From contig KE561324.1 of assembly GCA_000442015.1 (NCBI GenBank), positions 1 to 64,000 of the forward strand: a DNA stretch of 64,000 nucleotides, given 5' to 3'. Below are positions 1 to 64,000 of the stretch, piece by piece; within the stretch, counting starts at the first letter, position 1, and each line of letters begins with the position of its first letter. The notes beneath the pieces were generated by a model. That model was not told the DNA's origin. It did not search any database and was given only the letters and a program-made list of their open reading frames with translations. Source of the DNA: Rozella allomycis CSF55. Taxonomy: Eukaryota. The position numbers were made by a program, and so were the translations under genes.

Positions 1-214
1 GGAATTAAAGATTTTGAATATGTTTTTAAAGTTGCCATATATAAACAATCTTATTGTTTAATGTTTTTATACTTTCCCAATTCTTAATGCCATAGTATGT
101 CACATCTTTAATGAAAGCCGTCTTTAAAAAAGGTTAAACAATATTATGTCAAACCCATATCAATATGTAATAATGTAAGTTCAAGTTAAGGTAAATTGCA
201 AAACAAACAAAAAT

Positions 215-1112
215 ATGGAAGCGATTTCTGGGCTTCCACTAGAACTCCTATTAAACATACTCCTCGTAGGATCTTTTATATATATTGGTAGGAATTGAAT
301 GATGATTTTCAAAATCTATCAAAATTATACGCGCTGACGAAAAAAATAATTGAAGATAAAGCATACTGGAATCTTAAAAAAACAAAGAAAACTATTCCGC
401 TTTTATCAAGATTTTTTAATGAATATGCAAGAATGGGTTCACGGCCTAAAGTAGATGAACTAACAAAAAGAAACATTTTGTCAAAACTTGATGAAAGCCA
501 GATCAAAAACGGCATATCATTAAATATCGAACAAATTCAGCTCGAATTCAAATTCAGAAAACTGTATTTGGTTAACAAACTTAAAAAGGGTCTAAGTAAT
601 CGGCCGTCCCCAAATGATTTAATCAAATTGCGAATATACAAGCCAACTCCAATTTCTTTGATTTTGGAATATAATATGAAGAAGGATATACTAAAAAAAG
701 CATTACTGCAAAGAATAAGTTCAAGAAGGACGTTCGAATGGGCTCACAAAACAAAAATACGTAAGCAAATAGGTGATGTGAATTAAAATCAGAATCTAAT
801 TGCTACCCAACATTAATAACAAAATGCCTGATACTCGACAAGCTTTTCAAAAGGAGGAAGTTATCTATTCATCTCATCATCAGACCAAGCAGGTATCTAG
901 TTGATCAAATTAACATACTTCCAAGCGAGCGAAAAACGCGTAATAATCAAATCCTTACTCCAAATTCGAGCTTTATAAAGTCAATAACGTCTAGACCTTC
1001 CGTTTCTTGCCTAAACAAACATAAACCTGTAGGTGAATTAAATATAGCATTAATAACTTGTCCCAGTATTAAGACTAAAATAGCATTTTTTGAGAATATA
1101 AACCGAAAATAA
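215..1112 (+). CDS. F-box + RPEL-repeat protein (2 introns)
   Basis: Spliced N-terminus MEAISGLPLELLLNILL-ELNDDF is F-box-like. RPEL-like repeats: SRPKVDELTKRNIL, LSNRPSPNDLIKLRIY, IIRPSRYLVDQINIL. Last exon ends TCPSIKTKIAFFENINRK*. Confidence 0.6.
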
Positions 1113-1202
1113 TAAAATCATTATTTTTTCGCGTAAAAGTACTTTTTACTGAACAATACCAGCCCATTCCAAAAATTCGTTAACCCCATTTTATTTTTGC
1201 AG

Positions 1203-2758
1203 ATGAGTTCTGGAGACGTATATTTACGAGAACAATTTGAAAAAACAATCAAAGAACTTAAAAACATTAAACAGAAACTTGAATATACCGAAAAAGAAAA
1301 TCAACAATTAAAGAGATCCATTTTCGAATTGTCGTCTAGAATATCTAATTCTGTGATAAGAAGAAATCCTTTTATATTTGAGCCGGCAGAACCAGTTGTT
1401 GCTTCAGATGAAATTAAACCCAACAATGGAAAATCCTCGTCTCAATTCAGTGATAGCCGTCAATTTTTCAACAAATGTGACTTAAAAGTAATTCAAAGTA
1501 TATATTTGCCTAGGTAATGACTTTATTACAACCGGAATGCACAGGGACACTCCGGGGCTGTTTACACAGTAAAATTCAGCAATTGCGGTAGGTATCTGGC
1601 CAGCGGATCGTTTGACAAAACCATTCGAATATGGGATTTAGGAACTCAAAAAGAAGTACAACTTGTTATTGATAAGAAATAGATGGGGGTTTTGAATGGA
1701 CACACACTGAATGTGTCTGACATAGAATGGGGTCAGAGTCCAAATGAATTGCTCTCAGGCGGCTATGACTGCTCTTGTAAGGTAAGGAACTAATTTAAAT
1801 ATTTTCAGATATGGAATATTGAATACAAGAATGTGATCAATGATTTTCATACAGAAGGATTAAACCAGTGTGTGTCCTTTCATTCAGAGAATTTGGTTTT
1901 ATGTGGCACAAGTAGAAAAAAGATATGCGTATTTGACAAGAGACAAGCAAACCACGTGCTAGAATTTAAAAATAACTCAATTGTTAATTCAATGTAAGGA
2001 TTTAAGGTTTAGATCCTAGTTATGCTTACCGGGATGGATCACATATAGTGAGTGGTGACTCTTCTGGTTATTTAAAAACTTGGGATTTTAGAAGTTTGGG
2101 TACTATTTTTGCCACTTTGAATGAACCTTCGGGAAAACCTATTTCTCACATATCCACTTGCCTCAAAAATCCATGTATTTTTGAACTTTACTTCCTAATT
2201 TAGATCAGACTGAAGAGCCTCGATATATGGCTGTTAATAGTTATGATAATGGTACTAGGAATATATCTTGTTAATTAGTGTTAAGAGTATATGATCGCGG
2301 GCTAATACCTCCAAAAACTAAAAGAACTTTAATTCACTCACTTAGGAATCATAAAAATAAAAATTGGCCAATTAAAAGCTCATTTTTTCAAGGCATAGAA
2401 AGTGATAGCGTCAATTGTTTCTTTAATTAGGTGAGACTGACACAAAAGAGTCAGATAAAGGGGACACAGAGCTTTCATCAATTAATCATACGTAGTCTAT
2501 TAATTAAGTCTGATAAAGTTCCAATATATTCCTTGCTACAGGAAGCGTAGATCCGTACATATATGTCTATGATGTAAGCGGCCAACCAGTAAGATCTATT
2601 TTAGTATATATTAGGGGTCGGGTTCTTTATTGCAAAGATTAGAAGGGCATTCTGATAAAGTGTATTCCGTATGCTTTCATCCCAGTGAGCCCATTTTGGC
2701 AAGTGGATCTTCGGATAATTTGATTAAAGTATGGGTCCCAAAAACTAGAGTGGAATAA
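1203..2758 (+). CDS. Coiled-coil + WD40-repeat protein (multi-intron)
   Basis: WD repeats GHSGAVYTVKFSNCGRYLASGSFDKTIRIWD and GHSDKVYSVCFHPSEPILASGSSDNLIKVW after removing 26-31 nt introns. Confidence 0.85.
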
Positions 2759-2808
2759 ATTTTGATTGGCAACCAATTTTCGCCTCAGCCACGTGGGGAG
2801 GTATCTTA

Positions 2809-3701
2809 ATGCTTTACAGGATCTTTGACAAATTCTCTACATTTTTCTTTGAACCCCTTTTTATTTTATGGAAACGTCTTTTTTTCAGAGGAATCGACTT
2901 CAAGTCCTTATCCCATCGCAATTCAAAATCAAACAAACTAATGTATCGCAAGAAGAAAAAGTATTCCCAGGTAGCTTCAAATTTTGAGGCTCGACAAATT
3001 CTCTCACCACAGTACGAAATTGAATCCCAGACCACACATGGAAACTTTCTGGAACCTATTCTTTCAGACATTTACAACTTTCCGTTAACTTCGACGAAAT
3101 CTAAGATCACATTGCCCAAAAAGAAGAAGACTTTGGTGCTAGATTTGGATGAGACCTTAGTGCATGCATCTATGGAGGACGATACAAATGTTAGTTGGCG
3201 AATTGAGGTTGAGGTTGAGGGTCTATCATGCCTATATTTCATTAGAAAACGCCCTTTTGTTGATTATTTTCTTGATATTGTTTCTAAATGGTATTCTTTA
3301 GTTATATTTACAGCAAGCAAGAGGGAATATGCATCTAAAGTTATTGATTTACTAGACAATGGTAGGAGTCTATTTAAAGATAGATACTACAGAGAAGTAA
3401 TGGTATTAATGATTTAACATAAAGTCTTGTATTTCAGAGAACGATACATCATATTACAAAAAGTTGGATATCATTGATTCTGACTTATCCAGCATATTCA
3501 TTATTGACAATTCCCCTTTGTCATTCGCTTTATTTCCAGGTATTTAAAAAATATGGCAATTTTTTAGATAATGGTGTTCATATAGAGACATGGAAAAACG
3601 ATAAAAACGATACTTCCTTATTTGACTTGTTATCGTTCCTAGATGCACTCAGATTTTGTAATGATGTTCGTTCAATTATATCATTAAAGCAATTCACATG
3701 A
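2809..3701 (+). CDS. FCP/SCP-family CTD-like phosphatase (Nem1/Dullard-like)
   Basis: KKTLVLDLDETLVH catalytic motif, KRPFVDYFL, FTAS..YA, IIDNSP; 2 GT-AG introns. Confidence 0.85.
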
Positions 3702-3708
3702 AGATTAT

Positions 3709-4435
3709 TTATTTTGAAAGAATTTCTTCTATTATTCCTGATATGTTATCATCCGGAGAGTAATCTAGCCTTTTCAGCACCATCGATAACTGGATAGTTT
3801 CTTTATTGCTATTAGCCTTGATCCAAATTCTACCATTTAATCCCGTCGCGCATTCAAATGTAAAATTTGAACCAACCCCTTCAAGGATTTGAGAATCCGG
3901 TTTTAATGTTCTTTTACATAAGCCAGTGCTACAATGTACTATAAACCCATCGGATAACTCGCCAAATCCGTCTGATTTATTTAAAATTGACATGCAGCTT
4001 ATCTCTGGTTCTAAATCTTTGTTGGCTACAGTTACCCTCGCGTAGACAACACTTCCGACCTTTCAATTCTGAAATACTTTATTACGTTTAAATTTGGTCT
4101 ATTTCTTTTTGTAGCGCTTTCAAAAGCCAAGTTTGGTAGAATCGCCAACTGGTGACTTCCGATATCAACTCTGTAAAAATCGGTAAGTTTGGCTGTTACA
4201 ATACCAACAACTGGATCGTTTAAACTAGGAATATACTAGGAGAATAAATAAGTATACGTTTTACTCTTTTCTGTGAGCTTTCCAACCAGACTTTGTTATT
4301 TTCTTTATGCAAAATTCCAGGCTTTGTGCTTATAATTTTATCGTTTCTATACATCAGACCAGGTCCGATCTTTTTTGTGTCACTATTTTCACAATCATCA
4401 AGTTCAAAACCATCCCCAGGTAAAGCGATAGACAT
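3709..4435 (-). CDS. RRP40: Exosome subunit Rrp40
   Basis: ALPGD, IGPGL, YIPSLNDPVVGIV, AFESATKRNRPNL, GFGEL, GLNGRIWI; 2 introns. Confidence 0.9.
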
Positions 4436-4533
4436 TTTTTAGAAACGTAAATTTCGGTATTTACAACTATATTTGCTACCTCATAACGGACGCTACGTGT
4501 GTATAAAAATTACGTGGAAACCATAGCGACAAA

Positions 4534-5345
4534 ATGGTTGTGAGTAACAAACCGAGTAATATTTTATTGCTAAAAAGCCCCGGTACACACAAAATTTACA
4601 TTCAATCATTTAGTTGGAAAAAGCAAACCTACTACATTTGATCTACCCGATGCTTCACATGTCTATGGGAAAAAAGTTGAAGAACCAAGGACAGCGCGGC
4701 AACCGGTACATAAATTTATATGTCTACATATCAGTGTTAACATCTTGGGTCGTCGTGGAAAAGAAACAAGAAGAAGAAAGGGGGTTAGATTTCATCACCA
4801 TGAACAAGGAAGCAACAAATAATGGTTACATAACTGCCAAAGACCAGCTGAAATGGAGAAAAGAACACGCAATACATCAGAAGAAAATAAACCACAATTT
4901 TCGATCGGAAAAAAAATTACAGTTACAGACGTCAAATAAAGATGGATATACGTATGGGATGGCTGTTAGGTAGGCTTGACGTGTATCTGATTAATTAGAC
5001 CATCAACGCCTGTATCAAGACTAATGACAGATTACTTCCAGGAAGAATGGCTAAAAAATCAAGAAAAGAAAAGATTGGAAAAAGAAAGACAAGAAGAAGT
5101 AATCATGTAGTATTCATTTAACGGAGGAACGTACCAAACAACACAAAGAACGATTGATGAAGTCGAACAAAATTCTCCAACAGAATCATACCCATGCGCC
5201 ACCAAAGGAGCGTAAAAGCCTAACTGCGGATCCTGCTGATTTATTCAAAATGACCAAGTTTAAAAACATTCCTCCCAAAATTGAATCAAAAAGAAATCCA
5301 GACGACCCTGCATTGATTAAGTATAAACAAAATATTGAAGTGTAG
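4534..5345 (+). CDS. CFAP77: CFAP77/DUF4483-like flagellar protein
   Basis: NILLLKSPVGKSKPTTFDLPDASHVYG, DFITMNKEA, TYGMAVRPSTPVSRL, LFKMTKFKNIPPK. The second intron only restores frame with a TG acceptor or a 1-nt indel. Confidence 0.7.
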
Positions 5346-5352
5346 GAGATAT

Positions 5353-6690
5353 TTATTGTTTTGCCATTTTCAATTTCTTTAATCTTTTAATCTTTTCTTT
5401 TAAGTTTCTATCAATCAATTTAATTTTCGGAGCTGTGTAGTCGGTCTTTTTCAAAATTCCTTTGGGTGGATTTTGCGATGAATTTGACTGCGTTGAAGCG
5501 CCTTGTTCTTGTAGGGAAAGACGGACTTTTTTCTTTGCTGGCCTTTCAGACTTTTCAGAATTAAGTTTGATCTTGTTTTCTTTTACTTTCCTTTGCTTCC
5601 TCTTAGTTTTTGGCTTGGGCTTTTCCACTTCAAAAACTATGTTTAAAAACTAAATAACTTACTATATTTCTTTTCTTTTGGTAAAATGGATGATAGATTT
5701 TGAGGCAATTCAATATTGTGCAATTTAAGAGACTCTGCTATTATTTTCTTCATCTTTGAATGAATGGATGCAGAAGCAGAAATTTGAAGAAGATTCGAAA
5801 CAAACCAGTCCTTTTCTATAATACTACCAAGATTTCCATCGTTTTCTTCTCCTTCAAAAACATAATCTAAACTAACAAGAACCAATAATTTTACCTTCTA
5901 CCGCACCATTTAGTAAGGGATCAATGAAATAATCTTTAATTTTTTCAAAGACATTTTTCTTTTCACTTTGTTCAATCAATTCCATAATAGGTGTTAATAA
6001 AGCTGTAATAACGTTGGAAGGTACCTAAATCTAAATTATGTAGTATTTTTACTGAATCAGTTGAGCGTCTTAGACAACCGAGAAATTTGCTTATAATATG
6101 AAGCTTTATAGAATCTCTATCGGATTTTATACTAATTGAAGAAAGTGTTCTTTTGTTACCTTAAAGGACCCTCTTTCATAATCATTTTCCATTTTTCAAC
6201 CTGGACTAAATCCCAATTATTGTTTTTCAATAATAAGATTGAAGCTTGCAATACTTCTCTAAATAAATTGTAGTATTTGTTGAGTCTAGTGTTAATGATA
6301 AACCATTAAGCTACCTCCATTTATCAATCCCTGGCCATTCACGCATCATCGTATCCCAAAAGCATTTCAAGTGCAAGTCCCATTGTTTAGCGTTTAGAAA
6401 AAATTTCGCAAATTTCGAAGCAAGTTCTTGCTGAACCAGAGGTTTATCACTCATCCAATAACCTGATGACGTTGAAAATAAAATTTTACAATAATATAAT
6501 CCTTTCCAAACTTTCATACATTCAAGTTCAGTCATATCCATTTGTTGCGAAATAGTCGAAGAAAATTTTCGAAAACTTTGATCTCGGATTTTTTTGTCTT
6601 TTAATAAACGCAAATTATATTACCGGTATGAGCTAACAATTTCCCAAACTGTACTTGTTGCTCAGTTACATTATACTCATGTTCAACCAT
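5353..6690 (-). CDS. RRP1: Nucleolar protein Rrp1/Nop52
   Basis: [45 protein letters not shown]; about 7 introns; lysine-rich tail. Confidence 0.9.
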
Positions 6691-6738
6691 TTGTTGTGGC
6701 TTGGCGACTTATAAAATATTTTAAAATAGTAGTAAAAT

Positions 6739-9700
6739 TTATTGTAAGATTAATCGATTATCGAATATGATTTGTCTTGAAATGTTTTTCAGCGAAAAAT
6801 GTTTTAATGTTTCAATAATGGCAATGTCTAATACGACTAGAATAAATGTGGATAGAAATATATTTGAAAATGAAATGTATAGAAATGTCTCTAAAGAGAT
6901 ATAAGACATCCATAATTTCCATTCGTATCTGCTTAATGAAAAAGGCAAGGGGCAATCTTCATTGATGACGGACATAACAGAGGCGGTAGAGATGTCAGGA
7001 ACTGATTTAAATATTTTTTCAGACCAACTTGGATGATGAATATAATAAATATACTCTTTGAAATTCTATCTCTATTGTTTGGAACAATTTACTTTGTTTA
7101 TAAAATGACATAGAAATCTATTTAGAAGTCTGTAACACTCGTATATCTTTTGATGTGGAGAGTTTTTGCTTAATTCATTGACAAGAGAGCAATTTAGTTT
7201 CTGATATACAGATTGAAAATTCTTATTAATGTAAAATTCATATGTCTGTATTGGGACAGTGATTAATTTACCTGAACGTCAGAGTTATCTAAACCGTGGT
7301 TTGACAATACAACCGCCTATATATATTATAATATAAATAGATTACATTTTCTTCGTTCAAATAATCCACCATCTTGTCGATTGTCATTTCACCGGATTCA
7401 TGAACGGTTTTCCCATGAATGTAAAATCCATGAAATGGTTCATCAAATATGAAAAGACTTTTATTTGAAAATGATAAAACATCGACAAGTTGCAACATGG
7501 GATTTCCTTTTATTTTGTTCACGAAAATTAATTCAAAAAGAACCTGTCAAAGAAAGTTGACGATTTTACTTGGGCGTATATTATAGTAAAAAATAAAGAT
7601 GTATGAAAGCCAAAAATTAGCAAGTACGATTTCACACCCTGGTTAATCGGATTGCTTACTCCAAAGAAACATAATGAAGAATAGCCAAACCATTCATTGG
7701 CAATCAGAAAGATAAAAATAGTCAAGAGAACATTTGTTCTTCGATTCAATCCAACTTTGACTATTTCATTCACTATAAACATAACTCTCCTAATTATGGC
7801 ATATTCATTCATTATACCATGCGCATGGATATTCTTTTCCTTCCCAATCCAATAGCAATATGGAACACGTCACAGATTTATAGAAATGTGAAATAATAGC
7901 GAAAGCACTTGTAATTACCAACGCTAACAATATTTGAATAAAAGTTGTCGTAATGGCAGAGTCATTTAATGGCAAAACATTGTGAAGAGCTCGTGTAACC
8001 TCATTGATAAAATTACTGTTACTCTGGACTTTATAAGTGAAAATCCAATAAAGAGTCAAAATATATAATGATAAAAAGGAATATAATGTGAATAAATCCA
8101 ATATTGATAGTAACCCTCTAGAAAAAGTCTATCGATCTTTAATGCACAAAATACCTCAGAATCGAATATAATTCCGTTTCTTTGCATCCTAAAACCCCAA
8201 ATGTACAGCGAATAAAGCCAAGAGCACACGAGCATTACAGAAACTATAGTTGCGACTATCGCTAGCACTGAAGTAGTGTTTGTATCATCAGACTTGTATA
8301 TCACGTCAATCTTAAATTATGTTTTGTATAATTGTCTACGGTTAAAGTCGCTGGCATCGCCACTGAAGCACTAGTAACAGAATAAGTCAACGTCATTATT
8401 GGCAGTTTCAATGTCTTTGTTTCCCAGTCTACATTGAATCTTCTTGAAAAAATATCTTCACATTTTACTCTATCGTAACAATTGAAACGTATTTTGTTAA
8501 TGCTGTACTAGATGACAAGCCAGTTATTGAATCTATTGGTACAAATCTTCGTACATAAACATCATCTTCAGAATATGCGTTATTATTAACAGACATTGAA
8601 AGTGGCTTAATCAAAATAGGCTGATAATTCCCATCGTCATCCAATATATCTCTCAACAATAAACTAAAACGTTACATGGTTCCAAAAATTCTTGATTTGT
8701 TTGCTTCAAGTTTAAGGCACATTTTACATTTTGATTGTTACCCAAGTATAATTGAAATTCTGAATCGATACAGCCAAAACCCTTTGAAGTCATTGGTAAA
8801 ATCCCCAAAAACGTTCCGTTAAGCGAATAGCGAAAAAAAACGATTTTCAGTTGTTTCTAAAAAATGAATTTCTTAGCTTTACTGGAAGTGTCAACTGTAT
8901 ATTTGAAGTGTAAGAATTCAAAGTAGAAATCGTATCACCTGAAAGTAATCGAACGTAGAGCCATGGGAATAATACCGGACTTTCGTCAAAGGAAATACTT
9001 TTTACATGTCTGAATTTATCCCAATACCGCTATTCCTTCTTCTATTTCTAGATATTGCTTGCACTAATGAACAAGGGGCGCTAGATTTTTCATAACCCGC
9101 CATCACACACATATTCACTAATGATTGGCACGAAGCGTCATAATTTAGTGACTGGCTCATTTTAAATGAAGATATTTACATTGCATTCGTAGGCAGTAGA
9201 AATGAAATATGTGGAGATATATGTAGACATCAAAGATATTGAAGGAATTAATCCAGAATTCGTGATGACGTTCTTTTAATATCAATTATTTAAAAAATTA
9301 CTTGAAAAGTCATACTGGTAATTGGATATTGCGAACTAATCGACGTAAAAGATGAACTTGGAACACATGCTGTATTATTGGAAGAAATCTGATGGCCAAC
9401 TGGGCATTGACACAAATTTCCATCAAATATCATCAAAGAGTCTGGGCACTTCAGGCATTTGGATTTATCAGACGATGGATAGGCATTGGTGGGACAAGGT
9501 AAGCAAGAAACCTGCCCCAACCGATTCCCAACCACATCAACATCCACTAGATATATTGTATTTTCATTACTTACCCAGGATGGAGGTTGAATTGCATTGA
9601 CATATTCGTGATGAAATGGAAATCCCGGGTTGACAATACATACAAACATTCCTATCAAATGAACTAGTTTGATTCAATAGACAAGACTGGCATTCGTCTA

Positions 9701-9930
9701 CATATATGCCACGGGAATTAAGTTGTCTAGTCTTTATATGACCAGTAACACACTCACAACTTCCCTGGGAATCTGTATTGATTTGTTACACATCGATAAA
9801 TACCTTGTAATGAATTCAAAGGACAATTGGAACATCTTAATTCATAAAGATCAAAGTATTGAGTTTGATCACACACCTGAGCGAGTGCACTGCCTAGAAT
9901 AAGGTAGAATGCATGTAATTGAAATTTCAT
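6739..9930 (-). CDS. TMEM67: Meckelin, ciliary transition-zone protein
   Basis: Signal peptide and Cys-rich ectodomain; SCQSLVNMCVM, VRRFVPIDSITG, LLDWE, GFYIHGKTVHESGEMTI, C-terminal KNISRQIIFDNRLI; about 14 introns. Confidence 0.85.
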
Positions 9931-10023
9931 CAAAGCCCCCAAGTCAATTTTCTATAAATAAATATCAAAAATTAATAAAATTTATTGTAAAATTATCTAC
10001 TACTTATAATACGTGATCAATAA

Positions 10024-11092
10024 TCACTTCAAACTTGCCATTAGCATGGCATTGGTTAAGCCACTAACGTTAGTATCGAGGGGCTGCACTTTTGACCGGT
10101 TTTTATTTAAAATTGCTTTCGATCTATGAAGTTTTCCTTCTGAAGTTGTTCTTTTAGGAATATTGTCTAAATTGTGATTAGGGGTTATTGCAGTTAACGT
10201 CTTTCGCGAGAAATGATTTCTATTGTGGTAGCCGAATACATCTTCATCGTCGATTTCTAAATTTTCGTTAAATGGCTTTCTATTTTCTTGATTGGGAACC
10301 GGTCTATTGATCTTGCCAGTAGTAAGGTTTATTTGATCCTAAGATCTAATGATAGAAAAACTATTACAGATAGCAGGTATGATCTGTTAATTATAATCTT
10401 TTCAATCAATCTACTTGCATTGTTTGCATCTATAAATAAATCAATATTGCTGTTTGGAGGTGCCCGAAGTAGAGTTGGCCCAAAAACAATAGAAAGATTT
10501 TTGGCATCCATTTTCGTACTCTCATAATTTCTAATTATGAGATCGAAAAGTTCTAGCAAATGATTGAGTATTATCATATTCACTCTTGGAAGAAAGCCAA
10601 TTATCTTTTTTATGCATTCCAATCTTGTTTGCTCAAAATTTATTGCTTCTGCTGCCATAAAGCAGTCGTACAACTCAAAGGTAAGTAATGGTTCAGGTAG
10701 CTCTCTTAAGTAGCACTTCAAAAGTGATGCGATATTGTGGGGCGACTGGTCGGGTCCCAAAAACTTTCCAATCGCTCGACCTACTTCATGAAACTATAAT
10801 AAATTACCTTTGTTAATCTTGTATCTTAATTCCTTGACCAAAATTGTGCTACCAACGATTCGGAAAATGCCTTCTTCCTGTATTCCTATATATTTTAAAA
10901 TTGCACCAGCTTACCATATTTTTTTAAATATTCAAACAATTCATAAATAGGTTCAGGAATTCCTCCTTTTAAACCTAATGCAATGCGTAGGTCAACCAAG
11001 TCCCCTAGTACAGGCAAGCTTTTGCCGAATAAAGCTTCAACAGAGGACTCTTTCCGCCTTGTTAATTTCCTGAGCCTTTTAGGAAGTTCCAT
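10024..11092 (-). CDS. RhoGAP-domain protein
   Basis: EEGIFRIVGS arginine finger, IASLLKCYLRELPEPLLTFELY, KMDAKNLSIVFGPTLL; 3 introns. Confidence 0.9.
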
Positions 11093-12178
11093 CACTCTTT
11101 GAAACAATTCAATGTGGCTAAGTAATTTAATGGCGGGATTTTCGACAAGGCTCGCAATGGTCGTTATTTGTAACACCGTTTTTACCTAATGCTTAAATAC
11201 TCTACAGATAATATTTTCTGTACAGTATTCAAATGTAGGAATATTGGAAGAGCAAACAGCATCCAGCAAGGCCAAAGCATCTTCATCTGAGAAAACAAAA
11301 GCGTTGTCATTTTTCAACTTTTTCAGTATTGAATTCGGCCACCAGAGACTGAAAATGGGTTTGATTGAGCTGTTCAATGCTAAGATTATCATCGAAAGGG
11401 AATATGACTCGAACAAATTCATTAATAGAACTATCAAAGCGACAAGTACTTTGGCAACGACGAAATCTCGATCCTTAAACAGTTTGTAGAGAACCATTTG
11501 TTTTCTCTTTCCAGATGGGATCGGATTGTGGACTCTGTATTAAAACTGTTCAGAGCATTTGACATGGAGTGAAGCCAAATGATTTTCTAAAGTCCGCAGG
11601 AATGTAGACTCTGCTTTTCTTTCGACATGCATGTAGGAAAAGGACAACGCAGAGTCTGCAGACTCGGGAGCGCTGGAAGGGAGCCATTCGACGAGCGAAG
11701 GATGGGAGAGACAATAAACGATTGGAAAACAGTATTGGACCAGTCACTGTTAGAATCGGGGATGCCAGGTGGGGCTTGATTTTGAGCCAAGGTGTATCAA
11801 AGAAGAGATCATTATCCAATTCATCATCGAATAAATGCGTTTCAGAGGACTGATGGAAGCTAGTATTAGAAAGAAGGGGACCTACCGTTTGTTTACTTTT
11901 AAGAAATTGAATTGGATGAATTTTTAAAGGCGTTGAATTTAGCGTCACACTTCCTCTTACACCTCCTTGAATCGGGTGTTCGAAACTACTATGTAAATAT
12001 AAAATCAGACTTTATCGTATACAATAAAACATTATTTTAATCCATTAGAATAACGTGTAATATCAATTATAATCAAGACACCGCCAAGTTGTAAATTAAC
12101 TTCTTATGGTTTAGATTATTGCAACAATTAAATGCAACAACTCATATGCCTTCTTTTCTATTTCAATTAGTGTCGTTT

Positions 12179-12340
12179 TGTTACAGGAGGACTTCATCGG
12201 TATAAATCCCTTCGGTGAATCCTCTATTGACAGTAAAATATTGAAATAGTGTTAAGTCGATTTTCCATAGTCGTGCGTGAAGGGAAAGAAGAAACCAATT
12301 TCATCTGGTAACATCACAGAAACCAAACATGGCTCAAATG
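12179..12340 (+). ncRNA. Candidate structured RNA (H/ACA-like)
   Basis: Long hairpin 12179-12232 (tgtta/tgaca, ggagga/tcctct, ttcatcgg/tcggtgaa) whose G-U pairs favour the + strand, followed by an ANANNA-like aaaata. Confidence 0.3.
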
Positions 12341-12392
12341 ATGATTCATGTATGGAAGGAAAAGGGATATAAATTAAAGGATAAGATTTTTA

Positions 12393-14260
12393 TTATTTTA
12401 AATCAACCGTAGCCTCCCCATGTACCGACTTGACTTTGGCATATTTGAATTCTGGTCCAAAAATCACCTTGAAGTAATGCCTGTCAATTATCACGTCATC
12501 GCTTTTTGTGGGCTGGTCATTATCATAAAAGTCCAGAACGGCATAATATTTTAACGGGATCTTGGAATATTTACCAGATTGTTTGTCAAACCGCCTAAAG
12601 TAAATACTGCTATAAGCAACCATACTCTAAGTGTTTATTTAAACGCTCACCATTTCTTAGTAATTCAAATCCAAAATTTAAATTATTGTTAACGTATATA
12701 TCCAAGAAGCCTATGATGTTTTAAAAACTATGGATTTACCCGCATGGTACGCCTGCCCAACATTTATAACTATGGTGCGAGTAGGTTTCATTAATTGATA
12801 CAATGAAAACATAATCGCTGTTTGATATGCCGACTCAAGTTTTAAGCCATCTACACCAACCGAATGACTACCGAATAATTTTGTATTATTTAAGTTAGCA
12901 ATTATCGCCAGCACCAGTTCAGGAGAACCGCTCTCGAGTACAACATCTTTCGTAGGAGCCAAATACACACAACAATATTCGAAGCGGTAATAATCTTCAA
13001 TCAACTTGCATGACATTTGACCACCATCAGCGTTAACCTTGGCAACAACTCCTTGATAGCAGAGGTATGCAAAACCAGGATCATTAGATGGCAGCCATCT
13101 TTCATACAGAAGTTTCTCAAAGCTGGACTGTAACTGTTGGTGTGTTATGGCGGGGGTGTCATCCTTATCACATTTTGGCTGCAAATCGTGAATAGGTATA
13201 AAACAACGAAGACCCCGCAATGGCTTATTTAGTCGACCAGATATGATATTTCGGTATACATCATTTGCTGTTCTAATGCCGTCTTTGTAAAAATTGAGGC
13301 AAATTTCAAGCAATGATCGATGAAAAAGTCCAGGGTGTCCTTGAGTGATGTCATGAAGCAACGTAAACAATTCTACCGAGTATAGATTTGGATACATTTC
13401 CCTGAAAATTCCATACACTTGCCTTTCCTCCTCTTGGTCAAAGTGCAGAAACGTAATACCCAACTTAACTTGAAAACATATTGGTGCTTTGACAGTTCCC
13501 AAAACGCGTGGCGCGTCATATGCCGAAAAAGAAATTAGACCAACTCTGTGTCTACTATTTGGTGTAGCTTTTAGAGCCAGCCAAAATTTCTACATTGTCA
13601 GAATGGTTAGTTCACTTACCTCAATTCCAAACACGTTTTGAGTTTCATCGGTTAACAGGATACAAGTTGATCTAATAATGTGATCAAAATCGATGCCTTT
13701 GGATTTGAAAAATTCCTTGAGATCATGGAACTTATCTTTTTCATTTGTGGCACTGTTAACAAACTCATTAAAAGATATGGCATAGAACGGAAAATTCCGT
13801 CTTTTTAACTCATTATAAACTAGTTGGCATAAGGCCGTTTTCCCTGAAAATTTCGGTGCAGATATTAACACGGGTCCAGTTTGTTGAACTGTGCGAATGA
13901 GAAGATCAACTTTAGCAGAGCGATCAATACACCCTGTATCTGGCAATCCCTCAAATATGCTAGCATCAAATATTTCTTTAGGTTTTAATGATAAATTTGT
14001 GTTTTTGTTGACTATTTCACTTCCTGTGTCTGACACTACAGGTATTTGATGTAACTCATTTTACTTGGTTGCGGTTGTTCCAGAAGCAGTGTTATTACAT
14101 TAATCAAATTATTCTTCTCCACTCTTAACTTTTCATGATTCACATATTGTAGTTTATCACTCTCACTCCACTCCTTCAAAGGTTTTTTTAGTACTTTTTC
14201 AATTTCTTGAAGTTTGATTGTCATGTTTTTGATTTCGTTTGCGAATATTTGAACTTCCAT
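12393..14260 (-). CDS. Crinkler-like protein: N-terminal helical header, P-loop NTPase, PD-(D/E)xK-like nuclease
   Basis: Four GT-AG introns join four ORFs. Walker A SAPKFSGKT, Walker B ILLTDETQ, TQGHPG, ESAYQ; nuclease core GFLDIYVNNNLNFGFELL..HLERF..GKY..YAVLDF. Confidence 0.8.
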
Positions 14261-14309
14261 CAAAAAATTACCAGTTACCAGGGTACGTGTCATGGAAACC
14301 TTAAAAAAG

Positions 14310-14425
14310 TAAGAAATCAAAAAAAATTATGTTTCCTTCATTATGGCGAAAGATTATTTTGCGATAACAGGTACATCAGCTTCTTCTGAACGTTTGTTTT
14401 CATCTGGCCGTCAGCTTATCACGAT
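14310..14425 (+). mobile_element. hAT transposase C-terminal dimerisation-domain remnant
   Basis: From 14343 the frame reads MAKDYFAITGTSASSERLFSSGRQLIT, matching the hAT dimerisation motif ARDYLAIPATS.SSER.FS. It is frameshifted upstream and the rest of the element is absent. Confidence 0.8.
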
Positions 14426-14798
14426 AGTAATACAGGAAAATCAAAAAACCGAGTTTTATCAGTGTGCAACTGGAAACATCTAAATTTTATTGTCAATTAA
14501 ATTATATTTATGTCAGTTACATATCATTAACGATTAGACTTCATTTGTTGTCGCAATATACAATTTGAACAATGTAGCCTGTAGGCTTCCAGAATTCAAA
14601 TTAGTCGCGGTATAAAATTTGGAGGGAAAACGAATATCTAGATCTAGAGAAAACGAATAGATCTTTTCTTATTGAGAATTTGAGAGCCATCGCATTTTTT
14701 TCGATTCGAATGTCCAATTGTAAGCATAAGTTGAATTGGCGGGAATTTGAATTTAAAAGATAAAAATTAAAAAATGTTAGCAATATTTTATAATACAT

Positions 14799-15511
14799 TT
14801 ATTTCTTTTTTGACCCAAATGACGCAAAATCAAATCCCATGTCTTTCATTTCAGCTGGTATTTCAGCATTATCGCTTTCTTCTTCTCTTTGTCTTTTCTT
14901 CTTTTCTTTCTTTTCCTCTTTTCTTTTTGCTTTCTCTGCTTCCAGTTTATTAATTTCTTCTTCAAAATCTCAAATATATTTTGATTTAAGTACTTACTGT
15001 ATTCTGTTGAATTTTGTCCTTTTTCTTTAAGTTTTAAAAATCTTCCTTGCACTTCTTCTAAAGTTGATCTTTGAACTCTAAGCGAGAAGCCGCAAAGTTT
15101 TTGATGTCGCCTACCGTTTATATGATCTAGATAAGCTTCCGAACTCTTCAAGATTACATCACACACTTTGCAATAAAAACCAGGTTGATCTGACAGAGGA
15201 CCAGAGACATTAACAACCTTTGTTTTGTTTAAATTATCAGCAAGGCCAAGATCGTCTTCTCTACTCTGCAAATACGCTCTTGTAGGTTCCAGTAAATGTT
15301 TCTTTAATAGTCTGGTTTCTATTTATTTTTTAAACAGGTGAATACCTTGCTTTTCTGCTTTGGCTTCGGCATTAGCCTTTAGTTTAGAAATGACAGGAAG
15401 ACCTTTACTTTCTCGACTATTTTTTTCTTCAAGTGCTTTTTTCCATTTATTTTTTAAATCTATCTGAAAACTAGTTTTGTATTTGGTTACTGCAGGTGGT
15501 TCATCAGACAT
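14799..15511 (-). CDS. SNU23: U4/U6.U5 tri-snRNP zinc-finger protein Snu23/ZMAT2
   Basis: GFYCKVCDVILKSSEAYLDHINGRRHQ, RSTLEEV, C-terminal MGFDFASFGSKKK. Confidence 0.9.
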
Positions 15512-15665
15512 TTTTCAAAATTTTCCAAACTTGTCGACAAACTTAATTTTTGAATCCAACGATCAACGAGATTTTCACTATTATTTTCTGTTAATGTAAT
15601 CCAACAAATATAAGCGTTTCATTGATAGCCGTGATTTATTTTGGAAATTTGAATATTTTCTATAA

Positions 15666-16048
15666 ATGGTAAAAAAGATGAATTTTAACGAGAAAGGCTT
15701 CTGCTTTGATCGTCGGGGCTGTTGTTACTGTTGGAGCAATAGGATTAAGGGCTGGAATTAATGCTTACAGGAATGCATCTATGAGAGCCATGATGACAGG
15801 AACAAGTATGTTTATGCACTATCCAGCTGGTGGGTTTGAAGCAAAAATGAGTAGGAGCGAGGCAGCTAAAATATTGAGTACACAGTAGGAATATATCAAG
15901 TCGAAAATGTAGTGAACATGCGCCTCTTGCTAAAATAAAGGAATCACATCGCCGAATAATGATGTTGAATCATCCGGATCGAGGAGGTAGTCCGTATTTA
16001 GCTTCAAAGATTAACGAAGCGAGGGATATGCTGGAACGAAAGCGATAA
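15666..16048 (+). CDS. PAM18: Mitochondrial import J-protein Pam18/Tim14
   Basis: [41 protein letters not shown]; two 28-nt introns. Confidence 0.95.
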
Positions 16049-16091
16049 AGAATCGACTAATTTTAAGTTTAAATGTTATAAATAAATTCAT

Positions 16092-16220
16092 TATAATTTG
16101 AACATTAATTCATAACATTATGATTTGAATATTAATGGTAATATGATTTGAGCATTATTAGTATTACGATTAGAATTAATGAATTATAACTTGCATATTA
16201 TAAGTTGAATATTAATGACT
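16092..16220. repeat. Degenerate AT-rich short repeats (ATRA(T/C/G)TTGAATATTAAT-like, about 5 copies)
   Basis: ataatttgaacattaat, atgatttgaatattaat, atgatttgagcattatt, ataacttgcatattat, ataagttgaatattaat lie between two convergent 3' ends. Confidence 0.5.
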
Positions 16221-16237
16221 TTAATGAATAGTTTATT

Positions 16238-18724
16238 CTAGTCTTCGTTTCCGATGGATCCATAAATCTTTTTGATCTTCTTTTGGTATTCCAGGTCTTT
16301 TTCTCTCCGTTTATCGTGTTTAACTTTGGAAAGAAATCTGCTATCTTTTCGAAGTTCTCTAACAGCGCCTTTGAATTCTTTCTTGTATTGGCGTTTCAGT
16401 TTAGCGTCTTCACATTGTTTCTTGTGGTCTAGATTATAGCTAGGATTACTATTGATAGCGATGAGTACCTTTTATTGTAAAGAGGATCATACATTGCAAT
16501 AGCTACAGGTTTAAACTGTTGTAAAGTGAGGTTCTTTCTAGAAGTGTTTAAGATTGAATCAGAAAGAGATAAAAGTTGATCACAAATATTCTAAATGAAG
16601 ATGAATTAAGTTTGATACTTGAAGGGGTTGGAATTGTTTGACATTGGCAACTAGAGAATGTACAGGAATAACAATGTCAGCAGCTGAATCGTATTCTTTG
16701 ATGTTTTCCATTGCAATTTTTATTAATTCTAAAGTTTTGTTTAGAATAGCTAAAGGAGAAGGTTTGACATTTGCTTTTGGCATTAAAGATTCAAAAGTTA
16801 AATCTAGAGAATCGTTTGAAGAACAAGAAGAAAGAAATTCCTTCAAACAAGGGATTTCTCTCTTAAGAAAACAATTTTTTTGATCAAAAGAAGAAAAATG
16901 GGAAAGAATGTTGAAAAGAAAATTAAATAATTCAGGAATAAACTTTTTAGATTGTTTTGTATAGATTAATAAAATTTCACAAATGAAAAGTCCAGCAACG
17001 ACGTCTTTTAATTTTCTTACTGAAGCCATTTCAAGAAAGCAACACATTAAAAGAGAAGAAGGCGTTGTTATGGGATTTCTAAAATCACTTGAACTAAAAA
17101 TTAATCCAAATATTTTCAAAACAAGAATCATTGAAGCTGTGGGCATTTTGAGCGAACCAGACGAAATGTCTCTCTTCAGTTTGATCAAGAACGATTCCAA
17201 CAAAGTCATGCTACAACGACTAACGACATCTGGGAATTGATGAGACAATTGAGACAAATGAGAAAATATTCCATTAAATACATCTCTAGGGAATGAATCC
17301 AAACTAATACACAAATATTGTAAATGTTCAAACATAATTCCAATTAATTTTTGCAATTGATTCTTATTATTTGGATGGAGTGAAACGTGATAACATTTTC
17401 TTAATCTTTCAATTGCAACCACGTGATCTTGAAGGCTTAGACCCTGTACTATTTTTAGAAATTCATCATGTGAATTTGGCATTGAAAGAACAAATGGAAG
17501 AGTTTTATTAATTTCAATTTCTTCATTTTCATATTCATCAGAATTCTCACTCTCATTATCAGAAATCTCTTCTAATCTATCATCTTGTTCCAAATCACTT
17601 CCATCTTCACTTTCACCATCTTCACTCTCATCTTCTTCACTCTCTCCATCTTCACTATCACCTTCATCATTCTCATCGTCACTAATTCCATCATATTCAC
17701 CATTATTCTCAAATTCCAAGTTAGTGTCCAATTCATCGCCTTCCAATTTTCTCTTCTTCACGTCCTCTTCATCGCTATCTTCCCCAAGCATTCGCTTCTT
17801 TCTCTTGCTTTCCATTTCCTTCAGTTTTTCATATTCCTCTTTTGCTATTTCTTCTTCTGTTTTCAATCTATCTGTTGGTTTAGCTCGCTTTTCAAATGCC
17901 AAGGACTTTACAAGTGAATCATAATTCGAATTTTGATTCAATTCCCTTGTCACTTCCTTATCTTGCTCCTGCAATAACAATTTATGAATATCGTCAAATT
18001 CTTCATCTAAATTTTCTCTAATATCTTCATTCTCGTCATTCATTTTTTGTCTCTCATATTTATACATTTTACTCTTCGCTATCAATTCTTTCATAATCTC
18101 ATTCTTCGATTTTGGTCTGCCCTCGTCTTCTTCTTGTTCAAAGCCACCAAAATTAAACTTTTCTACTAAATCTCTATCCAGCTGATCCGGCTCATTGTCT
18201 GAATCATTCAACGCTATTTCATCATCTTCAAAATCATCAAATTTAGATAACGATTGTCCCAAATGGGTCAATTCAACTTCCTCTCCTTGGTTCAAATTAT
18301 ACAAAGAACTGTTCCTGGTTCTTTTCTATGTCATCACTTTTAAATTACATTACTTGCTGTTCTTTGGAATATCTCTCCAACAACTTTTCTTCTACAGTCA
18401 TATTTTCATCATTTTCTCCAAATCTCTTATCAACAAACACAGACACCTTGTTCTGATTCTCCAACTCGGGCAACAACTTTTCTTCTCTCTATAGTCTCAC
18501 TAACAGAAATATTTTACAATTTTTGTTGCTTTTTTCTTGGCTAAAAGTGGCTTTCCAACCTGTCCTTTGATTTTTCTATTCAAAACATCGTGCTTGGTTT
18601 TAGTCATCTTCAAATCAAAAGGATTCACCGTAGGCTGAAGATCTTGCTTTTTTCCTTTTTTATAGCCAATGAAACCTGCACTCTTTAGTTTATTCTTAAT
18701 CTTTTTTAATGCAGATTCTTTCAT
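16238..18724 (-). CDS. NOP14: Nucleolar protein Nop14
   Basis: NPFDLKMTKTKHDVL, FVDKRFGEND, ELTHLGQSL, RPKSKNEIMKELIAKSK, RAKPTDRLKTEEE, KKEFKGAVRELRKDSRF; 4 introns. Confidence 0.95.
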
Positions 18725-19251
18725 TTAACCAGGGTTTAGTGGCTTAGTCGTCGCCGACGAGGTAACTTCAACAAGAAATAGTGTTTATTCATTATTATCT
18801 CTAATCTCTATTTAAATTTTACTCGAATTCTCTCCTCTTCCGAAATGACTCAAAAATTTGATGTCCATGAAAGAGAAGACGTGCAGTCTGCAGAAGCATT
18901 TTACAATTAAAATAACATTGTAGAAACATTGTGTATGCCTTTAGTGAAGTGTTTGGAGAAGGGACTGTGAGTTCTCCAATCACTCTACAAAAGAAGTGGC
19001 ATCTTCTTGATGCGTGTGTGTAAAATTGTGAAGTTCAATTATTCTCAGAATCTCAAATAAGAGCCCTTTTCTTCCAACGGGCTGTTAAGAGGCCACTTTT
19101 TTAAAGGACGCGATTTATTATCCGCGTGAAGGGCGAATTGACAGATTGTGTATTTTAAACTGTTTCCTGTGGGGCGCCAGCGTTTCTAGATAAGTTCTTG
19201 TCAAAATGTCTCCAGTGTAAGCAACGTTTAAAAAAGCAAGAATATTTATGT

Positions 19252-20874
19252 TTATTGGTAATTTGCTCCATATTCTCTAATAACAACTGGCACAGATGTG
19301 CATGGAATTTGTCCAACTTCCGATATGACCTATACAATTTTAAAAAGTAGATTACCAGTGAAATGTATCTAGAAGGAGAAACATCATACATTATATTTAG
19401 TAGCTTTAATGATGCTATGTCTCTCCAATCAGCCAAAATAGCTTGATCGCCTTTTCCAATATCGATTAAACTATCTGGATCCCCTACTTCGTTAAAGACA
19501 ATCGAATCTAATTGCACTCGTTCAGAAAATTTATAAGTCTCACAAAAAGCGATCACAGGCAAATTGTACTCGTATCCCATCATTGCTATCAATGAACTAC
19601 CAACACGAGACATCACCGCGCCATTAGAAAATAAACAATGTGATCCCATAAATATCTTTGACGCCTGGATTATAGTGACAGAATTCTATTACTTGGCTGA
19701 TTATTGATCCAACAGATTCCAACAATAAGTAGGTACAATCTATACCACTCTCGTTCAACACTTGTAACGACTTTTTGCCTTCAAATAACGGTCTGCTGTC
19801 AACTACAAACACGTGAAACTTTTTTCCTTGCTGGTGAGCTTTAATCAATGTCCTCAAAACTACTGATGACCTATTTATGAAATTTCAGTAATGGCAAATA
19901 CTTGGCATAGATGATAATGCTATCGTTATCATGTATCTTGGTTATTCCATAATCGACAATCAATTCATCAGCTAAAACAATTCTGTCGCGGATGAAGTTG
20001 TCGATTGAACTACAAACCATTTCTTTCGCGTCCACTTCTGGAATGTCTACAGGGACATCTGCTATGGCCTTTTTCAAAAACCTAATCGCATTTGCCATAC
20101 TTACAGCAAGCGGACGAATTTGTACAAGATAATTTATCATTGGTTTCAAGTATAAATCCAAGTGACGACTAAACAATTCATTTGGTGGGGTGTGGTAATC
20201 TTCAATAACCTTAATAAATGACTAAAAGGGTTTTACTTGTTTGAATGCATTTAACATTGCTATACATCTTGAATTCGCACCTACTATTCTCATTTCTGCA
20301 AAAAGTAATCCCAATTGAATAACAATGGGATGAATTGCATCTTTTTGTTTTATATTAAGAGTAAACGAATTTTCCTTTTCATATTGTGGTAAATGTGAAA
20401 AGAGCGTAACAAGCTTCTGTGTAGGGGTTCTATGTACCTGTTGATTCTTTTGTGTTTTTGACCTCTTCTTTTGATCGTCATATAATATTGATTGTGGCAC
20501 TTGAAGTCTTTGGGCGTTTAATACAGGCGATATAGCACTACTTGGAAGTTCATTCGTCGTGTTAACACTGATTCCCTTGTCTTTGCTTTTCTTTCTCATC
20601 GCTTTTCTCTCTGCTTTGGACATTCTTGGAGTCATGCTTTGATCAACAGAACTTGCAATTTCAATAGAATTAGTGGTATTGGACCTATAATTTTCAAAAT
20701 TAAAAAGATACCTCTGCCTTTGAATTACTATTGGTTGGGCTTTTTGGGGTTCCGCAAAGCCAGAAGTTTCTAAAGACCGTGACAAATTCTATTAGAAAAA
20801 AGAAAATTATTTACAAATCCAACAGTAGTTTTTCTAGGAGTGCCTTCTATTCTAATACTTTTTTCTTCAGACAT
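19252..20874 (-). CDS. GCD2: Translation initiation factor eIF2B delta subunit
   Basis: LFSHLPQY, IVGANSRCIAML, RPLAVSMANAI, VDSRPLFEG, SNGAVMSRVGS, CETYKFSERVQLDS; about 6 introns. Confidence 0.93.
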
Positions 20875-20912
20875 ATGGTGGCTAGGGTTGCAATGGACTA
20901 GCGGATCCTTTC

Positions 20913-21005
20913 AATTGTCATGATGAACCAGTGAACCACTAAAGTATATGATATATCTTATTATGCCAACATCTATGTAATCAATCGAACTTTGGCTGAA
21001 TAATT
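20913..21005 (+). ncRNA. Box C/D snoRNA candidate
   Basis: C box ATGATGA at 20920-20926, D box CTGA at 20996-20999, 6-bp terminal stem aattgt/ataatt, internal D'-like ATGA; about 93 nt, intergenic. Confidence 0.6.
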
Positions 21006-21124
21006 TTTATTGCAAGTGAATGACTATGAATGAATAAATAACAAATTCAAAGAATAATAATTTCTTAATTCTTTTCTTTTCTTTTCTTATAATTAAAATC
21101 TCATAAAGAAATATCAGCCACTAA

Positions 21125-22787
21125 ATGAAGTCATTTACATTGGAAGAAGTTTCCAAACATAAAAGTGCAAATGACATTTGGATTGCAATTAATGGAAATG
21201 TTTATGATGTTACCAATTGGCTTATAGATCATCCTGGAGGAAGAGCTATTTTATTGAAACATGGAGGAACTGATGCATCAGAGCAATTTGCAAAGTTTCA
21301 TAATCCAAATATACTAAATTCAATAGGATCAAAGTTTCTCATTGGGAAATTGGGACTTCCACAGGCTATTGACAAAGAAGTAAAACCAAAGGAAGCGTTG
21401 AGCTTTGGTGATGGCGTCGCATTTGGCGACCCCCAATGGTAATGAAAAAGACGGTTTACAAATAGGTATCAAGGAGTGAAAAGCCCATATTATGATGAAA
21501 GCCATTATAGATTGAGAAATTGTATTAGAGAATTTGTTGACAAAGAAATCATGCCATTTGCTCATGAATGGAACGAACAGGGTTATTTACCAAAAGATAT
21601 TTATTTGAAATTCGGAAAGGCAGGTTATTTAGCTTGTATTTCCCCAATACCTGAAAAATATTTAAAGTACCCCATGCCATGTGGATTAACGTTAAAAACA
21701 TTTGATCCATTTCACGAATTAGTGTTGGCGGATGAGCTATGCAGATGTGGATCTGGTGGTGTAGTTTGGGGGTTGATTGGAGGTAAAATTGTTAATTAAT
21801 CAAAACATGGTAATTTTATAGGACTTCCACCAATATTGCATTTTGGGTCAGAAGAATTAAAACAAAAAGTTATTCCAGAATGCGTTTCTGGAGAAAAGAT
21901 TTGCTGCCTTTGCATCACTGAGCCTTACGCGGGGAGTGACGTTGCAAATATTAAGACTACAGCAACGTTAACTCCAGATGGAGAGCATTTTATTGTCAAT
22001 GGCGAAAAGAAATGGATTACGAACGGAATGTTTGCTGACGTAATTATTTTGGCTGATGGATTTAGTTTTTCACTGTTGCTGTTCGAACTGGGGGTGAAGG
22101 CGCCGGTGGGATTTCTCTTTTATTGCTTGAACGCTCAATGCCTGGATTAACAACGAGAAAAATCAACACGAGTGGCCAATGGTGTTCTGGCACTGCCTAC
22201 ATTACATTTGAAAATGTTAAAGTTCCAAAATCAAATATTATTGGGCAAATCAATCAAGGGTTTAAAGTAAAGCATATATTTATCATTAAAAGGTTATAAT
22301 GTACAACTTTAATCATGAGAGAGTTGGAATGGCGATTCAATGTGTTCGATTCTCTCGTGTGTGTTATGAAGAAGCGTTCAAGTATTCTCTAAAAAGAAAG
22401 ACGTTTGGGAAACTTTTAATTCAACACCCAGTCATTCGTCAAAAATTAGCAAACATGATAAGGCAAATTGAGTCATTGGCTGTTTGGACTGAATCCATTG
22501 TGTATCAAACTAAAACTTTATCAAAGAAAGAACAGAATCTTCTACTTGGAGGTCCCACGGCTTTATTAAAAGCTCATTCTTCATTTGTGTTTGAATATTG
22601 CGCTAGGGAAGCAGCCCAAATATTTGGTGGGTTAGCATTCACCCGTGGTGGTCAAGCAGAAAAAGTTGAAAGATTGTACCGTGATGTTAGGGCTTATGCA
22701 ATTCCAGGTGGCTCTGAAGAAATTATGTTGGATTTGGGAGCAAAGCAAGCTATTAAAATGTCTCAATTGAATGGTGCAAAACTTTAA
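21125..22787 (+). CDS. Cytochrome b5 - acyl-CoA dehydrogenase fusion
   Basis: b5 motif NVYDVTNWLIDHPGG; ACAD motifs CITEPYAGSDVA, NGEKKWITNG, FNHER, AIPGGSEEIM; 4 introns. Confidence 0.92.
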
Positions 22788-22858
22788 TAAATCTTAAAAA
22801 TAACTTGATTGTTTTCATTATTACAATAAACGCATTCTTGAAATTTCGTAATTTGACA

Positions 22859-24157
22859 ATGGTCGAGGAAGCAAACACTTTAAACAAAATTCCTAATCTC
22901 AAACTAGCTCAACTAAAGTTTTTATACATACATCAAGGGCATAATCCAGCCATTAAAGAACAGATTATGACCTTGGTAAAGGACAATTTTATGGCCCCTT
23001 ATTATTCCCATATCTGTACTGAATTAAAATGGCCCGTTGATGCTGCCCTTTTAAATCAATTATCGGCCAAAAATGAAACCGATTTGAAAAATTGCGAAGA
23101 AAAGAAAATTGATGCGGAAAAGAACTTGGGTGACACTGAGGTTTTGGATGCAATGATTTTGAAGGCTGACTACCTTTGTCAAATTGGTGATAAAGTACCT
23201 GTTAATAAATTTTAATTATATAGGATGGAGCTATTGCTGCCTATGCAGCCGTTGCTGAAAAGACAGGGTCTCTTGGAACAAAGTTAGATGTCGCTTTCAG
23301 TCAAATAAGATTAGGGTTTCTATACTCTGATGCTGAATTGATCAACAAGAATATTGAGAAAGCTAAATCGTACATCCGCATCTAATTTTCAAATAGATTA
23401 CTTGAGAGTGGAGGGGATTGGGATCGCAAAAACAGACTCAAAGTATATGAAGGACTTTACGCCATGTCTACTAGAGACTTTCACACTGCTGCAGACAAGT
23501 TTTTGGATGCTTTGGCAACCTTTACGTGCACCGAACTACTTGAATACAAGGAATTCATAAAATACACAATAATCTGTGCATTGATTGCTGTGGACCGTAT
23601 CGGAATTCGCAAAAAAGTAAAATTTTCATAATTTATTAAAGTTTAGCTCATTAATGCACCGGAAGTGTTGGAGGTAATTCACGAAATTTCTCCATTGGAT
23701 TCCTACATGAATTCCTTGTATAACTGCCAATACAAAGAATTTTTTATTGCTTTGGCCAAATTAGAGACCCTTTTAAAATCTGATCGTTATCTTTATCCTC
23801 ATTATAAATATATCGTAAAGGAAATGAAGATAAAGGCGTATTCCCAGCTTTTGGAATCATACAAGAGTTTATCATTGAAGTCAATGGCAGACGCATTTGG
23901 GGTCACATTAGATTTCATTGACCGGTAAAGAAACGCATTTTCAAGTTTATCTTAGTGAACTTTGTAGATTTATTGCAGCGGGAAGGCTTAACTGTGTAAT
24001 TGACAAAGTCAGCTTGATTGTTGAGACAAATAGACCTGATCATAAAAATGCTCAATATCAAATAATGATCAAACATGGAGATGTGTTGTTGAATAGAGTA
24101 CAAAAGGTATGAATTTGATTAACATGATAAAAGTTATCGAGAGTTACTCAACTTTAA
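22859..24157 (+). CDS. RPN7: 26S proteasome lid subunit Rpn7
   Basis: [56 protein letters not shown]; 5 introns. Confidence 0.95.
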
Positions 24158-24173
24158 ATAAAATACTTTTCTT

Positions 24174-25437
24174 TTATTTAGTTTGCTCAATTAATTTTAA
24201 AAAGCTATCAATGTTTGAATTCCATCTTTTGATGACAGCGTCATGTTTGAACAAAACCAGCATGTTTTGTCTGTCTATTGATGCATTAATACTTGCGGAC
24301 TTTATCATTGACGCCAAAAGCCTTTCAGTCTAAAAATAATGAGTACAACATATTACTGTAATTGAATCACATCCTATAAGACGAGCCAGTGCATCAATGA
24401 ATATGTTCTCATAATATTTTGAAATTACTTTGATATTATGAGAGAAGATTGTTGAAGAAAGAACAGTCAATCCATTCTCTAAAATAGCAGTCTGGTGTGG
24501 CTTGAGTTGTAAAGAGAACGAGTCCATCGTCTCCTTGGGCAATAGCTTTTCATTATATCTAGAAATATAGAAAGGCAAAAATTACACTCTTTCAAGAATG
24601 GTAAAATACTTTGAATTAGATACTCTAATGTCTTTCATTAGCATGTCCAGCATTTGAGACCTTTGTTGGCCCACATCCCCGAGAATAGTACAAACAATTG
24701 CTTGATCTAAAGAATAGTCTTTTTCAGCATCATCAATCACGAGTTTTGATAATTCCAGGTACTTATGCGCTGCGTCAATAAACTTTCTCTTGGAATCCAA
24801 AATTCTAACTTGACAAACCATTTTATGGCAAAAACAATATTTACTTTGTATTTTAACAAAAGAAGTGAATCTTGACAATTTGCTATTATTAATGAAGTCC
24901 TATTGATATGACTTTCTGCATTAATATAATCTTCATCCTCTAGAAATAATTGGGCGCTTTTAACATGGATAGAAATCTTTTCTTCATCGGGCATTAAACT
25001 TTTAATTAGTTAAAGTAATTTATACTTGTATCCCGAGCTTTGCACCAAACTCTCCAAAATCCTAGCAGATTCCGTCCATTTTTCCTGTTCTTCCAATAGA
25101 CTTGCAATCATAAACTTTGCTTTTATTATCAATTAGATTTACGTATTTAAATTACCTGTTGTTCAAATGACAAGGAACGCTCCATCTGTACGGTCAACGT
25201 TGACTTTAACACACCCAACTGCCAAGACTTATTAGGATTTTGCGAAATTTTTTCAAAGCAAGACTCGAGAACTTTTTGAGCAAAGGAAACATGAAAAACA
25301 TCTGACGTAAAAAAGCTGAAAAAATCAGGTGCATGCCTTTCATCGCTTGCTACATACTTTTCAAATAAATCATTAATTCTAATTAGACGATCGTTTTCAG
25401 TTGGATAATTAAAGGTTTCTTCAAAATCATGTTGCAT
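24174..25437 (-). CDS. CSN4: COP9 signalosome subunit 4
   Basis: SFEQQ, LFLEDED..NAE.HINR, RILDSKRKFIDAA, GQQRSQML, LKPHQ, HNI..ISKYYENI; 5 introns, two of them GT-TG. Confidence 0.88.
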
Positions 25438-25460
25438 TTTTACAGTCTGAAATTTTAGAA

Positions 25461-26879
25461 ATGCTTAGTGCATTGTTTATCTTGAACTTTAAGGGTGAAG
25501 TTCTAGTATCTCGTTCATACAGGCCTGAAGGGAAGTAAAATGCTCATTAAAGAGTAATTAGGCGAAGCTTGGCTGATGTATTTAGAATTCAAGTCGTTTC
25601 CGCTGCTAGAATCAAATCCCCCGTAATTACTGTCCAAAATACCACATTTTTTCATATTCATCATGAGAATATATATCTAGTCGCAGCCTCATCTATGAAT
25701 ACAAATGCTGTAATTTAGTAGTCACAAGTCATAAAAGGCAACAGTCTTTGAATTTTTGTATAAAGTTGTTCATTTGGGAAAAGGTTATTTTGGCAAATTC
25801 AATGAAGAAGCTGTGAAGAGCAACTTTTGTTTAATATACGAATTGTTTGATGAAATTTTGGACATTGGATATCCTCAAAACACAGAGCTGGATACTTTAA
25901 AACAATATATCACAACAGAGAGTGTTAAAAATGAAATGCCCAAAGAAGTCAGTAAAATCACAATTCAAGCTACTGGTGCAACATCATGGAGACGTTCTGA
26001 TATTAAGTACAGGAAAAATGAAGCCTTTGTAGATGTCGTTGAATCTGTAAACTTGATAATGTCATCAAAGGGAAATGTTTTACGTTCTGATGTTAGTGGG
26101 CAAATAGTCATGAAGGCGTTTCTGTCTGGAATGCCTGAATGTAAAATTGGACTCAATGATAAAATAATAAACGATAAAGAAAAGGCCAATACCGCGCCAG
26201 GAATCAAGTAGACCATAAATGTATGTACAAAAGGCCCGTAGGGACAGTTGAATTGGATGATTGCCAATTTCATCAATGTGTAAAATTGGGAAAGTTTGAA
26301 ACCGAGAGAACAATCAGTTTTGTGCCCCCAGATGGAGAGTTTGAGTTAATGAAGTAAAATTTCTTCCTTGTTTTTCTTTAGATATCGAACCACCGAAAAT
26401 GTTAACCCTCCTTTTAAAATCATTGCCAACTTGAATGAGTCCAGCAAGAATAGAATTGATTTCAAAATTACAGTCAAGTCTTGTTTCTCTACTCGATTAT
26501 TCGCAAACAACGTTATTATTAAGATACCTGTTCCACCAAACACATCGTCTTCTCAAATTAGATCGGTTATTGGAAAGGCTAAATATGTCCCAGCAGAAAA
26601 TGCTATTATTTGGAAAATATCGAGATTTCAAGGAGATGTTGAAGTCAGCTTATCTTCTGAAGTAGAATTGTCTTCGACAACAACAAAAAAGGCATGGTCT
26701 AGACCGCCAATATCAATGGCATTTGAAGTATAAGTGTTTGTTTTATTTATTAGGTGCCAATGTTTACAGCTTCAGGTTTACTTGTTCGTTTCTTAAAGGT
26801 ATTCGAAAAGTCCGACTATCAGACTGTTAAATGGGTTAGATATATGACAAAGGCTGGCTCTTATCAGTTTAAATTTTAA
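25461..26879 (+). CDS. AP2M1: AP-2 adaptor complex mu subunit
   Basis: [68 protein letters not shown]; 5 introns. Confidence 0.95.
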
Positions 26880-26958
26880 CGGAATAAATTTTAAAGTGTT
26901 TTACATTGAGTCAGTTTTCCTTGCTTGGGTCTTCAGGAATTTTCAAAACATTTTTCTT

Positions 26959-27767
26959 ATGGCGCAACTAGGAATATCAAGTATACCTCCCTCTCCTACC
27001 CTATATATAAAGAATATAAATGATAAAATTGGGAAAGTCGAATTAAAGAAGACGCTTTACGAGTTATTTGCCACGTATGGACAAATTATCGCTCTAGTCG
27101 TCTCAAAAGCTCCCAAAAGTAGAGGGCAGGCTTTTATTGTTTTTAAAGACATTCCAAGTGCGACTAACGCGATGAGAAATCTACAAAGTTATCCATTCTT
27201 TGATAAACCTATAGTAATATTTTAGATTTTGTCTAATAGGTTATTCAATATGCAAAAACTAAGAGTAAAGCAACTAAAGATATTGAAAAATGGGCTTCTG
27301 AACATGTTAATGAAATGCCATATCTAAGCGCTCTCCTGCCAGAGAAGAAATCGTCAACCGCTACATTAGCCGCAGCGAGTGCCGTTGTTGCTGAAAAAGC
27401 ATCATTAGAGAAAGAGGCCAAGGAGAGAGAAGTGTCAGAAAAAGTCAACAAAGTCAGTGAAAATCAAAAATCGGAAGTTGATTCTAAGATTCTCGATGAA
27501 TATACGAACCGCATCCTATTTTTGGAAAACCTTCCAGTAGAAGCAAACGAAACTCTTTTATCGCTATTGTTCGAACAGTAAGGTCCTAATTAGATCAAGA
27601 TTAGGTACGCGGGCTTTAGAGAAGTAAGAATTGTACCTGGTAGACCAGGAATTGCTTTTGTTGAATACGAAAGTGAAAATCAGGCCAGAATTGCTAAAGA
27701 TGTATTGAATGACTTTAAACTCACTCCAACACACGCCATGAAGGTTTCTTATGCAAAAACACACTAA
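26959..27767 (+). CDS. U1A / U2B-double-prime (SNF family) two-RRM snRNP protein
   Basis: PSPTLYIKNINDKI, RGQAFIVF, NRILFLENLP, EVRIVPGRPGIAFVEY, MKVSYAK. Confidence 0.9.
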
Positions 27768-27770
27768 CTT

Positions 27771-29306
27771 TTATTTAATAAATGCTAATTGAAATCCAGG
27801 CTTTTCTTTCTTCACTTGGATATAGGTTTTTTCATCTTGAACTATTTTTTGGTATAAAATGAAGTCAACTGTCAGCTTTAGAAGAGATGATTTTTCAAGT
27901 ATTTTCTTCAAATAATGCGCGAGACTTGCACCGTCAACATATTTACAATTATGAAATTCAATTTCAATCAAATTATTATCTTGGGCTGTCGACAATATCA
28001 ATATAACTTGTTGAGTCGTAAGGGCAGAAAAGATGGCTAGTTTCTTCAATTTTGCAGTTTTCAAATTGCCCACAAATAGAAGGAAATCAGTGTCTATGGC
28101 TTGATTAATTGCAGGCCCATGATAAAGCCCTAAATAATTCAAGTTTGTCTTTTCAAGTGTTTGGCCGACAACATTTAATAATGAAAAGTGCATTGTTGAG
28201 CTCCCTATAAGAAGTGTCTTTAGACTAGTATTTTGAAGAAGACTTTGAAATAAACATTCGTAGAAATTCATAGATAAATGGTTTTCTTTAATATTCAAAG
28301 ACTGAATCTCCGAGTTGTTGAGAACTTTAATAAGCATGCTCGTATTCTCATCTGTAAGGCCCATTCGTTCAATATTTAAATGTCGTACTTTAGAAAAAGC
28401 GAGAGTTTTAAAGAAATTGTTTAATCTGATGTCTCCCAATGGATTATTGGCCAAGTTAATATATTTAAGAGGCGTCTTTCTCGAAATTGCATCTACGAAG
28501 AGTGGTGTCAATTTACAATTAGGAGCCCATAAATGAGTTATTTTTGATTTGGAAATTGCTTGACCTAAGAAGTAATGCATTCTAGGATGTAAAGGTGTTC
28601 CTTCAAGAGAAAGATAGCTCAGATTTGACTCTTCAATTTTGTTTGCCAAAGTATAGACCTCAATGCTAGTCAATTCTAATACGGACCTTATGTGCAATCC
28701 TTTTAATGATTTTAGTGGCAAAGATTCAATGAAGTCATATGCATTACATTTAAGAGTCTGAGATAATGCATGAAAAGATGCCGACTCTAAATATTCAGAG
28801 TCCTTTAGATACACTTTCAAGTAAGACATCATTTTTTCATGTCTCAACAAAGCATCCCTTGATTTTATGTATGGGTTGATTAATTCTCTAGTAGTTTCTG
28901 AAAAATACCCTCCTCCATCTTTCCATTCTAAATGAAACGAAAGGGCGTCTAAGTGCTGTTCATTTGTGGCCTTAATTAAGTCCTCAAAAAACCACATCTC
29001 TTCCGGATTACTGAATATAATTGTGACTTGGTAGTTTCTTATATCGCTCCATTTACAATTATGAAAGGTTTTCCGCTGAAAAGTAAAGTAAGCAGTTCCG
29101 AATATGCGAATATCAGAATCTATAAGCATTTTTATATTAGGATAATGAAATGTAGGAATTACACCAGTACAAATTATTAACTTGCCTAACTCTAAATGTT
29201 TTGAAGGCGATGAATGGACATTTTTTGATCTTGCCATTTCATTTTGCTCAAATATGCTTAAAATAGAAACATAAAAATGCAGGAAAATCTTTGTGTAAAA
29301 ATTCAT
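27771..29306 (-). CDS. RNI-like leucine-rich-repeat protein, intronless
   Basis: LRRs such as LKYINLANNPLGD and IQSLNIKENHLS. Probable start MNFYTKIF (the open frame extends to 29372). Confidence 0.75.
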   Translation of the reverse strand: MNFYTKIFLHFYVSILSIFEQNEMARSKNVHSSPSKHLELGKLIICTGVIPTFHYPNIKMLIDSDIRIFGTAYFTFQRKTFHNCKWSDIRNYQVTIIFSNPEEMWFFEDLIKATNEQHLDALSFHLEWKDGGGYFSETTRELINPYIKSRDALLRHEKMMSYLKVYLKDSEYLESASFHALSQTLKCNAYDFIESLPLKSLKGLHIRSVLELTSIEVYTLANKIEESNLSYLSLEGTPLHPRMHYFLGQAISKSKITHLWAPNCKLTPLFVDAISRKTPLKYINLANNPLGDIRLNNFFKTLAFSKVRHLNIERMGLTDENTSMLIKVLNNSEIQSLNIKENHLSMNFYECLFQSLLQNTSLKTLLIGSSTMHFSLLNVVGQTLEKTNLNYLGLYHGPAINQAIDTDFLLFVGNLKTAKLKKLAIFSALTTQQVILILSTAQDNNLIEIEFHNCKYVDGASLAHYLKKILEKSSLLKLTVDFILYQKIVQDEKTYIQVKKEKPGFQLAFIK

Positions 29307-29454
29307 CTGTCGATCTCGATCTTTGAGTGTACCCTGGCACAGACTGAGGCATGATGCTTTGTTGGATGTCATCTGGACTTCAAAATGTCAAAAATGTCGT
29401 CATAGTAAATGATTAAATCGTGTATAGACTAATTTTTAAAATCAAATCATTTTT

Positions 29455-30480
29455 TTATTTAATCAATATGACATAATTGTCGTGTATCCTTTTGACCTCT
29501 ACGTTTTTTGAAAGTTTATGCAAGAAAGGCTTACTCGACGTTTTTAGCACATTGAAAAATAACATTTCATCCATAACAAGCCTCTTTAAACAAGTATCCT
29601 TAACAATATTTATCAATGATAATATATCCTCCGTCGAGAAATTCGCATAACTTATAACTAAATTGTTGATTTTTGATGATGCCAGGAATAACTTGAACTT
29701 TACAGAGAGTGTTGAATTGGAAACATCGAGTTCTTTAACATTCGAATTTGCTAATTTAGCTGCAAGTTTTGAAGCCTCCGGTGTATTTAATACCATATTC
29801 ATCATTTCTATTCTATTTAACTTAGAACTTTCAATGTTTTTCGAGAGAGAAACAATTGCTCTTTCTTCTACATAACATTTTTTGGAAAATTTTAGTGACA
29901 GTCTTTTTAAAGATGTCGGAAATGGTATTTTGGTTAATTGATTAATAACTTGGTCCGAGTTTTCGCATGACGAAATTAATATAGAATTAAGTTTCTTTGA
30001 TTGGCTAAGAGCTGTAATTAGCATAGAATCTTGTTCATTTATGGTTAAGTGAAATTTAATATCGTTAATCTTCTTTTCTTCTTTTTGTGAAAATAATTTT
30101 TCAAAAAGAAAGAGATCATTTGGCTTTTTAAAGAGAACAATTATTGGCTCCTTAGTTTTCATATTAGTCCAGTCACAGCGCCATAATCGATCATTAAATT
30201 TTACATAGATTCTTCCATTTGACCTGATTGGGGTAATTTTGGAGCATTCAAAAATGTCATTAGGCTTAAATGAACGGTGTTGCGAAGGTAAGGTAAAAGA
30301 CTCATGATCCTTTCCCTTTGCAAAGATTTGCTTTAACAGAGTGAAAGTTAACATCATTGTTTCCAATTTTGGCCGAAAGTTCTCTATAGTGCTTTTTGTA
30401 CTTGGAAATACAAATTTAACCACAGATGAAATAAAAGTTATGTACAAGATAACAGCTCGCACAAACAGACTCAAAAGCAT
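29455..30480 (-). CDS. Degenerate RNI-like LRR protein, tandem paralog of the previous gene
   Basis: Shares a hydrophobic N-terminus, C.W..(I/M), I.F..P...FE.L, FHL and IE.S.L motifs with 27771-29306. Confidence 0.65.
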   Translation of the reverse strand: MLLSLFVRAVILYITFISSVVKFVFPSTKSTIENFRPKLETMMLTFTLLKQIFAKGKDHESFTLPSQHRSFKPNDIFECSKITPIRSNGRIYVKFNDRLWRCDWTNMKTKEPIIVLFKKPNDLFLFEKLFSQKEEKKINDIKFHLTINEQDSMLITALSQSKKLNSILISSCENSDQVINQLTKIPFPTSLKRLSLKFSKKCYVEERAIVSLSKNIESSKLNRIEMMNMVLNTPEASKLAAKLANSNVKELDVSNSTLSVKFKLFLASSKINNLVISYANFSTEDILSLINIVKDTCLKRLVMDEMLFFNVLKTSSKPFLHKLSKNVEVKRIHDNYVILIK

Positions 30481-30663
30481 GTTTCAAAGCCACTCGCACG
30501 TTTCTGTGTCAGTACCAGGTATAGATCCAGGTCAAATGACACGTAGCTATCCAAAATTCGGGTAAGTGTTCTAATGATAATGCGCAGTATAAAGGCTCTT
30601 CATTAAAACTTAATAACTTACTACAAATACTATGAAATTCGACCGTTTATTTATTTTTGAATA

Positions 30664-31950
30664 TCAACTATTTTTCTTTGAAAAAAGTGAAACAAAAAAC
30701 CCATTAGTAAAATCTAAATCTGGATCAACTCTTCTCACCATGCCCGCACATTGATATGCCACTATGCCGCGTCGTTCCCATTTTGTTATATTTTGTAGAT
30801 GGAAATCTGGGTTATCGTCTAGAATTCTCTGCACAACTTGCTCATTTTCTTCTGCATGTATTGAACAAGTAGAATACACGAGATCACGCAAGTTTGGAAG
30901 AACTATTTCAAAAAATTTCTTAAGTTTTACCATTCATAGCATGTGAAACAATTTTGTATTGAAATTCACTTAAATTTCTTAATCGTGTTTCATCTATGTG
31001 ATTGTCCAGTCTTCGTTCCAGCTGATTAACTATACCAGATCCAGAACAACTTGGGTCGCAAAGAGCATATTCCACATCCTGTAAAAGTGGATGGTCACTC
31101 AACTTTAATGAAAGAAAGTCTTTGTTCAAGACGACAACTTGTTCGGCCATCCCCATATCGGACATTCGTTTTTTTAGTATTTCCGCCCTCTTAGGATCTT
31201 TTTCGACGGCTATTACTCTAACTTTGCCTTTGCACAAGCTCACTAAATGAGAGGTCTTGTTCCCTGGTGCAGAACATGCATCGATGACTACAGCACCTTC
31301 TGGAGCATTAAGTGCATGCGCAGGAAGGCAACTACTTTTATCCTGAAGAATTATTGCGTCTCTCTTGTACAAGTCATCTTTTGTGAGATTAGTTTCTGGA
31401 TGGAATAACAACAAGTCATTTAAATCTTTGTCTATACAAAATTGATTCTTTTCAAGCTTAATGTTGTAATCAACGAATTGGAAGTCTAATTTCTGGAAAT
31501 GGGAAATAGCGTCTTCAATTGAAATCTTAACTTGATTCACTCTAGCATAGCGCGGGAATATGTAAGACTTTGTTTCAGGTAGTAGGTTGCTTAATGACTG
31601 ACAGCATTTAATTAAATCTTGTTCATGCTTTTTGATTATGGCTTTGAATTTTCCCCCGCACTGAACATTTTTCTGAATTACACATTCGTATGTCAAAATT
31701 AAACCCATTTCGTATGAAATCTTTGATTAAAATACTAAATTATAGCTACTTTGTGTTTTGAATAAAATGGCTGAGATTTTAGTATGGATTTTAGTAGGTC
31801 AATGTTTTGAATAATTTTTGCCAAAAGGGCATAGAGTTTTGCTTTGTTTTTGTATTGAGAGTTATATACAAGGGATTTTAAAGATCCCTTTCTTGCTAGA
31901 ATCAGTTTTAGTATTTTTTCTGTTTGTAAATAAAAATTCTGATGATCCAT
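30664..31950 (-). CDS. NSUN5: 25S/28S rRNA m5C methyltransferase NSUN5/Rcm1
   Basis: PRYARVN, LQDKSSCLPA, DACSAPGNKTSHL, DPSCSGSG, VYSTCSIHAEENE. Confidence 0.93.
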
Positions 31951-32028
31951 GATGTGGCACAGCGGTAAAGTCGAACAAAGTATCGAGAGAATCGAGAGAT
32001 AAATATGTAACTTGTAAGAAAAGATAAT

Positions 32029-33277
32029 TTATTGTTGGGCGCATTGAACACCTGGTTGATGATAATGTTCATCTTCGTCGTGTGCTCTTCTTGTCCTTTC
32101 TCGTTGAGCTTTCTGTCTAGCATCCAAAGGACTTGATTCGACCTCCTCTATTTCAGCATTTGATGGAATGTTAGCGCTTGGGCGAGCTGGAAGAACGCTT
32201 TCTAACTTCTTTATCAATGTGGTGTTCATCATTGACGAAGTTGGGAAAATAATATCAAACGTTAAAATAAGGTCTCCCTTGTGGAATGGCTGCCTCTCAA
32301 CTGGCATGCCCTCTCCAGCTACGATTCTCATGTCGCCTTTATAAAGTTGAGAAATGTGAAATACCTGGTTTGATAACTTCTCCAGCAGGAAGATTAACTT
32401 TAATGTAACGATCATCTAAATGTTTCACGTACACGACACCGCCAGCTAATGCGGTGAGTAAATCAATAGATGTTTTGCAATAAAGATCATTTTCTTTCCT
32501 GGTAAAAACTGGGTGATCATTCTCAGAAACAATAATGTGGACATCTCCAGTTTCCTTTCCTGGTTCTTGATCAGCTTCACCACGGAAGGTTATAACACTT
32601 CCATCAGACATACCTTTTTCAATGTGGACTTCAAGAATTTTTCTCTCGCTGACAATTTTCTTTCCATTACAATTTTTACAGCGATCACTGGCAGACATTT
32701 TAACACCAGATCCCATACAATCTTGGCACTTAACTGTTTGTTGGGTAATCATTGGACCCATTTGCATGATTCTAACAGTCTTTCCTTGCCCTTGACAGCC
32801 ACTACAGGTTCGTGCATTCTTTCCACCTTTGCCATCACAACCTTTGCAAATAACATTCTTTGTGACTTGAAGTTTGGCTGCTTTTCCTTTGTAAAGATCT
32901 TCGAGGTTGACTTTAAACGTGTGTTGAATATCTTTCGTGCGTGCTGGCCCTCTACTTCTAGAACTTCCTCCAAATCCAAACATTTGAGAAAAGATGTCTT
33001 CGGCACTAAACCCTTCCATTCCTCCGTTTCCAGAAAGACCTTCTTCTCCATACTGGTCGTAAGTAGCACGCTTATTCTCATCCGATAAAACTTCATAAGC
33101 TCTTGATATATCCTTGAATTTATCTCCTGCGTCTGGATTTTTCTACTTGAAAAGGAAATTTTTTATTACGTCTGGATGGTATTTCAGTGCAAGCTTGCGA
33201 TAAGCTTTTTTAATTTCATTATCTGAAGCTGATGGCGAGATCTCGAGAATGTCGTAAAGTTTAGTGTCTTTCACCAT
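32029..33277 (-). CDS. YDJ1: Class A DnaJ chaperone
   Basis: [14 protein letters not shown] motif, CxxCxGxG repeats, C-terminal CaaX box CAQQ. Confidence 0.95.
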
Positions 33278-33382
33278 TTCAATAGTTGCAGGGGTTTAGA
33301 ACGAAATGGAATTTCGTGGAAAATCACTGTGGCTTAAAAAAATTGAATTATATTTAGCTTGAAGTTTGAACCTATTTTTTAT

Positions 33383-34461
33383 TTATATTCTAGCTGATCC
33401 ACTTGCCTGCTTAGGTTTGTGTGCCAAGAAGCTCTGGATGAAACCTGCAAATGCAGCTCCTGCAAAGTCACCGAGCCAATAAACCCAGTGAAGATCAAAT
33501 TTTCCGGTTAATATTGCTATTGTCAAAACCTTGGTTGAGCATTACCTGGACCAAATGCTCGAGCTGGATTAAATGCACCTCCTGAAGTTGACCCTCCAAT
33601 GAAACATAAGAAGCCAAGTGTGAACCCAATGGCAATTGGAGCAAATCCGGCTTTAGTGCTACCTGAAGTTGTATAAATTGTCAAGTTTCGTCCTATTGAC
33701 CTATCTTTTAAAGCATTTCCAGTGACAATTGGCTGTGCTTCGCCTTCCAAGTCACCCTCGTCTGTTGGAATATCAAGCTTGACCGCTGCATTCGTAGAAT
33801 CTACGGTATCAAAAGCGACTGCAAAGATCACGTATACAAGAATAAATGACAATATGAACTCTGTAACTACGGCGTTGATGACGTTGGTGTCCTTGTAAAC
33901 TGACACCAAGACTTCTGAAAACACAACGTTTCCTTTTTCAGGGAAAACGACTGCGAGAAATGCAGTAGCGATGACTGCCGCAAACAGCTGAACACCAATA
34001 TATCCTGCTCCTTTTATCCATGACGTCTTTCCCATAACCTTACCCCACCAACGTCAAATGTTTACCATAGTTCCAAATGTGACAGCTGGATTGAAATGAG
34101 CACCGGAAACATCGGCGAATGAATAAATGACTGCTACTGCGGTGAAACCTGTCCCTACTCCACCGATGATTATGCCAACAGCATCACCTCCAAGGCGATA
34201 AACATTGACTCCAGTAGCCATTACGACAAATAAGAAGATGAATGTAGCAAGGAATTCACCCAGCAATGCTTTTGCAAGCTAATGATAGGTTTGTTTGTTG
34301 ATTATTACCACTGAACGTTTTTCTGTCATGTAAGCTTTTGCGTCTTCCATGGCCGCCATTCCTCTATCACCTACAATCTTTTTTAAAGGAACGTTATTCG
34401 AAAGTTTGGATTTTGGTCTTGATTGTCGCTCAATATCGTTGACTTCGGAAAAGTCGCTCAT
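33383..34461 (-). CDS. Aquaporin (MIP family)
   Basis: GEFLATF, SGAHFNPAVT, GGAFNPARAFGP, HWVYWLG; 3 introns. Confidence 0.95.
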
Positions 34462-34530
34462 TGTTGGTATCCAAGAACACTTTGGAAACAAGTTTCAAGC
34501 ATCGAAAAAATGTGAATACATTAATTGATT

Positions 34531-36836
34531 TTAATAATCAAAGCCATTTATTTTCATATCCTCTGCTGATTTGATGAAAGGTAATAGGAGTTCCAGTTGG
34601 TGTTTTGTGAAAGTAGCGGAAGACAAAGTCGCTTTTACCTTTAATAAACCGTTTGCCCGTATAAGAGTGAAAATGCATTTTCCGATTAGATTGGGGAACT
34701 AAATGAAAAGATCGGATGCAAGATACCATGTTAAGCTGATAAATCTTTTCGTAATGGACTGCAAGTTGAGCTGCTGCGTTCAAAGCATGTGATATTTTGT
34801 TTTCGTTGGTGTAAATTTCAACAAGTTGAGTCCATGAATGCATTGAAGAGGATAATTCAAGAGAGTTGTGATAAGCTTCTTTTGCATCATCAATTCTGTC
34901 CAATCTCAAAGCTAAATCACCAAGTATTTCCCATTCAGCTTGAGAACGTCTATAATCTGTATTTTGCATTTTATAATGCTGGGCTTCTGCTTTCCAAATT
35001 GTGTAAACCTTCAAATCTTCATACAGGGTCATGAAGAGCATATCCAACCATCTTTCACAAAGCCTTTTATTATTAATCATTTGAACAACTTTGCTTCCTT
35101 GTCTAGAATGCGAAGGAGTATTTGTGTCAATTTTCAATTCTTCCAATGACTTATTTAATGTTTCTGTTTGTTGCAGATTAATATTTTTAATGTCGTCGTG
35201 ATCAACTTCAGTCAAGTCCTTTTCTTCGTTGTGGGCAGTTAAAGTATTTTCAAACGAAACTTCTTTTGCAGGGGGTTCGACTGGAGTGAAAACTTCCATT
35301 TTTTGTCTTGTGACTTGTTTTTCAGCGACATGTTTGAATTGACGATACTCTTCATCCATTACAAATACATCAATTCTTAGCTGAAGTAAATCTTCCCATC
35401 CCAAATTCAACGTTAACTTGCTCAACAATGAATAAACCTTTCTTGTAATTCCCCTCAATTGACTCCCAACAAGTTTCTGTAACGTTGGATCCACTTGACC
35501 ATGACCATAAATTTCAGACTTTTATTTTAATGACTACAAATTACTTCAATCGATTGACTTGATTCCAAAATTCCATCCTTACTTGGAATATGCACTTTTG
35601 CAGGGGGTGGAAATCTGATGGAATTATCCACATGATTGTAAGGCCAATTAGGACATGCATTCATTATAATCAAAGCCTTTTCTCAAAGTAAATAATATAA
35701 ATACTTTTCTAAAATCCTTTTTAGCAACGTACAGCATGCAAAGTTGCTCCCATGGTATAAACTCTAATGGTAATGCTTTAACAGCTTTGTTTCCCACATC
35801 TATAGCATCTTCAATGCAATCCTTTTATCTTTAAAATATAAAAAGTACTTTGGATTTTAAAAAGTTTGCCAAACTTTCCAACAGAACTGCATTGTTAGGA
35901 AACACACGAAGTGATTTGTTCAATATTTTAAGCCCTTTTATTTCATCATCTGCATGAAAATAACAATCAGCTACATGTCCAGCTATTTCCAATTCCTCTG
36001 AAACAAGCTCAGAAAAGAATGCAGCGGCTATCGCTGCCCTTTGGGTCTCACAGAAATATTTCTTTATTCCAAGCGAGAGATAATTGCATGATTTTGTTGG
36101 AAATTGATATTGCTCTGGAGCACCAATATCAACACCTTTGATTTTTCATTCAACTTATTACCCTGCCAAAAGACTGCCTTGGCGGCCTCTAAAAATTTAC
36201 TCTCGGTAGCTTCAGATTGTAAGGGACTTAATCTTCTAGTTGCTGGAACTTGCAAATAATCATCTTGCGACCATATACTACGTAAAACACTCGATACAAA
36301 GGATTCTTGCAAGACATCAGCTGTTGCAGGATACCTTTTAGTTAATTTAACTTTCCGTACCTATTTCCTTTCTCATCAATTACATATGCATCAACGCCGC
36401 CAGGTATATGTATTTCAACTCTTAGATCAACTCTAGAAAATGCATTATAACAACAAAAAACGCCCGAGGTGACTTTCCATTGGGGTTTAGAAAACCATCC
36501 AGCAGAATCATCCATTGCATATGTCAAGGTATTTAAATATGCTGCTATCGTTGCAATACTTGGTCTCGAGACAATAAATTTGGCTTACGAGGAACAATCG
36601 ACTCCTTGTACCATATGATAGCTTCCAATCTAATCTTTTATGGATTAATTATATACCTCTCTATTTTCTTTCTTTAGAGTTTTAACGACATGGACCAAAT
36701 CAATCGGTCCCAAGTCCTTGAATGACTCTTCTTAAACAAGTCAGATTCAATTACCAATCGCTTCATTTCTTGTTGTTATTGCTGTCCCGATTTCAAACTC
36801 TATTACCTCGGGAATATTTTTATAATACTCACTCAT
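34531..36836 (-). CDS. Exomer cargo adaptor, ChAPs family (Bch1/Bud7)
   Basis: DLGPIDLVHVVK, FCCYNAFSRVDLRVEIHIPGGVDAY, KRLCERWLDMLFMTLYEDL, EWEILGDLA; about 9 introns. Confidence 0.92.
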
Positions 36837-37174
36837 TGGTGAACCAATTTGGAAATTTCATCAACCACAAGGTTCCATTATTCATTTTTTTAAATCTGAT
36901 GTTCGATGGCGGAACACCACTTGAGAAATCTTCGTGTCAACCATAACCTGGGTTATTGTACAACTTATAATCTTGGAGGACACGAAGATTGAGAGTATCA
37001 CTGTCCATCGTATCTGCTTACTTTCATATAATGAATTTGAGTTCGAAGTGTGGAATACAAATTATAAAAAACATCAGTATTAGGTTAAATTATATTAAAA
37101 CGGATAACTTTTAGTCTAGAAACCTATTTTTATAGATGGAATTAGTGGCTGAGTGACTTTGACATTGAAGCTGC

Positions 37175-38284
37175 ATGAAGAAAGCTAATCTTACACTAAC
37201 AATCAAATTTGCTGTATCACTAATATTATTGGGTATTCTTTCTCTCACCCTCTTTTTCTTAGTTAACGCTGATACCAAAGGCCTGGAGAAGCAGCAAGAT
37301 AAGAATTTGCAAATATTTGACTCTAAAAGCAAAAACACAATAAACCCCAATTCTAAAATTGGAATCGATTCCCCAAGTTCGCCCATGATTGATAAATCCA
37401 GAACTAGAATAATACCCGCAGGATTGAAGAATGCTGGGAACAGTTGTTTTATGAACTCTTTAATGCAAGTTTTAGCTGTTTGCCATTTTGACAGAGCATT
37501 AAAAAATTCTAATGACATATTCCACAAGACTACTTTTGGGTTGATCACCAAAATTAGACAAGGTGGGGCAATAAACCCCTATAAAGAATACAAAAGCATT
37601 ATATATCCGGCCTTGAGTCTTGGTTTCGGAAAACAAGAAGATCCAGATTTTGCTTTTATGAAATTACTCGGCTTGAACAATATAGCAGATTACGGAAATC
37701 CATTCAAGTTAACACTCGAAGTTTCATTTAGAAAATATTCAGAAAACGCCAAATACGACAATGCAAGAAAAGAAATCAATGGCCAACACAATATAAGCTT
37801 ATTGAAATTGAGAGATCATGACACATTAGAGACAATGCTGAATGAATATCTTAATCCTCCGCGGTCTGATTTGTTGCATTTGGAATTTGATGGAGAGGAT
37901 AAATTGCTTGAAGGGTATACCGAAAGCTCTGTGAAAGTTTTACACGCAAACCGATATGTCTGGTTCAGCATTCAAAATCCATTTGGTAAATCTCCAGTGA
38001 AAGATGTGCCCATGAATTTCAGTATGCTTATAGGTGAAAAGATGCGATATTTACATTTGAAAGCGGTGATAGTAAAATGATTATTTTCATATTCCTAGGT
38101 ATTTATTGGATCTGATAATGCCGGTCATTACTATTCGTATACAAAGTATGGCAGTTCGTGGTATTTAATTAATGATTCGAAAGTGCATTCCAGACCTAAT
38201 TTAACCTGGAGCAAGGAATTTAGAAAAGCACATCCAAGTACCATGATAACCCAAGCAGTATATAAAGTTTCAAACAGAAAATAG
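37175..38284 (+). CDS. USP/C19 deubiquitinase with an N-terminal signal or TM anchor
   Basis: Cys box GLKNAGNSCFMNSLMQ, QED, His box GHYYSY..W..INDS in exon 2; hydrophobic FAVSLILLGILSLTLFFLV at the N-terminus. Confidence 0.82.
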
Positions 38285-38342
38285 AAATAAAAATCAATTT
38301 TGATATTTGATTTTGTGCTTTTGAAAAATTCGACCCTGGTAC

Positions 38343-41300
38343 ATGGGGAAAAAGAGAGTTAGATATAATGAAAAAGGTCGACAAAGCAAAAAAGGCGAGT
38401 AATATAAAATAATTTATTTTCCAAGATCTAAGGGAGAAGATTCGAATGTTCTTATCATAGATCCATCACAGCCAGTGGAGATCGAGGAACCAAAAATGCC
38501 AGAAAAAATGAATCCAAAAAAGAAGAAAAGATTGGAAAAGTATATTGTAATTTATAAAATAAATTGTAAAAGGAACGAAAGTTGAAAAAGGAAGAGAAGG
38601 TGTTGTTGATGGAAAAATTGTCTAAATCTGCTTTTAAGAGCGAGCTGTTGGTTTCGACAAAAAATCTTGGTCATAAAGTTGAAACGAAAAAAGAAAAACT
38701 GAGAAGAGTATTACAAGAACAAAGACTTGGGCTTCCATTGACCTATGAAGACACTGATCTGGTGAAGGAAAAGATAGTTGAGGACATTGATGAGTCTAGT
38801 GAAGAAGAAGAAGAATTGTCGACTAATCTTGAACTTGAAGAAATTATGGAGAAACGAGAGATGATAGAAGAAAAGGAAAAAGAGGAGAAGATTAAAAGTT
38901 TGGAATTGGAAAAGGCCAAAGAAGAGGAAGAAAGACCCAAGTTGATAGAGAATACAGAAATTAATAATAGAAAGGTAAATTTACTTTTAAAATTTCAAAG
39001 GCATTTTATGTTCCTGTGAATAGATCAGATGACATTAGAGTTGCTAGGATGAAGCTACCTGTAGTTGTGGAAGAACAGCAAATAATGGAATCGATATATG
39101 AGAATGATGTGGTGATTATTTGTGGTGAGACTGGGAGTGGTAAAACGACGCAAGTGCCGCAATTTTTGTACGAGGCTGGCTTTGGACATCCAGATAGTGA
39201 GAATCCAGGGATTGTTGGGGTTACTCAGCCAAGAAGAGTTGCGGCTGTTAGTATGGCCCAACGAGTAGCCACAGAGTTGAATTTATCTTCTGAATATGTT
39301 TCTCACCAAATCAGATTTGATTCAAGTGTTTCAAAGAAAACTGTGATAAAGTTTATGACTGATGGTGTCTTGTTGAAAGAAATAGCGAAAGATTTTATGC
39401 TTTCGTCTTATTCAGTTTTGATTATTGATGAAGCGCACGAAAGATCGTTGAACAGCGACATTGCAATTGGGTTAGTTTCTAGAATTGTAAAATTAAGAAG
39501 AGAAAAAGAGATTAATGGGATTGTGAGACCTTTAAAGATTATTATCATGTCTGCTACGTTGAGAGTTGATGATTTTGCCAACAATCCAAACCTTTTCACT
39601 CCATCGCCTCCAGTGATTCACATCAAATCTAGACAATTTCCAGTCACAATTCATTTTAATAAAAAGACCCCTGATGATTACTTAGATGAAGCATTTAAGA
39701 AAATCTGCCAAATTCATTCAAAACTTCCAGCTGGTGGTATTTTAGTCTTTCTTACTGGCCAAAATGAAGTTCACGCACTTTGTAAAAAGTTAAAGTCGAG
39801 ATATCCATCAAATTCAAATCAATTAGAATCAAAAATTTCAAAAGAAAAAACTTTGATTGCAAAGAGAGAAGAAATAGACGCTGGTTCATTTGAGCTGGAT
39901 GAAGACCCAGATGAAGTTATTGAACAAGTTGATTCCCCCGTCGATGAATCCAAAATAGAAGACGATTTCTATCTTGAAAATGACACAAAGGAACCTCTTC
40001 ATGTTCTTCCTCTATACGCTCTGTTGCCCACTGATGAACAATTGAAAGTTTTCAAAGAACCTCCCCCTGGTCATAGACTCTGCGTTGTAGCTACAAACGT
40101 TGCTGAAACCTCTTTAACTATTCCTGGGATTTCTTACGTTGTTGATTCTGGAAAAGTTAAAGAAAGAGTTCACGACGCAAAATCAAAAATGCAAAGCTTC
40201 AAAGTTGATTGGACTTCAAAGGCATCAGCAGATCAAGTAATCACCTTTCATTAATTTAAAATCAAGCGAAGTGGTCGTGCTGGTAGAGTTGGCCCTGGTC
40301 ATTGTTACAGGCTATATCATTCAGCTGTTTTCGATAACAACTTTGAAAAGTTTTCTAAACCTGAAATTGAAAGAATGCCTATAGAAGGCGTTGTTTTGCA
40401 AATGAAAAGTATGCACATTGACAATGTTGTAAATTTCCCATTTCCTTCCCCGCCAAATTCTCAAATACTCTTTGAAGCTGAAAAAGTACTCTATACGTAT
40501 TCTTTAATATTAGCTCTTAATGAGCTTAGAAGCTCTTGATACTAACAATAAATCAATTACCTACATTGGTCGGATGATGTCGGCGTTTCCTATCTCGCCT
40601 AGATTCGCGAAAATGATTATTCTTGGAATGAACAATAACGTTCTTCAATGGATCATCCCTCTTGTCGCTGCTCTGTCTGTGGGAGACCCCTTTGTTAGAG
40701 ATCTAGAGAACGGAATAGTTAACGAAAAAGATTCTCAAGACTCTGAGGAAAAAAGAGAAAAAAGGAAAAAATATTTTCAAACACATCAAGTAAATCATAT
40801 ATTTTTTGTTTTATAGACTTTTGCTGGTAAACACCCCGACAGCGATTCCTTGAAACTTTTATCTGCCTTTTGTGCCTCTGAATACTCTTCAAATATTGAA
40901 GATTTCTGTAACACTCATTTTCTTAGGCCTAAGGCTATCAAGGAAATGAAACAATTGAAGGCTCAGCTCATCTCAATTGCCAGGGTTATTAATCCAAAAT
41001 TTTGTGAAAAAATGAAATTTGATAAAGTTCAGCCGCCAAATGATTCTCAACGCTCAATAATTAAACAAATTATCGCTTCTGGTTTTATTGATCAAATTGC
41101 CAAACTAAAGCCAAAAATGTCTCACGAAAAGGCGTTTAAATATCAAACACTATTGTCGAAAGAAGACGCGTTAATTCATCCTTCGTCATGTTTATTTAAT
41201 GAAAGCCCGCCTGAATTTGTCGTTTATGAAGAATTAGTGCAAACTTCACACGTTTACATTAAAGGATTAACTGCAATTTCAGAGTCGATTATTCCAATAG

Positions 41301-41778
41301 TTGCAAGGAGCCAGTGCACATTTAGCAAACCATTAGACACCCCTGAACCTTTCTATAATTCAGAAAAAGATAAAATGATTTGCTACGTCAAACCTTCATT
41401 TGGTACGGTTCTTTGGGAATTAACACCAACTCCAATTGAGTTTCCAGAGTGTGTTGAAAAATATCGATATTTTCTTAAAAATCTCCTCGAAGGAAATATC
41501 ATCAAAGGCTTCTCCAAATTTACTGGTATTTTGAACAGTAAACCCATTTCTTTGCTGAGACCCTGGGCTCAAAAGAAGCTGGTTGATTTAATAGTGCCAG
41601 TTAAAAATAATAAGATTTCAACCAAAAAAGATTTATTAGAGAAATGGTACCCTTATTTTCATAAGTTTAATGTAGGAAATCGAATCCATCATTTTTATTG
41701 CATGGATACTTGCAATGGATTCCAATAGAACATCAACCAGTAGTTAAGCAAGAGTGGACTAAATTGATCAAAGAATAA
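38343..41778 (+). CDS. DHR1: DEAH RNA helicase Dhr1/Ecm16 (DHX37)
   Basis: MGKKRVRYNEKGR, GETGSGKTTQVPQFLYEAG, DEAHER, SAT, QRSGRAGR; 7 introns. Confidence 0.95.
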
Positions 41779-41860
41779 ATTTTATTATTATCATATTTAA
41801 CGGCTATATTTTCAGAATTTAAATCGGCTCTCTTGCCTCAATTGTTTGTAAATTTCGTAA

Positions 41861-43283
41861 ATGTTTAAGCGGTTAAAGTCAAAGAAAAAGAATGAAGACA
41901 CGCCGTCACAAGAAATGGATACAAAAAATACTCCCTTACAAATATCATTTAACTATGATGACTTTTACAGAGATCAGATAGTACCAACTTTACATTTCCT
42001 CTATCAACCACACACTCTGACTGTCTTACTAGTTATGCTTTTGGCATTTCTTTATGTTGCAGTATATAGATCATCAGTAGACCCCGTGGATAACATAAAA
42101 ACGTAATTTAACATTGCTTTGATGTCTTGAGAGGCTTGGTGGCTTCATCTATTGTGCTTGTATTTATAGGAAGCCTTCATTTGCCAAATGGTCCTTTTAT
42201 TAGACCGCATCCGGCTTTCTGGAGATTTGTGATGGCGTTAAATGTCGTTTATCAACTTTTTCTTGTGTTTCTACTATTTCAAGTAAATATTATTGGTTTT
42301 ATTTAAAGGACAAACATCATTCAAGAGCATGGTTAGGATACATCGATTCTTCATTGGGTGTTAGACTCCCTGAGCGCTCTTACGCAGAATTTTGTGATTT
42401 CACATATGTTAACATAAAAGTATGTTAGCTTTTTCTTTATAAAAGTCACAAATGGACATTTTCGTCGTAGCCCATGCTTTGGGGTGGTTCGCAAAAGCTT
42501 TGATTATTCGAGATTATTGGTTTTGTTGGATTCTATCTATTATGTTTGAATTAATGGAGTACTCTTTGCAACATCATCTTCCAAACTTTGCCGAATGCTG
42601 GTGGGACCATGTATGATTCATATGTATATTCAATAGTGGATCTTGGATGTTTTCATTTGTAATTGGTTAGGATTATACCTTGGGATGAAGGCTTGCGAAT
42701 ACTTTAAAATGAAAGTAACAAAATTCAGCGGTTATTTCTAGCATTATTCTTGGCGCGGGGTAAAGGACTACCAAAGTTATTCAGGAAAAGTAAAACGCAC
42801 GGTAGCTCAATTTACACCACATTCTTGGACAACCTTTGAATGGGGTCCCACAAAGACCTTTAAAAATTTTGTCGCTGTTATCTTTTACCTATTTATGGTA
42901 TTGCTCTTTGTTACTCTTCATTGAAGTTTTTATTATGTGAAATTAATGCTTTCTATTTAAAATATCTGTTATGGATACCTCCTGAGCATATTCTTAATCC
43001 TATTCGTCTGGTTCTGTATTTTTTCTTTGGCAGTGCTGCCACACGTGAAGCCTATCAATTTTTAACTGATCCACGATGCAAACGTTTGGGTTCACAGGCA
43101 TGGCTCGTAATTGCTAGTATAATGACAGAGACATTGATCTGTATTAAATACGGAAAGGATGAATTCTTAAACCCTGCTCCTGCACATGTCAAAATTTTCT
43201 GGGCGATAGGAGTATCAGCATTATCCATATGGGCCTGGAACTTTTTTTATTTCAGTAAAAGGAAGATACAAAAAATAAACTAA
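41861..43283 (+). CDS. Base-exchange phosphatidylserine synthase (PTDSS1/2 family)
   Basis: [51 protein letters not shown]; 6 introns. Confidence 0.92.
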
Positions 43284-43405
43284 TTATAAACGTATCATTA
43301 TTACTCAATATCGTTCATTGGTTGAGGGACACTTAGCCAAATTCTATTTTTAGCAATTCAAAAAATATATATGCGCTGGAATTTTAACTCCTTCAGCTAG
43401 CATTA

Positions 43406-44169
43406 ATGGATAGACAATTACAATCAATCTTTGAACGCTTTTGTTCTTTTGGATCAGGTTCTATGACCAATCTCTCAGCACCAATGCCTCAAATGGATGG
43501 TGCAAAGTTTGCAAAGTTTACAAGAGACACCAAAATCGTAGATAATAAGAGAATCAATTCAACTCAAGTCGATATAATATTCAACAAAATCAAACATAAG
43601 AATGAACGAAAGATTGATTATGCACAGTTCCGTAAAGGCCTTCAAATGTTAGCTCAATTAAAGTTCCCAGAAAAGGAGTCATCACTCGCTTACAACATGT
43701 TAGTCGACCATGTAATTTCTCAAAAAGGACCTTCATTAGCGGAAAATGTTACGGTAAAATATCATATTTGCTGTCATAGAAAATCGACAATTCTAATATA
43801 GTCAATAGAATGACAAATCCAAAACTGTATCCAGAGGCTCACAAGCAAAGGTATGCCGACGCGAATACAAAAAAGTTGAACAACTCATCTTCACATGGAA
43901 ATTTGAACTCAATGCACAACCAGCAACAAAATCAGCATGAATTAAAGCTTTCGTACTCATCATCATTAACTAACATTAATAACGTTCAACAAAAGAACGC
44001 AGCGAAGAATCAGAATTACAAGACTGCGGTTAAACAAGGCTCATCGTCCAATAATGCTTTTGCCTCAAAGCAACATAAAAATAATATAGCAGCAAATGCA
44101 AAAGTTGAAAATCAATCAGCAAATATGATGCATCAACAAAAAAAGAATGTTGCACACTCTCAACGTTAA
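43406..44169 (+). CDS. TPPP: p25-alpha/TPPP microtubule-binding protein
   Basis: MDGAKFAKFTRD, VDIIFNKIK, VNRMTNPKLYPEAHKQRY; N/Q-rich tail. Confidence 0.82.
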
Positions 44170-44212
44170 AAGCAAATTTGAATAAATATAGATTATAATG
44201 CGTCGTTTATTT

Positions 44213-45682
44213 TTAAAGAGTTAAACAATCAGTTAGCCTGACTTTAAATTCGCTTGTAGGTATGTTCGTTTGGTTCTCAGCTACTTTTATTGGCGCAGGG
44301 ATTTTCACAATAGGCCTCTTGTCAAGAAATTCGACAAGATGATTCTTGAGTGCTAAAGAATTAGTTTCTTTTTTCTCGGAAGATCGCAATTCTTTTCGGA
44401 TCATTAGTATTTCTTCTGTATAATCATCATCACGGGAGAATCTAGATTTTAAGTATTGAAAGAAATGTAATGATTTATCTAATTCTTTTATCCAATTTTT
44501 ATATCAATTAAAAGAAAAAAATATATTTTACATTTCAAATTTTTCTTCCAATTCATCAAGATATGGATTGATTAAAAGCGCCCTCTTTTTGTCAGAAGAT
44601 GTTTTGTAATCTGAAGATCTTATTCGATACTTTTCAGACGTGTTATCATTAAAATTGGAGAATCTCACCTTGTTAATTCTTTAATTGTATAGTTTACAGA
44701 CTCAAGTAGCATGCAATTACTAGGCGCTGTCGGTATGAAGAATGAAGACTCCGGGGAAAACAATCGTTCCCTAACTAAGGCATGATTTGCTTTTGTTCGA
44801 GATAAAAGAACAGCATAACCTAATTACACAAAAAAATACATTATACCAATAAGTTTTTGCACCATCAGAGGCTTGAAGTTTTCTCCTCTAAACAGAATTC
44901 TTGCCCACTCAATACCCTTTGAGATATACAAATTTTGCACCTGATCAATTAGTATAGATTTACTTACTTCAATAAAATCTATAATCATTTTTCCTTCGCC
45001 CGGCAAAACACCTTTTGAAAAATTGTGAAAATGGTGTTCCCCTATACAATTGTAAAGGAAAAATTTAAAAGAGTGAAGAGTATGAGGATCTATTCTATAC
45101 GAATTCATGTCCTCGTATGTGCAGTTTAACACTTGATCCACCCTTCCTGGCTGTTTTGATAAGTAGGCACTGGTCATTGCTACTATTAATTCATCCAATT
45201 TTTTGGAATCTACAACAGATTCTAAGCAGTATGTGGGAATATTTATTTCGTAAATAACTGTGCTACGATTAGCAGAGTTAAATCCATATGACATCTCCTT
45301 AATATCATATACCCACAAATCAGGTGGCAATAAGCTGTTCAATCTTTCAGTCATTTTTTGAAACGTCACTGATTTATCTTTCGGGATCTTTATCCAACCC
45401 GACATAAAATATTGAAGTGCGTGAGAACCCTTTGGAATTCCTTCTACTTTGGTCAATTTATGATTATTTCTTATGGGCTCCAAATAATCAAGACTTTTAC
45501 ATGCTTCAATCAATGTCCCTTCTACTGTTCGTTTATTAGGAATTCTAACAAATCTCAGTTTAGCTAGAGTACTTTGATATTGAATCGAAGTTAGTACCAA
45601 TAAATCCCATCGAAAATAGACCTATTTTATAATATCTTCTACCAGAAGCTAAAATATTTCTGCAAAGGAGGTTTATGCTCAT
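44213..45682 (-). CDS. Divergent TruA/Pus1-family pseudouridine synthase homolog lacking the catalytic Asp
   Basis: GFIGTNF, RTVEGTLIEA, LNSLLPPDLWVY, GEHHFHNFS, GENF..MVQKLIG. The RTDKGVHA motif is replaced by GIPKGSHA. Confidence 0.75.
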
Positions 45683-45746
45683 TTCCTAATTTGGTATTTT
45701 CAAATTGAAGCTAAGCCGAAAATAAATTGAAAGTCTATTTATTGGA

Positions 45747-47170
45747 CTAAATTTTAATACATTCGATAGGATGCTCATACATCGAATGGATTAATGAATG
45801 GGTAGTAGACAAAATCCGATTAGTCGGTCGCTAGTTTATGAAAACGGAATAAAATACCTCATAATATTCTTTGATTTGATTTGTATTTCCTTCCGTATAA
45901 CCTGACTGATCTATATTTCCTTTAAGTTTAATTGGGCAAGATAATTGATTTTGCACATTCGGCTGGACATACCTAATTTTCACAACATAATATATGTTAC
46001 TTGTCTTTTTGTTCTGTTATTCCTGTATTCATAGTCGTTGGATAGTACAAATAGGTTGGATTAAAATCTTTAGCTGAGCCCGCCACTTGTTTTTTGCCAA
46101 TGCTGTATGAATTCAATCTTTCAAATGCTTCATTCCGATTAATATTTTTCGTGTAAACATCTGAATTTAAACTTTCATGTAAAACGCCCAAATTTACCTC
46201 TTTTTAAAGTCCTTTTCATATACTTTCTCTATTTCACCTATTCTTTTATTGATAAGAGGTAAAGGGTGATAACTATCAAAAGATTTATGGACGAACGTTT
46301 CATTTCCTTTGGTCTTCTTCGAGTAACCTGATTCCATAGTTTGAATCTCGGGCAAAGATTTTGCAGGATCGACAAAATCCTTCAAACTTAAAAGATTCTA
46401 ATGAGATCAATAAATTCGTTAATTACCTTTGAAAAATAAATATTTGTGGTTTCATAAGATTGTTCCCCGCAGTAACCAAATGCTAGTTTTTGTTGCAATA
46501 CCGAATCAAAGTCTTTTGTATATGGAGTTGATTTTTGCGAATCAATGCTAATTGAACTTTTTTCTATCATTTTCCCATGTGCGTTGAATATTTTTAAATG
46601 ATTTTTTGTTTCATCTACATTTGAATAGACACGAAGGATTACATTCGGCAGGAAGAACCTCATATGTTTTGTCCAATTTAGCAGTGTAAATATCTTCTGA
46701 TGGATTCTAATTATACTAATGTGTAATGCATACCGGATATATAGCACTTTTGTTGTCTTGGTTTGAGATTGTGTATCCTGAACCTTGAATTACTCTTGAA
46801 ACACCACGCGGAGTTTTAGTAGTGGGATGGTTTACAATAGGGAAGCGCTCTGTATATTCTGAGCTGTACCTTCTAAGAATAGCATGCACAAAATAATTTA
46901 CTTGTCATTTGAATACATATCAGGCATTTGGCTTGTTGAAATGTAAGGCAGGGTATTAGATGTATGTGCCGATCCCCGAATCATCTTTAGATTTAGATGT
47001 CTGCGTATTTCGTCCTTTAATTTATCAGATTGCATGCCTTTATCAAGATTCGCGTACTTTTTGAATTCTGTTGAATACGATGTACAATAAAAACTGGCAC
47101 TCGAGCGATGCGCCCCATTGGAAGCATTGATGTAAACACTTGGTCGTCCTTTATAAGGGTGAGTTTCCAT
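45747..47170 (-). CDS. PPP1R32: PPP1R32/SAXO4-like axonemal protein
   Basis: PSVYINASNG..FYCTSYSTEF..GSAHTSN..PYIS and repeated ESGY/QSGY motifs; about 7 introns; 3' end approximate. Confidence 0.6.
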
Positions 47171-47292
47171 TGGAATGTTCAGAAAAATTGTAACCTTAGA
47201 AACAATGATTCGATGTGTAACATATGTGACTACATTAAAATTTGGTAAGTCAAAGTTTGAACATGTTAAAATAGGAAATTCTGGGAAACTTT

Positions 47293-47912
47293 ATGGTGGT
47301 TACTAGCGATGTAAACAAATTTGTTTATCAGTAGGATAAAATATATGTTGGTATAGGGCTCCATGGAATGAAGTAACTAGTGCTATTTGGCGAAAATATC
47401 CAAACCCCTATTCCAAGCACGTTTTGACTTCAGATATAATCGATTATCGGATAGACAGCAATAATCAAACACTGAAAGTTGTCAGACTATTAAAAAAGAA
47501 AGGGGTTTTACCGAACTGGATACGATGGGTAACAATTACGGTGATGAATTTTCAAGATAAAAGTGTCAAATGCATTTGTATTAGAAGAAACAGAAATTGA
47601 TTACAAGAATAAAATTCTAGTTAGGCGTTCAAAGAACCTATCACACTTGAATTTTCTGTACGTGGTTGAAAAACAAACGCTGAAAATGGATTCAAATTAC
47701 CATAATCGGTAAGATAAAGATGGTTACAATAACAGGACATTAGAAGATACATATTTTCAAAGTGTTTCAAAATGGTCGTGGGCTGAAAAGTTAGCGTTAA
47801 GTAAGCATCGTGAATATGTTCATGGGGTAATGTGTTAGAAAAGTCATCATCGTAGAGTCAAAAAGCAATATTATTTGTTTTGGAGAAACTCCGAGTGGGA
47901 TTAATAATATAA
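47293..47912 (+). CDS. PRELI/MSF1 mitochondrial lipid-transfer protein (Ups family); missing from the ORF track
   Basis: PWNEVTSAIWRKYPNPYSKHVLTSD, RLLKKKGVLPNW, SKNLSH; 4 introns. Confidence 0.88.
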
Positions 47913-48003
47913 ATTGTAAAAATAAAGTAATCTTAACAAAGTATACCATAAGATGCGTTTTCGAATTTCGAAAATATTGAAAAAAAATTGTCAACTCTGC
48001 GGG

Positions 48004-48217
48004 AAGGCAGTGTGAAGCCGGCTTTTAGGAGAGAAATCTCTTGGGAAGGTCTGAGGAACCGCCAGTAGCTCTTAGCTGGAGCTCTCGAGAATTCGAGAGA
48101 GACTTACCAGAAATACACCCGCAAGGGATGGAAATGGTCTCTGGTAGATTACGGCAGTGCGATAAGCCGGGCGTCATTCGATGTAACCCAATTCAGACTA
48201 CTCTCACGCTGCCTTTT
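48004..48217 (+). ncRNA. RPR1: Nuclear RNase P RNA
   Basis: CR-I GGGAAGGTCTGAG, CR-II AGAAA, CR-III TGGAAA, CR-IV AGTGCGAT, CR-V AACCCAATTCAGACTACTC. P1 aaggcagtgtga/tcacgctgcctt, P2 ccggctt/aagccgg, P12 ccc-gcaa-ggg. Ends in TTTT. Confidence 0.95.
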
Positions 48218-48270
48218 ATCATTATTGGATATAATGTGAAACTGTTAGTTTTATTAATTTCATTAAAGGG

Positions 48271-51200
48271 TTACTTGGAGATCCTATTGTCTAATACATG
48301 TATGCTAAAATACCTTTGCTTTTTCTCTGTCAGTCATTGTTATAATTTTGTTATTGACAACACTAAGGCTTGGAATGTAATACAAAGCGCAATAGCGAGC
48401 AAATGGTTCATTCTCAATTTGATTGTTTAAGAAATTCAATTCTTCCAAGTTTGGCATATTGAGATTCTTTTTGATTAAATACGATTACTTTACAGATAAT
48501 TGCAATACATCAATGATTTTATTTGAAGTGATATCAAATCTTTTCAGAGTGTTTATGGTGCCCATGTCGGTGAGAGATCTAATTCGATTTTCCCTGTTTC
48601 AATAATGCCGAGTTTTTACTTTATAGTTAAAACTTCAAGCTTGGTACAACAAGAGAGAGGATTGTTCTGGAAGCTAACTATTTGGTTTTTGTCTAAATAA
48701 AGGTATTTAAGACTGCATATGCCCAAAGGCGTGTCGATCTATTTTAGAATTGAGACGTTTTTACTATTTTAACTCTATTTCCAGTCATGTTTAATAATTC
48801 TAGTTTTGGGAATTGATCGCCCTGAATCCACCATAGATTTTCAATCCCGTTAAGCATCAGATGAAGCTCTTTTAACTCTGGCAACACATATTTATTGGTA
48901 AAAGGATTTCCGAATATTTCGGTACTAATTTGATTTGAAGAAGCAGAGATTGTTTTTATCTTTTTCAAATAGACCAGGGGTTCAATAGAATTTAATTGGT
49001 TAAAGTCAAGATTGACAACTTCAATGTTTATGAATTCAGTTGACCCAAACTTTTTGAAACACTTAATGTCCTTCAAGTTACAATGAGAGATGTCCAAATT
49101 TCTCAAGTGTAAAGTTAAAAGATACACTTGTATGTCTTTATAATACAAAAAGGATATTTGAGAAATCCAAAGAAGAAATCTTTTCGCACAAGAATTCCCT
49201 TGTTAAAACACCCTGAAATTCTTTATTAGCATCTATAAAATTCTCAGCATTAAGATATTCTCCGTTTAAACACTACTAATAACGGAGTAATACGTTACTT
49301 TGAGAGAATTTAAGTGAAAGAGAATATATTTTTTCCAATTATTTGAATAGTCACATACGGGATTCAAGATAACGTCAATGGAGACAAGGTGAAGCGATTT
49401 AAGTTTGAAAAATTCCCAGTTTTCCTTCACGCGGTTTCCAGAAATATCTATCAATATTACAATTTTCTACGTTACAAAGTTCTTGAAGTGTCTCTATGCG
49501 TGCTATCCAATCCAAATTTTGGACTTTGTTGAATGATAAATTGAGTCGTTTAAGAGGCGATATCCCCCATTTAGATAGACTTATGTCATTGTTAGCAAGG
49601 CTAAGTGACCAAAGTTTTTTCAAATGACTTATTGGGCCAACTTCCTTTATTTGGTTATTATCAAGGTGAAGACATTCAAGATTTGGAGTCAATGAGTAAA
49701 TAAACGATGGATCTTGAATCCAATTTCCACACAACGATAGTCTTTCAACACTAGGCAGTACTCTATTATTGTAACTTTCTTACAACATTACATTGCTTGG
49801 AATAAGTCTAAATGACCCACATTGTCCAAAATTAGTATCTTCATTGTGTTTATTATCGATGGTCGAATGGGTGAATCAGTCATAAAAGATTTTAAATGAT
49901 TGACGCCATTAAAGCTTGTTGGACTGCATTTATCTGAAAAATCCAGTATGAATTCTTGCATAGGCAAAATTGGTGAAGATATAAAGTTTCCAACGCAAAA
50001 ATTCTTTCATAAAGATTATTAAAAATTACATTCCTTTTGAAATCTTTTCCATCTAATTTCTTTAATTGTTTCATGGAGCTAGTCAGTGCATATGGATATT
50101 CGCTGGATAATGCTATGGGATTGAACCGTAAATCTAAAGTTTGTAGCTGTTTTATGACTTTTATAACTTTGCAAATTCTATTCCAAGAACTAATTTTGTT
50201 AAATTTAGCTGAAAGTTCTTTTAACATTGGGAGGTTTACGATGGAATCAAACGAAGCCAAGAAACAGTAGTCAATGTTTAAATGCGTGATATTTATTAAC
50301 TCCCTTTGAATAACAAGGCCTGATAAATGGTTAAATTGTAAATTTAGAGCTTTTAAATTTGGCAAAGGATCCTTTATATTAAGCGTACCTTCAAACCCCG
50401 CCAAGTTTAAAGCAGCATCTTTAATATTGACATAACTCTGTAAATGTTCTAAATCTCTCTCCTTCTGCTTCTTATTTTTATAATTATCATCTTTAAATGT
50501 AGCTTTATCACAGAGTCTTGTCAAGTTTCGTTGGTATGCTGCCTCAACCAAGTCCTTCAATTCATGATCATCTTCATTTGTGTCTGTATGAAGCAAGTAA
50601 AGGGGATTTAAGTATTTATCAAATATCAAAATCCAACACTCGTGATTGACCACCGGCATGGTCCATTTTACTATATTTAACACTTCCAAATTGTACAAAC
50701 CCGAAAGGTTTTCAATGTGGATCAACAATTCATCTAAGGATCCTTCAATAAACCCAACAGTGGTGTCATTTTCGGGTTTTGAACCGGTGATAACAATTTT
50801 ATAGCAGCAATTTATTTTTGTATTGTCAAGGCTAACATATTTAAAATTTTTGTAGTCTGTTTCAAAGCAGAATTGATATCGACCCCCGCTTTGATATTCT
50901 ATTTGATTTAGTCGAATCAGGCAGTCATAATATTTGTTCACTTTTAATTTTAACGCATTCCAAAATTGAATAGATGAGCTGATATTAGATTCAAAGTCTT
51001 GAAGCTGATCACTTAAACGAGGCAGGCTTAAAAACTTTCTACCTTGAAGTTCAATGAGTTTCTTGATATTAAGAAACCAAAGAACTTTGAAGATCTCCTT
51101 GTCACGCTTAATTGTTTCGACCTTTGTTCTGAAATAGCTATATTACCAAAACTCGAAAAGTTACGTCAATCTTTGCTTAATAACATTCGACAATATTTTT

Positions 51201-51914
51201 CTATTTTGTTCATTCATGACAATTCCGTCAATACGTGAAAGGTTTAAATAGTAAGTCAACAATGACATGGAATTCGGCACTTCAAAAAGACTATTTTGTG
51301 CATACATCGAGTCAAATAGAATAAGGCTCTTAGAATTTATATGAAAGAGATCGTAAAAAGAGGCAATTGGGTTTCCTGCTATGTTTAGGTAGTTCAAGGA
51401 CAGGTTTGACAAAGCTAATCCAATTATTCTAATTTTATTGTTCGCCAAGTTTAAATCTTCAAGACTTTGATTCCCATATAAATTTTCAATTCTGTTTATC
51501 TCTTTAAACATCAATTTAGGCACGTACTGTTGTCGTTAAGCCAAAGCTTTTTTAGCCCAGAAAAAATTCTAATCTCGGGCGTTATGAGGGCAATATCATT
51601 CGAGTACCTATGTACAGCTTTTAAAATGTTTACAAGTATATTTCACTGGCTGATTTCGAAATGTGGCTCAAGACAACCAGTGACTTTATATTGCACTCAC
51701 ACAGCCAAATCTTTTGAATCGACGTAAACTCTTTGAAATTTACATAGTCTTCCTCATTAAGAACTACTGACATCAAAATCAAATTGGTAATTTGACACGC
51801 ATCGAATGGAACCACAAATCTCGAAGAAAAGGATAAGTCATATTCATGTCTAGGTTTTTGTAAGCTTGATTCACTATCTTCATCTAAAAAGTCCAGAGTG
51901 TCAGGGCCAATCAT
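48271..51914 (-). CDS. LRRC9: Large SDS22-like LRR protein, LRRC9-like (ciliary)
   Basis: Three LRR blocks (WLCECNI, LNLANNKI..IG..L, LDLRFNP) around a central ..SGGRYQF region; about 10 introns. Confidence 0.62.
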
Positions 51915-52159
51915 TTAAAATATAAATAAAACAACAAAAAGTAAAATCTCTACCTTCATTTACTTAATAGAAACAAAACGCCAAATGGCAATTATCTAGT
52001 CTCTAGACCATCTTTTCTCTATATGCGATATATTCATATGCCCGTGTCTTTGAAATTATGAACTTGAGAATGAAAATTCGCAACTTTAGACTACATTTTG
52101 ACATCGATTATATAGTGTATTGATATTATAAAATATAAGTTTACAAGCCACAATAGATA

Positions 52160-53162
52160 ATGTCTGAGAACAATCCACTTCCATTTTATCTGCAGTTCAC
52201 TGCTGGAGCGATCGCGGGGGTTTCAGAAATATGCGCTATGTATCCCCTTGATGGTAATTATTTTAAATCATCTTTAATAGTTGTAAAAACAAGGCTTCAG
52301 TTAAAATTGGGGAATTCTCATTCCTCTATTCTCGATACATTTAAGAAAATAATTAGAAATGAAGGTTTCTTCAGATTGTATAGGGGTTTATTGGCCCCAA
52401 TATTGATAGAAGCTCCCAAACGGGCCACAAAGGTACCATTTATATGAATACATGGTAGTTTGCAGCAAATGAACAATATTCAGTAATCTACCGAAAACTA
52501 TTTAATACAAATGAATTGAATCAAAAACTATCTGTCTTGACTGGAGTAAGCGCTGGGATCACAGAAGGGGCTTTAATTGTACCCTTTGAGCTCATAAAAA
52601 TAAGAATGCAAGATAAGAACAATGTAATGATACTGAATATTGCTATTCAGGTAGGACTATACGAGACAACAATGGACTGCGCAACAAAAATTTATAGAAC
52701 CGAAGGATTAATGGCGTTTTACAAAGGCCTTGAAGCGACTCTTTGGCGCCATGCATTTTGGAATGGAGGATACTTTGGAACGATACATTACATTCGGCAA
52801 AGTATACCGCGCCGAAAAGTAAAACGGAGATATTAAGAATTTAGGAAGAGGATTCTCGATTAATTGATAACTTTATAGCTGGAACAATAGGTGGTACAAT
52901 TGGCACGATATTAAACACACCATTTGATGTGGTTAAAACAAGAATACAAGGTGACACTTCGACGATAAGTAGATCGTCATGGACGATGTCATATCTTCTT
53001 CAAATTGCAAAAAAAGAAGGGTATGGATCACTTAGACCTTCCATTAGATTTAGATCGTTGTATAAAGGGTTTACACCAAAAGTATTAAGGCTCGGACCAG
53101 GAGGAGGAATTTTACTAGTAGTATTTGAGCTGGTGACAAGATGGATGAAAAATATAGCATGA
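52160..53162 (+). CDS. ODC1: Mitochondrial 2-oxodicarboxylate carrier
   Basis: PLPFYLQFTAGAIAGVSEI..MYPLDVVKTR, EAPKRATKF, WRHAFWNGGYFG, KVLRLGPGGGILL. Confidence 0.92.
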
Positions 53163-53240
53163 GGAATTTTAAGCTCTGTGAAATAAACTTATTTTGTAAA
53201 TATTGAAAAGAAATTGAAAATTCCAAAAAATTGAGACTAT

Positions 53241-53390
53241 ATGATTCATGTTTTAACGAAGAACATCGTTTCCCCTTTCTTTCGTGGTTTCTTTAATGGA
53301 CTCGGTTTCTACAGCGTTATTCTCTTTGCTACATTATATTTAAGAAAGCTACCCTTGGGCTATATTCCCTATCACGAACCTTCGGTTTGA
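53241..53390 (+). CDS. 49-aa single-TM microprotein (possibly Mim1-like)
   Basis: MIHVLTKNIVSPFFRGFFNGLGFYSVILFATLYLRKLPLGYIPYHEPSV* fills an otherwise unexplained gap, with AATAAA downstream. Confidence 0.45.
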   Translation: MIHVLTKNIVSPFFRGFFNGLGFYSVILFATLYLRKLPLGYIPYHEPSV

Positions 53391-53495
53391 TTGCCATGTA
53401 TATCGATTTAACCGGAAGCTTCATATTATTAAATAAAGTTTTAATCAAACTGCTTTTCTGATTGAAATTTTCGAATTTGGAGTTCCCAACTTCCC

Positions 53496-55157
53496 ATGGG
53501 TGTTTTTCAGCAATCTTCAAATTTGGTGTTATTTAATGCCTTTTCAAGAATTTTTTCTTTCTTTTTGAACAATGTTCTTGTTAGAAATATTAATACAGAT
53601 GTTTTGGGACTTGTAAATGGTAGATTTGAATATCTTGGCCAGACCATTCTATTTTTGTCTCGAGAGGGAATACGTGTCTCATTATTGAGACACAATTTGA
53701 AAAAGGAAGACCAAGACATAAAAAAAAGAAAATTTATTAATACATGCTGGTTGGTAATACCATTAGGTGTTTGCATTTCGTCAATACTATATCTGATTGC
53801 TTTGAGTACACCTCCACAAGAGATTAGAGACTCGCCCAATCTTCTGAGTGTTTACCAAAAAACCATACTTCTTTACATCACTGCATGTTTTGCTGAATTT
53901 TCGTTTGAACCTATTTATGTATTAATCCAAAATAGCTTGGATTACAGAGACAGGATTGTTGCAGATTTTTTAGCAATTATGGTCCGATCAACGGTTTGTA
54001 TTCTATTTTTGTCTGGTAATAAATCCGAAGATTATGAAACACAATTGAGTAAAGGGTGCCTGGTTTTCGGAACCTCGCAGCTAGCAAGTTCTGTTACTCT
54101 TACGATCGCTTATTTTTACATTGGATTAAAAAAGTGCAAAAAGGATGATTGGCCGATAAAAAATATGTATGGCTACCTTCCCACCATACCAAAATTTGAA
54201 GTTGAAAGTTACTATGCAAATCTAGTGAAAACAATAACCAAACAAAGTTTGTTGAAGCATATATTGACAACAGGAGACACAATTACGCTTAATTTTCTTA
54301 GCAGCTTAAAAGATCAAGGCGTTTATTCTGTGGTTTCAAACTATGGTATGGGCCTTTGCTAACTTTTACCAAAGGTTCTTTGGTTGCAAGAATTTTACTG
54401 CAGCCGATAGAGGAAATTTGCAGAAACTATTTTAGTGTCCAATTCGGTGAATATTCTCTGCTAGATAACGAGGAGAGTAAGGAATCGAAATCCAAAGAAA
54501 TTATGGCTCTTTTTATGGGATTTATTAAATTTTCTATAATTTTTGGATTGTTTTTTGTATGCCTAGGATCACATTATTGTGACATTCTAGTTAAGATTCT
54601 CCTTGGTTCAAATTGGTCTAACGCTGGGATAAAGGAGTCCCTAAGTGTTTACTGCTATTATGTATTTTTTATTTCTATCAATGGAATTCTAGAGGCTTTT
54701 TTACAAAGTTTTATAACAGCAAAATCAATAGGGTACTGGAACAAATCTCTTATTGTTATTTCTGGCGTATATTTATTGATTTCAAATATATTTGTTGTAA
54801 TATGGGGACCTATAGGCTTAATTTATGCTAATATATGCAATATGATACTACGAATACTAGCATCCTATAAAATTATCACACGCGAACTTTGCATTTTCAA
54901 TTTGAGTTTAAATTTAGAAAATATCATTAGAAAAGAATTAATATATCTCTTTATTTTTAGTTCTTTTATTGCACACATCTCCTCTCAAATATACCATGAG
55001 TTATCAACGAGTAATGTTCTTATTAGAATACTCATTGGATTGGCTTTATTCGGGTGTCTCTTTTTGACAATGTAAGCAAATACATCAGCATTAATTTAGT
55101 TTCAAAACTGAAGGAGCATTTTTTAAGAAACATTTCAACTATAAAAAAACAAATTGA
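53496..55157 (+). CDS. RFT1: Man5GlcNAc2-PP-dolichol translocation protein Rft1
   Basis: TILFLSREGIR, QSLLKHILTTGD, QGVYSVVSNYGSLVARILLQPIEE, INGILEAF. Confidence 0.93.
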
Positions 55158-55177
55158 GATTATATTTTATTACACAT

Positions 55178-55555
55178 TTATTTTCCGAGTACATCAGATC
55201 TTGCAAATTCCGCTAAGCATAACAACTTTTTTCGATGTTCATAGCTTATTTGTTTAGATGTCGCTTGTTCCATCGCTTTGTCCAAATTTTCCAAGATCGC
55301 ATCGAAATGTTTGTCTTTTAAATCTAGCAAGCGCTTATGTGCGGATCTCATACTTTGTCCATTGTAAGGTGGTCCGCCGGATACACTACATAAAAATGAG
55401 GTTTGCATTCTCTTGAGTCTATCCACATCTACATTTTTGAAATATGTATTAATCCTTTTGTCCTTTAAAAGCATACTGCAGAATTTATCGACCACTAATG
55501 AAATTGTAACGACTCCCCCAATTTCTTCAAAAAGATTTTCATCATGATCTTTCAT
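55178..55555 (-). CDS. Group I truncated (2/2) hemoglobin, intronless
   Basis: LFEEIGG, VVDKFC, D.RIN.YF, Q..FL....GGP.YNG.SM..AH, HFDA. Confidence 0.9.
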   Translation of the reverse strand: MKDHDENLFEEIGGVVTISLVVDKFCSMLLKDKRINTYFKNVDVDRLKRMQTSFLCSVSGGPPYNGQSMRSAHKRLLDLKDKHFDAILENLDKAMEQATSKQISYEHRKKLLCLAEFARSDVLGK

Positions 55556-55558
55556 GAC

Positions 55559-55571
55559 GTAACTAGGTTAC
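55559..55571. promoter_or_regulatory. RFX X-box-like palindrome GTAACTAGGTTAC
   Basis: Lies 3 nt upstream of the hemoglobin ATG, in the divergent promoter shared with CFAP299. Related motifs occur at 4517-4530, 47190-47203 and 55713-55725. Confidence 0.5.
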
Positions 55572-55723
55572 CGAAATTGAGAGCACTATATTAAATAAAA
55601 GGAACACTCACATTCATTGTTCAATGTAACTTGAAGCGTTTTATGGGGGCGATTGTCAAGGCATATTATTTCCAGTCAAAGTGTTGAGTGCTAAACTTTC
55701 TTATAAACAGTGGTTTCCTAGCA

Positions 55724-56567
55724 ATGACATCACAGATTGAATTAAACCAAGAAGCCCAGTCTGAAATTGCAAATATTGTTGCGGATAACGCAATTTCTGA
55801 ATTTGCTACTTATGAGGACTATTTGGATAGTCAGATAACTCAGCAAGATTTATATTATCTTGATGTAATCATTTTTTTGCGTTTTGACAGGATAAAGATT
55901 TGGCAAGACAGTTAGTTGAACTAGGTTATAGAGGGGCGGGCGACCCAATTAAACGTTCTGAATTTGAATCAAGGAAAGACGTTGCCGAGCAAGCAAGAAT
56001 AGCAAAGCGAAATAACAATAAAATATTGTCGCATACAGGAAAGAATATTTCATCGCCATTTCTGTCTGCTTTAGCAGAACGTGAAGAAGGAAACAGAAGT
56101 GGCAAACTCACTGTAATTTAGGTAGATTTGTAAAGATCTTAGTCTATTATTTTCCTTCGAGTTCTTAATTCGAAAGGACAAGAAATCAGCGGATACATAG
56201 ATTATGCCAGTCGCTTAAAAAACGAAAACTTTGACCAATACTTTAACAGGAATAGAGTCATGATGCCCAAATCTACAGATTTATCATTCTATAATTGGGG
56301 TAAATATATACTGTTTTATAAAACAGATACGCAAATTTGCACATGCAATTCAACGCAAAATTTTCAAGTAGTCACGGATAACGAAGGGGGACTTTTATTC
56401 AAAAATAAAAGGGACAGAAAAGTAATTAATGTAGATCCAAAGGTATTAAATTGAATTAATCACAAAATAAGGTTAAACCAACTGAAAACACCACGAGGCA
56501 TGAAATTATTTCTCCAGAATATATCCAGATTGTAATCTATGATCATATTACAAGAAGAAAATCATAA
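55724..56567 (+). CDS. CFAP299: Cilia/flagella-associated protein CFAP299 (DUF4464)
   Basis: FATYEDYLDSQI..DLYYL..ARQLVELGYRG, LAEREE.NRSGKL, EISGYIDYA, FKNKRDRKVINVDP, YDHITRRK. Confidence 0.92.
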
Positions 56568-56703
56568 CGAGCATATTAAAATAAAGAACAAATTCATGAT
56601 TCTCACTTTAAGACTGAATTGAACATTGTAAGACTAAGATTACGTATAAGTATTCCTTTATGGAAGAAATATGTTTGAGAAAAAGAAGTAAAAAAAATGA
56701 TAC

Positions 56704-58016
56704 TTATTCAAGCTGTTTATTAATCAAAATTTTTACAACATCCAAATCAAATGGAAGAGTTTGATCAAAGTTGATACACTCGATGAATAGTGAGAATGCA
56801 TTTTGAATTTTTAAATAACAAATTTGAATACTTGAAAATTTAAAAAGAAAACATTACCCCTTTGAATTGTATATTTTAAATGAATGTTCAGCCTCACCCA
56901 GCATTTCCAATCTATATTTAAACCCTGAAGAATTAAGAAAGTTGGCAATGTCATTCTTGTTTGAAAGATGAGCTGAAAGTATTAAAAATTTTTCAATCAA
57001 ATTAGATTTTTGGGGTTGCGATGAAACTATGCTTTTGTATTCGCGATAGTAGAGTTTAGAAAACAAGATAGAATTCATTGATGCTTCCGAAGCTGAAAAG
57101 TCAATTTTTTCTTTGCATTCTTTTAATTCGAATTTAAATAATTTGGACATGAACGTGAAAAAGACCTCATTGTCCTTAATCTGGCAACTAGAAAGTGTTC
57201 TTAATTCCTGAGATTCTCTGCAAATCTACATAATGACATTTAAATGATTTTTACTCTTTCAAATATTTGAATATTTTCCACATTCCTTTTAGCCCCTTCC
57301 AGCATATTTATAAACTCCAGATCATTGATCAATTCTTGATAAACTATGAGAGGCATGCCATTCAAATACACTCTCATCTTTGTTTTATGATGATTTGGCA
57401 AATCTATGAAAAATTCATTTTCTCTTGTCACTAACTCTGCTTCAAAACCCGCAAAGGTTCCCGAGTAATCAACAAATATCTTGCCATTTTTAGCGAATAG
57501 TTTCCATCGCTTTTCCCTTAAAGGAAGAATTAAATTTAAATAAAAGTTGTGGTTCTGCTTAATCGATGATGATATTGAAATCCTTGCACAGTCCAGTTTT
57601 GTATATGATTCTTGAAGCATCTAAAATATGCCTTAAAAATAAGTTACATTAGATTTTAAAGAATAATTGACTTTCTTTACTGCTGTATTGAATTGTTTCT
57701 TGGGCTCTTCAATGCTTGAAGATGCAAAGATGGCATCTGCAGGGTTTTGTGTTAAATAGAAGAGTATGTCTGATGCTACATCTAGCTCTGACTTTGCCCA
57801 ACTCATCTCCTCTAAAACTTTCTTTAATTTCTCGTCTTTGCTCTTGGTCTTATTGCTGTAATTTACGTATCTTTCCGCGAGATCATGGAATTGTGATTTT
57901 TGTCTATATAAATATATTTCTTTACGTTACAATTCCTTTATTTCGTTGCCACTTTGATCGTACTCATAAACGGGCTCCTTTTCAAACTTTGGGACAAGCG
58001 ATATCGAAAAAGTCAT
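56704..58016 (-). CDS. MED17: Mediator subunit Med17/Srb4-like
   Basis: MTFSISL..EPVYEYDQSGNE, AKSELDVASDIL, FY..L..LR..WKL...GKIFVDYS..AG resemble the Med17 N-terminal half; 3' end uncertain. Confidence 0.6.
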
Positions 58017-58063
58017 TTGGTAAATTTGTCACAACAGAAAATTGAAATATGGTTTATTAATCA

Positions 58064-59125
58064 TTAAATGGAATTATGAAAGAGAAAAGATATTGATTCA
58101 CCATTATTCACCCTTCTAATCGCCTCTGAAATAATATGGCTCATATCTATCACCACCAGTTTTGCAGATTCTTCATTAACTGGCAATGAGTTGGTGATCA
58201 ATAATTTCAAAATATCACCGCAAGAGTTAATTTTAGACAAAGAGTCACCAGACAAGACTCCATGTGTTGCGATGATGTAAATATCTGTCGCTCCCCTCTG
58301 TTTTAGCAAGTTGGCGGATAGAATAAAAGTATCGGCGCAATCAATTATATCATCCTTGAATATAAAATTAAGTATTTGAGTACATATATAAATGCTATCT
58401 TGCCAGAAATGTCCCCCATCAATGTCAACTGATGATCATTTTCAGCTTTCAAGTGATCATCGTGAATGATGGCAAATGGAATACAAAGCATATCTGCAAA
58501 AGATGTTACTCGTTTCGCAGCACCTAAAATTTGAATAATTCTGAAGGTTACCTGTGTTCTTCGCCACCACAACAGCATTCTTGTAATCTGGAATATTCTC
58601 CACGATAAACTTTGACAAAATGGGATCAACAAGCAAATTATCTACAGGAATATTGAAAAAAGATCTTATTTGAGGCGTATGAAGATCTAATGATATAATA
58701 TGGTTGACGCCTAAATTTCACGGGTTGTGACAAAATACCTGCAACTTCAAGCATATCTGCCACCACTATGAATAATTTTCATAATAAGAATTACATTTTG
58801 CTGCAATAGTTTCTCTTGATGTTTTCTTTTTCGAGTGTTTAGAGTACGGAAAATATGGCATTACAGCGATTATCTTTTTGGCGCTAGATTCTTTGCATGC
58901 CGCAATCATGAGAAGCAATTCCATTAAATTATCGTTGATTGGGCTGCTTCCTGTTTGTATTAGAAAAACATTTTGGTTCCGAATTGATACGCACAAATCC
59001 ACCTTGGTTTCACTATTAGGGTTCCTTTTGATTTTTGCTGGAGAGAGAACGCATGCTAGCTTTTGAGAAATCAATTTAGCTAACTCTTTATGTGAGGAGC
59101 CCGAGAATATTTTTGCTCCTTTCAT
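58064..59125 (-). CDS. Ribose-phosphate pyrophosphokinase, PRS1/PRPSAP-like class
   Basis: IFSGSSH, NDNLMELL, PYFPYSKHSKKK, DLHTPQI, VVAKNTGAAKRVT, DDIID, ATHGVLS. Confidence 0.88.
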
Positions 59126-59237
59126 TGAAACTGAAATTTCAATCACTATAAATTAGATGAAACAACGAAAACTAGAGCCAACTGCCAAAATTGAAAATAG
59201 AATATATATATTTATTAGTTTTAACTTTTAACTAATA

Positions 59238-60448
59238 TCAGAGAGCGCCAATAAAGCACCACCTTCCTTCGCTCTTGGAAGAAAATTCATTGTTTTCTTT
59301 TGGTTTAATAGAGAATAAACCTCCAGGGCTTAAATTCTTTAAACTTTCCTCTTCAACAAAGTGGAAATTTGATGGAACCCAAACTTCTCCCTTTTCCTGC
59401 CGCGAGCGTCGAATGCTTCTTTGCTTTTCTTCTATTTCATTCTTTTCTTTGGTTGCCTTATTGTAATCGCCTGCCTTTAATGCTTCTGTGACCTTTGACC
59501 AGACCTTGAAAGTTTCATTTTCGCTTTGCTCTTCAATTGGTTTCACTTTCGGCTGTTCTATCGAGCTGGACTCTGCATCAAAAAGAAGGCATTCAAATGT
59601 TTCTGTATTTCGAGAATGAAAAACCTTTTCTGTCCATTTACCGTTTAGATAAACTAATTTTTCAGCCTCATTATTGGTAGTAAATATATATCCCTGTAAA
59701 GTATGATATTCTCCGGAGAACCACGGCTTTGGAATAAAATCAACAAAAGCGGATAATCCCGATGACGAAACAATACGAGAGTTTCCTGTCAATTCTAAAA
59801 ACATGCTGACGTTCATTATTCCTCTCAAGTGAAGCTCAGGAAAGGAAACAGTATATTCTTCTTTCCACTTTTCGAGGTATAAGGTCAAACTACCAGTTTG
59901 TTCAACTTTGATCGCAGTTCCTGTAAATTTCGTCTTTTGTCCACAATTTCCTACAAGAAAAGTTCCACTTTCTTTATTTTCAAAGTAAAATGCAGTAACT
60001 GGTGGGTGATGACTGACTACTTGTAGGAAGTGTCACTCCTATTACCTTGCTCGCAACACATCTTTATTTCCCCGTCATTCTTAGTCTCCCAAGAACCAAA
60101 AAACAACTCTCCTAGTATAGGGTTATACGGTTTCTTTTCATTTTTCCCTTTTGTCCATCGCGATGCATATGCACCATACAACTGTGAAACGAACCAGCGA
60201 ACCACAGCTATCATTCTATCTAAGGTAAATAATATTATGAAGCTTATACCTAAAGAATTTTCATAGCTACTAATCAAAATAAAAAGGTCTGGGTGATCCA
60301 TCCAATGAGCAGAATATTCCGTTAAAGATTGCCCACTCAGAAGAATCGAAGGACAACTCATACTACTTAAATCACCTGTCGCCGACGCAATTTGTTTTAT
60401 AAAACTCAAAAACGCACTTCTGTAATTTGCATTATTACCTTCGGTCAT
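59238..60448 (-). CDS. KES1: Short oxysterol-binding protein (Kes1/Osh4 type)
   Basis: GDLSSMSCP.ILL..SL.EYS, EKKPYNPILGELF, EQVSHHPP, KNEIEEKQR. Confidence 0.9.
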
Positions 60449-60474
60449 TCAAATTGCAAGGGTTAAGTGTATGA

Positions 60475-62253
60475 TCAAAAATTTTCTTTATTAAAAATAA
60501 ACTTGGCCCCATTGTTGCCAGGATCACTGTATATATTGCAACATATTTTTAACTTGTCGGATATAGGCTTTGGACCGCAGAAAAAGACTCCTACAGTACT
60601 ATCAGTATGCCGAGCTTTTATCTTTTGAAAAATTTGATCGAAATTTGGGCGACCAAAATATGTCGGTGAATGTAATCCAGTTATAGGATCTGCTCCGTCG
60701 ATAGCACCTCCATGCGCTAAGTAACCATGAATTTGGTCCAATAATAATTTTCCTGTCAAATATTGATATATCTCAATTAAATTATCGTGATCTTCATCTT
60801 CAATAGCCTTCAGTACGTCTAAAAACCATTCAAGGCTCTTTTACGGCGTAGTTGGACTTTTTACCTTGGTATCTCTAGATATAGCGACAAAATATACCTT
60901 CTTTAATGAAATCTTTTCCTTTGAATCAAATCTATGCCTTTCCTCTATTAATATGTATTTTACCAAATAGTTTTTAAGAGTGAGCAGAATGGAGTTTGTC
61001 CAATACCAGCTCCAACGCAAAGAACGACCTTGTAGTTACAAATCTTATCGCTCGCAGCTCCGTAAGGCCCATCAATAAGAATTTTTGGTGTAAGGTGTGG
61101 AGGAATACTCACAAATTCTTCGGGCGACTGCGTTAATGTTTTCATTCCAAGTTTGTTTGCAAGTGCAAAAGTCCAATCACCCCCAATCTTCATGTGTACA
61201 GATATAAAATCTTCTTTGGGGCAAGATGTAAGTGTAAAAGGATGCCATTGGAATTTAGATATATCAGGGCAATTCAAAAAAACATACTGACCAGCAAAAC
61301 TTTTAAACGCAACTTTTCTCATTTGTATCTCCATAACTTGAGAAGGATGGAGTATAATCTTCGTAACAAACGTACTTCTTCTTGCAGATATTTCACGATG
61401 TATTCTTTCCAATATGTAAAGGATTAAAGGGGCCAAAACAAGCTTGTAGTTTAATGGATCAACACAAGCTGAATACAGTTCGCCTCTAACAACACAATAA
61501 ATCCCATGAAACATGGTGCAAAAAAGGAAAACTACAAAAAGATGATGTGTATACCAAAATATTTCGAATCTTGCCCGTCGAATGTTCTTAAATGAAGATG
61601 TAAAGATCAAAAACAAAGAAATTACAGCCATGTGACCAGTCATCCCGGTGGGTGTCAAATATGAAAGATATTCTGGAGTTACAATACCGACCAACTCTGA
61701 GAGTCGTCTCATGTTATTATAATGACCACAAGCATGAATAAAGGAAAAGAGCACGATAGCATATCCAACTTTTTTGTGAAATGCAATATGCTTATCTAAC
61801 GGTACATATCTAATTATGTTTATATAGCTGGGCTTACCGATGAAATATGGTAGCTCTAAGAATTGTAATTGTTTTCCTACAAACAGGAAGCATTATCAAA
61901 AACATATTTAGATTAATGCATGCAGCCGCACCTCTAGAAAATGAAAGCGAAAATGACAGAACTTTGGCCATCGTTGCGTAATTATTGCCATAAGGAGAAT
62001 ACAAAAAGGCGTAATATGTAAATAAATATACATTTAATCCGACCCATAAAGAGGCGATTATTGATTTTGGACCTTCATTGATAAACCAAACTTGAACATC
62101 ATTTTTGAAAAGCTCGAGGGCCGAAAGCTGCGGTGGTGATATTTCATCAGCATGCAATGGATTTATGTCAAGAGTCTTTGATTTCTCTACAAAACTTTGG
62201 CGTCTTTCGTTGCCTATCACTGTTGACGTCAACTCTGACTCTATTGTATCCAT
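60475..62253 (-). CDS. NADPH oxidase catalytic subunit (gp91phox/NoxA-like)
   Basis: FEIFWYTHHL, FQWHPFTLTS, DGPYGA, GAGIGQTPF, GRPNF, GVFFCGP, C-terminal KENF; 3 introns. Confidence 0.93.
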
Positions 62254-62525
62254 TGTTTACTATTTTGTTTGTCACTTGCCTTAAATAACGATATTCATTT
62301 TTACTATTAATTTGTGATTTTGATGTATGACAATTATGACATTATATATAAACTATTAAGTACTAACCCTTGTGCAAAGTGTAGACTTTTTGTGCTTTGG
62401 ATTACATTAAAATTTAAAGTTCTTTGTTGCAAATGTGAAGATCTGAATCCTTAAAACCGCGAACCATAGTTGAATTGGGAAATCATAGATAATCTTCTAC
62501 TAAGCCCCCACAACTTTCACACTAT

Positions 62526-63265
62526 ATGATTCTTAATGTCGTCAGTTGGAAGAATTTTTTTAAGTCATCAATTTTATACATATATTATACAATAGCTCTT
62601 TCGTTCACAGGTTACATCATCTTGACATTCTTTTCCAAGCCTTGGACATCATGGAAAACAGTCTCTAACTATTCCTTGACATCTCATGGAGCCTCCTTCA
62701 TGGCTTTGCACTGGATTGGTGGGTGCGTTCTTAATATATGCATGGTGCTACAGATTCATCCTTACATAAGGACGAAATCGTTAAAGATTCATCGCAATAT
62801 TGGAAAAGTTTGTTGTTTTTTTGGTTTAATCACCAGTATTTTCGGCTGTCTATATATTTTCACTGTTGGAACTGTGGGTGGTATCGAAATGGACATTGCA
62901 TTTGCGTTGTACGGTTTCCTCTTCTTCTTTTTCACCGTCAAAACATATATGGCTGCCAGAAAACACAAAAGATTTGTGCATGAAATCTGGGCAGTGAGAA
63001 TGTTCGCGATGAGTGTTGGTAGTCCTCTGTATAGGTAAAATTACCCAATTTTAGTAATATCAGACTTTACATCTCACCGTTGTTTATAAAAGCTGTATCA
63101 TCGAAATTAACAAGCGTAGATAAAATTAGATATCTTAATGTTGCTGGATGGCTCATGTTTGTACCTAATTTGATCATTGCCGAGATCTATATCTATCGAC
63201 AGCTGCATAAACGTGATGACCCTAAACCTTCTTCGACATCTGATCAAGCAATCTTGGACGAATAA
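62526..63265 (+). CDS. DUF2306-like multi-pass membrane protein
   Basis: LHWIGG..LQI...IR....IHR.IGK, H..WAVR.FA..GSPLYR; 1 intron. Confidence 0.65.
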
Positions 63266-63319
63266 GCTTATAATCTATAAATATAAATCATAAAATATTT
63301 TATTGTTAAAAGTTATCTA

Positions 63320-63760
63320 TCAAACTAAATTTAATGGATTTTCGTGAAAGTGACCAACAGGCTCAACTTTGTATCGTTTCATGTCAATTAATATCAGCAT
63401 TGATATTTTCATTCGTAGTCTACTGAGGAAACTGAAGTTCAGTCTCTGCATTTTAATGGTATCACCAGTTTCTATAATGTCCAGACCGAATTCACGCCCC
63501 AGTGCGAGAACGTCACATACAAAATTGTTTTCCGCATTCAAAAAGTATTCCATTGGTATTTCCCAGGAAGTTATTTGGCTATTAGTTGCAACTTTCCAGA
63601 GGCCCTTGACAAAAGGATAAAAATAAAGTCTCTGGGAGTTTCTCCAAAAAAATAATTCAAGGTATATTTTTTTCTTGCAATTTTCTATTTCGTTTATGAG
63701 AAATTCTGTCCTTTCTTGAGCGACTTGTTGATGAAAGGCTTGGCGGTCATTATTGGCCAT
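63320..63760 (-). CDS. Hypothetical protein
   Basis: 146-aa open frame with an ACCCTAGC motif just before the ATG; no recognisable domain. Confidence 0.45.
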   Translation of the reverse strand: MANNDRQAFHQQVAQERTEFLINEIENCKKKIYLELFFWRNSQRLYFYPFVKGLWKVATNSQITSWEIPMEYFLNAENNFVCDVLALGREFGLDIIETGDTIKMQRLNFSFLSRLRMKISMLILIDMKRYKVEPVGHFHENPLNLV

Positions 63761-63884
63761 GCTAGGGTATTCATTATTTTACCGAGGGATTAAAACAAGT
63801 ATTAAGAATGTTCTTAATAGATTTGAGAATCAGTTTCTATGCCACGTGACCAACATTAGGACCCTTGCCTCAGTTGGAAAAATT

Positions 63885-64000
63885 ATGACGACTAAAGAGG
63901 AACTTTCTAGTGAGATAACAGCTGTCGGCGACAGAATCCGAAATATGAAGCTTGAAAAGGCGAGCAAAGAAGCTCTTCAACCTCATATCGATCAGCTTGT
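63885..64000 (+). CDS. WHEP-TRS domain N-terminus of an aminoacyl-tRNA synthetase (runs off the window)
   Basis: MTTKEELSSEITAVGDRIRNMKLEKASKEALQPHIDQL fits the WHEP pattern I..QG..VR.LK..KA.K..I...V..L. Confidence 0.75.
   Translation, partial: MTTKEELSSEITAVGDRIRNMKLEKASKEALQPHIDQL

What the first reader, a model, noticed from the sequence alone, without database searches (positions are those of the whole stretch)
1488..1544. Two back-to-back micro-introns with a zero-length exon (recursive splicing)
Seen: the WD40 gene needs 57 nt removed to give CDLK|GHSGAV, about twice the usual intron size. The segment divides exactly into GTAATT...CCTAG (26 nt, 1488-1513) and GTAATG...CACAG (31 nt, 1514-1544), joined at AG|GT. 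Removing either half alone causes a frameshift. Established: recursive splice points are known mainly from very long animal introns. Inference: a length-limited spliceosome removes this intron in two steps.
Basis: partly seen in the sequence, partly recalled or inferred. Interest (0 to 1): 0.75.

Follow-up and report, generated by a model that had tools for sequence, protein, structure and literature searches.

The report
Two abutting micro-introns in Rozella
In a parasitic fungus whose introns are almost all 26 to 31 bases long, one gene holds a 57-base insert made of two complete mini-introns placed end to end, which probably has to be cut out in two successive steps.

Summary
The window is Rozella allomycis. 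A conserved coiled-coil + WD40 gene (1203-2758, +) needs exactly 1488-1544 (57 nt) removed. Seven orthologues read ...LKGHxGAVY... straight across the junction, and exon 2 (1545-1655) supplies the first WD40 blade. The deposited protein skips that exon with a 195-nt intron and is most likely wrong.

The 57 nt split at TAG|GTAATG into 26 + 31 nt. My own gene models of the 64-kb window predict 139 introns. Of these, 137 are 26-31 nt with a sharp floor at 26. The other two (236 and 262 nt) are modelling failures. An AG at or beyond +26 from a 5' site is almost never skipped: 2 of 131 introns, against 8.1 expected. Where no AG lies in the window, a TG at +26/27 seems to be used instead of an AG at +36 to +47. 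One such case is fixed by homology. A random 57-nt intron has AG|GTA with both halves 26-31 nt in 0.3% of trials.

Two-step (recursive) removal is therefore the best reading (about 0.7), but no RNA data could be obtained. Closest known: zero-nucleotide-exon recursive splicing and fungal stwintrons. I rate it a new variant of a known kind.

The parts
1203..1487 (+). Exon 1 of the coiled-coil + WD40 gene (95 codons, ends ...NKCDLK)
   Evidence: Open frame from the ATG. 100% identical to the first 95 residues of the deposited Rozella allomycis protein P0001. The N-terminal coiled coil is conserved in orthologues.
1488..1513 (+). Micro-intron A, 26 nt, GTAATT...CCTAG
   Evidence: Sequence. Splice-site score is at the 86th percentile of 131 reference introns, and only 0.16% of 1871 GT..AG decoys score as well. 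Its AG is the first AG at or beyond +26 from the 5' site. 26 nt is the commonest intron length in the window.
1512..1516 (+). AG|GTA junction: the zero-length exon lies between 1513 and 1514
   Evidence: The internal 3' site scores at the 19th percentile and the internal 5' site at the 37th percentile of real sites. After removal of intron A the 5' site reads AAA|GTAATG.
1514..1544 (+). Micro-intron B, 31 nt, GTAATG...CACAG
   Evidence: Sequence. The 5' site is at the 36th-40th percentile. The 3' site region is weak (3rd percentile) and GC-rich (39% GC, 96th percentile). This 3' site is required under any model, because the orthologues fix the junction at 1544|1545.
1545..1655 (+). Exon 2: the first WD40 blade (GHSGAVYTVKFSNCGRYLASGSFDKTIRIWDLGTQKE), missing from the deposited protein
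   Evidence: PF00400, E 7.2e-12. It fills the gap of P0001 against 7 orthologues. No database protein listed carries it (best identity 68%).
1656..1682 (+). Ordinary 27-nt intron
   Evidence: Gene model.
1683..2758 (+). Exons 3-10 with eight further introns of 26-29 nt (1782-1808, 1994-2019, 2175-2203, 2252-2278, 2402-2430, 2492-2518, 2589-2614), stop TAA at 2756-2758
   Evidence: My model without exon 2 translates to exactly P0001, 389 of 389 residues.

Best explanation
The 57-nt intervening sequence 1488-1544 in the Rozella allomycis coiled-coil + WD40 gene is two complete, abutting spliceosomal micro-introns (26 + 31 nt) with no exon base between them. It is removed by two successive splicing reactions.

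Inferred mechanism: in this organism the 3' splice site is taken inside a narrow window about 26-31 nt downstream of the 5' splice site. AG is preferred and TG serves as a fallback. The 5' site at 1488 therefore pairs with the AG at 1512-1513. That ligation places exon 1 directly in front of GTAATG (1514), a normal 5' site, which pairs with the first AG in its own window (1543-1544). The reverse order, B before A, would give the same mRNA.

Shown: the anatomy, the need to remove exactly 57 nt, and the length and splice-site statistics of the window.

Inferred: the length rule as a property of the spliceosome, and the two steps themselves.
For: 1. Exactly 57 nt must go. 7 of 7 orthologues are colinear across CDLK|GHSGAVY, and exon 2 is the missing first blade.

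2. Both halves begin with GTAAT and end with AG. Their lengths (26 and 31) lie inside the range of the window's introns. Half A scores at the 86th percentile of real introns. The internal 3' and 5' sites score at the 19th and 37th percentiles.

3. Length window. With a trained model, 137 of 139 predicted introns are 26-31 nt (26:39, 27:36, 28:22, 29:29, 30:7, 31:4). The two others (236 and 262 nt) are modelling failures. With a flat length prior the step at 26 nt remains: 0 predictions at 25 nt and 26 at 26 nt.

4. AG use. Only 2 of 131 reference introns hold an unused AG ending at +26 or later, against 8.1 expected. Both are 26-versus-29 in-frame ambiguities. Counted per position: 2 of 208 slots, 7.7 expected, Poisson P 0.018.

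5. TG fallback. When any 3' dinucleotide is allowed, the model picks 4 non-AG introns. All 4 end in TG and are 26-27 nt, and they replace the earlier 39-, 41-, 56- and 90-nt GT-AG predictions. For 24844-24819 homology fixes the junction: the upstream exon ends at residue 180 and the next piece starts at residue 181 of CSN4 chain 9is6_D. There a TG at +26 is used although an AG lies at +36.

6. Chance of AG|GTA with both halves 26-31 nt in a random 57-nt intron is 0.31%.

7. Uniqueness in the window. Of 30 AG|GT pairs that obey the rule, 5 are GTA|GTA, and only this one joins long open frames (117 and 45 codons). Among 27 exons that start with GT right after an intron, none combines a 5' site at or above the 20th percentile with an AG at 26-31 nt.

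8. No RNA structure, Rfam family or repeat explains the extra length.
Against: - There is no RNA evidence of any kind: no junction reads, no lariats and no mature mRNA.
- It is a single instance in 64 kb, and the genome was not available.
- All intron statistics come from my own ab initio models, whose trained length prior favours 26-31 nt. With a flat prior, 26 of 116 predictions exceed 31 nt and 6 are shorter than 26 nt. That run is clearly less accurate (it mis-models this very gene), but it shows that the upper bound is not independently proven.
- Only 1 of the 4 TG introns is fixed by homology. One more is suggestive and two are untested (searches found nothing).
- Half B is a poor intron by score (4th percentile overall, GC at the 96th percentile). 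It also has a TG at its own +26 (1538-1539), which under the TG-fallback idea could compete and cause a frameshift.
- Spliceosomes of other organisms have no upper length limit, so one-step removal using a branch point in half B cannot be excluded.
Confidence: 0.7

Rival explanations
1. It is one ordinary 57-nt intron removed in a single reaction (5' site 1488, branch point in the second half, 3' site 1544). The central AG|GTA is a chance feature or an unused relic.
For: No RNA data contradict it. Spliceosomes in general have no upper length limit. With a flat length prior my model yields 26 of 116 predictions above 31 nt, so the upper bound depends partly on the model. Half B scores poorly as a stand-alone intron.
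Against: The chance of the arrangement is 0.3-1.1%. It would have to skip an AG at +26, which 129-131 of 131 reference introns do not do. No intron above 31 nt survives inspection in the window. In the CSN4 gene a TG at +26 is used rather than an AG only 10 nt further on. No hairpin shortens the effective distance (z +0.37 and -0.70).
Confidence: 0.2
2. The deposited model is right: exon 2 is not used, and one 195-nt intron (1488-1682) joins CDLK to MGVLNGH. On this reading the 57-nt piece has no meaning of its own.
For: It is the public annotation (P0001). My first, heavily penalised model run produced the same join. No listed database protein contains exon 2.
Against: Exon 2 is an in-frame WD40 repeat (E 7.2e-12). 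It matches the first blade of 7 of 7 orthologues residue for residue and is flanked by canonical splice sites. Without it the propeller has six blades instead of seven. A 195-nt intron would be about six times longer than any other supported intron in the window.
Confidence: 0.05
3. The 57 nt are an assembly or sequencing artefact, for example a spurious insertion or a duplicated intron.
For: Another gene in the window (near 49460-49199) seems to need a 1-nt frame correction, so the assembly may hold small errors.
Against: The two halves are not repeats of each other: no direct-repeat family joins them. Each half has its own complete splice sites, and the total is exactly what orthology demands.
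Confidence: 0.03

Closest known systems
Zero-nucleotide-exon recursive splicing (ratchet points) in Drosophila and vertebrate long introns (bioRxiv 10.1101/006163, abstract seen in the search listing; cited as Duff 2015 and Sibley 2015 in 10.1101/224170)
   Same: A 3' splice site is immediately followed by a 5' splice site inside an intervening sequence (AG|GTA). The first ligation regenerates a 5' site at the end of the upstream exon. The final mRNA keeps no trace of the event.
   Different: Those introns are tens of kilobases long and the step helps to remove a very long intron. Here the whole piece is 57 nt and each unit is a minimal intron. The presumed reason is an upper length limit, not great length. 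Intermediates have been shown there and not here.
Recursive splicing of the 375-nt BOT1 intron of Cryptococcus neoformans (210 + 165 nt, 'zero nucleotide exon pivot point'; bioRxiv 10.1101/224170, passages read)
   Same: [quoted passage not shown]
   Different: It was shown by spliceosome profiling (junctions, branches, 3' ends). Its units are 5-8 times longer. C. neoformans has a broad intron length range, so no length limit is implied.
Spliceosomal twin introns (stwintrons), including 'stwintron sensu lato' with abutting donors in Lipomyces (PMC7138796, abstract and passages read)
   Same: A fungal complex intervening sequence removed by two consecutive U2-type reactions. The authors propose an origin by new splice sites arising inside an existing intron.
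   Different: In a stwintron the internal intron interrupts a splice signal of the external intron, which becomes functional only after the first excision. Here both units are intact and independent, and they lie side by side rather than nested.
Length-constrained micro-introns of Paramecium and Nyctotherus, myxobolid myxozoans and Dicyema (PMC5014332, passages read; PMC13644364, Results read)
   Same: A narrow length peak below 30 nt, splice signals reduced to about GTA...AG, and the suggestion that intron size itself acts as a recognition signal.
   Different: None of the passages I read, and none of the papers listed by searches, describes abutting micro-introns. Rozella is a fungus and is not among the lineages those papers list.

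Membership tests
Zero-nucleotide-exon recursive splice site | A 3' splice site directly abuts a 5' splice site (AG|GT) inside the removed sequence | tested here: met
   CCTAG|GTAATG at 1513|1514. Both internal sites score within the range of real sites, at the 19th and 37th percentiles.
Zero-nucleotide-exon recursive splice site | The first ligation regenerates a usable 5' site at the end of the upstream exon | tested here: met
   In silico, the join gives TTAAAA|GTAATG. The intron part of that 5' site scores at the 36th-37th percentile.
Zero-nucleotide-exon recursive splice site | Intermediates exist: junction reads to the internal site, two separate lariats | not testable with these tools
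   No RNA holder was listed.
Stwintron (sensu stricto) | An internal intron interrupts the donor, branch or acceptor element of an external intron, which is non-functional until the internal one is removed | tested here: not met
   Both units carry intact GTA...AG ends in the genomic sequence and neither is nested in a signal of the other.
Ordinary single U2-type intron | GT...AG ends | tested here: met
   GTAATT at 1488 and CACAG at 1544.
Ordinary single U2-type intron | Length within the range used by the organism | tested here: not met
   135 of the 137 other predicted introns are 26-31 nt, and none that survives inspection exceeds 31 nt. These are my own models, without RNA support.
Ordinary single U2-type intron | No competing 3' site between the branch region and the acceptor | tested here: not met
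   There is an AG at +26, a position that 129-131 of 131 reference introns use when an AG is there.
U12-type (minor) intron | Extended conserved 5' site and branch-site motif (as I recall them) | tested here: not met
   The 5' ends are GTAATT and GTAATG, and no such extended motif is visible in the sequence. The motif itself is recalled, not taken from a call.

The most novel reading that the evidence does not exclude
Rozella's spliceosome works with a ruler: the 3' splice site must lie 26-31 nt from the 5' site, with AG preferred and TG as a fallback. Any longer intervening sequence can then exist only as a chain of such units removed by obligatory recursive splicing.

The 57-nt piece would be the smallest recursively spliced sequence known, and the first case where recursion is forced by an upper length limit rather than by great length.

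This predicts quantised intervening-sequence lengths genome-wide (26-31, 52-62, 78-93 nt), with (A/T)G|GTA at the joints.
Probability: 0.5. Interest if true: 0.8.

Novelty: new variant of a known kind. Interest (0 to 1): 0.62.

Why it matters
How ultra-short introns are recognised is an open question. The 2026 paper on the shortest animal introns ends by saying that further studies are needed to determine how such introns are recognised and spliced (PMC13644364, Results read).

A tandem pair with a zero-length exon is a natural experiment. If the two steps are real, intron length itself is read by the machinery, and the limit is hard enough that evolution has to build longer inserts out of minimal units. 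The apparent GT...TG introns at +26/27 point the same way.

Both ideas can be tested directly with one RNA-seq data set of Rozella-infected Allomyces.

In practice, gene finders that do not allow zero-length exons or TG acceptors will drop or truncate exons in this genome. The deposited protein for this gene has lost a whole propeller blade in this way.

Tried and rejected
RNA evidence
- The look-up of sequencing runs listed no RNA holder. It gave only one metatranscriptomic run, found by species label, with next to none of the words.
No RNA statement can therefore be made.

Genome-wide test
- No genome is held for this window.

Organism guesses I dropped
- I first suspected a dicyemid or a myxozoan because of the 26-nt introns. 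The protein search then named Rozella allomycis. The atlas look-up gave no taxon.

Intron census
- ORF-bridging counts of GT..AG candidates were too noisy to be useful.
- The first hidden-Markov runs over-penalised introns and reproduced the exon-skipping model.

Other checks
- Lost-exon origin: rejected, because the protein is colinear with its orthologues across the junction.
- Tandem duplication of one intron: no similarity between the halves.
- Embedded small RNA: no Rfam match at E up to 1.
- Hairpin that shortens the intron: no better than shuffled sequences.
- Relatives with micro-introns: the metagenome scan gave 6 loci. Four of them cover the junction, and all 4 read through it with no intron at LK|GH. 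This says nothing about origin.
- Homology check of the second CSN4 TG intron (25155-25130): the PDB searches found nothing usable.
- A database protein carrying exon 2: none among the 120 listed of 155 hits, best identity 68%.
- Earlier notes of this scan: nothing relevant.

Literature
- Searches listed no paper on abutting micro-introns. Searches listed none that gives Rozella's intron length distribution.
- The only remark I found is that two S23 introns are 'short (~30 nt)' (PMC6349667, passage read).
- The Rozella genome paper is not held.
- Supplements are closed. Those of PMC8476143 and PMC13644364 may hold intron-length tables that bear on this.

Full report
**What the window is.** The sequence is eukaryotic and uses standard stop codons. 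GC is about 34%, genes are dense, and introns are tiny. A search with the translation of exon 1 returned one protein, 100% identical, which its source names 'WD40 repeat-like protein [Rozella allomycis CSF55]' (P0001, 389 aa). Rozella is a cryptomycotan fungus that parasitises the water mould Allomyces. I had first suspected a dicyemid or a myxozoan, because papers report 22-27-nt introns there (PMC13644364, Results read; PMC6736024, passages read). That guess was wrong.

**The observation.** 1488-1513 reads GTAATTCAAAGTATATATTTGCCTAG (26 nt). 1514-1544 reads GTAATGACTTTATTACAACCGGAATGCACAG (31 nt). Exon 1 (1203-1487) ends ...NKCDLK, and 1545 onward reads GHSGAVYTVKFSNCGRYLASGSFDKTIRIWDLGTQKE.

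- Keeping all 57 nt, removing only the 26, or removing only the 31 each ends in a premature stop within 9 to 25 codons. So does removing 26 + 26 by using a TG at +26 of the second half. Removing all 57 nt keeps the frame open.
- The deposited protein does something else. It joins CDLK directly to MGVLNGH, which skips 1545-1655 with a 195-nt intron.
- My ten-exon model without exon 2 translates to exactly P0001 (389 of 389 residues). The only disagreement is therefore this spot.

**Which model is right.** The translation of 1545-1655 is a WD40 repeat in its own right (PF00400, E 7.2e-12, 45.7 bits). A search with P0001 found clear orthologues at 31-50% identity, most covering over 90% of the query, in chytrids, Glomeromycota, Mucoromycota and Blastocladiomycota.

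- In the alignment of seven of them with P0001 and exon 2 (A1), all seven read ...FxLKx(E/D)LKGHxGAVYAxQFSPCGxxLASGSFDKTVRIWDAxxxQKExxxLKxHTLNVSD...
- P0001 has a 38-column gap there, and exon 2 fills it. No residue is missing or extra at CDLK|GHSGAVY or at QKE|MGVLNGH.
- With exon 2 the propeller has seven blades, and without it six.
- I conclude that exactly 57 nt are removed and that the deposited model is wrong at this spot, or at best describes a skipped isoform.
- Because the protein is colinear, the zero-length exon did not arise by loss of a coding mini-exon.

**What introns look like in this organism.** No RNA data and no genome could be had. I therefore wrote a small Viterbi gene finder and trained it iteratively on the window. 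It uses a three-periodic Markov coding model, splice-site matrices and a length prior.

- It predicts 139 introns: 26 nt x37, 27 x34, 28 x22, 29 x29, 30 x7, 31 x4, and one each of 39, 41, 56, 90, 236 and 262 nt.
- It models the WD40 gene with ten introns, including 26 + 31 at the finding. That choice follows from the length prior and is not evidence.
- The signals are minimal: GTA (99% A at position 3), A at position 4 in 71%, (T/A)AG at the end, an A-rich stretch just before the AG, and 25% GC.
- With a flat length prior and neutral site models the step at 26 nt remains: 1 prediction at 24 nt, 0 at 25 nt and 26 at 26 nt. Of 116 predictions, 84 are 26-31 nt, 6 are shorter and 26 are longer. 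That run is plainly less accurate, since it mis-models the WD40 gene itself. The floor is therefore robust, while the ceiling depends more on the model.

**The 'long' introns dissolve.** I then allowed any 3' dinucleotide at a cost of 6 bits, with the last two matrix columns neutral. The model chose four non-AG introns. All four end in TG and all are 26 or 27 nt. They replace the 39-, 41-, 56- and 90-nt GT-AG predictions.

- TG makes up about 5% of interior dinucleotides, so four out of four by chance is very unlikely.
- One case is settled by homology. In a CSN4-like gene on the minus strand, the exon ending at 24845 aligns up to residue 180 of CSN4 chain 9is6_D. The stretch starting at 24818 aligns from its first residue to residue 181 of the same chain, and to VCYARVLDYRRKF of human CSN4. 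The intron is therefore 24844-24819: 26 nt, GTAAAT...AAAATG. The next AG, at +36, is not used.
- A second case (21783-21809, acyl-CoA dehydrogenase) is suggestive. The four extra residues NFIG align with homologues in part of the hits.
- The other two are untested (searches found nothing).
- The 236-nt prediction most likely fuses two genes or is otherwise unresolved.
- The 262-nt prediction contains an open LRR-coding stretch, a canonical 26-nt intron and an apparent 1-nt frame problem.
- After inspection, no intron above 31 nt is left in the window.

**A rule for the 3' site.** Among 131 reference introns (26-31 nt, the two halves left out), only 2 contain an unused AG ending at +26 or later, against 8.1 expected from composition. 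Both are 26-versus-29 cases that the reading frame cannot tell apart. Per position this is 2 of 208 slots against 7.7 expected (Poisson P 0.018).

- AGs ending at +20 to +25 are not depleted much (23 against 29 expected).
- TG in the window is passed over when an AG follows within a few bases: 6 of 208 slots. Two of these are fixed by frame.
- In all four TG introns the next AG lies at +36 or beyond.
- The simplest summary is that the 3' site is the first AG 26-31 nt from the 5' site, and that a TG at +26/27 is used if there is no such AG.

**Applying the rule to the finding.** From the 5' site at 1488 the first eligible AG is at exactly +26 (1512-1513). The only earlier AG ends at +11. The next bases are GTAATG. 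From 1514 the only AG is at +31 (1543-1544).

- Half A is a very good intron: 86th percentile, and 0.16% of 1871 decoys do as well.
- The internal 3' and 5' sites score at the 19th and 37th percentiles.
- Half B is weak in its 3' region (3rd percentile) and GC-rich (96th percentile). That acceptor is needed under every model.
- In 200,000 random 57-nt introns, AG|GT with both halves 26-31 nt occurs in 1.08%. AG|GTA occurs in 0.31%. Both sites reach real-site quality in 0.24%.
- Of 30 places in the window where two rule-obeying GT...AG units abut, 5 are GTA|GTA. Only this one joins long open frames.
- Of 27 exons that begin with GT directly after an intron, none has both a decent 5' site and an AG at 26-31 nt. 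Ordinary exons therefore do not offer the spliceosome this configuration.

**Other reasons for the extra length.** None was found. The RNA folds no better than shuffled sequences (z +0.37 for the 57 nt and -0.70 with flanks). No Rfam family matches. The halves are not copies of each other.

**Mechanism.** The best reading is two successive reactions.

- Most likely A goes first, since it is transcribed first. That gives the intermediate 1487>1514, whose new junction AAA|GTAATG is a normal 5' site. B is then removed.
- The reverse order gives 1513>1545 and then the same mRNA.
- The two units are too close for two spliceosomes at once, so the steps must be sequential. This last point is inference from general knowledge.
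- One-step removal would need a branch point about 45-50 nt from the 5' site and would need to skip an AG at +26. Nothing in the window shows that Rozella can do either.
- The TG at +26 of half B (1538-1539) is a possible competitor. Using it would shift the frame.

**Comparison with what is known.**
- Juxtaposed AG|GT sites that regenerate a 5' site are the hallmark of zero-nucleotide-exon recursive splicing. This is described for very long Drosophila and vertebrate introns, and once for a 375-nt intron of the fungus Cryptococcus neoformans, split 210 + 165 nt (bioRxiv 10.1101/224170, passages read).
- Fungal stwintrons are also removed in two reactions and are thought to arise by new splice sites inside an old intron (PMC7138796, passages read). 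They are nested, however, whereas here the two units are intact and lie side by side.
- In searches I found no paper that describes abutting micro-introns. In searches I found none that gives Rozella's intron length distribution. One paper notes two 'short (~30 nt)' introns in its S23 gene (PMC6349667, passage read).
- The Rozella genome paper is not held and supplements are closed, so an existing table could have escaped me.

**Verdict.** The anatomy and the length statistics make two-step removal the most likely mechanism (about 0.7), but the steps are not shown.

This is a new variant of a known kind, namely recursive splicing through a zero-length exon. It would be the smallest case by far, and it sits in a genome where a hard length window may make recursion obligatory. 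Interest is moderate to high, and one RNA-seq experiment would settle it.

Noticed in passing
window 1488-1682 (+): The deposited Rozella allomycis protein (P0001, 389 aa) skips exon 2 (1545-1655) with a 195-nt intron and so lacks the first WD40 blade that 7 of 7 orthologues have. The corrected product is 426 aa.
   Followed up: yes
window 24844-24819 (-), 25155-25130 (-), 44531-44505 (-), 21783-21809 (+): Apparent GT...TG micro-introns of 26-27 nt. When any 3' dinucleotide is allowed, my model picks four non-AG introns and all four end in TG. The CSN4-like case 24844-24819 is fixed by residue-level colinearity with solved CSN4 chains. The acyl-CoA dehydrogenase case is suggestive. Two are unverified.
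   Followed up: partly
whole window, both strands: Predicted introns are confined to 26-31 nt with a sharp floor at 26 (137 of 139). The signals are reduced to GTA(A)...(T/A)AG. I found no paper stating this for Rozella. These are ab initio models without RNA support.
   Followed up: partly
window 1538-1539 (+): There is a TG exactly at +26 of the second micro-intron. If TG acceptors are real, this is a competing site whose use would remove 52 nt instead of 57 and shift the frame.
   Followed up: partly
window 49460-49199 (-): The LRR-protein gene cannot be modelled here. The 262-nt 'intron' holds an open LRR-coding stretch and a canonical 26-nt intron, but the frames differ by one base near an A-run. 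This could be a sequencing error, a pseudogene or an unrecognised splice form.
   Followed up: partly
window 45857-45622 (-): The 236-nt predicted intron probably marks a boundary between two genes that my model fused. The upstream frame runs into a stop 9 codons into the piece. Unresolved.
   Followed up: no
window 60045-60017 (-) and 8468-8440 (-): Two 29-nt introns have an AG at +26 as well (CAAGTAG and CAAGAAG). These are in-frame NAGNAG-like alternatives that differ by one codon, and the true acceptor cannot be told from the sequence.
   Followed up: no
window 2402-2430 (+): One intron of the WD40 gene starts with GTG rather than GTA (GTGATAGCG..., 29 nt). The deposited protein agrees with this junction.
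   Followed up: partly
L001-L004 (metagenome contigs): Four orthologue-bearing metagenome contigs (GC 46-69%) read straight through the LK|GH position without an intron. The intron position may therefore be specific to the Rozella lineage or lost elsewhere.
   Followed up: partly

What the first reader, a model, noticed from the sequence alone, without database searches (positions are those of the whole stretch)
24819..25155. Obligate GT-TG introns: two in CSN4 with TG instead of AG as the 3' splice site
Seen: minus-strand intron 24844-24819 (GTAAATATTGTTTTTGCCATAAAATG, 26 nt) contains no AG. Removing it fixes a frameshift and gives LLLKYK|VCQVRILDSKRKF, collinear with CSN4 (..YKVCYARVLDYRRKF, recalled from the human protein). 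Intron 25155-25130 (GTAATTTAAATACGTAAATCTAATTG, 26 nt) removes a stop and gives SFEQQ|IIKAKFMIASLLEEQEKW, the same spacing as [23 protein letters not shown]. The next in-frame AG would need a 41-nt intron and delete 5 residues. Established: TG acceptors are very rare and mostly reported as alternatives next to an AG. Inference: 4-5 of roughly 160 introns here (about 3%) use TG at exactly the modal length, which suggests a spliceosome that picks the 3' site mainly by distance. This is the best candidate for an undescribed system in the window.
Basis: partly seen in the sequence, partly recalled or inferred. Interest (0 to 1): 0.9.

Follow-up and report, generated by a model that had tools for sequence, protein, structure and literature searches.

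The report
TG-ending mini-introns in Rozella CSN4
A gene of the fungal parasite Rozella only makes sense if two of its tiny 26-base introns end in TG instead of the near-universal AG, which would be a rare case of introns that depend on a non-AG end; no RNA data could be found to prove it.

Summary
The window is Rozella allomycis DNA. The minus-strand CSN4 gene (25437-24174) has two 26-nt segments, 25155-25130 and 24844-24819. Both start with GTAA, end in TG and contain no AG.

Removing exactly these segments, plus three ordinary 27-nt GT-AG introns, gives a 376-aa stop-free protein.
- Against a profile of 106 CSN4 homologues it aligns without gaps at 326.8 bits. The best GT-AG alternatives score 315.0 and 293.5.
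- At 24844 the flanking exons abut residue for residue on solved CSN4 chains.
- Contigs of three DNA runs, one from a roughly 0.6% divergent sample, show no indels there. All 4 exonic differences are synonymous.

My ab initio parse gives about 159 introns of 26-31 nt, none shorter. It finds five junctions with no usable AG. At four of them the shortest in-frame length of at least 26 nt ends in TG (binomial P about 1e-4).

No RNA run held the locus, so splicing itself is inferred. "Chosen mainly by distance" is only partly supported: AG beats TG inside the window. Verdict: probable sole TG 3' splice sites, a new variant of a known kind.

The parts
24174..25437 (-). CSN4 (COP9 signalosome subunit 4) gene: ATG at 25437, TAA stop at 24176-24174, six exons, 376 aa
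   Evidence: model. (P0001, named CSN4 of Rozella allomycis CSF55 by its source). (solved CSN4 chains). (326.8 bits against a profile of 106 homologues).
25130..25155 (-). Intron 1: 26 nt, GTAATT...AATTG, TG at the 3' end, phase 0, no internal AG
   Evidence: The TG model is gapless against the profile at 326.8 bits, versus 315.0 for the 41-nt GT-AG, 319.8 for the 29-nt GT..TA and 320.5 for the 23-nt GT..AA alternatives.
24999..25025 (-). Intron 2: 27 nt, ordinary GT-AG
   Evidence: Two of the six listed differences in run X6 fall here, at 25016 and 25020.
24819..24844 (-). Intron 3: 26 nt, GTAAAT...AAATG, TG at the 3' end, phase 0, no internal AG
   Evidence: The flanking exons abut at human CSN4 residues 188|189 and at 9is6_D residues 180|181. 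The TG model scores 326.8 bits against 293.5 for the best GT-AG alternative.
24559..24585 (-). Intron 4: 27 nt, ordinary GT-AG
24330..24356 (-). Intron 5: 27 nt, ordinary GT-AG
44505..44531 (-). Candidate third TG intron: 27 nt, GTAAAATATATTTTTTTCTTTTAATTG. It would join an orphan gene to a 96-codon open frame.
   Evidence: The downstream frame scores 0.093 per codon, like predicted coding (mean 0.094) and unlike the null (0.011). No Pfam family and no homologue, so the exact 3' end is untested. The upstream frame also has its own stop, so the gene may simply end there.
11174..11200 (-). Candidate fourth TG intron: 27 nt, GTATTTAAGCATTAGGTAAAAACGGTG, in a RhoGAP-like gene (my reading of the translation; the two exons scanned have no Pfam family). 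A 27-nt GT..AA from the donor at 11205 fits the frame as well.
   Evidence: The flanking exons have no Pfam family. The upstream frame scores only 0.057 per codon.
49104..49146 (-). Unresolved AG-less junction in an LRR gene. In-frame options from the donor at 49146 are TG at 22 or 43 nt, AT at 25, TT at 28 and TA at 31.
   Evidence: The downstream exon hits LRR families.

Best explanation
The window is nuclear DNA of Rozella allomycis. Its genes carry many ultra-short spliceosomal introns of 26-31 nt. Two of the five CSN4 introns are ordinary in every respect (GTAA donor, minimal length of 26 nt, A/T-rich body, T or A at position -3) except that they end in TG.

The likely mechanism is as follows, and every step of it is inferred.
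- The U2-type spliceosome of this organism can only reach a 3' site in a narrow window that begins 26 nt from the 5' site.
- Inside that window it takes the first AG.
- Where the window holds no AG (here the next AG lies at nt 36), it uses a TG at the start of the window.
- That choice keeps the terminal G and tolerates U in place of A at position -2.

Shown here: the sequences, the reading-frame requirement, collinearity with homologues, reproducibility of the DNA, and the length rule among predicted introns. Not shown: the splicing event, because no RNA was available.
For: 1. Identity. An exon hits P0001, which its source names as a Rozella allomycis CSF55 protein and as CSN4.

2. Frame. Only removal of 26 nt at both places gives a stop-free 376-aa protein. 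An AG-only parse breaks the gene into two fragments.

3. Homology. The profile was built from 106 of the 149 non-query hits listed (those of 340-470 aa; P0001 excluded).
- TG at both junctions scores 326.8 bits, with no gap at either junction.
- The GT-AG alternative at intron 1 scores 315.0. The best GT-AG at intron 3 scores 293.5, and the public 62-nt one scores 282.3.
- The public model P0001 scores 201.5.
- Among 336 and 515 frame-restoring deletions, GT..TG is the only GT-donor variant in the top group.
- The exon 3/4 junction abuts at human CSN4 residues 188|189 and 9is6_D residues 180|181.

4. DNA.
- Contigs of X1 and X2 are identical to the window here.
- The X6 contig (another sample and study) has 7 substitutions and 0 gaps over 24650-25771. 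None of the 6 listed substitutions lies in the TG introns.
- The 4 exonic substitutions are all synonymous, one in each of exons 1-4, in the frames set by the TG model. The chance of that is 0.014.

5. Context.
- Of 85 introns in the loosely constrained first pass, none is shorter than 26 nt and 21 are exactly 26 nt.
- The second pass has 159 introns, all 26-31 nt except one of 39 nt.
- 150 of 152 predicted AG introns end at the first AG at or beyond 26 nt. Internal AGs at would-be lengths of 24 nt or less are common.

6. Recurrence. At 4 of 5 AG-less junctions the shortest in-frame length of at least 26 nt ends in TG (binomial P 4e-5 to 2e-4). In single-dinucleotide controls TG gave the largest gain: 21.7, against TA 15.4 and all others at or below 7.9.
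Against: - There is no RNA evidence at all. No RNA run holds the locus, and the one RNA run that was laid gave only chance pieces of about 20 nt.
- One of the 7 differences in the X6 contig is not listed, so its place is unknown.
- Both firm cases sit in one gene. The two other candidates have no homologues to fix their ends.
- At 25155 the advantage of TG over the 29-nt GT..TA or 23-nt GT..AA alternatives is only 6-7 bits.
- In intron 1 a CTAAT, which could be a branch site, lies 3 nt from the TG but 13 nt from the AG at nt 36. The latter is the more usual spacing (the spacing norm is recalled).
- In 9 predicted AG introns a TG at would-be length 26-27 is not the predicted end.
- The intron set and the length rule come from my own gene finder, whose second pass used a length prior learned in the first.
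- The same mRNA would arise from cuts shifted by 1-2 nt (GG..TT at intron 1; TA..GG or AA..GT at intron 3).
Confidence: 0.72

Rival explanations
1. TG is only a minor, alternative site. Most CSN4 transcripts would be joined at the AG 10 nt downstream (a 36-nt intron, out of frame) or keep the segment, so the two introns act as a brake on CSN4 output rather than as constitutive TG introns.
For: Both introns have an AG ending exactly at nt 36. In intron 1 a CTAAT lies 13 nt before that AG. In humans TG acceptors occur only beside an AG (PMC2374985).
Against: A 36-nt intron lies outside the 26-31 nt range of 158 of 159 predicted introns. The productive frame is under purifying selection, with 4 of 4 exonic differences synonymous, so some TG use is still required. 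The tandem distance of 10 nt is not the 3-nt spacing that the human study found over-represented.
Confidence: 0.13
2. Assembly or sequencing error: the true DNA has AG, or an indel nearby makes an ordinary GT-AG intron fit.
For: None found. One X6 difference is unlisted.
Against: Contigs of three runs from three studies cover the gene. X1 and X2 show 0 differences. X6 shows 0 gaps, and none of its 6 listed substitutions lies in either intron. Two separate errors would each have to mimic a GTAA...TG segment of exactly the minimal intron length. Caveat: X1 or X2 may be the source of the window.
Confidence: 0.02
3. CSN4 is a decaying pseudogene whose acceptors mutated from AG to TG, and no functional mRNA is made.
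For: Two defective-looking acceptors sit in one gene. The parasite has a reduced genome (recalled).
Against: The exons hold no stop or frameshift over 376 codons and score 326.8 bits against the CSN4 profile. All 4 exonic differences to a divergent sample are synonymous, while 2 of the 6 listed differences fall in a 27-nt intron.
Confidence: 0.04
4. The 26-nt pieces are removed by something other than the U2-type spliceosome. Candidates are the minor spliceosome or an IRE1/tRNA-ligase type of unconventional splicing, whose known introns can also be about 26 nt.
For: The only point in favour is the non-AG end and the 26-nt length (the 26-nt XBP1 intron is recalled).
Against: The donors GTAATT and GTAAAT match the window's donor profile (A at position 3 in 99% and at position 4 in 70% of predicted AG introns). 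They do not match the U12 donor (recalled consensus). The length equals the commonest length of ordinary introns here. No CNG-type motifs are seen at the two cut sites on reading (the motif is recalled; no fold was run).
Confidence: 0.02

Closest known systems
TG alternative 3' splice sites of vertebrate U2-type introns (Szafranski et al. 2007, PMC2374985; abstract and discussion read)
   Same: The intron has a GT donor, and a TG takes the place of AG at the 3' end of an otherwise ordinary intron. That study also found TG to be the non-AG ending that works.
   Different: In humans there are 36 genes and about 0.02% of sites. The TG is 'never the sole 3' splice site' and always sits in tandem with an AG, with a 3-nt spacing over-represented. 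Here the TG appears to be the only productive site, the next AG is 10 nt away and out of frame, and the rate in this window is about 1-3% (2 firm plus 2 candidate cases of about 159 predicted introns).
Ultra-short-intron genomes: myxozoans and dicyemids (PMC13644364, passages read); Paramecium, Stentor, chlorarachniophyte nucleomorphs and microsporidia (recalled)
   Same: Introns are compressed to a narrow length class near a physical minimum, with little internal signal. R. allomycis introns were noted as short, about 30 nt, in PMC6349667 (passage read).
   Different: The passages I read describe these systems as compatible with canonical 3' site recognition. I found no report of TG ends in them. 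The passages found for my six search terms in PMC13644364 say nothing about non-AG ends.
Lineages rich in non-canonical introns: Oikopleura dioica and Eurytemora affinis GA-AG (PMC7072748, abstract and passages read); Fritillaria (recalled)
   Same: Percent-level use of non-GT-AG termini by a U2-type spliceosome.
   Different: In those passages the variation is at the 5' dinucleotide (GA-AG) and the AG is kept. Here the 5' GT is kept and the AG is lost. Neither GT-TG nor Rozella occurs in that survey's main text (0 occurrences each).
Second-step choice of the 3' site by distance from the branch point (yeast and AG-independent introns; recalled, not read here)
   Same: The 3' site would be picked late, within a limited reach, with the terminal G being the key contact.
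   Different: The branch sites of these introns are unknown. Only 49 of 152 predicted introns contain a YTRAY at all. No splicing factor of this organism could be inspected, because no genome is held.

Membership tests
U2-type spliceosomal intron | GT (GTA/GTR-like) 5' end that matches the host's donor profile | tested here: met
   The donors are GTAATT and GTAAAT. In the window's 152 predicted AG introns, position 3 is A in 99% and position 4 is A in 70%.
U2-type spliceosomal intron | AG at the 3' end | tested here: not met
   Both introns end in TG and contain no AG.
U2-type spliceosomal intron | Length within the host's intron length class | tested here: met
   Both are 26 nt, the commonest and the shortest class: 45 of 159 predicted introns, none shorter.
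U2-type spliceosomal intron | Removal restores the frame and collinearity with orthologues | tested here: met
U2-type spliceosomal intron | Spliced junction seen in RNA | not testable with these tools
   No RNA run holds the locus. X11 gave only pieces of about 20 nt.
U2-type spliceosomal intron | Recognisable branch site upstream of the 3' end | tested here: inconclusive
   Intron 1 has CTAAT 3 nt before its end and intron 3 has no YTRAY. Only 49 of 152 predicted AG introns have one, at no fixed distance.
TG-AG tandem alternative acceptors (Szafranski type) | TG is used only as an alternative beside a functional AG acceptor of the same intron, at short distance | tested here: not met
   The nearest AG ends 10 nt downstream and is out of frame. 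The in-frame AGs (41 nt at intron 1; 56 and 62 nt at intron 3) delete conserved residues. Whether those AGs are also used in RNA is unknown.
U12-type (minor) intron | Conserved extended 5' motif and branch motif (consensus recalled) | tested here: not met
   The donors GTAATTTA and GTAAATAT read directly do not show it. No profile search was run.
COP9 signalosome subunit 4 (the host gene) | Full-length similarity to CSN4, including the PCI region | tested here: met
   326.8 bits over profile positions 11-382 of 414. Solved CSN4 chains match at E 2.6e-14 and 2.1e-07. The Pfam families PF01399 and PF22241 are precomputed for P0001.

The most novel reading that the evidence does not exclude
[quoted passage not shown] Its spliceosome measures a fixed minimum of 26 nt from the 5' site and can only reach a few nucleotides beyond, so AG recognition is dispensable for intron definition. 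This would be the first eukaryote with constitutive GT-TG introns. It would also mean that public Rozella gene models, built under a GT-AG-only rule, are systematically damaged at such sites.
Probability: 0.5. Interest if true: 0.78.

Novelty: new variant of a known kind. Interest (0 to 1): 0.62.

Why it matters
The AG at the 3' end of U2-type introns is among the most invariant signals in eukaryotic genes. The human survey concluded that TG never serves as an intron's only 3' site (PMC2374985).

A free-standing TG acceptor in an essential-looking, conserved gene, in a lineage next to the microsporidia with introns at a hard 26-nt floor, would have two uses.
- It would offer a natural system for asking how the second catalytic step finds its site, and how much of AG recognition is really needed when geometry leaves almost no choice.
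- It has a practical side. The public CSN4 model lacks 42 residues in five places. Two of these gaps arise because only GT-AG introns were allowed at the TG junctions. Annotation and orthology work on this reference genome may be affected wherever such introns occur.

Tried and rejected
- **Whole genome:** none is held, so no genome-wide table and no look at U2AF, Slu7, Prp18 or the snRNAs.
- **RNA:** no RNA holder is listed among the 15 runs. The one RNA run of that species label (X11) was laid anyway and gave three records with 19-22-nt pieces only, and no joints.
- **Ciliate-type code:** I considered TAA read as a residue, which would allow a 23-nt GT-AG intron at 25142-25120. I dropped it because the 376-aa model has no in-frame TAA or TAG and ends at TAA.
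- **Dicyemid origin:** my first guess, from the 26-nt introns. The Rozella hit rejected it.
- **First ORF-joining screens**: too noisy to count acceptor types.
- **Artefacts of my parser:** the TG at +47217-47244 abuts another intron upstream of the likely start of a PRELI-like gene (the family name is my reading of the translation). The 'CA' at +3658-3683 is better read as a 32-nt GT-AG intron.
- my GT-AG variant for intron 3 was set 3 nt too long (65 nt, not ending in AG). Searches give the correct values.
- **Candidates at 44531 and 11200:** 0 Pfam families for their exons, and 0 homologues among 73 word-sharing candidates for the exon downstream of 44531.
- **39-nt intron at +21783-21821:** it has an in-frame TG at 27 nt. 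The solved acyl-CoA dehydrogenases do not align up to that junction, so it stays undecided.
- **PDB matches for CSN4 exons 1 and 2:** none.
- **Relatives in metagenome contigs:** 110 pattern matches, none confirmed.
- **Earlier findings of this scan:** nothing.
- **Literature:** six searches were answered. None of the listed papers reports TG acceptors in Rozella. The Rozella genome paper is not held. The Paramicrosporidium paper has 0 occurrences of 'intron' or 'splice'. Supplements are closed and might hold intron tables.
Full report
**What is there.** On the minus strand, 25155-25130 reads GTAATTTAAATACGTAAATCTAATTG and 24844-24819 reads GTAAATATTGTTTTTGCCATAAAATG. Neither holds an AG. Counted from the donor, the first AG ends at nt 36 in both.

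The surrounding gene starts at ATG 25437. Removing these two segments and three ordinary 27-nt GT-AG introns (25025-24999, 24585-24559, 24356-24330) gives 376 codons without a stop, ending in TAA. No in-frame TAA or TAG occurs, so the standard code fits. A reading with TAA as a sense codon, which would have allowed a 23-nt GT-AG intron at the first site, is not needed.

**Whose DNA.** The translated fourth exon finds one long protein, P0001. Its source names it as a hypothetical protein of Rozella allomycis CSF55 and as COP9 signalosome subunit 4.
- P0001 is identical to my model wherever both exist.
- It lacks 42 residues in five places. Two of these are IIKAK after the first site and VCQVRILDSKRK after the second, because that model uses GT-AG introns of 41 and 62 nt there.
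- No whole genome is held for the window.

**Is the TG reading right? Homology.** A phmmer search of 1.84 billion representatives with P0001 gave 545 hits at E ≤ 0.001, of which 150 were listed. I built a profile from the 106 listed hits of 340-470 aa. I left out P0001 itself and the 43 shorter or longer hits. Because the query was the GT-AG-only public model, the hit set cannot favour the TG model.

| Model | Score (bits) |
|---|---|
| TG at both sites | 326.8, one gapless stretch across both junctions |
| 41-nt GT-AG at the first site | 315.0 |
| Public model P0001 | 201.5 |

My GT-AG variant for the second site was set 3 nt too long. correct it and widen the test. I scored every deletion that restores the frame, with the donor shifted by -15 to +15 nt and the acceptor by -15 to +39 nt. 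That gave 336 variants at the first site and 515 at the second.
- At both sites the top group consists of the 26-nt deletion at the proposed place and its 1-6-nt slides. These give the same or nearly the same protein.
- The only member of the top group with a GT donor is GT..TG, at 326.8 bits.
- The best true GT-AG variants score 315.0 at the first site. At the second site they score 293.5, 292.6, 289.4 and 282.3.
- At the first site the next-best GT-donor options are the 23-nt GT..AA (320.5) and the 29-nt GT..TA (319.8). The margin there is 6-7 bits, against 33 bits at the second site.

Solved structures give an exact check at the second site.
- Exon 3 (51 aa) aligns by residues 7-50 to human CSN4 6r6h_D residues 144-187, and by residues 4-51 to 9is6_D residues 133-180.
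- Exon 4 aligns from its first residue to 6r6h_D residue 189 and 9is6_D residue 181.
- The two exons therefore abut residue for residue.
- Exons 1 and 2 have no CSN4 match in the PDB search.

**Is the DNA right?** I laid Logan contigs of four runs on 24650-44640.
- X1 and X2, from two studies, either of which may be the window's source, show 0 differences over the gene.
- X6 comes from another sample and study. Its contig over 24650-25771 has 7 substitutions and 0 gaps.
- Six of the seven are listed, and none lies in either TG intron. The seventh is not shown, which is a caveat.
- The four exonic differences (24705, 24908, 25085, 25243) fall one each in exons 4, 3, 2 and 1. All are synonymous third-position changes in the frames that the TG model sets.
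- The other two listed differences lie in the 27-nt GT-AG intron 2.
- 34.4% of possible transitions in this CDS are synonymous, so 4 of 4 has a probability of 0.014.

This speaks against assembly error and against a decaying pseudogene.

**Context: the window's introns.** I wrote a small gene finder that uses codon log-odds from 29 long ORFs and dynamic programming over start, codon, intron and stop states.

It placed 85 introns:

| Length (nt) | 26 | 27 | 28 | 29 | 30 | 31 | 32 | 39 | shorter than 26 |
|---|---|---|---|---|---|---|---|---|---|
| Introns | 21 | 16 | 18 | 20 | 5 | 3 | 1 | 1 | 0 |

In this pass CSN4 fell into two fragments.

The second pass used learned donor, acceptor-flank and length scores. 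All 15 non-AG endings were allowed at one equal penalty. It placed 159 introns: 152 AG, 4 TG, and 1 each of CA, TA and AA. Their lengths were 26 to 31 nt plus one of 39 nt. The length prior of pass 2 was learned from pass 1, so the narrowness is partly built in. The floor at 26 nt is not.

Of the 152 AG introns, 150 end at the first AG at or beyond 26 nt. Internal AGs at would-be lengths of 24 nt or less are common, with 4 to 7 per position from 20 to 24 nt. There is no positional branch-site signal: 49 of 152 hold a YTRAY, at scattered distances.

**How many TG ends?** An AG-only parse fails at five junctions, all on the minus strand: 25155, 24844, 44531, 11205/11200 and 49146.

I allowed AG plus one other dinucleotide at a time:

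| Extra dinucleotide allowed | Introns placed | Score gain |
|---|---|---|
| TG | 6 | 21.7 |
| TA | 4 | 15.4 |
| TT | 3 | 7.9 |
| AA | 3 | 7.7 |
| Each of the rest | at most 2 | at most 4.5 |

Any ending in the right frame can mend a frame, so this control alone does not fix the dinucleotide.

The sharper statement is this. At 4 of the 5 junctions the shortest in-frame length of at least 26 nt ends in TG (26, 26, 27 and 27 nt). The binomial probability is 4e-5 to 2e-4 at a TG frequency of 0.055-0.063.

The cases sort as follows.
- **Firm: the two in CSN4.**
- **Candidate: 44531-44505.**
  - It joins an orphan gene to a 96-codon open frame whose codon score (0.093 per codon) equals the coding mean (0.094). 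The mean for non-predicted open frames is 0.011.
  - The upstream frame has its own stop.
  - Nothing homologous fixes the 3' end.
- **Weaker candidate: 11200-11174.** A GT..AA of the same length fits as well, and the upstream frame scores 0.057 per codon.
- **Unresolved: 49146.** In-frame options are TG at 22 or 43 nt, AT at 25, TT at 28 and TA at 31.
- **Artefact: the TG at +47217-47244**.

So the window holds 2 firm plus 2 possible TG ends among about 159 predicted introns.

**How it probably works.**
- Shown: a hard lower limit of 26 nt, a narrow length range, use of the first AG beyond the limit, and TG at the limit where no AG follows before nt 36-50.
- Inferred: the spliceosome here reaches only a short stretch that begins 26 nt from the 5' site. 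It prefers AG there and falls back on TG, which keeps the terminal G.

Pure choice by distance does not fit. In 9 predicted AG introns a TG at would-be length 26-27 is passed over for an AG 1-5 nt further on. TG is also not clearly depleted there: 13 of 408 dinucleotides near the end, against 118 of 2128 in intron bodies.

One point against the model: in intron 1 a CTAAT lies 3 nt from the TG but 13 nt from the AG at nt 36. However, the same CTAAT placed directly before the end is seen in ordinary introns such as +27214-27239 and -20814-20789.

**What is known.**
- Szafranski et al. 2007 found TG 3' sites in 36 human genes at about 0.02%. They were always alternatives beside an AG, 'never the sole 3' splice site' (PMC2374985, abstract and discussion read).
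- A survey of non-canonical sites in animals, fungi and plants has no occurrence of GT-TG or Rozella in its main text (PMC7072748).
- R. allomycis is cited with 2.5 introns per kb (PMC8476143, passage read) and with introns of about 30 nt (PMC6349667, passage read).
- A 2026 paper on ultra-short animal introns describes canonical recognition in the passages I read (PMC13644364).
- Six answered searches listed no report of TG acceptors in Rozella.
- The Rozella genome paper is not held and supplements are closed, so an intron table there could have escaped me.

**Verdict.** The splicing itself is inferred, because no RNA could be laid. I put 0.72 on constitutive or at least productive GT..TG splicing of both CSN4 introns. 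It is a new variant of a known kind: ordinary U2-type mini-introns whose sole productive 3' site is TG.

Noticed in passing
window 24174-25437 (-): The public protein model for this gene (P0001, 334 aa) lacks 42 residues in five places compared with the 376-aa model here. It scores 201.5 against 326.8 bits on the CSN4 profile. Two gaps come from forcing GT-AG at the TG junctions, and three from extra introns placed inside exons.
   Followed up: yes
whole window, both strands: Predicted introns have a hard lower length limit of 26 nt and a 26-31 nt range. In the loosely constrained first pass, none of 85 introns is shorter than 26 nt. There is almost no internal consensus beyond GTA(A) and (T/A)AG.
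   Followed up: partly
window 21783-21821 (+): This is the only long (39-nt) predicted intron, in an acyl-CoA dehydrogenase gene. It contains an in-frame TG at 27 nt followed by GTAATTTTATAG. Splicing at the TG would add four residues. The solved structures do not align up to the junction, so it stays undecided.
   Followed up: partly
window 49104-49146 (-): A junction in an LRR gene that no GT-AG intron can mend. None of the options within the 26-31 nt range ends in G (TT at 28, TA at 31). TG fits only at 22 or 43 nt.
   Followed up: partly
window 42155-42207: Runs X1 and X2 each carry a second contig with five linked differences at about 30-45% of the summed depth. X6 has only that variant. 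This suggests two haplotypes in the sequenced isolate.
   Followed up: no
window 38975-39000 (+): Four of the X6 differences (38981, 38982, 38984, 38986) cluster inside one 26-nt GT-AG intron. The introns appear to evolve fast while keeping their length, as this contig's only gap is an ATTC insertion behind 37166, outside this intron.
   Followed up: no
window 25130-25138 and 44505-44513 (-): Two of the TG candidates share the same 3' context, TAATTG|ATA. The string AATTGATA also occurs in an intron-like stretch at 9301-9273 (-).
   Followed up: no
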